From the IMG/VR virus record IMGVR_UViG_3300006201_000014, positions 6,784-70,783 of that record: DNA of 64,000 nucleotides; one strand, written 5' to 3'. This document shows, piece after piece, positions 1-64,000 of this stretch. A program made the position numbers and the translations under genes. The DNA comes from a virus. Lineage: Duplodnaviria; Caudoviricetes. Each line of letters starts with the position of its first letter. Position 1 is the first letter of the stretch. The notes under the pieces were generated by a model. The model did not search any database, had not been told where the DNA came from, and worked only from the letters and a program-made list of their open reading frames with translations.

Positions 1-405
1 GCCAGCACAAATAAAGCAGAAGAGTGGAGAAGATATGTTAAAGACTTTTTTGAGAAAAACACTGATGATTATAGGGTTATCAATCCAACTGATTATTATC
101 AATATGGCAAGAATTATCATAAAACAGATAAAGAAGTTTTTAGATTTGATCTACGAAAAGTTAGTAATTCAGACATAGTTTTAGTTAATTTAAATGATAT
201 TAGAGAATCCATTGGGAGTTGTATAGAAGTTTATGAAGCGTATAAAAATAATATTCCTGTAGTTGGATTTTTAGATGATGAGTTGCCTGTAGAAAAAATA
301 ATTAAATTGATTCATCCGTGGATTTATTGTTGTGTGGATAGAATAGAAACCGGAAAAGATTCTTTAAATAAAGCACTTAACTACATAATAGATTATTACG
401 ATTAA
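1..405 (+). CDS. Partial (5'-truncated) nucleoside 2-deoxyribosyltransferase-like protein
   Basis: Frame 1 is open from base 1 to TAA at 403-405; the motifs INP..YY, DL..V..SDIVLVN, SIG..IEVYEAY resemble the NDT-like family; phage nucleotide-metabolism context. Confidence 0.55.
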   Translation, partial: ASTNKAEEWRRYVKDFFEKNTDDYRVINPTDYYQYGKNYHKTDKEVFRFDLRKVSNSDIVLVNLNDIRESIGSCIEVYEAYKNNIPVVGFLDDELPVEKIIKLIHPWIYCCVDRIETGKDSLNKALNYIIDYYD

Positions 406-466
406 GTTTTTGTAAATTAAAAAATGAATAAAAAGTATTAAATAGTATTAAAAAGGATAAAAAACT

Positions 467-613
467 ATGGAAATGATTAAAAACGAATATAAGTATAACA
501 TGAATTTCAAACGATATGTTAATGAATTTTGTAAGAGTAAAAAATGTAGTGTTGATGAAGCTTTACAGAATGATCAAGTTAAGAATATGTTTTGGCGATA
601 CACAGAGGTGTAG
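467..613 (+). CDS. Small hypothetical protein (48 aa, MEMIKNEYKYN...RYTEV)
   Basis: ATG at 467 after AAGGA; packed between neighbouring genes; below the ORF-track length cutoff. Confidence 0.5.
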   Translation: MEMIKNEYKYNMNFKRYVNEFCKSKKCSVDEALQNDQVKNMFWRYTEV

Positions 614-618
614 AAACA

Positions 619-849
619 ATGTTAATAAAACTTAATACAATTGATAATGTGAAAGAATTCGTGAACATATGTAATAAATACGATGCAGATATTGACGTAA
701 AACAGAACAAATTTACAGTAGATGGAAAGAGTATTTTAGGGATCTTCAGCTTAAATCTTATGGATCAGTTGGATGTTTACATATTGACACAGGATGAAAG
801 AGTTATCCAAGATTTTAGGCAGAAAATTTCAAAATGGGGAGTCTGTTAA
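619..849 (+). CDS. HPr-family phosphocarrier-like protein lacking the His15 equivalent
   Basis: ATG at 619 after GAGGTG; the motif VDGKSILG matches the HPr Ser46 loop; no GLHARP motif. Confidence 0.75.
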   Translation: MLIKLNTIDNVKEFVNICNKYDADIDVKQNKFTVDGKSILGIFSLNLMDQLDVYILTQDERVIQDFRQKISKWGVC

Positions 850-885
850 ATGCCTGTTTCAAGGGGCGAGAAGGGAGCCTGATAA

Positions 886-990
886 ATGAAAATTAGTTTA
901 TTGGATGGAGTTTTTGAATTTGATTTTGATTGGAAAGCAGTCGTAGGTATTGGGATCATAATTTTAGGATGTGCTTTATTAAAGATGTGA
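886..990 (+). CDS. Small membrane peptide (34 aa)
   Basis: ATG at 886 after AAGGGAG; hydrophobic C-terminus VVGIGIIILGCALL; stop abuts the nrdD SD. Confidence 0.4.
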   Translation: MKISLLDGVFEFDFDWKAVVGIGIIILGCALLKM

Positions 991-1004
991 GGAGGAACTA
1001 TTTA

Positions 1005-3073
1005 TTGCAGATAATTAAAAAAGACGGAACATTAGAACAATATGATGAACAAAAGATAATCAATGCTTGTAATAAGGCTGCAAGAAGAGCAATGGTTGAA
1101 TTATCTGATTCTGACTATCAAATCATTTGTAATGCTGTATGGGATAAACTGGTGGAAAATGATTTAGAAGATACAGAAATTTATGAAATGCACAATATTG
1201 TAGAAGCAGTGTTGGAGGAACATTATCCTATAGTTGCGAAAATGTATAAAGAATATAGAAATTATAAAAAAGACTTTGTACATATGATGGACAAGGTGTA
1301 TGAGAGAAGTCAGGCGATCAGATATATAGGAGATAAAAGTAATGCAAACACTGACTCTGCGCTAGTTGCAACAAAAAGGAGTCTTATCTATAACGAACTA
1401 AATGGAGAATTATATAAAAAGTTTTTCCTTACATTAAATGAGAAACAAGCAATGAAAGACGGATATATTTACATTCATGATAGAAGTGCAAGGCTCGATA
1501 CAATAAACTGTGATCTTATGCGTGTGGGAAAGATTATGCAAGGCGGATTTGAGATGGGAAATGTGTGGTATAACGAACCAAATTCACTTGATACGGCATT
1601 TGATGTTATGGGTGATATTATTATTTCAACAGCAGCACAACAATATGGTGGTTTTACAGTCCCAGAGGTAGACAAGATTCTTGCTCCGTATGCAGAAAAA
1701 TCCTATTGGAAATATAGAAAAGAATATGCAGATGTATGTGAATATATTGAAAAAGATAATGAAACTGTCCTTACTAATACTTCCAGTGCTGAAGAATGGG
1801 TAATGAAAAAAATTCAGCGTGATTTTGAACAGGGATGGCAAGGAATTGAATATAAGCTGAATACGGTTGGTTCCAGTCGAGGCGATTATCCCTTCGTTAC
1901 AATGACTATTGGATTGGCAACAGATAAATTTGGTAAGATGGCAGCTATTACCTTGCTGAATGTACATAAAGAAGGCCAGGGAAAGAAAGGATTTAAGCGT
2001 CCTGTACTATTTCCTAAGATTGTGTTCTTATATGATAAGAATTTGCATGGTGATGGTAGTGACAAATACCCGAGTGCAGATGTTTTTAATGCAGGCATAG
2101 AGTGTAGTAGTAAGACAATGTATCCTGATTGGTTGTCATTGACAGGTAATGGGTATGTGCCTGAAATGTATAAGAAATATGGCAGAGTGGTTAGTCCGAT
2201 GGGCTGTAGAGCTTTTTTATCGCCCTGGTATGAGAAGGGGGGTATGCATCCAGCAGACGAGAATGATAAACCGATATTCGAAGGAAGATGTAATTTAGGT
2301 GTTGTTTCATTACATTTACCTATGATATTGGCGAAAGCAAGACAAGAATCAAAAGATTTTTATGAAGTCTTAGAATATTATCTTGAACTAATCCGAGAAC
2401 TACATAAACGCACATATGACTATATTGGTGAACTTAGAGCAAGTGTAAATCCAGTGGCTTTTTGTGAAGGTGGATTATATGGTGGTCATTTAAAGCCAGA
2501 AGATAAGATTAAGTCAATTCTTCCACCAATGACTATGAGTTATGGGATTACGGCACTTAATGAATTGCAGAGATTATATAATGGTAAATCCATTCGTGAA
2601 GATGGAGAGTTTGCATTAGAAGTAATGCAGTATATCCAAAGATATATAGATAGGATCAAAGAAGAAGATAAGATTTTATATGCAATCTACGGTACGCCAG
2701 CAGAAAGCCTTTGTGGTTTGCAGATTGAACAGTTCCGCAAAATATATGGAATCATTGAAAATGTGTCAGATAAGCCTTATGTAAGCAATAGTTTCCATTG
2801 TCATGTATCTGAACAAATGTCTCCTATTGAAAAACAAGATAAAGAAGAAAGATTCTGGGGATATTTCAATGGTGGGAAGATTCAGTATTGCCGTTACAAT
2901 CTGGGATATAACATAGAAGCAATTAAAACATTAGTTCTCAGAGCAATGAAGAAAGGTTTCTATGAGGGTGTAAATCTTGCAATGTGTTATTGCGAGGATT
3001 GCGGTTATCAGCAAGTAGAAATGGATGTATGCCCTAAATGTGGAAGTGAGAAGATAACAAAGATTGACAGGAT
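1005..3073 (+). CDS. nrdD: Class III anaerobic ribonucleoside-triphosphate reductase, exon 1
   Basis: TTG start at 1005 after GGAGGA; N-terminal ATP cone (IIKKDG); MGCRAFL and GRCNLG motifs; CxxC...CxxC Zn site; reading ends IDR-AT at the splice site. Confidence 0.95.
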
Positions 3074-3371
3074 AGAAAATCCGTTTGTCCTGTATAAATA
3101 GGTTAAATTGCGGAGAAGTCCTTAGAGCCTCAAGAAGCTACAACGTAACTGGAAACGGTAAGCGTGAATGCGGAACAGCGAAAGCACATACCATAAAAAT
3201 TCTTGGGATTGGATTATCGGGGATGGAAGTTCCTCAGACGCAGCGAAACTCCTTAACGGATATGCCGAAGGAGAACGTTCAGAGACTATAATCCTACATA
3301 GATTGTATAGTCCAAACCGTCTGTGAAGGCAGAGTTAAAGTATTATGAAAATAACGGTATAAAAGATATTG
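3074..3371 (+). ncRNA. Group I intron (298 nt, no internal homing ORF)
   Basis: Exon ends in U and intron ends in G; IGS GTCCTGT (3087-3093) pairs with exon ACAGGAT with a U-G wobble; P10 CCGTTT (3081-3086) pairs with GAACGG; core elements AAATTGCGG, CGCAGC, GTTCAGAGACTA, TATAGTCC. Confidence 0.92.
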
Positions 3372-3462
3372 GAACGGTTATCTTGGGTTTACTAGAGTGC
3401 ACGGAGAAACTAGATATAATGATGCGAAGAATTCTGAGATTAAAGACAGAATTAGCATGTAG
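3372..3462 (+). CDS. nrdD: nrdD exon 2 carrying the glycyl-radical motif
   Basis: The spliced junction AT|G restores DR-MNGYLGFTRVHGETRYNDAKNSEIKDRISM*. Confidence 0.92.
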
Positions 3463-3476
3463 ATGGAGGTACTTAT

Positions 3477-4109
3477 ACGACAAAAGATTTTAGAGAGTTT
3501 ATAGGTAAAAAGTATTTAACAAATGAAGGATATGGAATTTTAATTATTGATTATATTGATAGGCACCATGTATTAATTAAGTTTGAAGATAGATCAGAGT
3601 TACAAATTTGGTGTACTCTACAAAATATTAAAAATGGGCAAATAAAAAATCCATATCACAAAACGGTATTTGGTTTAGGATATTATGGAAATGGAAAATA
3701 CACAGCGAGAATTAATAATATTAAAACAGAAGAATATGTTAAATGGTTTAGCATGTTTAACCGTTGCTACAATGAAAAATATCATGAGAAGCAACCTACA
3801 TATATTGGATGTAGTGTATCTGAAGAATTTTGGAATTTTCAAAATTTTGCAGAGTGGTATAACGAAAAGAAATATGTATGCAATTATCCATTAGAATTAG
3901 ATAAGGATTTATTGTATGAAGGAAATAAAATCTATTCCCCAAGCAGATGCTGTTTATTGCCAAAGGAAATAAATTGTGGAATTAATTATCATCGGCATGA
4001 CATTAAGTTTATGAATAAATTATATCGCAAATACAAAAATGAACTTCCTTATTATCTAAGAATGGAATTGTATAAACTGACTTTAGGAAATAAGGAGGAT
4101 GTTGTATAA
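3477..4109 (+). CDS. Free-standing HNH-type (His-Me finger) homing-endonuclease-like protein; start codon is ACG
   Basis: Frame is open from 3456; GGAGGT (3465-3470) lies 6 nt before ACG at 3477; W..M..RCY, PTY.GC.V..F..F..W, LDKD...GNK.YSP..C motifs are typical of phage HNH proteins. Confidence 0.65.
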   Translation, partial: TTKDFREFIGKKYLTNEGYGILIIDYIDRHHVLIKFEDRSELQIWCTLQNIKNGQIKNPYHKTVFGLGYYGNGKYTARINNIKTEEYVKWFSMFNRCYNEKYHEKQPTYIGCSVSEEFWNFQNFAEWYNEKKYVCNYPLELDKDLLYEGNKIYSPSRCCLLPKEINCGINYHRHDIKFMNKLYRKYKNELPYYLRMELYKLTLGNKEDVV

Positions 4110-4748
4110 ATGAATTATCATAATATTACATATCCAGATATGAATAACGGAAGTGGTTTGAGAGTCGTGTTATGGCTCTCAGGCTGTTCTCATAAGTGTA
4201 AAGGTTGTCAGAACCCTCAGACTTGGGATGCTAATAGTGGTATTCCATTCGATGAATCAGCAAAAGAAGAACTATTCAGAGAATTAGACAAAGATTATAT
4301 TTCGGGGCTAACATTAACAGGAGGTGATCCGCTTTTTGAAAGTAATCTTGATGGTGTACTGGATTTGGTTACTGAAGTAAACAAACGATATAACACGGCA
4401 CAAAATATAGTCCAAAATCAAGATAAAAACCACAATATATTGAATGAAAATGCCAATGAATTCCGTCCTTTAAGTCCACAAAAATCTATCTGGCTATATA
4501 CTGGATTCTATTGGGAAGAAATATTTGAACCATCATTTACAGAGCAATCACAAGAATGGATAGAACAATATTTAAAACGATGTGAAATCAGTAAACAAAT
4601 CATTTATCAGTGTAATGTATTAATAGACGGGAGATATGTAGATTCAGAGAGAGATATCACACTCCCATACAGAGGCAGCAAAAACCAAAGATTGATCGAC
4701 ATTCAGCAATCATTACAAGAAGGAGAAATAGTATTATGGCAAGCATAA
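4110..4748 (+). CDS. nrdG: Anaerobic RNR activating enzyme (radical SAM)
   Basis: GCSHKCKGC (CxxxCxxC), GLTLTGGDP, RGSKNQR; adjacent to nrdD. Confidence 0.95.
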   Translation: MNYHNITYPDMNNGSGLRVVLWLSGCSHKCKGCQNPQTWDANSGIPFDESAKEELFRELDKDYISGLTLTGGDPLFESNLDGVLDLVTEVNKRYNTAQNIVQNQDKNHNILNENANEFRPLSPQKSIWLYTGFYWEEIFEPSFTEQSQEWIEQYLKRCEISKQIIYQCNVLIDGRYVDSERDITLPYRGSKNQRLIDIQQSLQEGEIVLWQA

Positions 4749-4988
4749 CATATAGAATCCAAGGTTATTCCAAAGAATTTTTATAAAAACACAGATTCAG
4801 ATACAGTTGAATGCGAAATTACTGTGTCAGTCACGACTGGCGTTGTTAATTTAAATGTATATAATGCTGGCACTAAAGAACTATATGTGCCTTACTATGA
4901 TAGAGAATTCGGGAACTGTGAACTTTTAAAATCTATTGATATGAAGATCAGCAAAAAACTTAAAGAGTTAGGAATAGAAAAAGTATGA
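4736..4988 (+). pseudogene. Hypothetical gene apparently frameshifted in a T5 run near 4778-4782
   Basis: MASITYRIQGYSKEFL* stops early; removing one T continues YKNTDSDTVEC...GIEKV* to TGA at 4986-4988. Confidence 0.45.
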
Positions 4989-5164
4989 ATATGATTTTAA
5001 CATCAGAATGTGAAAAGTGTGATTATGGAATTATTGATGACAGTAATAAAGCAAATATCAAGGTAAAATGTTTGCAAAAAGATAAAGAATATTATTATGG
5101 ACAATGTATTCCGTGTGATAACAAACGGAAAAGAAAATTAGAAGGAGAAGATATAAATGGATAA
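4985..5164 (+). CDS. Small Cys-rich hypothetical protein (59 aa)
   Basis: ATG overlaps the upstream stop; CEKC...C...CIPC; stop overlaps the dut start. Confidence 0.55.
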   Translation: MNMILTSECEKCDYGIIDDSNKANIKVKCLQKDKEYYYGQCIPCDNKRKRKLEGEDING

Positions 5165-5681
5165 AATAGCGCAGTTTGAAAAGGTATCATATAAACAATT
5201 TATGCGTGATTACATAGATATATTCAAGTTAAAGCCAGAATCATATGAATTAGTAAAAATTGAAAAAATGTATCAGGACATAAATTTGCCAACTAGAGCA
5301 ACTAAAGGTAGTGCTGGGTATGATTTTAAGTCTCCTATGGATATAAACTTACTCCCTGGTGAAACTATCAAAATTCCTACTGGAATTAGGAGTAAAATAG
5401 ACGATGGATGGGTACTTAATCTCTATCCTCGAAGTGGCTTAGGATTTAAATATCGTTTACAATTAGACAATACTGTAGGGATTATAGACAGTGATTATTA
5501 TGGATCAAGTAATGAAGGACATATTATGGTTAAGATTACCAATGATACAAAAGAAGGAAAGCAGGTCAAGATTGCTAGAGGACAAGGTTTTGTACAAGGT
5601 ATTTTTATCCCATATGGAATTACTGTTGATGATACAGTAGATAAAGATCGGGATGGTGGCTTTGGAAGTACAGGAAAGTAG
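5157..5681 (+). CDS. dut: Trimeric dUTPase
   Basis: SAGYD, PRSG, GIIDSDYYG, RDGGFGSTG motifs. Confidence 0.95.
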   Translation: MDKIAQFEKVSYKQFMRDYIDIFKLKPESYELVKIEKMYQDINLPTRATKGSAGYDFKSPMDINLLPGETIKIPTGIRSKIDDGWVLNLYPRSGLGFKYRLQLDNTVGIIDSDYYGSSNEGHIMVKITNDTKEGKQVKIARGQGFVQGIFIPYGITVDDTVDKDRDGGFGSTGK

Positions 5682-5684
5682 GTG

Positions 5685-5888
5685 ATGTTTATAAAAAAAG
5701 ATATTCCTATATGGGAAAAAATTAATTTAACAATTGAAGAGGCGGCTGCTTATAGTAACATTGGAATAAATCGTATCAATGAAATGATAAAACAGTCAAA
5801 TTGTACGTTTGTCTTATATATAGGGAGAAAGAAACTTATTAAACGCAAGGAATTTGAAAAATACCTTGAAAGAGTAATTGAGTTGTAA
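5685..5888 (+). CDS. xis: Excisionase (winged HTH)
   Basis: LTIEEAAAYSNIGINRI...IGRKKLIKR; directly upstream of the integrase. Confidence 0.85.
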   Translation: MFIKKDIPIWEKINLTIEEAAAYSNIGINRINEMIKQSNCTFVLYIGRKKLIKRKEFEKYLERVIEL

Positions 5889-5977
5889 TGTGGACTTGTG
5901 AGCTTTTATGTGGTATCATATAAATACTGTATAAAGGCTCTTTTCTTTTTAAGGTATAAAAGAAAGGAGATTTTTCG

Positions 5978-7168
5978 ATGGGTAAAGATTTAAAAGGAAA
6001 GGAGTTAGGTGTTGGCATAAGTCAACGGAAAGATAAGGTATATCAAGCAAGATATTCCGACAGATGGGGGAAAAGAAAAACAATTTACAATAAAAATTTA
6101 AGGGAGTTGCGAAAGCAGCTTGCAAAAGCTATTTCTAGTAATGAGAATCTTTCAAGTATAAAAGAGGAAATCACACTTGATAAATGGTTTGCCAGATGGA
6201 TGGAGATTTATAAAGAAAAGAGTATAAGACCTAATACCAAGAGGGAGTATACCCACATATATAATAAAAATATATCACCTTATATAGGTGAAAGGCGCAT
6301 CAATTCTTTGATGAAATCAGATATCCAGATGCTTATTGACAGGGCAAGCGATAATAATTATGCTTATGAGCGGCAAAGTAAGATCAAGATCATTCTCAAA
6401 GATATGCTCCAGAGGGCGGTCGAGGACAATCTTATTATAAATAATCCTGTGAGTGGCATTAAATTAAGGGCAGATAAAGAAATTAAGGCAAAATCTTTGA
6501 CGTTGGATGAACAGAATACATTTTTCGAATACTGCCAGAACACGTTTTATGACAATCTTTTCAATGTAGCTGTAAATACAGGACTGCGCCCTGGAGAACT
6601 TTTTGCTTTGCAGTTAGGCGATATTGACTTTGATTACGGGTTTATTGACGTGAATAAAACTCTTGTCTACCAGAAATATCTGACAGATGAGAGGAAAGAG
6701 TTCCATGTCGAACCGCCGAAAACAAAACAGAGTTACAGGAAAGTCCCGATCAACAGTGTTTGTAGGGAATATTTGCAAAGGCAGATAGAATTAAAGAGAG
6801 TCGTTTCCCAAAAAAGACCAAAGCAACAAAATGAATATCTGTTTGTGACAAAGTTTAACACGCCGCTTAACTCTGTCATATACTCAGACGCGATAAAGGC
6901 GGTTATAAGACAGATAAACCTTATGAAACCATTTGATGACCAATTTGAGGTGTTCAGTGGTCATGCATTTCGCCACACATTTGCTACAAGGTGTTTTGAA
7001 AATGGGGTGGATGCAAAAGTGGTACAGAGTTACCTCGGACACGCAAGCCTCAAGATGACAATGGATTTGTACACGCATGTCACGAATGAAAAATCCATGA
7101 TGGACATTGAAAAAATTGTACCGGAAAGTAAAAGTAAGATTGTGGATATCAGGCGCAAGATGGCTTAA
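5978..7168 (+). CDS. int: Tyrosine integrase with an N-terminal arm-binding domain
   Basis: TGLRPGE, HAFRHTFAT, LGHAS...TMDLY catalytic motifs. Confidence 0.95.
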   Translation: MGKDLKGKELGVGISQRKDKVYQARYSDRWGKRKTIYNKNLRELRKQLAKAISSNENLSSIKEEITLDKWFARWMEIYKEKSIRPNTKREYTHIYNKNISPYIGERRINSLMKSDIQMLIDRASDNNYAYERQSKIKIILKDMLQRAVEDNLIINNPVSGIKLRADKEIKAKSLTLDEQNTFFEYCQNTFYDNLFNVAVNTGLRPGELFALQLGDIDFDYGFIDVNKTLVYQKYLTDERKEFHVEPPKTKQSYRKVPINSVCREYLQRQIELKRVVSQKRPKQQNEYLFVTKFNTPLNSVIYSDAIKAVIRQINLMKPFDDQFEVFSGHAFRHTFATRCFENGVDAKVVQSYLGHASLKMTMDLYTHVTNEKSMMDIEKIVPESKSKIVDIRRKMA

Positions 7169-7434
7169 ATGGTGTAGTGATGGTGTAGTAATGGTGTAAA
7201 ACCCGAAATAAAATGCAGTAAAATCAATGGTTTCGAGGCATTTTGTGTTATAATTAATAAACTTTTTATGTATATCAGGTGACTCCGTACAAATGGTGTT
7301 AAAAGCTTGAAAATGCTAGGTTTTATGCGTGTTTGTGGTTTTTGAAAAACGATGTATTTCCATGTAAATCTATGCTATTTTATACCATAATGGTGTAGTA
7401 AATGGTGTAGTAAAATCTTTAAAAATGGTGTAGT
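7169..7434. repeat. attP-like site: two clusters of ATGGTGTAGT arm repeats flanking a central core
   Basis: Copies at 7169, 7180, 7191 (partial) and at 7390, 7402, 7425; immediately 3' of int. Confidence 0.75.
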
Positions 7435-7567
7435 AACTTAAAACAAGAAAAGAGCCTAATATATAGCAATCAAAAAGGTAATCAGATATATGTTCGATTA
7501 AAAACGTAAGAAAGGAGAGTATCTTGCACGTATGATGTTAGTACATGTAAAAGTAGATCTAGTTGAC

Positions 7568-7581
7568 TAAATGGCGATTTA
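7568..7581 (+). other. Inversion crossover site A (TAAATGGCGATTTA)
   Basis: TAAAT/ATTTA arms around a GGCG spacer; the same site recurs at 8849, 12767 and 13944; encodes NGDL. Confidence 0.85.
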
Positions 7582-8241
7582 CAGACTGCTTATCTACTAC
7601 AGGGCGGTACGCTGATTCCCGCAGGGGCCGATCTGAAATCAGACGCTTATAAAGTGCCGGGGAATTATTACTGCAATACTAATGCCGTTACAAATACATT
7701 AATTAATTGCCCTGCATATCAAGCGTTTACTTTAAAGGTAGAGTTGGCAAGTGGAAATGGATATCCCAGACAAACATTTAGAGAACATTCTTCGCAGAAA
7801 ATTGTTACTCGCACATTCAATCCGTATGATAATTCATGGACAGATATTGTCTCCTATGTCCGAAGTTCCGATTTATCCGTCTCTTATGTCGACCTAATTA
7901 ATAAACTAGACATGAATTTTTTTGATGCCGATCCTGGAAATCTGTATGCAAGTATTTATAAATATGGAAGAATTATTATGCTGTCGATTTCTGGTTACAC
8001 AAAAAATCTATCTGGAATGGATTATATAATTCCTGTTGGCGGGATTCCTGGTGAATACAGGCCATATGTCAACATGACATTTGAATCCCATGGAAGAAGT
8101 AATCCTCAATGGATTGACGCCTCAAATTACCCAATTGCGGTCAGGCCTTTAACTGATGGAAGTGTTGTGCTTTCTACTGGAACAAATAAAAATGACATAA
8201 GGTATATAAACATAGGATGTACATACTTTTCCCGAAATTAA
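7570..8241 (+). CDS. Silent tail-fibre C-terminal cassette A
   Basis: Begins NGDL right after an in-frame TGA; first ~95 aa are paralogous to the expressed cassette (GADLKSD.Y..PGNYYC...YPRQ.F). Confidence 0.85.
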   Translation, partial: NGDLQTAYLLQGGTLIPAGADLKSDAYKVPGNYYCNTNAVTNTLINCPAYQAFTLKVELASGNGYPRQTFREHSSQKIVTRTFNPYDNSWTDIVSYVRSSDLSVSYVDLINKLDMNFFDADPGNLYASIYKYGRIIMLSISGYTKNLSGMDYIIPVGGIPGEYRPYVNMTFESHGRSNPQWIDASNYPIAVRPLTDGSVVLSTGTNKNDIRYINIGCTYFSRN

Positions 8242-8260
8242 TCGACGATAGGTATTCTGG

Positions 8261-8857
8261 TCATTGCGGATTGATAGCATTAACCGTTACTTCGCCCCAT
8301 TTTAACGCACCGTCCATAAAACTGCCAGTTGTTATTTGTACACCTTTGGAGCTATATTTTGTAATTTGAAATACTCCATAAGTGCCAAGGGCTTTGTATA
8401 TATATCCGCATGGACTACCGCCATTTATTGGGGGGAAATCCACAGATGTGCCAAAGCGGAAAATATTCATGTCCCCTATTTCCATGGAATTGAACAGGGA
8501 AGTTAATGCTGCCTCTAATTCAGATATGGATGCGAATTTTCCAATATGGGGGAGATGCTTTTTGGAATTATTAATCAAATCGGGTTCAGTAACTATCTTC
8601 CCAACAAGAGTTACATTCCCTCCGGATATTTTATATAATGCTGGGGAGCCCGCTTCCTGCAATATAAAATTCCCATAGGCATTGTTTACTTTGTACCCAA
8701 AGCCACCATGTGTAATATCTGAAGAAGAATATTTGCGACGGATGGTAAACGAAAATGCCCGCATTAATGGCAATGATTGGTATTTTGAAATAAATACGTC
8801 CCATCCATTTTCTGTGTTATCCTCAATGTAAAAATTGTTATAGTCCTGTAAATCGCC
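8261..8857 (-). CDS. Silent tail-fibre C-terminal cassette B
   Basis: Frame opens at GDL within site B; in-frame TAA just upstream; convergent with cassette A. Confidence 0.8.
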   Translation of the reverse strand, partial: GDLQDYNNFYIEDNTENGWDVFISKYQSLPLMRAFSFTIRRKYSSSDITHGGFGYKVNNAYGNFILQEAGSPALYKISGGNVTLVGKIVTEPDLINNSKKHLPHIGKFASISELEAALTSLFNSMEIGDMNIFRFGTSVDFPPINGGSPCGYIYKALGTYGVFQITKYSSKGVQITTGSFMDGALKWGEVTVNAINPQ

Positions 8858-8862
8858 ATATT
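8849..8862 (-). other. Inversion crossover site B (AATATGGCGATTTA, left arm degenerate)
   Basis: 12/14 match to the consensus site, on the opposite strand to site A. Confidence 0.75.
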
Positions 8863-8864
8863 AT

Positions 8865-9460
8865 TTCATTATCATGGGAGCGTCCGGCAGCGGAAAAACA
8901 TATCTGTCCAATGCGCTTGGCGTGGCGGCATGCAGGAATTACCTGACTGTCAGATATGTGCGGATCCCAGTTCTCCTGAACGAACTTGCTTTAGCCCGTG
9001 GAGAAGGCATATACCTGAAATTGATTAAAGCTTATCAGAAGGTAAGTTTGCTGATTATTGATGAGTTCCTTCTTACACTGCTCACGAATGAGAGCAGGCC
9101 AACGATCTGCTGGAGGTCATTGAGCCGAGGACAGGGCGCGGTTCCATCATCTTCTGTACCCAATTCGAGCCGGACGGCTGGAATGAACTGGGCAAGGTAT
9201 ATGATCCGGCAAGAGAGTGGATCAGTACCATAGATATCCTTTCAAATCTGGATATGCCATACTATGACAGCCTGGCGTACCAGGAGTACGTCCGGCTCTA
9301 TTATGATGGTGGCGACTCGATGTCCTTTAAGGGATTTATTGATTCCATGGTGAAGCTTGCAAAAGATATTAATGACGAACAGTACTAAGTTATCAATGAC
9401 CTCCTTATAATCGAAAGCACTCCCTTCCTGAAGAATCGCACCGGATTCCCGGAAGGGGTG
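8865..9460 (+). pseudogene. istB: IS21 IstB ATPase fragment (frameshifted, 5'-truncated), fused to unrelated sequence and followed by an IS-end-like tract
   Basis: GASGSGKTY Walker A and LLIIDE Walker B; frameshift after LLTNE; higher GC than flanks. Confidence 0.7.
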
Positions 9461-9466
9461 CACTAA

Positions 9467-9691
9467 TCAAGCGGTATATTCTCTAAAGAATATGCTGGAG
9501 TAATTCTTATCTTCCGTAGAGAGTACATATATGTTTTTTACTGATATAATTTCATCATCATCTCCCTTAAATTTGAAGGAAATTGGATTCGGTTCATTTT
9601 TGTACGAAAACCAAGACAGACACGCTATATTTCTTCTTATCCCTCTAATATCACCTTTTTTAAACTCGTTATAAGACGCATTAAAAGCCAT
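9467..9691 (-). pseudogene. Truncated hypothetical gene, probably non-phage
   Basis: ORF track 74 aa; ends at the IS-like tract; sits among gene fragments. Confidence 0.4.
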
Positions 9692-10039
9692 TCATAACAC
9701 CTTCTATTATTTTATCATTCCTTACATGAAAATGAGGACACGCGCATTCTGGCGGCTTACACGGCTATATTATGAGCATAACAACTGTAAAATTTTTCTT
9801 TTGTTTAAAAAATCCATGAACAAGATTGTGTAGCCCTCAAGTTTCTCTTCGTCAGTTTGCATTGCTCAATACCATATATCAAGTGCCATCTTTACGGTAA
9901 TCTCTATATTGTGATAATAATAGAGAGTGACACTTGTATGTGTTACAACATCTTCGATTAATAATTTGGCATCCTGGTTTTAAAAACAAACTTCATATAG
10001 ATTATTTTTTGTAATTGGCATATAAGCATCTTCCCTTTT

Positions 10040-10225
10040 TTAAGCAATTGTTCTCATCAAAGCCTGTACTTTCTCGACAATAGTTACATTATTAGCTATA
10101 ATTGGCTCCATAGTATCGTTTTCAGGCTGTAAACGGTAGAAACCATTTTCTTTATAAAATTTCTTGACGGTTACACCTTCTTCTTTGCTATCTTCTACAT
10201 AAACCACCACGATTTCACCATTATG
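10040..10225 (-). pseudogene. lexA: LexA C-terminal (S24) fragment
   Basis: HNGEIVV...TVKKFYKENG.YRLQPEN..MEPII; no HTH or catalytic-Ser region; starts directly at a terminator. Confidence 0.75.
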
Positions 10226-10256
10226 CACCACCTTACATTTTTGTGAGATGGTGCAT
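10222..10256 (-). terminator. Hairpin downstream of the 10281-11129 gene
   Basis: ATGCACCA (10222-10229) / TGGTGCAT (10249-10256). Confidence 0.55.
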
Positions 10257-10280
10257 ATTTTGCATTATTTTTTAGTGTTC

Positions 10281-11129
10281 TTATTCAGCATAATTGATGT
10301 TGATGGCAAGAACCGCATCCTTACTTGTAGCATCATAGATTGCCTGCTTGAAGGATTCCTGTTTGCGTCTGAGTGGGTAAACATAATCAATGATAGCAGT
10401 AAGTAACTGCCCAAATTCTTCAACAGTAAATTCACGGCAAGCCTTCTTGATATTATGCCATTCTAACTTCCAATCTGGGTCGGACTGAATCTTAAGATTA
10501 TAAGCATTCAAATCAGTCAGCATTTCAATCTGATCTTCTTGAGTTACACCATAATATTCTCCATCAGTCCATTCTAATGGATTTCTTTCAAGATATTTTG
10601 CCAGAGCTGTCTTGTTCTGTGCCTGCATATAATCCTGTAACTCTTCAAGAGTACAAGTATTAACATCTACGGTTGGGCGTACAATGGCTTCGAGTTCATC
10701 CATTTTCTGTTCTGCTAGAGAAACATAACCAAGAGATACAATTACAATATTAGTAGATGTATCAATAGTTTCTGTCACAATAGTAGTAGAAGGTGTGGAT
10801 GTTTCAGTTCCGTCTTCGGCGGTTTCAATGACAGATGTTGCAATCTCTTTATCTACCTCTAAAGGAATATTTTCAACGGCCTCAGTGATACTCACTACCT
10901 TGATATAATCTTTAAAAGTAGTTACAAACCTACCATTTGGAGTAGTCTTATAGATAATTTTGAAATTATCTTTTTGGGATGTATTGAAAATCTTTACCAA
11001 TTTAGCTTTTGTAATATCGGAGGACAGGAACTTTAAAGTGAGAACTCCCCCAGTTTCATTGGAATCAAAAGCCTTAAGAACAGTATTGTCAACTAAAGTT
11101 AAATTCATCTGATATTTGATTTCTTTCAT
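10281..11129 (-). CDS. Tail-fibre-associated protein with a DUF4376-like C-terminus
   Basis: C-terminal L..W...D..Y..T.EDQ..M....W.....CR.FT.EEF..L...I pattern; located within the tail-fibre locus. Confidence 0.6.
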   Translation of the reverse strand: MKEIKYQMNLTLVDNTVLKAFDSNETGGVLTLKFLSSDITKAKLVKIFNTSQKDNFKIIYKTTPNGRFVTTFKDYIKVVSITEAVENIPLEVDKEIATSVIETAEDGTETSTPSTTIVTETIDTSTNIVIVSLGYVSLAEQKMDELEAIVRPTVDVNTCTLEELQDYMQAQNKTALAKYLERNPLEWTDGEYYGVTQEDQIEMLTDLNAYNLKIQSDPDWKLEWHNIKKACREFTVEEFGQLLTAIIDYVYPLRRKQESFKQAIYDATSKDAVLAININYAE

Positions 11130-11190
11130 GTTAAATCTCCTTTAAAAAAAATAAACGTCAATCTTTTCTTTCGAAAAAAGAAGAAAGATA

Positions 11191-11246
11191 TTGACGCAAA
11201 GATTAAGTGTGTGCTATAATGCGCTTAGAAAATAGAACATATGTTC
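11191..11246 (+). promoter_or_regulatory. Sigma-A promoter of the invertase with a LexA (Cheo) box just downstream
   Basis: TTGACG (11191) - 18 nt - TGnTATAAT (11212-11220); GAACATATGTTC (11235-11246). Confidence 0.75.
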
Positions 11247-11404
11247 GATTAAAAGGGCATAAAAATAGAGAAGATAAGTCCTGTCTCGCAAACTTTTCTT
11301 ACCTTCTCTACGGCACATGCGGTGAACCACATGATAGTCATATTCTATCACGGGGCTTGCCACTTTGCAAACCCATTTTTTAGAAATTGAAAGGATGATA
11401 GAAT

Positions 11405-12427
11405 ATGATGAAAACCGTTAATATTGATAATGTTATAAGAACTATTATGGACAGTATAACAGCAAATCTTGGTGAACAGTTTACCTTATCTGATTTAAAG
11501 CAAATCTTATATATGACCTTATCCAAATATAATATTAGTGAAGAGTGTACGGCTTTGTCCGTTGATATAGATTGTACAGAGCAGTATGTCCAAGATTATT
11601 TACTCAATATGAAATTAAATGGTTGCACTGAAAAAAGCATTAATGCTTATAGGAACGATATTAAAAATATGCTTATTTTTACAGATAAACCTGTTACAGA
11701 AATTACATACCATGATTTAAGGAATTGGTTAGGGTATGGAAAAATAGTAAGAAAGTGGAAAGATCGCACATATAATACTAAATTGGTAGAAATGCGTGGA
11801 TTTTTTTCGTGGTTATACGAAGAAGATTTACTCCCAAACAATCCTGCTAAAAAATTGAAGGAAACCAAAGTAGAACATCGAATTGGTTTAACCCTTCAAC
11901 CAGAAGAAAGAGAAGAAATCCGATGCCAGTGTAAAAACGAACGAGAACTCGCTATTTGTGATTTTTTATACAGTAGTGGGGTCAGGATTTCGGAATTATG
12001 TTCTTTAAATATTACAGATATTAGTTTTACAAAAAAATCTGCTATTGTGTATGGCAAAGGCAGAAAAGAGCGTGAAATATATTTTAATGCTCAAACTAAA
12101 GTTCATCTTATTAGGTATTTAAAAGAACGAACCGATGATAATCCAGCGTTGTTTGTGAGCGAAAGAAAACCGTATAATCGAGTCACATCTGGATCTATTC
12201 GAACATTACTGGGGAAAATTAAGAACCGAAATGATGCTACAAAGGGACTAAAATTAACGCCTCATGTTTTTAGACGAACAGTAGGAACTGACATGATAAA
12301 TAAGGGCGCACCGATTGAATTAGTAGCCGAGAAACTCGGACATAAAAATATTAGCACCACGAAGGACTGTTATTGTTCCATTGCGAGAGAAACGGTAAGA
12401 CAAGCGAATGATAAATTCGTGTCCTAA
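11405..12427 (+). CDS. XerD-like tyrosine recombinase (putative tail-fibre invertase)
   Basis: SGVRISE, HVFRRT, LGH...Y motifs; no arm-binding domain; lies between the two cassette pairs. Confidence 0.88.
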   Translation: MMKTVNIDNVIRTIMDSITANLGEQFTLSDLKQILYMTLSKYNISEECTALSVDIDCTEQYVQDYLLNMKLNGCTEKSINAYRNDIKNMLIFTDKPVTEITYHDLRNWLGYGKIVRKWKDRTYNTKLVEMRGFFSWLYEEDLLPNNPAKKLKETKVEHRIGLTLQPEEREEIRCQCKNERELAICDFLYSSGVRISELCSLNITDISFTKKSAIVYGKGRKEREIYFNAQTKVHLIRYLKERTDDNPALFVSERKPYNRVTSGSIRTLLGKIKNRNDATKGLKLTPHVFRRTVGTDMINKGAPIELVAEKLGHKNISTTKDCYCSIARETVRQANDKFVS

Positions 12428-12598
12428 ATTTAATTGAATTTTGCTAACATTATATAATATATTGTAACAGGCTTATCTCATCTTATATCACTGCATATTG
12501 CAATGGTTTTGCTCCACAAGACGGCCGCCGCAAAACGGAATTGTGTCCGATGAGGGTCACAAAATGCAATCACTTCTTTAAAATTATAAGATTTGTTA

Positions 12599-12625
12599 AA
12601 TAGACCGCCATATAGACGGTCTATT
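12599..12625. terminator. Inverted repeat downstream of the recombinase
   Basis: AATAGACCG / CGGTCTATT 9-bp stem. Confidence 0.55.
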
Positions 12626-12766
12626 AGTCGTGTCCTTTACCAAAAATATAAAAATAAATGAAAACTCAAATGAGAGAATTAACACTATATTTTTGAGAAT
12701 TCTCCGATTCCTCATGTCTTTGTATCACGGACAGCGGTTCCCAATATTTAGTTCTAACATAGTGAG

Positions 12767-12780
12767 TAAATGGCGATTTA
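12767..12780 (+). other. Inversion crossover site C (TAAATGGCGATTTA)
   Basis: Identical to site A. Confidence 0.85.
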
Positions 12781-13299
12781 AACCATTCTTTGTCATCGGA
12801 TATTCTTGCATACGCACTTTCGGATAACTGCAAGATCGGGTTTTCTTCTGGCGCATTTACCGGTTCTGATTATACGGGTACACTTCCGGACATCAACCTA
12901 AAATACGGCACATGGGAAATCAATAAGCGAAGTGCAAATACTATAACGGTTAAAGCATTTTCGCCGTATAAATCTACCATGTGGGTTAATTCCTATGTTA
13001 ATACCGCAGGATGGGCCGGATGGACATATTGTGCTAATGGAAACGATTTATTTTTGGTTCCAGAAGGAAATTTTTTAGATTTTATTGATTCAAAAAGACA
13101 GGGATTCTATGGCGGAATCTATACCAACAAAACCACTAATGTTCCCGGAACGTCCCGATATGGAACGTTTTATGCCATCGTAATGGACGAACCATCTGCC
13201 ACTGTACTTGCTTTTTCCCTTGACAAAAATGCATACATTAATTTCCGAACCGAGGGAATTTGGAATGGGTGGAAAAAAATTACTGTTGAGACAGCCTAA
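12769..13299 (+). CDS. Silent tail-fibre C-terminal cassette C
   Basis: NGDLNHSLSSD... is in frame with the ORF-track ORF at 12790; in-frame TGA at 12763. Confidence 0.82.
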   Translation, partial: NGDLNHSLSSDILAYALSDNCKIGFSSGAFTGSDYTGTLPDINLKYGTWEINKRSANTITVKAFSPYKSTMWVNSYVNTAGWAGWTYCANGNDLFLVPEGNFLDFIDSKRQGFYGGIYTNKTTNVPGTSRYGTFYAIVMDEPSATVLAFSLDKNAYINFRTEGIWNGWKKITVETA

Positions 13300-14486
13300 T
13301 CAAAATCAACAAGCGCAACAAACGTAGTTCGCACCCATCCGGTTGCTGGATTTTGAGATATTTCATTATAAATTCTCATTACGCCCGCCCCTGCAAAATC
13401 CATTAAAACGGTTCCGGAGCCATTTTGGGCGGGGATATCAAAAAAAGCACTATTGTAAACGCGCGAAATACCATTTATTCTCCCGATTTCCACAAAGGTT
13501 CTATTGCCCTCAAGGGGAGCACCGTCAATAGTCAAATTAAAGCTAACAAGAATCAAATTGGGGCCAATTTTAAATGCATTGATTCGATTAAATGACGTCT
13601 CTGAAACATGCGGGTTTTCTGTTCTGGTTTTTGTCATGACAACCGCCGCAAGATCACTATTCATAACATAAGATACATTATTAAACCAAGTCCCCTGCGA
13701 CTGATTATAAACTCTTGATATAATTTTCCCTGTATTATATTCAGCAAAAATCTGCCTTGGATATGAATTTCCGGTAGCTCTTTCAACTTTTAATATGAAT
13801 GCATTGGAAGCCGGAGAATTAATCAAAGTTGAAGCTATATCATTAGTTGGGCAATAATAATTCCCTGGTTTTCTATAGGTATCAGATTTCAAATCTGCGC
13901 CAGATGGGATTGCTATACCACCTTGTAGCGCATAGTAGTTAGGCAAATCGCCATTTAGCTTTTCTATTTTGCTATTAAGGTCATGTCCTTGTAGGGCGGA
14001 CAATGCCAATAAAGCGTTAGTACTATCAAGTCCATTATAAATATCAGCGGTAGATAATTTTCCCGAATTCAATAATTGGATAGCGTTAGTAATATCTGCC
14101 GCAGCCTGATCTACACCACCAGATTCTACGGTGATATTAGAAAATGCGCCAATCATAGTTTTTATACCATTGATTTGTATATTCAAATATTCAAATTTCT
14201 TTTTTGTAACAGCCCAAAGTAGATCTAGGGTTGATCCTTCTTCTAAAGCTGGATTTTCGGCAGTAACTTCTGCAAAGCTAGAAATAATTTTCTTTTTAAT
14301 ATCAGAAACGACTGCATAATCCAGTTCATTCCAGTGTTTTACGCCATCACCAAATTTAATATTGACCTCACCAACGCCAATGGTATTTTCCCATTCAACG
14401 CCGATTTCACGTTCCAGTAGAACTGGATTGGCTGCTTCCCATTTGGATTTTGTGTCACCACGAGGTCTAATTTTGCTAAATGCCAT
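13296..14486 (-). CDS. Tail fibre / receptor-binding protein: constant N-terminus (177 aa) plus currently expressed cassette D
   Basis: N-terminal NPVLLEREIGVE...KFGDG...WNELDY (Mtd-N/hyaluronidase-N-like); crossover site within LNGDL. Confidence 0.85.
   Translation of the reverse strand: MAFSKIRPRGDTKSKWEAANPVLLEREIGVEWENTIGVGEVNIKFGDGVKHWNELDYAVVSDIKKKIISSFAEVTAENPALEEGSTLDLLWAVTKKKFEYLNIQINGIKTMIGAFSNITVESGGVDQAAADITNAIQLLNSGKLSTADIYNGLDSTNALLALSALQGHDLNSKIEKLNGDLPNYYALQGGIAIPSGADLKSDTYRKPGNYYCPTNDIASTLINSPASNAFILKVERATGNSYPRQIFAEYNTGKIISRVYNQSQGTWFNNVSYVMNSDLAAVVMTKTRTENPHVSETSFNRINAFKIGPNLILVSFNLTIDGAPLEGNRTFVEIGRINGISRVYNSAFFDIPAQNGSGTVLMDFAGAGVMRIYNEISQNPATGWVRTTFVALVDFD
13944..13957 (-). 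other. Inversion crossover site D inside the expressed gene (TAAATGGCGATTTG)
   Basis: 13/14 match to sites A and C, opposite orientation. Confidence 0.85.
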
Positions 14487-14535
14487 AATTAATTATATCC
14501 TTTCTTTTTGATTTTTTTACAAATAAAAAAGACGG

Positions 14536-15528
14536 CTATGCATTGCCGCCATCATATTCGTTTTCGTATGTTTCCTCACTGGAATTTGCATATCCTCCAT
14601 CAAGAGATACAATTTCCCAGTGCAAATTTTCAATTGCTGCCAAACATTGATCTCGCGCTATGGCAGCACTTGTTGCGCTTTCATATGCGTTATCAGTTGC
14701 ATCTTGCGCTTCTGAAATTGCCTGTCTTGTGTCGTTTGCAGACGCAATAGCTTCGTCCCTGGCATTATTCGTATCCTTAATTACCGCTTGAGTTCTGTTT
14801 TCTATATCAGAAATAGCAGCAGCAGTCCTGTTTTCAATATCATTTATTTTATTTGTTACATTCTCTTGCCGTTTATTTTCGGCTTCAACACGGGCATTTT
14901 CTGCGGTTACGCGACTTGTTTCTGCTGTTTGAGAAGTATTAAGGAATGTTTCTACATCATTAATAAGTTTTTGTGCATCATTAGAAAGAGAAGTATAGCC
15001 AGAACGGTAATTTTGAATATCCTTGTTGATTTGGATTATGTATTGGTCAATAATGGTTTTGTTTGATTCATAATCTTTAAGTAATTCTGAGATATGTAGG
15101 GCTTGTAAAATTAAATCGTTTAGCACATTAAATTCACTAGATTCTACAAGTCGGTCATAATTCATCAGACTTTTTGAGATTGTCATTTTAAAATTAAAAG
15201 TAGAAATTATTTCTCCACCATTATGATCGAATACCTTAATACCGCAATTTATATCTCCGTACTCAGATAGCATAGATTCAGTGAATGTTATATATGGATA
15301 TCCATTCTCAAACTGACAAGATGTATTTGAGTAGTTTTTCCCATCTTTGTTCATCGAAAAAACAATATATTCAGTTCCTTTAAAACTGATAGGGACATTT
15401 GAATCAGTAATGATTAATCTCCGTTTTCGTGAATTGTGATCGTATTGTACTGCTTGTAAATACTTAAATGACTGTTCATGAGAAACATCTATACGAAAAT
15501 CTTCACATACGGTTGCCACAAGTTTCAC
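14536..15528 (-). CDS. BppU-like upper baseplate protein
   Basis: AVQYD..SR...I N-terminal domain followed by a coiled coil; position after the Tal-like gene. Confidence 0.7.
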   Translation of the reverse strand: MKLVATVCEDFRIDVSHEQSFKYLQAVQYDHNSRKRRLIITDSNVPISFKGTEYIVFSMNKDGKNYSNTSCQFENGYPYITFTESMLSEYGDINCGIKVFDHNGGEIISTFNFKMTISKSLMNYDRLVESSEFNVLNDLILQALHISELLKDYESNKTIIDQYIIQINKDIQNYRSGYTSLSNDAQKLINDVETFLNTSQTAETSRVTAENARVEAENKRQENVTNKINDIENRTAAAISDIENRTQAVIKDTNNARDEAIASANDTRQAISEAQDATDNAYESATSAAIARDQCLAAIENLHWEIVSLDGGYANSSEETYENEYDGGNA

Positions 15529-15683
15529 CTCCCTTAAAAGATGTATAGTCTCGGAAAGTCTTAAACCTTTATCTTACTGGCTTTTTCGTCTCCGAGACTA
15601 CACAAGATAGATGTTAATTTTCAGTTGTAATTTTTATCTACATCAATATAAACTTAAGATCGCTTGTTTGATTAATCTAATAT

Positions 15684-16082
15684 TCATTCAAACAATTTAT
15701 CAATAGTCATTAATTGATCCAGAGAAATTGATAAATCTAATTCCATTAAAACAGAGGGGTGAATTAAATATGGATCAAATTGACAATCTGTGCCAAATAA
15801 ATCTTCCATTTTATCTGCAAATTTTTTAATGTATTCAGGGTTTTCGTCTTTATAATGAGGTTTATATATATCCTCTCCAACCATATCAAAATATAACCCC
15901 TTATTATCAGCAACTAGGAATTCACTATATATCTTATTTCTTTCATTAAGTATAAAAATATAAGTATCCTTAAATAATTTCAGATTCCTAGAAATCCAAT
16001 AATTGACTTTAAACGAATTACTCTTTATATTTGTTAAAACATTATACATATTGAACACTTCATTAAATGTAAAATTTATCAT
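15684..16082 (-). CDS. Hypothetical tail-module protein
   Basis: ORF track; co-oriented in the operon. Confidence 0.6.
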   Translation of the reverse strand: MINFTFNEVFNMYNVLTNIKSNSFKVNYWISRNLKLFKDTYIFILNERNKIYSEFLVADNKGLYFDMVGEDIYKPHYKDENPEYIKKFADKMEDLFGTDCQFDPYLIHPSVLMELDLSISLDQLMTIDKLFE

Positions 16083-16100
16083 ATTTTCCCCTTAATGTTT

Positions 16101-19100
16101 TTATTGAATTGAATCATATAAATCGTCTACCTGTTTTTGAAGCGAACGAACTTCATGTCCCAAATATCTTAACCCATATTCAGAATCAGACCAGATATAA
16201 TCTAATACTTCACTCAAAGTGTAATTTTTCCAATGAGTTGTCTTTTCCAATGATATTTCTGGAATATCAGCTACTCCATATACAATTAAATTCTTTACTC
16301 TAACGTTCCCACTTTGAGAAACAACAAAATCATATTCTTCTCCATATGAATTTCCATCAGGATAATAATTAGCCCATAATGATACTGTTCCAGACTTATC
16401 CTCAAGTTCTGGACTAATTCCTGTCCATTCATCTTCACTTTCAAAAATATAACGCCCATTATATTCTTCAATTTTAAAATTTCCTAAATGTAATTCATCA
16501 GAAGTAGCATATAACATATAGCTAGTATCATTGCTAACATCCCAGTTTTTACCTGCTCGAATAACGGTTCCAGTCATTGTACCGCCAGTAATAGTAGAAC
16601 CTGATATATTGCCAGAGAACTTACCATTTTTAGCATTCATATTACCATTGGCGTCGACTATAAAATTATTGTTAATATTTAAAGAACCGCCAGTGATAGT
16701 TGTACCTTTAATAGTACCACCAGATATACTTGATGCCGTAATATCTCCAGAGAACTTACCATTTTTAGCAGTTAAAATTCCATCTGATGTTACTTCAAAT
16801 TTTGATCCTACTTTTAAATAACCACCAGTAATGTAGACATTGGAGCAAGACAATTTTCCAGTATTGTCTACCCAAAATGTGGCATTGGAAGAAGTTGCAC
16901 TCCCTGCCCAAAATGCTTTTGCTCCAACTGCTTTGTCTGAAGACATTCCAACATTTCCAGAAGTGAGAGAGTTGCCAGAGATAACGTAATTTGCGATATG
17001 TCCAGATGTAGATTCTATGTCTCCCTCAAATTTTAATTTTTTATTATTGGCATCCACATAAAGAAGTTTTTTATTATCAATAGATATAGAGAAAATATCA
17101 GATGGGGTATTAGGATTGATTTTGACCTGATAAGAGCCATTTTTAGCCGTTAATCCTTTATCATCAACCGTATAGGTTCCGCTACTATTTGTAATATATA
17201 ATTGATTTCCCATCAAAAGTTTCCCGACAACTGATTGGGCTGCCAATCCATAGAAGTAGTCATTCCCCATCTTGACATGTCCAAGAGCCAATGATACAGA
17301 ATCCCATCCTGTTGTGGTAAAACAAATTACATTTGACGTTGCCCAGAGTTGAATTGGATCATATCTGCCTTCGTCTGGCAGCCATTTTTTTAACATTAAC
17401 CCAGTTTCATCAAGAACCCATTCTTGGTTACTAGAACTTTGTAATTGTTTAAGTGAAGCATCAAAAACAGAATTTTGATATTCTTGAAATGCAATAGAAG
17501 ATTGGGCCGCATCACGCCATGCACCAGAGGCAAACCCAATCTGAGAAGCTGTGCTTTGTGCTTGATTTTTTATTTCTTCAAAGAATCCCCAAGGTTCTGT
17601 TAAGGAATCACGATTACTAAAGGTCACTTTAAAATCTGACGGATCATCCCAATTTACATGCATTTTAAGTAATCTTGCATTTAAAATGATATCATGATCT
17701 TCTAATCTGATATGTAAAATATTAAACATTTCCAGACTATCTGTGAAAATCTTGTAATCATAGTTTACTGTGAAGTTTATTAGATCAATTTCTGAATCAA
17801 ATTTAGGATAACAAACCTTTGCTAACTCTTTTTTTGCATGATTCATTAATGATTTTTGCATTTCAAGAATTTCATCATCTGTCATGATACTTGTAACGAT
17901 GAATGAATCGTCAGTTAGAGTATCCTCCTTAATGTAAGCGCTCAACTCTTTATAAAGCGTTTCACCTAAATAGTCTTCAAGACTCACAACAAGAGATTGA
18001 ACTTGTTTCTGACAAGTGAGTATCTCAGCTTCTTTATTAATAATCTGTGTTTTCCTTTTCGAAATCTCAGCCTCAATCGCTTGGTGAATTTTTGAGTTTT
18101 GGGTAAAAAGAGCAGAATCATCTTGGTTTGTATACAAAGACATATTAGCTTTATATATTTTTTCCTGTGTTTGCAACTCAGATAGACCATACTGTGTCCA
18201 ATCCATGCTACCTGCTGAGGATGGAGCTTTACTTTTTAAGTCATTTAAAGAAATATATAAATCCCCTAGTTGTATAAGTTTTTGTTGATATGCAGATTCA
18301 TTTTGCTTACATTTCTTTTCATATCCAGAAAGCCCGTTTTGTAATTTTTCGCTCATGAATTTGAGGTAATATGAAAAATCGAATAACTGGTTTGTTCCAG
18401 AAATATTTACTTCTGCAATGCCAAGAGGAGTATTCGTTCGTACATCATTACCTCCAACTACCGTTAATACCGTTTTAATTTCTGAGTCATCAGATTTTTG
18501 ATTTATGGACTTTATGAAATTACGATAACTCAATGTAATTCCAGTATCATGCCCTAAATGTTCCAAAGTATAAGCACTTATACTTTTATCTGAGGAATCA
18601 AAAAGAAATATACAATCAAAAGCAGATGAAACATTATCCGTTAAAAATGTGTAGGTATCTATACTATCAACTTGAAAACTCCGATATTCAGAAGTAATGG
18701 AAGGATCAATATATTTTATCCACCAATCAGGATTTTTCTTTATGACCTGATGAAGAATTGAATGTTCAACATCTACTACACTATAAAGACAATACATGTC
18801 TAATCCACCCTGTTCATCAGAACTTGTACCTAATGAACCAAGTGAGGTAATATATTTATGAGCTAGTTCATGCTCTAATGATTTATAGACTACCTCTTTA
18901 TATTCATTAAGTCCCTCATTAATAATTTTAACTTCTGAAATTACGAACCAGTCGATACCATGTAATAGTACATACATGCCAACTGTTATCCAACTATAAA
19001 AAGGAGATGGTTCGCTATCTTCATATCTATTTACTTTGAATGTCCCCTCATTCATAGCGTTTCCACAAAAATCTGTCTGTAATTCATGTGATATAATCGT

Positions 19101-19187
19101 ACCTATAATATGTTTACGGGGAGTTCCAATATAGGTAATGGGACGTTTTAAATTTTTATAATAATTATAATTGAATATCTTATTCAC
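16101..19187 (-). CDS. Tal-like tail spike / minor tail protein
   Basis: 1028 aa after Dit; coiled-coil middle; repeated KNGKFSG.I.GSTI.GGT beta-helix-like units. Confidence 0.7.
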   Translation of the reverse strand: MNKIFNYNYYKNLKRPITYIGTPRKHIIGTIISHELQTDFCGNAMNEGTFKVNRYEDSEPSPFYSWITVGMYVLLHGIDWFVISEVKIINEGLNEYKEVVYKSLEHELAHKYITSLGSLGTSSDEQGGLDMYCLYSVVDVEHSILHQVIKKNPDWWIKYIDPSITSEYRSFQVDSIDTYTFLTDNVSSAFDCIFLFDSSDKSISAYTLEHLGHDTGITLSYRNFIKSINQKSDDSEIKTVLTVVGGNDVRTNTPLGIAEVNISGTNQLFDFSYYLKFMSEKLQNGLSGYEKKCKQNESAYQQKLIQLGDLYISLNDLKSKAPSSAGSMDWTQYGLSELQTQEKIYKANMSLYTNQDDSALFTQNSKIHQAIEAEISKRKTQIINKEAEILTCQKQVQSLVVSLEDYLGETLYKELSAYIKEDTLTDDSFIVTSIMTDDEILEMQKSLMNHAKKELAKVCYPKFDSEIDLINFTVNYDYKIFTDSLEMFNILHIRLEDHDIILNARLLKMHVNWDDPSDFKVTFSNRDSLTEPWGFFEEIKNQAQSTASQIGFASGAWRDAAQSSIAFQEYQNSVFDASLKQLQSSSNQEWVLDETGLMLKKWLPDEGRYDPIQLWATSNVICFTTTGWDSVSLALGHVKMGNDYFYGLAAQSVVGKLLMGNQLYITNSSGTYTVDDKGLTAKNGSYQVKINPNTPSDIFSISIDNKKLLYVDANNKKLKFEGDIESTSGHIANYVISGNSLTSGNVGMSSDKAVGAKAFWAGSATSSNATFWVDNTGKLSCSNVYITGGYLKVGSKFEVTSDGILTAKNGKFSGDITASSISGGTIKGTTITGGSLNINNNFIVDANGNMNAKNGKFSGNISGSTITGGTMTGTVIRAGKNWDVSNDTSYMLYATSDELHLGNFKIEEYNGRYIFESEDEWTGISPELEDKSGTVSLWANYYPDGNSYGEEYDFVVSQSGNVRVKNLIVYGVADIPEISLEKTTHWKNYTLSEVLDYIWSDSEYGLRYLGHEVRSLQKQVDDLYDSIQ

Positions 19188-19978
19188 TAAGCTACCCCGA
19201 TTCTTCTATATTCTCTATAAATTAATCGAATCTCACATGGAAGATTACTTTTAATTGTGTTATATCCGTCAATTAAATAGAGCCAATCCTTGTTTACATC
19301 GTCATAAATATTTACATTATGCGATGGATCAGAAGATGAAATGATTGGATATGCACCATTAATTGTTATGGTTTCATTGGCTTTAACATTATTTATTTTA
19401 AATGGATGAGATGTGGTTTCTTTATCAGAAATGTTTGTCAACGTTAATATACCAGACTGAATCGGTGTTACAATTATATCTGGATAGATAGGTAATTCTT
19501 CATCATTGTCCACATAAAGAGTAAGTGATTCATCCATTGCTAGTGTATAAACGTTATCCCTGATATCAGAAAACCCATATGGTGCATTCATTGTTATAGT
19601 AAATTCCATGCCATAAACGTCTCCAATAAAGATTGTTTTAGGATTACTAATGTTGGCATAAAACCAAATATCTACATATCTTTTGTCAAAAATATTAAAC
19701 AGTTTATATTTGCCTTTTTGACACAGCCATTTTTTTAATGCTCGCTCCTGATATTGAGTGATAGGAGAGAAGTCCCTATTTACAATCTGCATGGTATAAC
19801 TCAAAGGTGCTGAATAGTCTTGAGAGATAATATGGAATATATCTCCTAATACAGATTTTTCAGTATTTAATGTAGTTTCTTGAGCAGACATAGTAGAAGG
19901 CATCGTCTGCTCAAATGATACACATCCAATTCCATACTCGTTACATGCTACATTATCGTATACAAATCGTTCAAATAT
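19187..19978 (-). CDS. Distal tail protein (Dit)-like; probable start is ATA at 19978
   Basis: Frame is open 25 codons upstream of the ORF-track ATG (IFERFVYDNV...); GGTGA SD 6 nt before ATA; position between TMP and Tal. Confidence 0.7.
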   Translation of the reverse strand: MFERFVYDNVACNEYGIGCVSFEQTMPSTMSAQETTLNTEKSVLGDIFHIISQDYSAPLSYTMQIVNRDFSPITQYQERALKKWLCQKGKYKLFNIFDKRYVDIWFYANISNPKTIFIGDVYGMEFTITMNAPYGFSDIRDNVYTLAMDESLTLYVDNDEELPIYPDIIVTPIQSGILTLTNISDKETTSHPFKINNVKANETITINGAYPIISSSDPSHNVNIYDDVNKDWLYLIDGYNTIKSNLPCEIRLIYREYRRIGVA

Positions 19979-29564: not shown

Positions 29565-30803
29565 TTATGAGTAGTATGTTTCGACAAAATATGGTACAAT
29601 ATATTCTATAAAAATTTGCTCATATACATAAATGATTTTTTCTAATGTGGTTATTTCTTGGGCTGTAAGATTGTATGTATCCGCATAAATTTCAAAAACA
29701 CCAGTATCAGGATTCAGATTATTCCTAAATAATGTAGAATTATCAATCCCAATTCCAGCTAACTCAACACGTCTTTCACTATCTAATGTTTTCCAAAATT
29801 CATTTACTGAAGCGGTAAGAGCGTTCATATAGTTCAACTCTGCTTCGTTGTGCATATTACCACCGAAAATGAACTGTCCATTGTCACCTGTCAGAGTAAT
29901 ACCATTTTCAGCTACATCTTGTAACTTACTCATAGCCTCATTGGAAGCATTGATAGTTCCATTTAACTTCTCTGTTGCTTCGTTTGCTTCTTCCACATAG
30001 GTATAAACACCTGCAAAAGCGTCTCCAATATCTTGTGCAATCCTAAAGTTGTTTAAGTCTTCCTCAGTCTGCAATAGTCCTTCTAACTGTTCCCTTGCAG
30101 TAGTACCGTTTTCACCAAGAGAAAGAATGGAATTACCGTTCTCATCAATACCTTTTACCAATCCAGGGAATGAGTCGGCAAGTTGCTCATTAATATCAAG
30201 AAACTCTTCATACTCTTCTGTGGAAAGGGAAAAAGGTTTGTTATCGGACTTGTTTACCCCTTTTGATAATTCGTCATATCTATCCGCTAATTCTGATACT
30301 GTTTTTCTATGATCGGCAAGAGTATCATTCATCTGCTTAAACTCATCAAATAACTTATCGGTACGTTCTCTGGCTCTTTCTACTCTGTGAATATAGTTAT
30401 CAAACACCTTGTAAAGTGCTTGTACCGCAACGGTTACAGCAAGAAAAATTCCTGCATTGAGTGCTGTGTTTAGTAAGGTTGCTTTGATTGCTGCAAATTG
30501 AAATCCGTTTCCAGATTTTTCGAGATAAGCTGACATACCCTCAACAGAAGCGGAAGTATTGTCAATATGCCCTTTTCCGTCATCTAAAGTTTCAAGATAG
30601 GAGCGGAGTCTGGTGTCTGTGATACCGATTGATTTTGAAAGATTATCCCAATCGTATTTGTTTGTTTCTAAATCTAAAAAATCATCAAAAGATTCAATAT
30701 TTTTAAATGCATCAATAATTTCTTTATATGAATCCACATTTACTTTAAGATTATCAAATAATCCACCTAAACCTATGCCATTTTCTTCTGTGTACTGTGC
30801 GAG
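29565..30803 (-). pseudogene. Alternative TMP exon 2, copy 2 (412 codons, truncated)
   Basis: Starts G|CTCGCACAG; divergent first ~100 aa, then identical to exon 2; runs into unrelated sequence and stops. Confidence 0.75.
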
Positions 30804-30877
30804 CAACAACAGATATTATTTACATTGAACTTCCAATTCATTGTAAATAGTGGTATTATTAAAAATATAATTGAATA

Positions 30878-31312
30878 TTGGAGGATTTGAATTTGGAAAC
30901 AGTCTTAAAAATTTGTAAAAAATGTGGAAGATACGCAGGTTCATGTTCGCCAGATTCCAAAATACATGGTGGGAATTGTGGTGGCGAACTTATTGATACT
31001 GGAATATCTCATGATGAATTAATGGTTATTAGAAAGATTTCTTCTGGTAATGATTTTTTAAATGCTATGATTGAGTTGAGAAAAAATGATATTATCGAGT
31101 ACAACCTTAAAATGTCCCAATTTAGAACACAAGTAAATCAACAGAAACAACAGCAGGAGAGTAATGTCCCAAAGTGTCCAACATGCGGCTCAACTAATTT
31201 AAAGAAGATTTCTGGTTTATCTAAAGCAGGATCGGTAGCATTATGGGGAGTGTTTGCTGCTGGTAGAACATCAAAAACATGGCATTGTAATAAATGCGGT
31301 GCTGAATGGTAA
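30878..31312 (+). CDS. Zinc-ribbon protein, paralogue 2
   Basis: CKKC, MIELRKNDIIEYNLKMSQF, CPTCGS...CNKCG.EW. Confidence 0.75.
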   Translation: MEDLNLETVLKICKKCGRYAGSCSPDSKIHGGNCGGELIDTGISHDELMVIRKISSGNDFLNAMIELRKNDIIEYNLKMSQFRTQVNQQKQQQESNVPKCPTCGSTNLKKISGLSKAGSVALWGVFAAGRTSKTWHCNKCGAEW

Positions 31313-31342
31313 TTAAATCATTTAATCACATCCTCGTATTAT

Positions 31343-31560
31343 AAAGTAGTAGTGTTTATAGTCCCTCTCCAAGGACTGTATGCTATACTGTTGGAGATAC
31401 TGTGGATTGGTTCTCACTTCCTACCACTTGATGGTTTACGAAAGGATACAACCACAGTCTCTTTGTATATTTGTTAATCAGTTAGATACCGCATGACGGT
31501 TTATTTAGAACGAGGTTACAATCGCAAGGAGTACCTGTGGCTCTAAACAGTATTAAATAC
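31343..31560 (+). ncRNA. IS110 bridge RNA in the left end
   Basis: Target loop TCACTTCCT (31414) / GAAAGGA (31440) matches the insertion site; donor loop AGTTAG (31480) / ACGAG (31510) matches the circle junction. Confidence 0.75.
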
Positions 31561-31579
31561 ATTGCAAAGGAGATTTCTT

Positions 31580-32755
31580 ATGATCTACGTCGGAATTGAT
31601 GTCGCCAAGGATAAGCATGACTGCTTTATCACTAATTCAGATGGTAAAATATTGTCCAAATCATTTACCATCTCAAACAACCGCGAAGGTTTTGAATCCT
31701 TATTTCACAGAATCGAATCTGTATCAGACGATGTAGCTAATGTAAAAGTAGGACTCGAACCCACCGGACACTACAGTTACAATCTTCTGGGTTTTCTTCT
31801 TGATAAAGGTCTGCCAACCTACGTTATCAATCCGTTGCATACCAATCTTTACAGAAAAAGTCTGAGCCTTAGAAAGACCAAAACGGATAAAGTAGATGCC
31901 CATACGATCGCTTCCATGATCATGTCTGATGTAAACTTAAAGTCCTACTCAGACACATCATATCACAACGAAGAACTAAAGTCACTGACCCGTTACCGTT
32001 TTGATAAGGTAAAGGAACGGGCAAAACTGAAATCTTCTGTTTCAAGACTTGTGTGCATTCTTTTTCCTGAACTGGAGAAACTCGTGCCTACGCTCCATAT
32101 GGCTTCCGTCTATGCTCTCCTGTCGGAGTTCCCTTCTGCTTCGGCAGTTGCTTCCACACATCTGACAAGGCTCTCAAACCTTCTTTCCGAAAGTTCTAAA
32201 GGGCATTACGGAAAAGATACCGCTGTCATCTTCAGAGAGGCGGCAAGAAATTCCATAGGATCACATATGCCTGCAAAGTCTTTGGAACTAAAGCATACCA
32301 TCAGGCTCATTCAGGAACTGACCGCTGAGATCGATGAAATAGAACGTGCCATCACATCCATTATGGATAGCCTTCATTCACCACTCCTCACCATACCTGG
32401 TATCAGTTACCGCATGGGTGCCATGATACTTGCTGAAATCGGAGATTTTAGCCGCTTTAATTCAGCCGATAAGATACTCGCCTATGCCGGAATGTCACCT
32501 TCAACTTATCAATCGGGGCAGCTTAATAACTGTTATTCCCACATGGAGAAACGTGGTTCCAAATACCTCCGATACGCCCTTTACAATGCCACAAAATATG
32601 TTTGCCATTGGGATGAAACATTTGCTGCATATCTTGAAAAGAAACGCTCGGAAGGAAAGCATTACAACGTTGCTTTATCCCATGCCGCCAAGAAACTTGT
32701 GCGGCTGATCTACGCGATGGAAAAATCAGGACAGCCATACAGTAAAGCAACATAA
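31580..32755 (+). CDS. IS110 DEDD transposase/recombinase
   Basis: VGIDVAK, GLEPTG, KTDKVDA, AYAGMSP...QSG motifs; ATG at 31580 after AAGGAG. Confidence 0.93.
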   Translation: MIYVGIDVAKDKHDCFITNSDGKILSKSFTISNNREGFESLFHRIESVSDDVANVKVGLEPTGHYSYNLLGFLLDKGLPTYVINPLHTNLYRKSLSLRKTKTDKVDAHTIASMIMSDVNLKSYSDTSYHNEELKSLTRYRFDKVKERAKLKSSVSRLVCILFPELEKLVPTLHMASVYALLSEFPSASAVASTHLTRLSNLLSESSKGHYGKDTAVIFREAARNSIGSHMPAKSLELKHTIRLIQELTAEIDEIERAITSIMDSLHSPLLTIPGISYRMGAMILAEIGDFSRFNSADKILAYAGMSPSTYQSGQLNNCYSHMEKRGSKYLRYALYNATKYVCHWDETFAAYLEKKRSEGKHYNVALSHAAKKLVRLIYAMEKSGQPYSKAT

Positions 32756-32961
32756 TTCTTTCCGTAAATATCTCCTTTTAGAGTGCCAGAAATGACACTC
32801 TGTTTGTCATGCAGTTTTCAAGGTACAAATATATCTGAAATGCATTTTTGCAATTCATTCAAAAATTTTCATTTTAGGGCTTGACTTTTAATAGTTAGTC
32901 TTTCAAATAATATTTGAGTAAAACCACTCAATAGATAGTACAATACCATTATATTCTCTAT

Positions 32962-33459
32962 TCAGTGGTTTTTATTTATTGTATCATTCATAGACTTGAA
33001 CTCATCAAGCAATTCTGATGTACGTTCTCTTGCTTTTTCTACTCTATGGATGTAGTTATCCAATGCTTTTGCTATACCTTGGATTGCTACGGATGCAACG
33101 AGAAATATTCCTGCATTGAGTGCTGTGTTTAAGAGTGTTGCCTTGATTGCTGCGAAGTTGAATGACTGTCCTGTAGACTGTAAGTATTCGCCTAATCCTT
33201 CTACGGAAGCAGACTGGTTGTTGATTGTACCGTTTCCATCATCAAGTGTCTTAAAGTAGGAGAGGGCAGTTTCGTCACAACCTTCGATTGCTTTGGCTAT
33301 TGCGTCCCAATTTGCTTTGCCATCTTCTAGTTTAAAAATATCCTTATCTAATTTTAGCTTCTTAAAATCATCAATAACATTTTTATAACCATCAATGTCA
33401 ACTTTAATTTTATCAAATATACTACCTAATCCAATACCATTTTCTGTGACTTGTGCGAG
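32962..33459 (-). pseudogene. Alternative TMP exon 2, copy 3 (165 codons, truncated)
   Basis: Starts G|CTCGCACAA; translates LAQVTENGIGLGSIFDKIKVD...FAAIKATLLNTALNAG...; missed by the ORF track. Confidence 0.75.
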
Positions 33460-33559
33460 CGCATCAGAAATAGTATAAAGATTTATTCAATAAATAACTT
33501 CCAATTATTTACTAAATGTAGTAATATAAATTTAAAATAAAGAAGAGAGGGTAATTATT

Positions 33560-34045
33560 ATGGCATTAGAAGCAAGAATATGTCCTAAATGTGGTTCCAA
33601 AGGATTAGTACCCATAGAAGCTGATAAAAATTGTTTTTGTGGTGGAACAGAAATAGTATTCAATGTAACAAAAGACGAATATGTTAAAATGTCTGATAAT
33701 GAAATTGATCAGATGATAAAAGAAATGGATATTCATCCACTCATTAGTGAAGATGATGCTTATTTAATTTACAATGTTACGCATTCTACAGAAATTATTG
33801 ACGCAATGATTGAACTCAAGCAAAAGGATATTATAGAGTATGGTCTGAAATTATCTCAATTTAAGAATCAATTAGAACAAAAACGTCAGATCAATCAGCA
33901 AGAGAAGAGTCAAGTACGCTGTCCGAAATGCGGTTCAACATCTATTACAACAGGAGCAAGAGGAGTGAATCTTACATTTGGATTACTTGGAGCGAGTAAA
34001 ACGGTTAATCGTTGTGGAAAATGTGGGCATACTTGGAAACCATAA
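33560..34045 (+). CDS. Zinc-ribbon protein, paralogue 3
   Basis: CPKC, MIELKQKDIIEYGLKLSQFK, CPKCGS...CGKCGHTW. Confidence 0.8.
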   Translation: MALEARICPKCGSKGLVPIEADKNCFCGGTEIVFNVTKDEYVKMSDNEIDQMIKEMDIHPLISEDDAYLIYNVTHSTEIIDAMIELKQKDIIEYGLKLSQFKNQLEQKRQINQQEKSQVRCPKCGSTSITTGARGVNLTFGLLGASKTVNRCGKCGHTWKP

Positions 34046-34095
34046 TTCTCTTTCTATATAACTATAAAACATATTAAAGAATGGAGATTACAAAA

Positions 34096-34572
34096 ATGAA
34101 AAATAAGATTATAACTATAATGACAATTATATCGTTACTTTTACTGACTGGTTGCGGAAATAATAATAAAATTTCAAGTATAGAGGATGAAGTATATTCA
34201 TATGCAAATGAAATACAAGATAAGTATGGAAAAATTTCTATTGATGTTGTTTATGCCTATTGTGATGGTGAAAAACAACATCTTTTGTTGTATTACTATG
34301 GAATTGGTTCCAATGCAGATGAAATAGGTGATACTTGTGTTCTTTATGAAATACCTAAAGATGGCGAACTTGAAATTTATGATCCACTAGATGATAAAAG
34401 CGATTTATCAGCTCAGTTAATAAATGTTAATATACAAATACAACATGACGAATATAATTCGTACAAAGAGAATGAAAATGAATTAACTTATGAACAATAT
34501 AAAAATTTTGAAAAGGGTTATCTTACAAGTTATTATGCATCAGAAGTTAATGAAAAACTTCATGAAAAATAA
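34096..34572 (+). CDS. Putative lipoprotein
   Basis: Signal peptide with lipobox LLTGC. Confidence 0.7.
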   Translation: MKNKIITIMTIISLLLLTGCGNNNKISSIEDEVYSYANEIQDKYGKISIDVVYAYCDGEKQHLLLYYYGIGSNADEIGDTCVLYEIPKDGELEIYDPLDDKSDLSAQLINVNIQIQHDEYNSYKENENELTYEQYKNFEKGYLTSYYASEVNEKLHEK

Positions 34573-34665
34573 TTTTCACACTGAAATGGTAGCATCTATT
34601 GCTATGTAGTGTGTGTTTAGTAAGAAGATCAATAAAAGTTTTGAGTGTTTGAATTGTAAATATAC

Positions 34666-35796
34666 TTGGTAAGAGAGGAATTTATAAACATGTTTCCAGA
34701 GGAAATAATACAGATATTACAAAAATATCAAACAAATAATATTGGTGAACTCAAATCAATTAACAATAATATTTCTGAAATTGTTAATCAATTAAAATCT
34801 ATTCGTGGAAACTTGTCAAAAGAGTTATCTGAATTAGTTAATAATGATAGTGTTAATGATAAAGAACAAGAACTATTAGATGATACAAAAACACTTCGTA
34901 ATTATATTAATTCTATTTCACAAATTGTATTAAATAATTCACAAGATATAGAAATTTCTGAAGAAATAAGTACATTTAAAGAATTTAAAGATGTTAAGTT
35001 ACATCTTTGTGCGGATAATGTATGTCCGAAATGTGGTTGTAATATGAATCAAACGAAAACTTCATATGGTCAAGTATCTTTGCAAAAGCATCTAGTATCT
35101 AATAAAAAGCTTGATTCATATATGTGTCCTGCATGTCACAGATATTTTGTGACAAAAGATGTTATTAATAGTATAAGAGTAGATAAAACTAATATCAAGT
35201 TGTTAGAAGATTATTACCATGAAATTCCATCATTAGATATCAATAGTGCAATTGTACTAAGTAACACGTTAAAATGTTCTTTTAATCACGATACCAATGA
35301 TATAATTGCTAGAATTCCAGTTTTGAACGAAAATGGTGATGTGTACTATGTAGAAACCACAGCTGCATATTGTTCTGTATGTAATCGTTTCACAATTCTA
35401 AAAGATGAATTTGATAAAATCGGTGATATTGTAACATGTAAAGTTATTGATGAAACTATAAGCTACAAAACTGGTGATCAGACTCAAAACGATGAAATAG
35501 AGAATGACGGTAGTATTCTAAAATACTACGGATACAATGTACAAACTCAGAAAAACATATCTGAACAACAACGCCATATAATTTTATCATCTGTCATTGA
35601 AGCAGGAATTATGAGCAGAAGACATGTAGTTGATATTTTACAAATAAACATAAAAAGGAAATCAACTCGTCCAGACTGTGCATCTGCAATTCAAAAATGG
35701 AATGATGATATTGAATTTGTAAATACATATAAAACAGAAGAATTGCCAAAAGTTATATTTGATAAAATAATCTTGAAATATAAACAGACAAAGTAG
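34666..35796 (+). CDS. Hypothetical protein (coiled coil plus CxxC motifs)
   Basis: ORF track; CPKC, CPAC, CSVC; start may be ATG at 34690. Confidence 0.65.
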   Translation: MVREEFINMFPEEIIQILQKYQTNNIGELKSINNNISEIVNQLKSIRGNLSKELSELVNNDSVNDKEQELLDDTKTLRNYINSISQIVLNNSQDIEISEEISTFKEFKDVKLHLCADNVCPKCGCNMNQTKTSYGQVSLQKHLVSNKKLDSYMCPACHRYFVTKDVINSIRVDKTNIKLLEDYYHEIPSLDINSAIVLSNTLKCSFNHDTNDIIARIPVLNENGDVYYVETTAAYCSVCNRFTILKDEFDKIGDIVTCKVIDETISYKTGDQTQNDEIENDGSILKYYGYNVQTQKNISEQQRHIILSSVIEAGIMSRRHVVDILQINIKRKSTRPDCASAIQKWNDDIEFVNTYKTEELPKVIFDKIILKYKQTK

Positions 35797-35845
35797 CTCA
35801 TTTTCGGATAAAAAATAGAATAGCAGTGGAATATAAAAGACACCG

Positions 35846-36250
35846 TTAGGTGTCTTCTTGTATTTCATCATTAGAGTTTGTAAAATTCATAAATGGAATA
35901 TAAAATGGTTTGAAACCGAGCTGTGATGTCATCAGTGCAATTATTGGCCTTACGTTTGATAAAAGTAATGCTGGCGCATTGATTTTTAACAACTCATTAA
36001 AATTATCTGCTCCATCATTTTTAAATAAGGAATAGGTCTCAACAATCATAAAAAACGGGTATTGGTCATTTCTCTCTCCAATTTTTATTGTTAGAGATAC
36101 CTTTGCTTCTTTATCGTCTTCTATTATTTGTATATCCAAATTTGTAGAAATTGAAAAACCATCAAATTTCTCCTTATCAAAATCTTTATTTTCATTAATT
36201 AAAAACGATGAAATTCGTGGATTTTTAAATTGGAATTTGCTCTTTTTCAT
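35846..36250 (-). CDS. SecB-like chaperone
   Basis: NAPALL...RPIIA.MT...GF.PFYIP..NF C-terminal SecB signature. Confidence 0.8.
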   Translation of the reverse strand: MKKSKFQFKNPRISSFLINENKDFDKEKFDGFSISTNLDIQIIEDDKEAKVSLTIKIGERNDQYPFFMIVETYSLFKNDGADNFNELLKINAPALLLSNVRPIIALMTSQLGFKPFYIPFMNFTNSNDEIQEDT

Positions 36251-36259
36251 TCTGCCCCC

Positions 36260-36856
36260 CTAGGCTGCAATTAATAGTCTGTTATTTGATTTAACATTTA
36301 CATCATTTGGTTTTTCTAACATTTCCGTATCTTGAATTGGATTATATTCTTTGTCAATGAAAAAGTTATCTTCATGATTATTTTTACTAACATTAACAGT
36401 AATTGTATCTAAATAATCAAAATCACATTGAATGTCATATGAAATAATATATGATTTCAAATAATTAATATAATCATCAAAAGTGTCCTTTTCGTCCAAA
36501 TATTGATCTTCACATGGAAGTTCAGTTTCATCAATATCAGAAAAATTCATCATACAGTAATCATAAGTCTTTTTATCAGGACAATAATCAATAATGATAG
36601 TTTTATTCACTGATTTTTTAAAAGCAGAGAGCAAAGTGATTTTATCATTTAATATGTCCAATAAATCATTTACAGGTATTTTAATAGCAATCCAAGACCT
36701 TTTTGCGTCAATAAAATCATCACATATGCATAAAAAGAAATTGTTATAATTGTCTTTACATACAAATATAACTGGTTCTAGCTCATATTCCAACAATACT
36801 TTGTTAATAAATAAGTCCCCAAAATTTGGCACATTTTTAAAATATACATTACTCAT
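36260..36856 (-). CDS. DUF6575-like protein, putative antitoxin with an acidic C-terminal tail
   Basis: LLEYE.EPVIFVCKD...FFLCIC N-terminal pattern; middle gene of a three-gene operon. Confidence 0.55.
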   Translation of the reverse strand: MSNVYFKNVPNFGDLFINKVLLEYELEPVIFVCKDNYNNFFLCICDDFIDAKRSWIAIKIPVNDLLDILNDKITLLSAFKKSVNKTIIIDYCPDKKTYDYCMMNFSDIDETELPCEDQYLDEKDTFDDYINYLKSYIISYDIQCDFDYLDTITVNVSKNNHEDNFFIDKEYNPIQDTEMLEKPNDVNVKSNNRLLIAA

Positions 36857-37313
36857 TTCTATTCACCTCAATATTTATATCGTCCATTATTATAAAATCT
36901 TTAATAATATCCTTAATACAATCCTGATATATCCACCAATCTATATGATTTTTATCTGGATAATTTGGATCACGTTCTTTTGTTTTTTGTGATAAGCCTC
37001 CAATTGTATGTCCAACAATTATACAAGGAGTAGGAAATTGTGAAAAATATTTCTTTTTTATAAGTTTGTAAAGTTGTTTCGGTTTTTTATCTGTTAAAGA
37101 GCATGAAGTTGAAAATGTCATTACATTATCAATGGGATCTTTTATTTCTCTATTTTCCAGTATATATTCATCATAAGAATTTAAAAATGCTATATCATTT
37201 ATTATTCCTCGCTTACAAAATCTATAAACAATACGTTCAGGATTTTCTTTTCCGAATTCATATATTTTGTCAATGATATTATTTGGTATGGATTCTGCCA
37301 ATCTTCTGTACAT
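36849..37313 (-). CDS. Putative ADP-ribosyltransferase-like toxin
   Basis: VYR...STSCS...HIDWW spacing resembles the ART fold; first gene of the operon; promoter TTGTCA-17-TAGAAT at 37372-37344. Confidence 0.5.
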   Translation of the reverse strand: MYRRLAESIPNNIIDKIYEFGKENPERIVYRFCKRGIINDIAFLNSYDEYILENREIKDPIDNVMTFSTSCSLTDKKPKQLYKLIKKKYFSQFPTPCIIVGHTIGGLSQKTKERDPNYPDKNHIDWWIYQDCIKDIIKDFIIMDDINIEVNRNE

Positions 37314-37534
37314 AACTATACCTTCTTCTTAATGTATGAATCCATTCTACCATTATTTACCAATTTTGACAATGAGAACACTTGTTTATGGAATACAAAT
37401 ACCAAACTTCATTTAATATGGAACAGATTCATTATATATCATATAATATGAATAGTCAATAATCAATTCCATTTTATATGGACAAATGTAAATATTTAAT
37501 GTATTATATGAGTATTAACAGATGAGGTGAAAAT

Positions 37535-38269
37535 ATGAGTTTTGGAGAACGATTAAAAGCAGCAAGAGAAGAAAAGGGGTATACTCAATCCAAATTAGCA
37601 GAATTGATTGGGTATGGAAGCACAACTGTATCCGAATATGAAAAGGGCAATAATAAACCAAACCTAGATATGTTTATTAGGCTTTGTAAAATTCTTGACC
37701 AGTCACCAAACTATTTCCTTCAAGATGAAATTATCTTAAAAGAGGAACTATTGAATCCAGAAGACAAAAGAATCCTTGATAGATATAAATCCCTTACTCC
37801 TCATGACAGGGAAATAGTGGATCATGTATTTAGTATGAAGCCGGAAGAACCTACAATAATTTATCGGTTCCCTGTGTATGAACAACAAGCCGCTGCTGGA
37901 GCTGGAAAGTATGGAAGAGAGGGCAAATATCATATGAAGGATTTGCAAATAAACAATCTTTCTAATCAAGCTGTATTTGGTATTGAAATATCCGGTAATA
38001 GTATGGAAAAGAAGAATAACGCTGATTGCGGAATAAAGGATAATGCGACAGTATTATTAAATCCAAACTTTGACGAACTAAATCTTGATGGTAGAATAGT
38101 AGTATTTAAAATTAATTCTACCAATGAGGTTCTATGCAAAAGATATTTTAAAGAAGAAAATGCAATAGGATTTATTTCTGATAATGATGAATGCTCGGAT
38201 AAGGATAAACATTTAGCTACTGGTGAATATACAATCATAGGTGAGGTTGTTAATGTTATAAATCCGTAA
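37535..38269 (+). CDS. CI/LexA-like repressor (HTH-XRE plus S24 autopeptidase)
   Basis: N-terminal HTH; AAAG cleavage motif; GNSM (Ser) and LCKR (Lys) catalytic residues. Confidence 0.9.
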   Translation: MSFGERLKAAREEKGYTQSKLAELIGYGSTTVSEYEKGNNKPNLDMFIRLCKILDQSPNYFLQDEIILKEELLNPEDKRILDRYKSLTPHDREIVDHVFSMKPEEPTIIYRFPVYEQQAAAGAGKYGREGKYHMKDLQINNLSNQAVFGIEISGNSMEKKNNADCGIKDNATVLLNPNFDELNLDGRIVVFKINSTNEVLCKRYFKEENAIGFISDNDECSDKDKHLATGEYTIIGEVVNVINP

Positions 38270-38415
38270 TATCATATGGGCGTATAAATAATAGGAGATT
38301 AGCACTATAAAATATAGATATTACCTATTTTAAGAACTTTATGTATATATGAAACATGGGATTTTCATGAGGCAGATGATTAAGGCACATCTGCATGCCT
38401 CATTTATAAATCAAA

Positions 38416-38585
38416 ATGAAAAAAGATAACTGGTACATACACTTAAGATGTTCCAGTTATCTTTTATACTTCTCATTAACAAAATCCCACTATATAAGAT
38501 ACGATAACGGAATAGCATCTGAGTCTATTCTCTGTCTGAGCTACTGCTTCAACAACACGCCTTACGTGATTATCATTGTATCTAA
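38416..38585 (-). ncRNA. Putative sRNA downstream of the DUF3800 gene
   Basis: TTGACA (38618-13) - 17 nt - TATACT (38595-90); internal stems; 13-bp terminator stem at 38421-38465. Confidence 0.65.
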
Positions 38586-38621
38586 TAGTAGTATATGAGA
38601 ATTTTAACTTATTGTCAAGAT

Positions 38622-48632: not shown

Positions 48633-49205
48633 TTACATTCTGTCAATTTTTTCCCATGTATACATTTCTTTTTGTACAATACTGTGAACAAAGCTGTTCT
48701 TACCTTCAGCCTCTTCATATTCTTCAATCAAATCTTCTAAGGCTTCTAATTCCATATCATTTATTTTACCGAGAGAATGATAATATCTATAAGATTGGCT
48801 TATTTTATCTTTAAGTTCTGCTCTGATACGCTTATTATTTCTTCGCTCACTTTCGATAAATCTCTCATCTGTATTACGTTGCATGTCATCAATTTTTTGG
48901 GAAATATTAGATAATGATTCTGAAAGCTTTTTTTGTGCATCTGTCAATTCTTTTTGAATGGCAATAGATTGTTCACGATCATGAATTCTGTTGTCCATTA
49001 TTTCTTTGATATTTGCTTGATTATTTTTTATTGTCTGTAATATTTCTTCTTTATTTTTCTTTTTGTTATATACATCATTAAATAGTTCTAAAATTACTTT
49101 TCGGTTTTTAATGATAATACAACATAGAAAGATAAGAATTATAACTGCAACAACTATAATTGCTGGATTGATATCAATTAGATACTTAGTTAATAGTTTT
49201 TCCAT
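48633..49205 (-). CDS. Membrane-anchored coiled-coil protein (holin-associated)
   Basis: N-terminal TM helix; follows the endolysin. Confidence 0.6.
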   Translation of the reverse strand: MEKLLTKYLIDINPAIIVVAVIILIFLCCIIIKNRKVILELFNDVYNKKKNKEEILQTIKNNQANIKEIMDNRIHDREQSIAIQKELTDAQKKLSESLSNISQKIDDMQRNTDERFIESERRNNKRIRAELKDKISQSYRYYHSLGKINDMELEALEDLIEEYEEAEGKNSFVHSIVQKEMYTWEKIDRM

Positions 49206-49221
49206 TCCATAAATTGCCTTT

Positions 49222-50586
49222 CTACCTTAATCCCAAAAGGGATCTCCAGGTATTTTTTTTCGATGTTACCTCTCCATCTGCAACGCATCCATTTGCTTTC
49301 TGATATGCTTTAATAGCTGCATCAAATTTCACACCAATAATTCCATCGACAGTTCCGCAGTCAAAGCCCAATACATTTAAGTATTTTTGAAGCGGTTTTA
49401 CGACAGCATGACGATTGTTTTTGGACATGGAGACAGTGACAGTTTTAGATAAAGTTTCAGAACCAGCAATTCCATCCACCTTTGCGCCGATAGCAGCCTG
49501 CACATCTTTAATAAATTGCGTTTGATTGTAGGCAGAATCAACTCCGGTTGATATAGAAGAATCATTTTTAAAACGATCTGGCACACTGATAGTCCACATA
49601 TATTTTACCTGTTTAGCAAACAGTGCCCATGTATTTTTAATTCTTGTTGATTTAGTTGATGCAGGATCATTAATGTAGACATATCCGTTTTCATATCCAT
49701 ATAATAGGATAAAGTGACCAGAGGAAGTCCAATTGCCTTTGCCCATACAAGCGATTACCCAATCTCCATTTTTCAATGCGTTCAGCGCTTCGGTGTGAGC
49801 GACAGAAGATGACTTGCCATATAAATTGGATGTATTTAATCGTTTACATCCTATCCCATAGGCGGACATCTGGGGGACAAAATAGGTATAAAATGTCCCT
49901 TGGTTCAATGCTTTGTAGCCATGTGCCATAGACCATTCAGATGTGATAACTGGAGTAACATTTTTATCTTTTAAAGTAGCAATTACCATAGCCGCAGTAG
50001 TGGGGCCACATCCAGCACTTCCAATAGTTTTACTTTCACCTTTTGCTGAATAATTATGATTTTTCCACTTGGGATCTGTTTGCAGATAGCTAACGGGCTT
50101 AGCAAATTTTATGGTAGCAGGAATAGATGCGGGTGAAAGTGGAGGAGTAGTAATAGAAGAAATGGGCCTATCAAACAACTCCTTTTCAGTAGCACGTCTA
50201 TTCATAAGTCCCTGTAACACCTTGCCACCAGCCTTGTTGTACGCTGTGATTTTTGCACTAATTTCTGCAATAGTACGTTGCCCATTATTCAATAATGTCT
50301 TTAAGTTCCCACTACCACAATTGAAAGTGAAACTAACAAGTGCATCAAACTGATTTTGATTCCAATTATATTTACTATAACTATTTACAGATTTTTCAGC
50401 ATTAGTACAATCGGCTTTTAGGAAAGCATCAGCCTGTGCTTGCGCTATTGTCTGTCCTTTTCGCACCCCAGATGTATGACCATAACCGATAGTCCATACA
50501 CCAACACTATCTTGATATGCAGTTAATCTACAGCCTTCAAATTTTTTGATGAGAGCAAGTCCATTATTACTGATTGATAAACTCAT
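49222..50586 (-). CDS. Endolysin: GH24 lysozyme + C39-like peptidase + peptidoglycan-binding domains
   Basis: FEGCRL.AYQD..GVWTIGYGHT; YLQTD..W...AGCGPT...H; DG..G..T...YQ...G...DG. Confidence 0.88.
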   Translation of the reverse strand: MSLSISNNGLALIKKFEGCRLTAYQDSVGVWTIGYGHTSGVRKGQTIAQAQADAFLKADCTNAEKSVNSYSKYNWNQNQFDALVSFTFNCGSGNLKTLLNNGQRTIAEISAKITAYNKAGGKVLQGLMNRRATEKELFDRPISSITTPPLSPASIPATIKFAKPVSYLQTDPKWKNHNYSAKGESKTIGSAGCGPTTAAMVIATLKDKNVTPVITSEWSMAHGYKALNQGTFYTYFVPQMSAYGIGCKRLNTSNLYGKSSSVAHTEALNALKNGDWVIACMGKGNWTSSGHFILLYGYENGYVYINDPASTKSTRIKNTWALFAKQVKYMWTISVPDRFKNDSSISTGVDSAYNQTQFIKDVQAAIGAKVDGIAGSETLSKTVTVSMSKNNRHAVVKPLQKYLNVLGFDCGTVDGIIGVKFDAAIKAYQKANGCVADGEVTSKKNTWRSLLGLR

Positions 50587-50594
50587 ATTATCAC

Positions 50595-50984
50595 CTAACT
50601 TTCATCATCCGTAGATTCATTATTTTCTAACATATCTCTCAGCGTTGGTAATGCAGAGTCAATTAAATCATCAATCCATTTAATTAGTTTATTTTGATCT
50701 ACAATTTTTTTAAAAATTGGGTAATCTTCATAAATCTGCGAGATTACTTTAGAACGTTTTAGACTTCCACTTTGTATGATTTCGGCATACTCAAATTCTG
50801 CGTCAGAAATATATTTTAAAATAATTTCTTGTAATTGAGACTTTACTAATTTAATTTTTGCTTCTTCTGATAAAGAAATCCAATTCTTAACTTTTCTATA
50901 AATAGCAATACACAAACCAGCACAAATAACAATCAGTGACCAGTTATCATAAATGTATTGCAGAGCATTTTTTAAAGATTCCAT
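50595..50984 (-). CDS. Holin-like protein
   Basis: Single N-terminal TM helix; directly upstream of the endolysin. Confidence 0.55.
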   Translation of the reverse strand: MESLKNALQYIYDNWSLIVICAGLCIAIYRKVKNWISLSEEAKIKLVKSQLQEIILKYISDAEFEYAEIIQSGSLKRSKVISQIYEDYPIFKKIVDQNKLIKWIDDLIDSALPTLRDMLENNESTDDES

Positions 50985-51072
50985 ATGTATCCTTTCTGAA
51001 TGACATCATCATTAATTTGTGATAAATTTATTATGCTGTAATCTGTATAATTTCTTGAATTTAAATATATTG

Positions 51073-51422
51073 TTATTCACTAATCTTATTTTTAGCGAGT
51101 TCTGTTTCTATACTTTCTTTTCTTTTTCTCGAAGGTGCTTTAACTTTCTCTGATTCTTTCAGAATTTCTTTTATTATTGTTTTAATTTCGGGGTTAAAAT
51201 TTTCAAGCCCAGTTAAATCGCAATTTTCTAATTCTTTTTTTGCAATTTCTAAATTTTTAGTTAGCGTATATCCATGAATCGCTAAAAATATTTTGTAATG
51301 TTCAACACTATCTGTAATACTTCTCCACGGATAAAAAGTTTTTTGCTCTCTGCATGAGTTACAAACATGATAACCCTGCCCGCAAATTTTACAAAAAGCG
51401 TTAATATTGTTTTCTCCCATAT
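51073..51422 (-). CDS. Hypothetical Zn-binding protein
   Basis: CKICG..YHVC.SC; ATG at 51422 after GGAGGA. Confidence 0.65.
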
Positions 51423-51472
51423 GTTCCTCCATCAAAAGAAGAGAGAGAATTTCTTCTCTCCCTAATTTGGAA

Positions 51473-52267
51473 TTAGTCTTCACTCACAATTACATCGAAA
51501 AGTGTTGCAAACTCGTCACAATATGGTTTCTGTAACTTATATGAAGCACTGTGCTTACCATCACTTGTAAGATTTACATCTACACTGGACGGGTCAATTT
51601 GTGCTCTCTGGCACTGAATAACACCTGCGTATACTAGATTGGCATCACACGGATCTCTAAAAATTGCATGAATAAGTAATTTCCTTACTGGAGGCATACT
51701 TTCAGTATTTTTAGATATTTTAACTGCACTTGCAGTTTCCTTATTATAAGAAACGAATACTCGCCCAGTTACACCTTCAGGAAGTGTAATGGTTTTATTT
51801 TTTGCGTCAAGAGTAAATTTACCCTCAGCGGCAGTAGCGGACACCTCGTATGTTTCTCCAAAAGTATTGTTCGCATTAATTACCTTAACATATTTGATTT
51901 CTGCGCCTTCTGTTCCAACAGGAATATACTTTAGTGTTACAGTACCGTCATTACCAATCTGAATTGTTTCTGAGACAGGCATGACAATTTTATTTTCATC
52001 AGATGCAATGATTTTCTCAGAACCAAACTGACTGGCCATAAGGTCTAAAGAATGTAAACTATTTGTGAAACTAAAATTTCCTTTAGAATTACGATAGAAG
52101 GTATGAATTGGTGTTCCCATGGCATCCGTTACATCTGTAGAATCAGCAGATGTGTTTAAGACGGGATTCTCGATCTGTGTATACCGCCCCATAATTTCGT
52201 CAGTAGAAGGATTATACTCTTCAACTGCTCTAATCTTTTCTAAAATAAGTTCATTTGGATTAAACAT
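51473..52267 (-). CDS. Major tail (tube) protein, putative
   Basis: Size, position and beta-rich composition in the neck-to-tail gene order. Confidence 0.6.
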   Translation of the reverse strand: MFNPNELILEKIRAVEEYNPSTDEIMGRYTQIENPVLNTSADSTDVTDAMGTPIHTFYRNSKGNFSFTNSLHSLDLMASQFGSEKIIASDENKIVMPVSETIQIGNDGTVTLKYIPVGTEGAEIKYVKVINANNTFGETYEVSATAAEGKFTLDAKNKTITLPEGVTGRVFVSYNKETASAVKISKNTESMPPVRKLLIHAIFRDPCDANLVYAGVIQCQRAQIDPSSVDVNLTSDGKHSASYKLQKPYCDEFATLFDVIVSED

Positions 52268-52307
52268 TTTATTTCCTCCTAGTTTTTTGCAATAAAAAAG
52301 AAGAACT

Positions 52308-53165
52308 CTAATCGAGTTCTCCCATCCAATCTAATTGTTTTTTGTCTATGTCTTTTAAATTGATTCCGAATCCTGAATAACCAGATTGTAAAAGCAGATT
52401 TGAATTTTTAATCTTAGATATTCTTTTTACAGAATCCATAAAAGCATTTATTCTCATATCCCAAACTTGAGAATGATTGTATTTGAATCCTTCACAATTA
52501 ATCATTGCAGAGATTAAATTTTTTAATTGCGAATGGTATTCCTTATTTTTATTTCTCTGCATTTCTTCTCTATCGTCCTCGATAAGAATTATTTTTGTTG
52601 TTTCATTTGCAGGTATCTTTTCATCCTTATAAACATTATGCACTTTCCTTAAATAATCTATGATGAGATTATATGTAAATTCATCTATAATTACTTCATC
52701 ATATTCAACAATAGATTCTTCATTTTTGTTGATTCTTAAAATATTTTTTATTTTAGTAATTATTTTAGAAAGAATGTCATTATTACTAGTATTATCTGAG
52801 CTTTTTTCTATGCGTTGATATAGCAAAATATCTCCATTATCTTTTCGCTGCATCATTTGAAATTTAGTTAAATCCAAATCTCCGAAAATAATAGAAGTCT
52901 TATCTTTTGTAAAAAGTTTATATAACATATTACAAAATAGTTCATATGGAGTTATTTTAGTATAGTCAATTCTTGGCTCCATATCCCACAACTGAACTTT
53001 CAGTGTTTGTGGCGTTGCAGTTAAGTAATAAATCATTGAGTAATATTCTTGCTCCCCGTATTCACATATCTCAGACAAAGAAGGTTGATGGATTTTAATG
53101 TGTTCTGATACAACAAAATCTTCTCCACGATAAATTTTTAGTTCATCATTTTGCAAAAGCATCAC
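52308..53165 (-). CDS. Conserved tail-module protein
   Basis: ORF track; operon position. Confidence 0.6.
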   Translation of the reverse strand: MMLLQNDELKIYRGEDFVVSEHIKIHQPSLSEICEYGEQEYYSMIYYLTATPQTLKVQLWDMEPRIDYTKITPYELFCNMLYKLFTKDKTSIIFGDLDLTKFQMMQRKDNGDILLYQRIEKSSDNTSNNDILSKIITKIKNILRINKNEESIVEYDEVIIDEFTYNLIIDYLRKVHNVYKDEKIPANETTKIILIEDDREEMQRNKNKEYHSQLKNLISAMINCEGFKYNHSQVWDMRINAFMDSVKRISKIKNSNLLLQSGYSGFGINLKDIDKKQLDWMGELD

Positions 53166-53653
53166 TACCTTTCACACATAGAACTATTAATATCAACAGT
53201 CTCAAATATAAGATGGCGATAAAGAAAATCTTTATTGTAAGTCCCTTCTTGATTTAGAATACACTTTAATTCTCCAATACCACCGTATTCTGTAGAGCCA
53301 TTAAGCATATTTTCTAATAACATTGATAAATAATCGCATCGGTTGTCTTTTGTTATTTTTCGATCCATTTTCATATGTCCATGATGGCAATATATCCAAA
53401 TTTCAAGAGTAGGGGTAACATATGTTTTATTTCTATCTCTTGACTTCGTATGAACCATAACAGTCATATACATATCAGTTATTGTGATGGTCTCAGGTAT
53501 TTTATTATATGTAAAAATATGAGTATCTTTTAAATCGCCACCATTTTCACAATCACTTGCCCCAAAAGTGTAAAATATAGTGTCATCATGTGTGATTGCA
53601 TCTATGACACGTTTTTTCAAATCTGAGATTATTGTTCCATTTGCCATATTCAA
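53165..53653 (-). CDS. Tail completion/terminator-like protein
   Basis: Size and position. Confidence 0.5.
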   Translation of the reverse strand: MNMANGTIISDLKKRVIDAITHDDTIFYTFGASDCENGGDLKDTHIFTYNKIPETITITDMYMTVMVHTKSRDRNKTYVTPTLEIWIYCHHGHMKMDRKITKDNRCDYLSMLLENMLNGSTEYGGIGELKCILNQEGTYNKDFLYRHLIFETVDINSSMCER

Positions 53654-53658
53654 TCACC

Positions 53659-54693
53659 TCAATCAACGATATTTACTTTTATTTCTGATAACACAATTTT
53701 TCCAACACGAACAGATACAAAAAAAGAATCTCCAATAAGGTTCTCATTATTTACAGAAACGGTTATTTTGTTATCACTAATAGTCTGTTTAATATAGAAA
53801 TCTGATTTTACATTCCAATGATAATTTACTTCCTGCCAGTCAACAGAATTTCCGTCTTTATCTGTAAACGTAACAGTATATGTACGCCTATATCCATTTT
53901 TCAAGTTTGTGTTTCCAGAGATAACACACCTTAAATCTGTCGTTTCATCGGGTTCTGATGGGATGGGTGGGAGAGGAGTATGAGAATTATTATAATTACA
54001 GATCCATACTTCCTGACCGTTTTCCATAATAACTTTCTTATCAGCATTTGGGTTAAAAGCATCAAACGACATAGTTACAATCATTGTGCTGCCACGACCA
54101 AAATATTGATTGTCACTCAACTTGACTTTTCTATTGGTAAGCGTATAAACATCAGGTTGTTCACTATCTTCAAAATCAATAGGGAAACGCATATCACGCT
54201 TTAACTTTTTAGTTTCTTCGTCCACAGGAAGAGTTAATCCATACTGGTTGTCTCCAATGGTGATAGTATTGTTTCCTGTAACACCATTTGAATACTTCGT
54301 AAAATCTTCGGCATAAACATAACGCTCAATGATCTTACCGTCTGAATTTTGCCAGCGGAGAGGGACAGTACAAAGATACATATAACCAGAGTGATATGTT
54401 TTATCGTCAGTATCAACCAAAGTAACAAGCCATATCTGATTATTCCACTCAATATAATCTCCAAGATTAAATGGCTCAGATGGTCTTGATTTTATCTTTT
54501 TCTTGAATGTATTATTATCAGTATCTTTGATAATTAGTAACTCAAACGGTTCTCCATTTCTTTTTACAACATGATAATCAACTGTATCAGCAAAACACTC
54601 ATCTACATGACGGTTCAGTAAATACAAATCAGTTTCTTGCCTACTATTTGATTTATATGTATTATTGATTTTCTGTAAGTAACTAATATCCAT
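53659..54693 (-). CDS. Head-closure-like protein with an Ig-like C-terminus
   Basis: Position after the adaptor; GDYIEWNNQIWLV motif. Confidence 0.5.
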   Translation of the reverse strand: MDISYLQKINNTYKSNSRQETDLYLLNRHVDECFADTVDYHVVKRNGEPFELLIIKDTDNNTFKKKIKSRPSEPFNLGDYIEWNNQIWLVTLVDTDDKTYHSGYMYLCTVPLRWQNSDGKIIERYVYAEDFTKYSNGVTGNNTITIGDNQYGLTLPVDEETKKLKRDMRFPIDFEDSEQPDVYTLTNRKVKLSDNQYFGRGSTMIVTMSFDAFNPNADKKVIMENGQEVWICNYNNSHTPLPPIPSEPDETTDLRCVISGNTNLKNGYRRTYTVTFTDKDGNSVDWQEVNYHWNVKSDFYIKQTISDNKITVSVNNENLIGDSFFVSVRVGKIVLSEIKVNIVD

Positions 54694-54706
54694 ATCCAGT
54701 TACCTC

Positions 54707-55201
54707 CTACTCATCATATTGGCTATAATTGATTGTTTTACGTTTGCCAGTCTTTCTATCTGTAGAAATATATCTCGATATATCATTTCGGTTTTCTGCC
54801 TTAATTCTTGCCAACATATTTTCAAATGAAGCACGTTCATTAGCAGGAGAGAATTGGTTGAGATCAGAAGGAGTCATGCGAATTTTGAATGCCTTCAGTA
54901 ATGCCTCATCTCTTTCAAAATATACTTCATACATAAGTGAAGCCAATAAACCAATTTCTCTCTGTGTCAATTCAAAGCGAAACATTTCTAACTCATCGTC
55001 ATAATTATAAAAATCTACATCTGGCTCACATTTAGAAACCAATAAATCAATTGCATCATATAAATAACCTGTTGCCTGTTTCATTACAAGAGATTGTACT
55101 TCTGAAACAGACACATTATAGTATGAAAAGAAATCTTTATCCTTTTCAATTTTTCTCAGCAATCTTGATATTACCTTTTCAAAAGAAGTTGTCTGTCCCA
55201 A
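54707..55201 (-). CDS. Head-tail adaptor-like protein
   Basis: Size and position after the capsid genes. Confidence 0.5.
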   Translation of the reverse strand: MGQTTSFEKVISRLLRKIEKDKDFFSYYNVSVSEVQSLVMKQATGYLYDAIDLLVSKCEPDVDFYNYDDELEMFRFELTQREIGLLASLMYEVYFERDEALLKAFKIRMTPSDLNQFSPANERASFENMLARIKAENRNDISRYISTDRKTGKRKTINYSQYDE

Positions 55202-55215
55202 TTACAATTCCTCCT

Positions 55216-55929
55216 CTAAGTCGTAGACTTTTTAGGTCTTCCAGCTTTTTTCTTTGGAGGAGCAGTATCAGTAGCAGCATCTTCTTTAACTGTATTTTCA
55301 GATGCAATTGGCATAGAAGTATTCTGCATGGACATCATCTGTTCCATCATCTTCTTCATTTCATCCAACTGATTCTGCAAAGCCGCATTCTGAGCAGACA
55401 GTTCCTTGACTTCATCGGGTGTAGCATAAGCCTTATTAGTGTCCTTTTTGGTAAGAACAATAGAACTCTTACGCTGTCTATTGCGAAGTTCATCATATCT
55501 CTGTTCAACAATTCTGCTTACCTTAGTAGTAATATCAACACCCTGTTTCATCAGTTTGAACATGATAATACGGACTCTATCAAAATAAGTCTGATTTTCA
55601 ATATTTATGATTTTTTGTAATCCTTCCATAGTAGGATTAGTTAGAATATCAGTAATATCTTCATTAGAAAGAATATCCTGCCAATTTGCAATACGAAGTT
55701 CTTTAAATACTTCTTCCTTCACTTCATCATCAAAAGTGAGCCATCCAGTCACAATAATATCTGTATTGCTACAAATATTCTGCAACTCGCTTAAACTGAT
55801 AGGGATTACAGATGGTGTTTTACCATCCCTTGAAGCGTTAAATTTATAATGTTCCTTTGAACTGTCTACGAACACTTCATTTTCGTTATAATTTAAAACA
55901 TTGATATTTTGTGTATCAATTTTAGACAT
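55216..55929 (-). CDS. Hypothetical head-module protein
   Basis: ATG at 55929 after AAGGAGGT. Confidence 0.65.
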   Translation of the reverse strand: MSKIDTQNINVLNYNENEVFVDSSKEHYKFNASRDGKTPSVIPISLSELQNICSNTDIIVTGWLTFDDEVKEEVFKELRIANWQDILSNEDITDILTNPTMEGLQKIINIENQTYFDRVRIIMFKLMKQGVDITTKVSRIVEQRYDELRNRQRKSSIVLTKKDTNKAYATPDEVKELSAQNAALQNQLDEMKKMMEQMMSMQNTSMPIASENTVKEDAATDTAPPKKKAGRPKKSTT

Positions 55930-56104
55930 ATTTCCGATACCTCCTTTATAATTAGTGCGAGTTGGACATATGCCCAAAACCAACCCACGGTATCCCATTT
56001 ATATAAAATCAGGAAGAGAGCAGTGGGTATCTGCCTTTCGTGAGCGACACTATCTTCCTGATTTTAAGCATAAAAATAGACGGTATCTTTTATAACTTAC
56101 CAAA

Positions 56105-57100
56105 TTAGTTAGTAAGAACCATCTTGTTGCAATTCTCGATATTGGTAATACCAACAGAATAAGTGAAATCCTTAACTCTGATGATAACCTTCTCGTTAGA
56201 GTTATCTAAATCTTCATATGTATGAAGCTCGCCCTTCATATCAAGACCGCCAATCTTACCAGCCACACCGAAGATACGGAGATCAGGTAACATAAGCTGA
56301 CCCTTGCCAGTTTTCTTAGCACCAGAGATAGAAGCAATGCGAACACCATCAATGAAGTTTACAAGTCCATAACGGTTAAATTCATCCTTCATATCATTAC
56401 TCATATACTGTGCGCGACCAGACATACGACCAAGAGCCTGTGCATACTTGCTAAGACAAACAGCAACAGCAGAAGGATCTCTGTCAAGCAGATACAGATT
56501 AAACGCATCAATGGCAGTCTGTGTAGGAACCTTGCCACCAGCAGTTACTAACTGCTCACCACCAACAATTGCATTATCAATCATAGAGAATACATCATAG
56601 AAAAGTGCATTCTGTAATGCTTCCTTTGCATAAGTGGTAAGAGTAGCAACAGACTTAAATCCATTCTTTCTCAGATCCACATAAGAAAGGTCAGTTTCAA
56701 TCTGACGGTTTCTCACAATAGGCTTAACTGCTGTGAAGTCAATGTAACTTCTATCTACAGTACCGCCCTTTGCGGCTTCGTGTGCTTCAAGAGTGTTCTT
56801 TGGAGTCTTGGTGAATTCCTCATCATCAAACTCGCCAATAGAACCCCTGTCAAACATGGAATCAAGCAGTTCGTCAGGAGCATTGTAAATTTCCTCATTT
56901 ACCACCTTATTAACAAAGGCTGCGATTTCTTTCTTTTCATCGCAGCCCGTTTTCCCGATCTCTTTGCACCATGCATCAGAAATTTCATAAATTTCCTTTT
57001 CCTCTGTGCTAAGATTTCTCTTATATTCTACTTTTTCAGCAACGTCATACATAACGCCTGGCTTTTCCATAAGCTCGGCAACTTCAATTTTTAAAGACAT
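56105..57100 (-). CDS. Major capsid protein
   Basis: 331 aa, high-expression codon usage, position after the decoration-like gene. Confidence 0.75.
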   Translation of the reverse strand: MSLKIEVAELMEKPGVMYDVAEKVEYKRNLSTEEKEIYEISDAWCKEIGKTGCDEKKEIAAFVNKVVNEEIYNAPDELLDSMFDRGSIGEFDDEEFTKTPKNTLEAHEAAKGGTVDRSYIDFTAVKPIVRNRQIETDLSYVDLRKNGFKSVATLTTYAKEALQNALFYDVFSMIDNAIVGGEQLVTAGGKVPTQTAIDAFNLYLLDRDPSAVAVCLSKYAQALGRMSGRAQYMSNDMKDEFNRYGLVNFIDGVRIASISGAKKTGKGQLMLPDLRIFGVAGKIGGLDMKGELHTYEDLDNSNEKVIIRVKDFTYSVGITNIENCNKMVLTN

Positions 57101-57134
57101 ATATATGTTCTCCTTTCAAATCTTCTGTTTATTC

Positions 57135-57602
57135 TTAAGAATTAGCAACTGCTGTATCAGAAACCTCGATTACAGCCAGTTTGTGACCATTATCAGTCCA
57201 GAAACCTTTAAACACATATCTGGATTCCGCTGTTGCTTTAGCCAATTTACCATCGGTTCCTGCTGCAACACGAACGCCTTCTGCCAACCCAGTTTCGGTA
57301 TACTGGTCAGTTGCAAATCTTTCCCCAGGATAATAAGCAATCAATTTTCCGAAGTCATTCTCCTTGAGCGTCACAAAATCCTCATCGTAATCGGACATAT
57401 CACCTCTAGCTGCATTGACACCACTAGGAACACGCTCTTTATCTACAAAAAATACATCAGCAGCAGTGGCGGCAGATGTAAACTCAAAAGTCTTGTTCGT
57501 CTCATTCTTAACAACCGCCATACCAGTTACAACTTTTGTTTCACCAGCCTTATACATGGAATTTGCTGGCTTGTCTTTAGTTACCTGTAATTCTCTAAGC
57601 AT
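57135..57602 (-). CDS. Capsid decoration/cement-like protein
   Basis: Position between scaffold/protease and MCP; high-expression codon usage. Confidence 0.55.
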   Translation of the reverse strand: MLRELQVTKDKPANSMYKAGETKVVTGMAVVKNETNKTFEFTSAATAADVFFVDKERVPSGVNAARGDMSDYDEDFVTLKENDFGKLIAYYPGERFATDQYTETGLAEGVRVAAGTDGKLAKATAESRYVFKGFWTDNGHKLAVIEVSDTAVANS

Positions 57603-57616
57603 ATAAAATATCCTCC

Positions 57617-59164
57617 TTATTTCCTTAAAAAGTTTCTCATAATAGTTGCACCGTCCACGACTTCATCATCAGTATTTAGATTTGAAGCTACATGAACATC
57701 ATTTTTCGTTTCAGAAGTTTCAACCTCTGCTTCATTTTTCTTATCTACGGATGCAGACAATCTCTCACCAACAATAGCCATAAGAGATTTCTTGTCCAGA
57801 TTTTCAACATATCCAGAAAACTCTTCTGATTTTTCAATTTCTTCCCGTGTAATCTGACCAGACTTAACAACAGAAGCAATCAAATCTTCCTTTTTCTGTG
57901 CTAATTCAGTAGCTACCTTTTCCTGTTCCATCTGTGTGAATTTTTCTTTATACTGAGACAGTTCAGTATTTTCAGATTTAAGAGAAGTGATTTCAGAACT
58001 TGCCTTTACAATTAGATCATCTTTTTCTGCAATCGTCTTTTCGTATTCAGCAACTACTTCGTTGATTTTTGTTGGTTCAACAGTAAGAGTAACCTTTTCT
58101 CCATCAGAAACAGTTACGGTTTCTCCGCTTACTTCATATGTAAACTTCATAAAGTCTAACTGTGATTTTCTGCCACCATATTCACACCACACGACTTTAT
58201 CCTCTGGAAACCAAAATGCAATATAACACCAAGATGTATCACCCATTTTTGCATCACAAGCAGCACCAATACGTCTTCGTAAATCTCTTTCTGTAAGTGC
58301 TGATACCTCTGGTATATTTGCATTATCATCGGTTTTCGTATTTTCAACGTTTTCCTTTGTTTCAGAAGTTTCAGTAGAAGTATCTTCAGTTGTCTGTTCT
58401 GCTGTATCAGCAACAGGAGTTTCAACAACTGTTTCTTCCTCTGCAACATTAGTTTCAATATTTTTCTGCAAATTATTTTCCTCCTTTGCCTTATTTTCTA
58501 TATCTAAACCTTGACTAATAATGTCTTGGGATAGAGCTTCTGCAAATTCTACATCATAATTAGTCGATGCTATTTCTAGTAATCCGCTGGAATCGTAAGC
58601 TGGTGACACATCTTTTGCTAAAAGACAATGACCAATAAATCTGCCAACTTGAATTATCTTTGTCATTAATCCATCAACAATACCCTGTGAAGATTGTTCA
58701 ACTGAAATTTCCCAACTTGTATGCAATGTTCCTTCTTTAATTCTTTTGATAATGATTTCACACGCTTTAGAAAATCGTTTCCATATTTCACAAGATGCAA
58801 CAATGTATTCAACATTATTTATTGTTTCGATTTCAACATCAAAAAAAGTACCAAAGGCATCTGTATCAAATTCGACCTCATAGTATTCTTTTCCTTGTTC
58901 ATCAACCTTTTTGACTTTCTTCATATTATGACTGGTAAAATCATAAGTACCGTCATAACGCATTTTTATTTTTCCAACTAAAGGTTTATTTTTAAGAGTA
59001 GACAACCATTGATCTATACTGTTTCTATCTAAAGCAACTCCATTTTTATTCCTTCCAAAATCACATATTATAAATTTGGCAATATAAGAATCAGGATTAG
59101 AATTATCTTCAGATAAATAAACCTGTGAACTATATAGAGTGATATGATCCAAAGTTATTATCAC
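57617..59164 (-). CDS. Prohead protease / scaffold fusion, putative
   Basis: N-terminal globular domain with TLHTSWE and GHCLL, acidic linker, C-terminal coiled coil. Confidence 0.6.
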   Translation of the reverse strand: MIITLDHITLYSSQVYLSEDNSNPDSYIAKFIICDFGRNKNGVALDRNSIDQWLSTLKNKPLVGKIKMRYDGTYDFTSHNMKKVKKVDEQGKEYYEVEFDTDAFGTFFDVEIETINNVEYIVASCEIWKRFSKACEIIIKRIKEGTLHTSWEISVEQSSQGIVDGLMTKIIQVGRFIGHCLLAKDVSPAYDSSGLLEIASTNYDVEFAEALSQDIISQGLDIENKAKEENNLQKNIETNVAEEETVVETPVADTAEQTTEDTSTETSETKENVENTKTDDNANIPEVSALTERDLRRRIGAACDAKMGDTSWCYIAFWFPEDKVVWCEYGGRKSQLDFMKFTYEVSGETVTVSDGEKVTLTVEPTKINEVVAEYEKTIAEKDDLIVKASSEITSLKSENTELSQYKEKFTQMEQEKVATELAQKKEDLIASVVKSGQITREEIEKSEEFSGYVENLDKKSLMAIVGERLSASVDKKNEAEVETSETKNDVHVASNLNTDDEVVDGATIMRNFLRK

Positions 59165-59182
59165 CTCCTTAATTCCAATAAA

Positions 59183-64000: not shown

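Follow-up and report, generated by a model that had tools for sequence, protein, structure and literature searches.

A probable shufflon exchanging the receptor-binding tips of a tail fibre in a temperate phage of mouse-gut Lachnospiraceae

The locus described here belongs to a temperate, siphovirus-type phage of mouse-gut Lachnospiraceae. The analysed record is 70.8 kb long and is rated 45% complete; recombination sites were counted in its 64-kb window, the whole stretch of DNA considered here. The features at and beside the locus are the following.

5978-7168, plus strand: Tn916-type integrase of 396 aa, outside the shufflon (PHROG integrase, E 1e-73)
5978..7289, plus strand: the integrase with arm-type repeats and att core (about 7263-7289), context only
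7568..7581, plus strand: site sA (head L, tail cassette A), TAAAT-GGCG-ATTTA, exact; core 7571-7580
7570..8241, plus strand: silent cassette A, 223 aa and stop, without start codon, opening with NGDL after TGA
8261..8860, minus strand: silent cassette B, 199 aa from YGDL, convergent with A
8849..8862, minus strand: site sB (head xl, tail B), AATAT-GGCG-ATTTA, head arm degenerate; core 8850-8859
8863..12766: segment x between the cassette pairs, 3.9 kb
8874-9233, plus strand: IstB fragment, in segment x
9467-9691, minus strand: ORF of 74 aa, in segment x
10040-10231, minus strand: S24/LexA-like C-terminal fragment, in segment x
10281-11129, minus strand: DUF4376-like tail protein (Pfam E 0.005, below cut-off; PHROG tail fibre E 2e-7)
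11192..11246, plus strand: putative recombinase promoter, TTGACG-18-TGTGCTATAAT, then palindrome GAACATATGTTC
11405..12427, plus strand: Xer-like tyrosine recombinase of 340 aa, the proposed shufflon recombinase (PF00589, E 2e-30)
12767..12780, plus strand: site sC (head xr, tail C), TAAAT-GGCG-ATTTA; core 12770-12779
12769..13299, plus strand: silent cassette C, 176 aa and stop, opening with NGDL after TGA
13296-14486, minus strand: expressed tail-fibre/receptor-binding gene, 396 aa, constant part plus cassette D
13296-13955, minus strand: cassette D, 219 aa, C-terminal part of the expressed fibre gene
13944..13957, minus strand: site sD (head const1, tail D), TAAAT-GGCG-ATTTG within codons L-N-G-D-L; core 13945-13954
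13956-14486, minus strand: fibre constant part, residues 1-177, anchor and helical shaft

The fibre gene is the last in the tail module, behind the tape measure, Dit and Tal genes, and its N-terminus has PHROG tail-fibre matches. The structural model of the whole protein is poor (mean pLDDT 58), with a pLDDT of about 80 over residues 280-394; this part resembles the lactococcal phage receptor-binding protein (RBP) head 2fsd_B (Z 9.9, rmsd 2.8, 106 of 110 residues aligned) and the RBPs of TP901-1, PSA and p2 (Z 6.4-7.1), and the preceding residues 189-279 resemble the phi11 RBP (Z 7.9). The model thus points to a beta-sandwich head fold of the lactococcal type at the fibre C-terminus.

Two tail-to-tail cassette pairs, A/B and C/D, flank the 3.9-kb recombinase segment. 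Cassettes A, B and C are promoter-less and start-less, each is headed by a recombination site, and each has an uninterrupted reading frame up to its own stop. Translation agrees with the lengths given in an earlier sequence-only reading, which had the silent cassettes opening in frame at (N)GDL behind a stop: A (TGA-CTA-AAT-GGC-GAT-TTA) has 224 codons counted from N and including the stop, B (TAA-TAT-GGC-GAT-TTA) has 199 counted from G, and C (TGA-GTA-AAT-GGC-GAT-TTA) has 177 counted from N. Cassette C is convergent with the fibre gene, such that their stops overlap, and has a weak XkdV_N match; the homology of A with D continues past the site, over the first part of A, at 42% identity.

The set of four sites proposed in that reading, at 7568(+), 8849(-, degenerate), 12767(+) and 13944(-), is well founded: the 64-kb window contains exactly four copies of the 10-bp core ATGGCGATTT, all of them at these places, compared with a mean of 0.15 copies in 100 shuffled windows, none of which reaches four. 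The full 14-bp site TAAATGGCGATTTA consists of 5-bp inverted arms, TAAAT/ATTTA, flanking the asymmetric centre GGCG, and is exact at 7568(+) and 12767(+), with one mismatch at 13944(-) and two at 8849(-). The reading frame of the expressed gene, 13296-14486(-), runs across sD as KIEKLNGDLPNYY, confirming that this site lies inside the gene at LNGDL.

The XerD-like gene expected within the span is indeed present; the DUF4376-like gene also lies there, with its Pfam match below the cut-off. The 340-aa recombinase scores 106 bits against PF00589 (curated cut-off 27.1) and matches SAM-like N-terminal domains too; it is armless, having core-binding and catalytic domains only. Alignment to XerD (1a0p) and the XerC-like 4a8e reveals all of the catalytic residues R, K, HxxR, H and Y, in the motifs GVRISE, GKGRKER, HVFRR, LGH and DCY. 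It is Xer-like in fold, and its assignment as a XerC, XerD or XerA equivalog was rejected, with scores under every NCBIfam Xer cut-off (XerA 186 bits vs 220, XerC 162 vs 335, XerD 149 vs 330). The only other tyrosine recombinase of the record is the 396-aa integrase, which has a weak match to the arm-binding domain PF02920 and an att core unrelated to the shufflon core; in other samples host SBF/MatE genes adjoin the integrase side of 7263-7289, and host ligA-metA the opposite side. A profile search of the 70.8-kb record for serine recombinases (PF00239) found none, and the same search was positive in 12 of 14 control genomes.

Public contigs from other samples, ~100% identical to the window, carry these segments rejoined with breakpoints exactly in the 10-bp core, and all four sites are crossover points. 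Breakpoints fall at sA in L028-L031, L033, L038-L042 and further contigs, and at sB in many contigs; the head xl is found joined to B, C and D, the head xr of sC to A, B and C, and the head const1 of sD to A, B and D. Of the 16 head-cassette junctions that could exist, 11 were observed, including xl-C (L073); the fusion of the constant part with C and four other head-tail junctions are absent from the public contigs. Fusions with A, B and D thus occur naturally, and the A and B fibre genes are intact in the contigs. The B fibre (376 aa) is present in 14 contigs by junction and 10 by exact protein, the A fibre (400 aa) in three (L030, L077, L079), and the D fibre in the record of the window only, although such tallies are a biased measure of state frequencies.

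Three overall states can be discerned. The order A-B / x / C-D-constant part is that of the window and partly of L032; C-D / x / A-B-constant part is seen in L028, L029, L031, L038, L040, L041, L062, L064 and L065, with L070 for the left end; and C-D / x / B-A-constant part is seen in L030 and L077. The A- and B-expressing forms each occur with both variants of segment x, 100% and about 94% identical to the window, and since the A/B flip is found on these two sequence backgrounds, it recurs. The orientation of segment x relative to the fibre gene is the same in the window record and in all 11 public contigs that span both (0/11 inverted). The sequence-only reading had supposed that C is brought in by D/C inversion, A by D/A inversion, and B by A/B followed by D/A inversion. 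The A and B fibres do exist, but with the cassette pairs swapped and segment x unflipped, so not by these simple inversions, and the route to C finds no counterpart in the public contigs. Its suggestion of four host-range variants per phage population goes beyond what the contigs show: one state dominates the public data, and most samples appear dominated by a single state. Several contigs start or stop exactly at the borders of segment x, e.g. L036 (8850-12780), whose two ends coincide with the two cores, and L032 has xr-A as well as xr-C; together these two hint at several states within one sample.

Could these arrangements have arisen without programmed switching? All of the evidence comes from short-read assemblies, and the junction sets of L032 and L035 are impossible for a single-copy genome, as might be expected if contigs were misjoined at a short repeat; however, the repeat of 10-14 bp is far under assembler k-mer sizes, the junctions were recovered repeatedly, from different samples and by different programs, in assemblies of ENA, NCBI, Logan and JGI, and the fused genes are intact, such that assembly artefacts are an extremely improbable source. 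Nor do we favor the view that phages with common fibre modules recombined now and then, homologously or illegitimately, and that the resulting arrangements have stayed frozen, an explanation that fits the dominance of one state and the clear swapping of cassette modules among phages, including hybrids recombined inside cassettes (L067, P0004, P0008 and P0011). It is very improbable given that the breakpoints all share one 10-bp core, a length insufficient for homologous recombination, between flanks ~100% identical, that the A/B flip occurs on both backgrounds, that the start-less silent cassettes have stayed open for 177-224 codons, and that the layout of sites plus recombinase recurs in distant phages. 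We conclude that the locus is very probably a working shufflon, in which site-specific recombination replaces the C-terminal, receptor-binding part of the last tail-fibre protein, with the 340-aa enzyme as its likely catalyst.

The choice of this enzyme is informed by its relatives. Recombinases 59-67% identical to it (L022, L024, L013, L026), and others at 32-34% (L170, L174), are found in other gut phages in the same arrangement of four sites, inside or adjoining groups of TAAAT-RGYR-ATTT sites that head fibre cassettes, and comparison of L174 with L175/L176 shows that sites of this kind bound an inversion of the recombinase segment. At least five independent shufflon loci, down to 32% identity, keep a recombinase relative in or next to the sites, and the shufflon-linked recombinases branch first after the outgroup in the tree. 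It is nonetheless conceivable, if improbable, that the sites are real and are served by a different enzyme (a host recombinase, the 396-aa integrase, or one in the unsequenced part of the phage, as the record is only 45% complete), with the 340-aa protein otherwise employed, for example in multimer resolution. Sixteen recombinases at 57-59% identity (L007-L012, L014-L021, L023, L025) have no such sites nearby, showing that the clade is not dedicated to shufflons; L008, the only one of these with an annotated neighbourhood, adjoins terminase genes, and in Clostridium phage phiCp-D and Terrisporobacter phage TPELB_ph1 a relative (32% identity) is flanked by tail and lysis genes, no cassettes being evident. 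Against a different enzyme stand the recurrent linkage and the branching order, the integrase's own unrelated att core and arm repeats, and the absence of serine recombinases from the record. From the conserved synteny of the relatives with the same site family, together with the intact catalytic residues and the lack of a serine recombinase, we infer that the 340-aa tyrosine recombinase is probably the driver of the shufflon, as the sequence-only reading had it.

The recombinase would pair two sites and exchange strands within the shared core ATGGCGATTT, thereby joining the constant part in frame to another cassette, and such fusions would be expected to alter host range. The pair adjacent to the fibre gene would flip often, and exchange of the two pairs would be rare, having to proceed either via the degenerate site beside the IstB fragment or by excision and re-insertion; by inversion alone, exchange of A/B and C/D requires four inversions. 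We note that free recombination between all inverted site pairs would not be expected to leave segment x in one orientation.

Sites of the family TAAAT-RGYR-ATTT are invariably translated as N-x-x-L, where the fibre shaft ends, and together with the recombinase the family recurs in phages of sipho- and myovirus type, in mouse and human gut. The C-D pair is found 99-100% identical on two other fibre constant regions (L071, L072), and in L067 cassette C stands beside a hybrid cassette bearing the outer domain of D, on a third constant region; altogether the C/D module or parts of it are found on several constant regions, one in a contractile-tail prophage. The recurrence of the site family and of identical modules on different fibres suggests a shared pool of tips. 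L035 has D-xl together with xr-C, a set of junctions not obtainable by inversions of single-copy DNA. We speculate, although we regard it as rather unlikely, that the recombinase goes beyond inversion, and that segment x with one cassette pair (about 5.1 kb for x plus C/D) excises as a circle and re-inserts at compatible sites. This would account for the swapping of cassette pairs while segment x keeps its orientation, for L035 with D at one end of x and C at the other, and for the near-identical C/D modules on several constant regions. It would also imply an integron-like mobile pool of receptor-binding cassettes common to co-resident phages, with the centre classes GGCG, AGCA and AGTG separating pools.

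The earlier comparison with Mu Gin, P1 Cin and R64 Rci captures real likenesses, although a closer precedent exists. Gin, Cin and Min of plasmid p15B also swap the C-terminal part of a tail-fibre gene by DNA inversion, and Min, with six sites, has several sites and cassettes as here. They are serine invertases acting with an enhancer and Fis. Their PF00239 recombinase has no counterpart in this record and their sites are unrelated. The R64 shufflon (Rci, sfx sites, pilV) shares a tyrosine recombinase, short sites in both orientations and exchanged C-terminal ends, and in its sites, as in sB, one arm can be poorly conserved; the protein it varies is a plasmid-encoded adhesin of conjugative pili rather than a phage tail fibre, and Rci catalyses inversion only, whereas the present arrangements suggest that this locus may also undergo other rearrangements. 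Tyrosine invertases such as PsrA/CreX of Streptococcus pneumoniae drive type I restriction hsdS shufflons (PMC9881135). There, too, the enzyme is a small, Xer-like tyrosine recombinase whose sites are short inverted repeats within coding sequence, and specificity domains are swapped between one expressed and several silent start-less copies, the target being the DNA-specificity subunit of a host defence system rather than a virion protein. To our knowledge the sites of hsdS shufflons are unrelated in sequence to those here.

Among known systems the nearest is Rin, a tyrosine-recombinase shufflon of Bifidobacterium breve and B. longum prophages (Mavrich et al. 2018, PMC6109161) that has also been reported in Eggerthella lenta prophages (PMC8778435). 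In both Rin and the present locus a phage-encoded armless Xer-like tyrosine recombinase, separate from the phage integrase, adjoins the RBP gene; one constant N-terminal part is combined with start-less C-terminal cassettes, each after an in-frame short repeat; natural isomers have breakpoints in the repeats; and the cassettes have the lactococcal-type RBP head fold, those of Rin having TP901-1-like matches (PMC6109161). They differ in host phylum (Actinobacteria for Rin, Firmicutes here), in site (an asymmetric 11-bp TTCCCTAACCC in Rin, a 14-bp dyad here), in layout (the Rin recombinase lies at one end of the cassette row, and here inside the shuffled span between tail-to-tail pairs) and in cassette size (95-100 aa in Rin; 176-223 aa and two domains here). 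The rix site TTCCCTAACCC is absent from the window at up to one mismatch, and a tblastn search with the recombinase gave no Bifidobacterium match at E <= 1e-20 in a phage collection that may lack Rin prophages.

Phage shufflons for tail-fibre tips have been known since 2018, and with the general principle published the present case, in gut Clostridia and backed by isomers, adds breadth and detail rather than a new kind. Host range is the main limit on phage infection, and this locus bears on the receptor-binding tip; the natural isomers take the re-tipping of the RBP by site-specific recombination beyond prediction alone. Contigs break at such loci, and host prediction from a single assembled fibre allele may mislead. 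The 14-bp site and the 340-aa enzyme also form a compact candidate tool for in-frame domain swapping.

Lastly, the palindrome GAACATATGTTC behind the putative recombinase promoter looks like a LexA/Cheo box. The sequences upstream of the recombinase genes of L022, L024 and L013 lack a box of this kind, and in the window GAAC-N4-GTTC occurs a single time, at this position.

The tail-fibre locus consists of two pairs of alternative fibre ends on either side of a segment carrying a recombinase gene, and our comparisons support its being a real and active tail-fibre tip shufflon. The 14-bp sequence TAAATGGCGATTTA is present exactly at 7568 (+) and 12767 (+), whereas the copy at 13944 (-) differs from it by one base and that at 8849 (-) by two; the 10-bp core shared by all four sites, ATGGCGATTT, occurs at these four places and nowhere else in the 64-kb window. 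The mean count of this core in shuffled sequence is 0.15, and a count of four was not reached in any of 100 shuffles. The four sites proposed in the sequence-only reading are therefore borne out, and reading the DNA confirms the frames and lengths that it gave for the silent cassettes: A, B and C lack a start codon, each opens with (L/V)NGDL or YGDL immediately after a stop, and they remain open for 224, 199 and 177 codons, respectively. The expressed fibre gene reads KIEKLNGDLPNYY over the site, and the homology of cassette A to the expressed cassette D continues beyond the site, with 42% identity.

Features of the tail-fibre locus (window coordinates)
7570-8860, cassette pair A (+) and B (-), arranged tail-to-tail
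8863-12766, segment x, 3.9 kb between the pairs, with an IstB fragment, a LexA-like S24 fragment, a DUF4376-like tail protein and a 340-aa tyrosine recombinase
11405-12427 (+), gene for the 340-aa recombinase
12769-13955, cassette pair C (+) and D (-), arranged tail-to-tail
13296-14486 (-), expressed fibre gene, 396 aa, with a constant part (const, residues 1-177) followed by D

The damaged arm of the site at 8849 abuts the IstB fragment.

Public assemblies were queried with the exact recombinase protein, the neighbouring 330-aa protein, the cassette open reading frames and the fused fibres, and dozens of mouse-gut contigs were found that are ~100% identical to the window yet differently arranged. 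When these are aligned to the window every breakpoint falls inside the 10-bp core, and it is this rejoining of segments within the core that supports the shufflon reading. Three whole states are seen (L denotes the left flank; L followed by a number, a public contig or locus).

Arrangements of the locus seen as whole states
A-B / x / C-D-const, the window; L032 in part
C-D / x / A-B-const, many contigs; the left end, L / C-D / x, is visible in L070
C-D / x / B-A-const, L030 and L077

Ten contigs encode exactly the intact 376-aa fibre that joins const to B and 14 have its junction, and an intact 400-aa fibre joining const to A is found in three contigs from three samples. For junction typing, each core occurrence was assigned a head (L, x-left, x-right or const) and a tail (A-D), and 11 of the 16 combinations were found, including x-left with C in L073, which corresponds to a flipped C/D pair; the junctions const-C, L-B, L-D, x-left-A and x-right-D were not seen among the typed occurrences. 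Both variants of x (100% and ~94% identical to the window) occur with A-expressing and with B-expressing forms, and the A/B flip has thus happened more than once. Some contigs end exactly at cores (L036 corresponds to 8850-12780, and L073 ends at a core), which is the assembly-graph behaviour expected of a mixed population. A 32-nt exact constant-side head pattern had no match in JGI metagenome contigs or IMG/VR, and no further constant-side junctions were therefore sampled there. An exact-protein look-up of the window's 396-aa fibre, in collections from which records near the window may be missing, gave no record, cassette C as a query for longer proteins returned only fibres of other phages, and megablast of the locus against GenBank phages gave no match.

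The scheme of successive inversions proposed from the sequence holds in part, in that crossover occurs at the sites and the const+A and const+B fusions are seen, but const-C is unseen and the common state is not reached simply. With four sites of alternating orientation and inversion as the only event, any one segment or all three together could flip, giving 16 states; passing from the window state to the common one, with the pairs exchanged and x unchanged, would take four inversions by way of intermediates in which x is flipped. The orientation of x relative to the fibre gene is identical in the window and in all 11 public contigs spanning both. Flipping might be unequal: at the site at 8849, beside the IstB fragment, the head arm is damaged and reads AATAT instead of TAAAT, and events at that site would therefore be rare; in the common state two perfect sites flank the pair next to the fibre gene, the pair that is seen flipping. 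Alternatively, the enzyme may act on directly repeated sites too, and x together with C/D could be excised as a circle and then re-inserted, so that the pairs would change places in two steps while x kept its orientation. The exact junction pair of such a circle is present in L035, in which D is joined to x-left and C to x-right; L032 starts with x-right-A and ends with x-right-C. Neither contig fits a single-copy genome altered by inversions alone, although duplication or mixed assemblies could also account for them. Excision with re-insertion and unequal flipping both fit the isomers.

The variant of x with ~94% identity is a real strain marker. Differences in gene length (121/132, 327/330 and 275/282 aa) were ruled out as markers, the DNA being identical and the differences those of gene calling, and the recombinase gene is only apparently missing from L038/L059, where the scaffold has a run of N. 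The second version of x, including the recombinase gene (equivalents of about 10360-12780), is 92-97% identical to the window and is present in L040/L057, L041/L061, L062, L064-L066 and L077; the neighbouring cassettes and const in these contigs are 99.7-99.9% identical, and the recombinase region thus has a separate history. The S24/LexA-like fragment and a 74-aa ORF of x (8863-10231) have intact counterparts in the related locus L022 (1366-2931), where both are situated immediately beyond the shufflon and point the other way with respect to the recombinase, which suggests that an old rearrangement brought flanking DNA into x.

A minus-strand tail module with tape measure, Dit, 1028-aa Tal-like, 132-aa and 330-aa genes ends with the fibre gene, and the fibre N-terminus matches tail-fibre PHROGs. 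A full-length structure model is poor (mean pLDDT 58), with a small N-terminal domain, long helices that stop at the LNGDL site, and then two beta-rich domains; only the last domain was taken as usable, and matches in the helical region were disregarded. Residues 280-394 (pLDDT ~80) match the receptor-binding protein (RBP) head of lactococcal phage bIL170 (2fsd_B; Z 9.9, rmsd 2.8, 106/110 residues), the last domain also matches the RBP heads of TP901-1, PSA and p2, and residues 189-279 match the phi11 RBP; the cassettes are thus predicted to encode the receptor-binding end. Fibre proteins of other phages such as P0004, P0008 and P0011 are hybrids that combine the inner half of one cassette with the outer half of a different one, fused at a second N-S-D-L, and the cassettes themselves therefore appear to be two-module units. 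In D a second motif, MNSDL, lies around residue 270 (about 13650-13690), and this second motif (AATAGTGATTTA) is itself the crossover site in some lineages.

The 340-aa protein, the probable driver of the shuffling, has Xer-type core-binding and catalytic domains, with all of the catalytic residues present in an alignment to XerD, and scores below every Xer equivalog cut-off. At 11192-11246 a look-alike of a recombinase promoter precedes GAACATATGTTC, and GAAC-N4-GTTC occurs nowhere else in the window. SOS coupling of switching through this LexA-box look-alike, which would tie it to induction, is a lead only; no such look-alike was found upstream of the recombinases in L022, L024 and L013.

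Tail-fibre-end inversion switches such as Gin, Cin and Min are classical and use serine invertases, whereas no serine recombinase is present in the whole 70.8-kb record; in the R64 shufflon the tyrosine recombinase Rci acts on a pilus gene. Among known systems, the nearest is the Rin shufflon of Bifidobacterium prophages, whose enzyme was presented in 2018 as the first tyrosine invertase encoded by a phage to act on RBP cassettes (PMC6109161), with a Rin-type shufflon found later in Eggerthella prophages (PMC8778435). The present system works alike but differs in host phylum, site, layout and cassette size, and the Rin recombination site, rix, is absent from the window. Tail-fibre genes and tyrosine recombinases are among the enriched annotations in a survey of programmed inversions (PMC9881135).

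Related loci in other phages, with identity of their recombinases to that of the window
L022, 59%, four perfect TAAATAGCAATTTA sites; the recombinase lies between two cassette pairs, and a 272-aa fibre adjoins
L024, 57%, one pair of TAAATAGCAATTTA beside the recombinase, where the contig stops
L013 and L026, 63% and 67%, AAATAGTGATTTA pairs
L170, 32%, four TAAATAGTGATTT sites by the fibre, whose constant part shares 58% identity with that of the window
L174, 34%, contractile-tail phage with four ...TAGTGATTTA sites

The site consensus over these loci is TAAAT-RGYR-ATTT(A/G), with flanks that are not conserved, and it is almost always read as N-x-x-L (N-S-D-F once, in L170). Three classes of centre occur, GGCG, AGCA and AGTG, and if strands can be exchanged only between matching centres, these classes would keep shufflons separate from one another; L067 has sites of two classes, GGCG and AGCA. 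The segment of L174 with the 333-aa recombinase (9740-11305) has the opposite orientation to its counterpart in L175 and L176, and the breakpoints fall within the ...TAGTGATTTA repeats; such a flip was never seen for the window's own phage. No TAAAT...ATTTA sites lie near a further set of recombinases with 57-59% identity (L007-L012, L014-L021, L023 and L025), which form a derived, well-supported clade; in L008, its sole annotated neighbourhood, the gene (7998-9023) has replication genes on one side and a late regulator/terminase module on the other, and these close relatives may therefore have another role. Tyrosine recombinases with 32% identity, annotated as integrases, are present in Clostridium phage phiCp-D (L055, 21639-22616) and Terrisporobacter phage TPELB_ph1 (L056, 17645-18640), between the last tail gene and the holin and with no evident cassettes; TPELB_ph1 has a separate large integrase, and the only inverted repeats near the two genes are AT-rich noise, none convincing. 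Both these relatives and the site-less clade point against a dedicated shufflon family.

The only other tyrosine recombinase in the 70.8-kb record is a Tn916-type integrase accompanied by a Xis gene. Its att core is at about 7263-7289, around TTTTTATGTATATCAGGTGAC, and its att site and arm repeats are its own and unrelated to the shufflon site; ATGGTGTAGT(A/G)A repeats on both sides of the att core (7167-7200 and 7388-7436) resemble integrase sites of the arm type. Other samples have host SBF/MatE genes joined to the integrase side and host ligA-metA to the opposite side, and the record is thus the phage in its excised (attP) form. Its host is an uncultured Lachnospiraceae of the mouse gut whose LigA is 99% identical to that of MGBC137839, a Lachnospiraceae MAG; this MAG has the att site without the prophage.

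The fibre ends are shared among phages. The constant part (97-100% identical) is also joined at LNGDL to two more cassette types (P0009/P0011 and P0010), and in a sister lineage a single constant part is found with at least seven different ends. The C/D pair (equivalents of 12763-13957) is present on two other fibre constant regions, in L071 and L072, at 99-100% nucleotide identity. Cassette C also lies beside the fibre of a P2/PBSX-like contractile-tail prophage (L067, 3978-5913), whose own fibre cassette is a hybrid carrying the outer domain of D, and this prophage has the same host att site and the same left flank as the window's phage.

Follow-up and report, generated by a model that had tools for sequence, protein, structure and literature searches.

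Phage group I introns, such as those of T4 td, nrdB and sunY and of Twort, carry a foreign open reading frame in a peripheral loop outside the catalytic core, namely one homing-endonuclease gene of about 0.5-1 kb on the sense strand, and their 3' splice site is set by the terminal G and the P10 pairing. The tape-measure genes of Bacillus cereus-group prophages contain the group I introns TMP-IVS1, TMP-IVS2 and TMP-IVS3 (Tourasse and Kolsto 2008, PMC2504315). These self-splicing-type introns are of ordinary size with one 3' splice site each, different introns are fitted to the same site by P1 and P10, and most lack a homing endonuclease (PMC2504315). IStrons such as CdISt1 and BcISt1 are reported to have alternative 3' splice sites that yield variant proteins (Tourasse et al. 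2014, PMC4227781; Mullany et al. 2015, PMC4430133). Finally, the Clostridium tetani group II intron C.te.I1 carries the D5/6 motif in four copies, with four alternative 3' exons that are complete, distinct genes within 5 kb, and its alternative splicing has been shown in vivo (McNeil et al. 2014, PMC3919590).

Here we analyzed a 64,000-nucleotide stretch of viral DNA (IMGVR_UViG_3300006201_000014:6784-70783; the window), in which a predicted group I-type intron interrupts the tape-measure gene of a Lachnospiraceae-associated gut phage. As in the T4 and Twort introns, coding sequence is peripheral to the core and the terminal G and P10 define the 3' splice site, whereas the constant resident is an antisense zinc-ribbon gene, joined by up to 18 kb of cargo. 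The intron resembles TMP-IVS1/2/3 in its self-splicing type, its place in a tape-measure gene, the fitting of different introns to one site by P1 and P10, and the usual lack of a homing endonuclease. It differs in its length of 10.8-18.4 kb with defence-like cargo on both strands and the antisense zinc-ribbon gene, in its predicted loop-loop tether and three acceptor modules, and in that the Rfam group I model is blind to its ribozyme. With IStrons it shares a complete group I ribozyme at the 5' end and a long stretch without ribozyme sequence between this and the 3' splice site. Unlike them, it occupies a single conserved position in one family of genes and is not transposing, and its alternative sites are duplicated modules with paralogous exons. 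IStron membership was considered: the 3' splice site does lie far downstream of the core, but the 19 intron ORFs scanned, which are all but a few short ones, gave no Pfam match to an IS200/IS605 or IS607 transposase (TnpA/TnpB), and the sole transposase among them belongs to a secondary IS110 insertion.

In layout, C.te.I1 is the closest analogue, since it also has one 5' exon and ribozyme body followed by tandem 3'-terminal elements that each head their own 3' exon. At the window these tandem copies are three K3/terminal-G/P10 modules with in-frame 3' exons. However, C.te.I1 is a group II rather than a group I intron, and its repeats hold catalytic domains 5 and 6, whereas the window repeats hold just a tether hairpin and splice-site context. 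Complete alternative exons are also not the rule here; two of the three 3' exons are truncated paralogues, and the arrangement spans 18 kb.

A predicted group I-type ribozyme after exon 1

Exon 1 of the tape-measure gene (44256..46220, minus strand; PF10145 PhageMin_Tail, E = 1e-26) encodes 655 aa from the ATG at 46220, or 643 aa from the ATG at 46184, which is preceded by an AAAGGAG ribosome-binding site. It ends in ...CAG GGT|TAG, with the 5' splice site after the U at 44256, and the protein ending ...GAKGQG is identical in the relative P0001. In the uninterrupted homologue P0061 (2989 aa), the end of exon 1 corresponds to residue ~674 and the start of exon 2 to residue ~675, with no gap, and P0056 aligns similarly across the predicted junction. 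Predicted intron removal gives a continuous frame that is colinear with these uninterrupted homologues.

The 5' piece of the intron (43796..44255, minus strand) was compared with shuffles and slid controls in alignment A3, which comprises 7 homologous sequences. The A3 fold has 96 pairs with 99% of cells paired (31-45% in the slid controls) and 21 compensatory pairs, against 9.3 ± 1.8 in shuffles (0 of 500 shuffles were as high); no helix is broken in the window ribozyme. P1 (CAGGGU/GCUCUG, with U.G at the splice site) consists of six pairs that are 100% paired in the 7 sequences, and it covaries, relatives carrying double-sided changes at two positions (CUGGGU/GCUCAG and UUGGGU/GCUCAA). Within the guide, the P10 complement (44231-44223) lies immediately 5' of the P1 part (44222-44217), and P10 measures 7-9 bp in relatives. 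P7 (43959-43955 with 43911-43907) is of the GACUA/UAGUC type, GGCCA/UGGUC in the window, and covaries. P3 (44110-44106 with 43951-43947) is CCUCU/AGAGG, with a C-G change in L075 and a U.G in L072, and compensatory pairs are present in P8 (43945-43918) and P9 (43900-43882). A P/Q-like hairpin (44100-44078) is followed by a P6-like hairpin (44077-44055), and extra helices fill the roughly 95 nt from P6 to P7; the P4-P6 assignment is tentative, and P5 would be vestigial, at no more than about 3 bp.

From this fold, we predict that the intron carries a complete group I-type ribozyme with its catalytic core wholly within the first ~460 nt after exon 1. The initial annotation had proposed an intron split in P8, which we reject because P3, P7, P8 and P9 all lie within the 5' piece; the predicted splicing framework, in which one donor is joined to acceptors defined by P10 and a terminal G, holds. 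A search of 43400-44400 against Rfam RF00028 gave no match at E ≤ 10 and none at the gathering score. At the same site, relatives have group I introns of canonical form; that of L007, with P, Q, R and S elements, scored 11.2 bits against this model, below the 50-bit cut-off. Class B introns have three compensatory P10 changes, at synonymous exon positions.

Three acceptor modules and a candidate loop-loop tether

Three paralogous minus-strand cassettes, AATTGGAAGTT ... G|CTYGCACAR, have their terminal G at 33460, 30804 and 25888, as initially described, and the window contains TTGGAAGTT 5 times where 1.07 are expected, a count attained in 0 of 100 shuffles. Each module consists of a K3 hairpin, a linker, a short stem formed with exon codons 5-6, the terminal G and CTYGCACAR, and each adjoins an antisense zinc-ribbon gene. 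In module 1 (33460..33513, minus strand; K3 33489-33513, loop UUGGAAG 33504-33498), the linker is followed by UUUCUG (33470-33465), which pairs with exon CAGAAA (33446-33441). Module 2 (30804..30845, minus strand; K3 30821-30845, loop 30836-30830) pairs UCUGU (30813-30809) with ACAGA (30791-30787), and module 3 (25888..25929, minus strand; K3 25905-25929, loop 25920-25914) pairs AUCUGU (25897-25892) with ACAGAU (25875-25870). The TCTG within these cassettes had been taken for P7'; its partner is CAGA within exon 2.

The guide TTGTGCGAG (44231-44223) forms nine pairs with each of CTCGCACAA, CTCGCACAG and CTTGCACAA. Contrary to the earlier assignment of the perfect 9/9 P10 to copy 3, it is copy 1 (CTCGCACAA) that matches perfectly, and copies 2 and 3 have one G.U each. 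The last intron nucleotide is G in 14 of 14 class A acceptors. No defect was seen in modules 1 and 2 relative to functional homologues, and from their sequences all three modules still look splice-competent.

The acceptors sit 10.3-17.9 kb beyond the end of the core (about 43880) or of K5 (43796). K5 (43796..43823, minus strand; stem CAUCAG/UUGAUG), the last hairpin of the ribozyme piece, presents the loop CUUCCAA (43813-43807), which is complementary to the acceptor loops and invariant in 7 of 7 sequences; its stem covaries (pairs 479/506 and 481/504; fold z = -3.2). The K3 stem is 91.5% paired, compared with 66.6% in shuffles, with compensatory changes at 7 of 9 pairs around an invariant AATTGGAAGTT loop. 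In this model the K3 loop UUGGAAG can kiss the K5 loop CUUCCAA across the cargo, and the pairing would return the distant 3' splice site to the core. The K5-K3 pairing is invariant, and so shows no covariation of its own.

TTGGAAG had been read as the 3' strand of P8; instead, its flanks pair together as a local hairpin and its candidate partner is the CUUCCAA loop. The copy-specific P8 extensions that had been put forward (CTATTT/AAATAG, CAATG/CATTG and TTTAGT/ACTAAA) are 6-mers at chance level, since 64-77% of shuffles match them in length. Because TTGGAAG does overlap the -35 box of the conserved antisense zinc-ribbon gene, its conservation has two candidate causes, the kissing loop and the promoter. 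The overlap was initially named as a possible full explanation; the promoter cannot explain why none of the 7 ribozyme pieces departs from the complementary loop sequence. The conserved TATAcCA that lies upstream of K3 serves the antisense gene as its -10 box, and we found no conserved tape-measure-sense promoter there.

One full-length and two truncated 3' exons

The three acceptors lead into exon-2 fragment 1 (32962..33459, 165 codons plus stop), exon-2 fragment 2 (29565..30803, 412 codons plus stop) and a full-length exon 2 (20242..25887, 1881 codons plus stop) with C-terminal choline-binding-type repeats, all on the minus strand. As first reported, all are in frame after exon 1 and encode paralogous LAQ.T..G..LG..FD starts, which are 68-72% identical over about 170 aa. 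The computed introns of 10,796, 13,452 and 18,368 nt agree with the earlier estimates of 10.8, 13.5 and 18.4 kb, and the earlier products of 808, 1055 and 2524 aa are correct when translation begins at ATG 46184 (820, 1067 and 2536 aa from the first ATG, 46220). Full-length exon 2 aligns with relatives to about aa 1870, and a complete tape measure is predicted only via this exon, that is, via acceptor 3.

That the two proximal exons are truncated, also an early claim, is borne out by comparison with the full exon and with L090. Fragment 1 ceases to resemble full-length exon 2 near codon 160 (...MNDT), its colinearity with exon 2 of L090 ends at position 32981, and it is cut exactly at a long hairpin (32920..32972, no strand assigned; dG -23 kcal/mol, z -5.3), the terminator of the antisense ZnR2 unit, which is followed by UUUUAC on the tape-measure strand and has a homologous element in L076 and L079. 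The last ~20 codons of fragment 2 are unrelated sequence, and directly after it lies a homologous hairpin (29492..29545, no strand assigned; dG -24.6 kcal/mol, z -4.2) that is 77% identical to L079 1992-2091. An 864-nt block is duplicated perfectly between the full exon (24721-25584) and fragment 2 (29631-30494), and the 303/309 nt closest to the acceptors are just 60% identical. In a dN/dS analysis of whether the fragments are relics or expressed, synonymous sites were saturated.

The zinc-ribbon genes beside the acceptors are all on the plus strand, antisense to the tape-measure gene. ZnR1 (33560..34045) has a promoter, TTCCAA-17-TAATAT, that overlaps the K3 loop of acceptor 1, and is 82% identical to the zinc-ribbon gene beside the single acceptor of L090. 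ZnR2 (30878..31312) has 83% nucleotide identity with the L076 unit, and ZnR3 (25966..26388; promoter TTCCAA-17-TATAGT with a TG extension) is a mosaic of both L079 zinc-ribbon genes.

Acceptor counts in related genomes

We counted acceptor copies in relatives, a check that the initial annotation had listed. L090 is the closest relative, with a ribozyme 86% identical and the same guide, and its exon 1 protein was read on 23 contigs; it has a 12.1-kb intron and one acceptor of copy-1 type that leads to a full-length exon. A single acceptor is likewise present in 6 of 6 compact relatives (1-kb introns), which carry the zinc-ribbon gene only and no recombinase. Acceptors are stacked in two relatives. 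L076 is colinear with the window across fragment 1, ZnR2 and acceptor 2, keeping the stacked layout at ~76-83% identity, and has lost its proximal acceptor through a transposon insertion; L079 has two stacked acceptors. The fragment 1-ZnR2 junction was found independently in both.

Break points vary between genomes (codon ~111, ~160 and ~396) and match the ends of neighbouring gene units rather than domain boundaries. Elsewhere, every acceptor type also occurs as the only one (L077, L081, L072 and others). Module exchange could mimic vertical descent of an L076-type layout.

Origin of the stacked acceptors

The initial annotation left a choice between alternative splicing and relics of cassette exchange. 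The comparative data agree best with the latter and give no support to adaptive splicing; from these sequences we consider it fairly probable that the two nearer acceptors are stacked relics of recombination or cassette swapping rather than designed alternative splicing. We favour this because L090 has a single full-length acceptor of copy-1 type, the fragments end exactly at terminator hairpins of the next antisense unit, the stacked layout recurs in L076 and L079, the cargo contains zinc-ribbon gene relics, and every acceptor type is found on its own in other contigs. The modules would have been stacked one after another as the phage recombined with relatives that bore different cassettes. 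Module 1 would be the cognate acceptor of the window ribozyme, its exon cut at about codon 160 upon joining of the ZnR2-acceptor-2 unit; the exon 2 of that unit would in turn have been cut at codon ~396 on arrival of cargo B, ZnR3 and acceptor 3, an event that would also have duplicated the 864 nt. The splicing model presupposes that transcription passes 18 kb of hairpins and of genes in mixed orientation.

No recognisable cis-element is missing from acceptors 1 and 2, which therefore probably act as decoy or competing 3' splice sites that would give truncated products of ~808 and ~1055 aa. Were acceptor 1 as competent as its sequence suggests and the first to be transcribed, it ought to prevail over the others, and might leave the phage defective. 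The persistence of the stacked layout in L076 argues that it is tolerated. That one group I ribozyme ligates exon 1 to two or three alternative 3' exons via the 7-bp kissing tether is a possibility that we regard as rather doubtful. If true, a group I intron would be seen for the first time to perform multi-acceptor alternative splicing in nature, and acceptor stacking would let phages swap cargo and the start of the downstream exon with the essential gene never lost.

Use of the distal acceptor alone, with the proximal modules inert or the 3' pieces joined in trans via K5-K3, seems unlikely to us. A functional phage requires the full-length tape measure, the U-tract hairpin after fragment 1 on the tape-measure strand and the many convergent cargo units make 18-kb read-through questionable, and a loop-loop tether is what a trans arrangement would require. 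However, the absence of any visible defect in modules 1 and 2 relative to functional homologues and the lack of a conserved tape-measure-sense promoter upstream of K3 speak against it, and the 1-kb compact relatives have no need of trans-splicing.

We judge somewhat less probable still that the arrangement is non-functional, either a decaying prophage that no longer makes its tape measure, with all splicing going to acceptor 1, or a chimera assembled from strain variants. The record is linear and 45% complete, an IS110 insertion and the perfect 864-nt repeat are present, and acceptor 1 is first in line with a perfect guide match. Yet exon 2 is open over 1881 codons and aligned to its end with relatives, the ribozyme has no broken helix, the fragment 1-ZnR2 junction occurs independently in L076 and L079, and the junction past the 864-nt block consists of unique sequence, which some real molecule must contain.

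Adaptive alternative splicing, with the short ~808- and ~1055-aa isoforms serving, for example, as tail-assembly regulators, is given little chance. Its precedent is the four alternative 3' splice sites of C.te.I1 (PMC3919590), and it would account for the K3 hairpin, terminal G, P10 and 3' splice-site stem kept in all three modules, for fragments that are open reading frames each directly followed by a strong hairpin, and for a layout that persists in L076 and recurs in L079. Against this, break points differ and fall at gene-unit ends, L076 lost its proximal acceptor to a transposon, L090 and all six compact relatives do with one acceptor, the 864-nt repeat and IS110 indicate recent accidents, and the truncated proteins lack the entire C-terminal part.

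Shufflon-like or excisive DNA recombination, in which the 9-mers and 7-mers act as inverted repeats joining exon 1 to one cassette, is very improbable: every RNA helix is equally a DNA inverted repeat, but the cassettes point the same way as exon 1 and so cannot be fused to it by inversion, and the P1 U.G wobble and the G.U pairs in helices fit RNA. As a shufflon or invertible cassette system the locus was also set aside on the direct orientation and on the compact relatives, which have only the zinc-ribbon gene and no recombinase.

Cargo of the intron

Cargo A (34046..43795, both strands) has Pfam matches and comprises MazF-like, DUF3800, LexA-like HTH-S24 and DUF6173 genes, a SecB-like three-gene operon and unknown genes. 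An IS110-family insertion sequence (31335..32899, plus strand; PF01548, PF02371) lies between the hairpin and the ZnR2 end and is a secondary insertion, because both L076 and L079 run uninterrupted through the site of insertion. Cargo B (26389..29491, no strand assigned) includes antisense genes at 26372-27211, 27540-28571 and 28894-29283, a zinc-ribbon gene relic at 27219-27371 and four hairpins at 28686-28773.

Three predicted acceptors for a split tape-measure gene

The IMG/VR record behind the window is 70.8 kb long with a completeness rating of 45%. The genes neighbouring its tape-measure gene (TMP) are SPbeta-like tail genes, and its relatives were found in Lachnospiraceae MAGs and gut-type metagenomes. 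TMP exon 1 (44256-46220, minus strand; PhageMin_Tail) runs to a C-terminal ...GAKGQG and then reaches a stop, and the rest of the protein (20245-25887, minus strand) lies 18.4 kb downstream as 1881 codons without a start codon of their own. As the initial annotation had described, three acceptor cassettes (copies 1, 2 and 3; terminal G at 33460, 30804 and 25888, minus strand) each consist of AATTGGAAGTT, 24-38 nt and the G abutting CTYGCACAR; all three are in frame and then encode LAQ.T..G..LG..FD. Splicing is predicted to join the exon 1 end ...GCAAAAGGGCAGGGT to exon starts CTCGCACAAGTCACAG, CTCGCACAGTACACAG or CTTGCACAATATACAG. We recovered the same intron lengths (10,796, 13,452 and 18,368 nt to acceptors 1, 2 and 3), and the proposed products of 808, 1055 and 2524 aa are valid if translation starts at the ATG at 46184, downstream of a ribosome-binding site. 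The proximal exons are indeed short, with open frames of 165 codons after copy 1 and 412 after copy 2, compared with 1881 after copy 3, and copies 2 and 3 do share a perfect repeat of 864 nt. Three details required correction: the perfect P10 match assigned to copy 3 belongs to copy 1, the copy-specific extensions of P8 are chance 6-mers, and the pairing partner is not P8. For annotation, this layout means that such TMP genes get called in fragments and that truncated exon copies appear as orphan ORFs.

A putative group I-type ribozyme

Rfam gave no group I match in the window, at the gathering score or at E <= 10 (43400-44400), and in seven relatives it returned only skipping-rope RNAs at the gathering score. 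The 5' piece had no BLAST match in the phage collection. Scans of IMG/VR yielded a single chance match with an 18-mer from the core and 44 stretches, none homologous, with the acceptor pattern; alignment with the acceptor proteins gave distant matches only. We then searched bacterial genomes and metagenomes with the acceptor proteins, resulting in ten additional loci, six of which hold a compact (~1 kb) form of the window's intron, comprising the ribozyme, one antisense zinc-ribbon gene and one acceptor.

An alignment of seven sequences supported 96 pairs, with 99% of cells paired (31-45% in slid controls) and 21 compensatory pairs (9.3 ± 1.8 in shuffles). The supported helices, all within 44255-43880, include P8, P9, a P7 of the classic GACUA/UAGUC kind and a P3 pseudoknotted with P7; P4-P6 could be placed only tentatively. 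P1 (CAGGGU/GCUCUG) has a U.G at the splice site, and both of its strands are altered together in relatives. In an uninterrupted 2989-aa homologue, the exon 1 end and exon 2 start abut with 0 residues between them in the alignment. Other, canonical group I introns sit at the same codon in related phages, including one (locus L007) with P/Q/R/S elements, and in one class of relative introns P10 has three compensatory changes, located at synonymous positions of the exon. Based on the covarying P1, P3, P7, P8 and P9, the gapless homologue and the canonical introns at the same codon, we filed the window element as a putative group I-type intron, one missed by the Rfam model and apparently atypical in its P4-P6 region.

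Our first placement of P7, at ACUAC/GUAG (44088 region), was replaced by the covarying helix, as was a P3-like CUCUG/CAGAG from RNAalifold, which is broken in the relative L075 and gave way to the covarying CCUCU/AGAGG. A long-range helix, UUUAACGC/GCGUUAAA (44242-44235 with 43854-43847), joins the P1 loop to the region after P9.1 and encloses the entire core; it is 94.6% paired across the seven sequences, with one compensatory pair. Such a core-enclosing helix is unusual among group I introns. Alignment of class A ribozymes, to which the window's belongs, with those of class C found no credible homology, and unconstrained RNAduplex gave no informative pairing. In an ungapped-helix matrix of 5' against 3' pieces across loci, L016 alone stood clearly out, while class A reached 26, with background scores of up to 24-30.

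The acceptor hairpin and a possible tether

The initial annotation had paired the acceptor motif with P8; P8 lies inside the ribozyme piece, and in 14 acceptors TTGGAAG forms the loop of a hairpin, K3, with a stem of 9 bp. The stem sequence of K3 varies by copy with pairing kept (91.5% paired vs 66.6% in shuffles; 7 of 9 pairs compensatory), and a strand test gave a non-decisive 6 G.U vs 3 A.C. The ribozyme piece is closed by a second hairpin, K5 (43823-43796), in which the stem covaries around an invariant CUUCCAA-bearing loop. Because neither loop varies, we only infer, as the simplest reading, that a 7-nt loop-loop pairing between K5 and K3 tethers the distant 3' end to the core. The concern that this conservation might reflect a divergent promoter is partly answered: on the opposite strand the TTGGAAG bases are the -35 box of the zinc-ribbon gene (TTCCAA-17-TAnnAT, with TG often present), and a promoter could explain K3, but it cannot explain K5. 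At the junction itself, TCTG pairs with CAGA ~12 nt inside the exon, so that the splice site sits in a loop; this spanning stem occurs in three sequence versions, each weak alone, with shuffle frequencies from 0.002 to 0.99.

Origin of the stacked copies

Counting acceptors in relatives gave one in L090, the closest relative, one in each of six compact relatives and two in L079, which favours relic acceptors, one of two options raised initially, over a designed exon array. In L090 the ribozyme is 86% identical, the guide that pairs with both exons is identical, and a single copy-1-type acceptor, beside a gene of the type next to acceptor 1 (ZnR1), leads into a gene with a called length of 1902 aa. 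In the window the homologous exon breaks off at ~codon 160, at the precise position where the next antisense unit has its long terminator hairpin. This junction of fragment 1, hairpin, the zinc-ribbon gene ZnR2 and acceptor 2 is common to the window and a second relative, L076, at 76-83% identity; in L076, a long exon follows acceptor 2, and a transposon has cost the proximal fragment its own acceptor. Fragment 2 ends at a hairpin homologous to the one ending fragment 1. In the independent contig L079, a copy-3-type acceptor leads into a fragment of 111 codons, and a second acceptor follows. Zinc-ribbon gene relics are also present in cargo. The pattern fits recombination between related phages with different cassettes, rather than a designed array, given that break points vary (codons ~111, ~160 and ~396) and that the joined-on sequence starts at a gene-unit boundary every time.

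An IS110 element in the window (31335-32899) is a later insertion at the fragment 1/ZnR2 junction, its limits made exact by comparison with uninterrupted sites in L076 (4661/4662) and L079; it entered between GAAAG and GATGTG, at a point flanked by the terminator hairpin of ZnR2 on one side and the ZnR2 stop codon on the other. At 234-4174, L076 carries three adjacent, putatively integrase-like ORFs and a further small ORF on the same strand in place of the 5' part and acceptor of the proximal fragment. In cargo B (26389-29491), a 3' end relic of a ZnR1-type gene (27219-27371, plus strand) is 67% identical to residues 111-161, and L090 cargo holds relics at 8901-8993 (95% nucleotide identity to window 31215-31334) and 11844-12077. 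Exon-2 fragments were found in the cargo of none of the seven checkable class B and C loci.

Resident gene and cargo

Across ribozyme classes A, B and C, almost all interrupted relatives have a small antisense gene with two zinc ribbons immediately upstream of the acceptor; this gene is the constant resident of these introns. It occurs in the window at 33560-34045, 30878-31312 and 25966-26388 (plus strand, antisense to TMP) and in relatives at L003 16305-16604, L005 ~11427-11754 and L016 11327-11816, among others. Its protein matches families of unknown function only, and the gene's promoter and the acceptor hairpin overlap. Other cargo differs: the L090/L091 intron (2657-14716, 12.1 kb) carries two GmrSD_N proteins, Peptidase_M78, and LexA-like and SeqA-like proteins, and a class B TMP intron (L011) carries two tandem skipping-rope RNAs (12018-12204; RF02924; 77 and 60 bits). 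The L090 exon 1 protein is encoded on 23 contigs, which come from many samples; giant introns of this lineage are therefore common in nature. Four back-to-back hairpins in cargo B (28686-28773) have loops UGUGGAG/UGUGGAA on the plus strand, or CUCCACA on the TMP strand. A loop sequence complementary to CUCCACA is absent from the TMP strand between 20 and 46.3 kb, and these hairpins may be an orphaned tether array that arrived with the cargo.

Acceptor use and related systems

Every module serves as the only acceptor in at least one other genome, and copies 1 and 2 have no visible defect; judged by their sequences, the three acceptors should be in mechanical competition. Copy 1 is first in transcription order and has the best guide pairing. 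That the stacked layout persists in L076, and that the distal exon of 1881 codons is intact, suggests that the phage tolerates this arrangement, and tolerance would require some by-pass to acceptor 3. Synonymous sites were saturated in dN/dS analysis of the fragments, and terminal repeats occurred together with a cargo-laden intron in none of the relatives. A consensus scan for promoters and terminators gave no informative pattern. The short products may matter, only the distal site may be used, or the element may be crippled.

Tape-measure group I introns are already known from Bacillus prophages (PMC2504315), and alternative splice site use has been reported for IStrons (PMC4430133, PMC4227781). 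IStrons similarly begin with the ribozyme and have a distant 3' splice site, whereas an IS200/605 transposase is absent from the 19 ORFs scanned in the window's intron. The nearest layout is that of a C. tetani group II intron, in which the 3' end is repeated four times and there are four 3' exons (PMC3919590). Neither tape-measure introns with cargo nor stacked group I acceptors were described in any paper that our literature search found. If the model is true, a group I intron of a bacterial virus can bridge 18 kb of sense and antisense genes to its 3' splice site by means of an acceptor module that is small and portable, made up of a tether hairpin, a terminal G and P10. Such a storage bay would explain toxin-antitoxin and defence-like genes inside an essential structural gene; incoming cassettes would carry their own acceptor and exon start, and old ones would stay as intact-looking decoys. 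It would also offer a natural test case for choice among competing 3' splice sites by group I ribozymes, a counterpart of the alternative splicing shown in the Clostridium group II intron.

Possible further introns in relatives

In L080 (732-7711), a copy-1-type acceptor and 1079-aa exon are followed by a second gene with an exon 1-like end (...GAKGAG; GCAGGGT, then TAAC), and then by a ribozyme-like stretch, an antisense zinc-ribbon gene and another open frame, which suggests two consecutive intron-bearing TMP-like units. Finally, exon 1 alignment gaps of 0.35-1.9 kb in several relatives (L012, L013, L015 and L017-L020) suggest additional introns elsewhere in the TMP genes of relatives.
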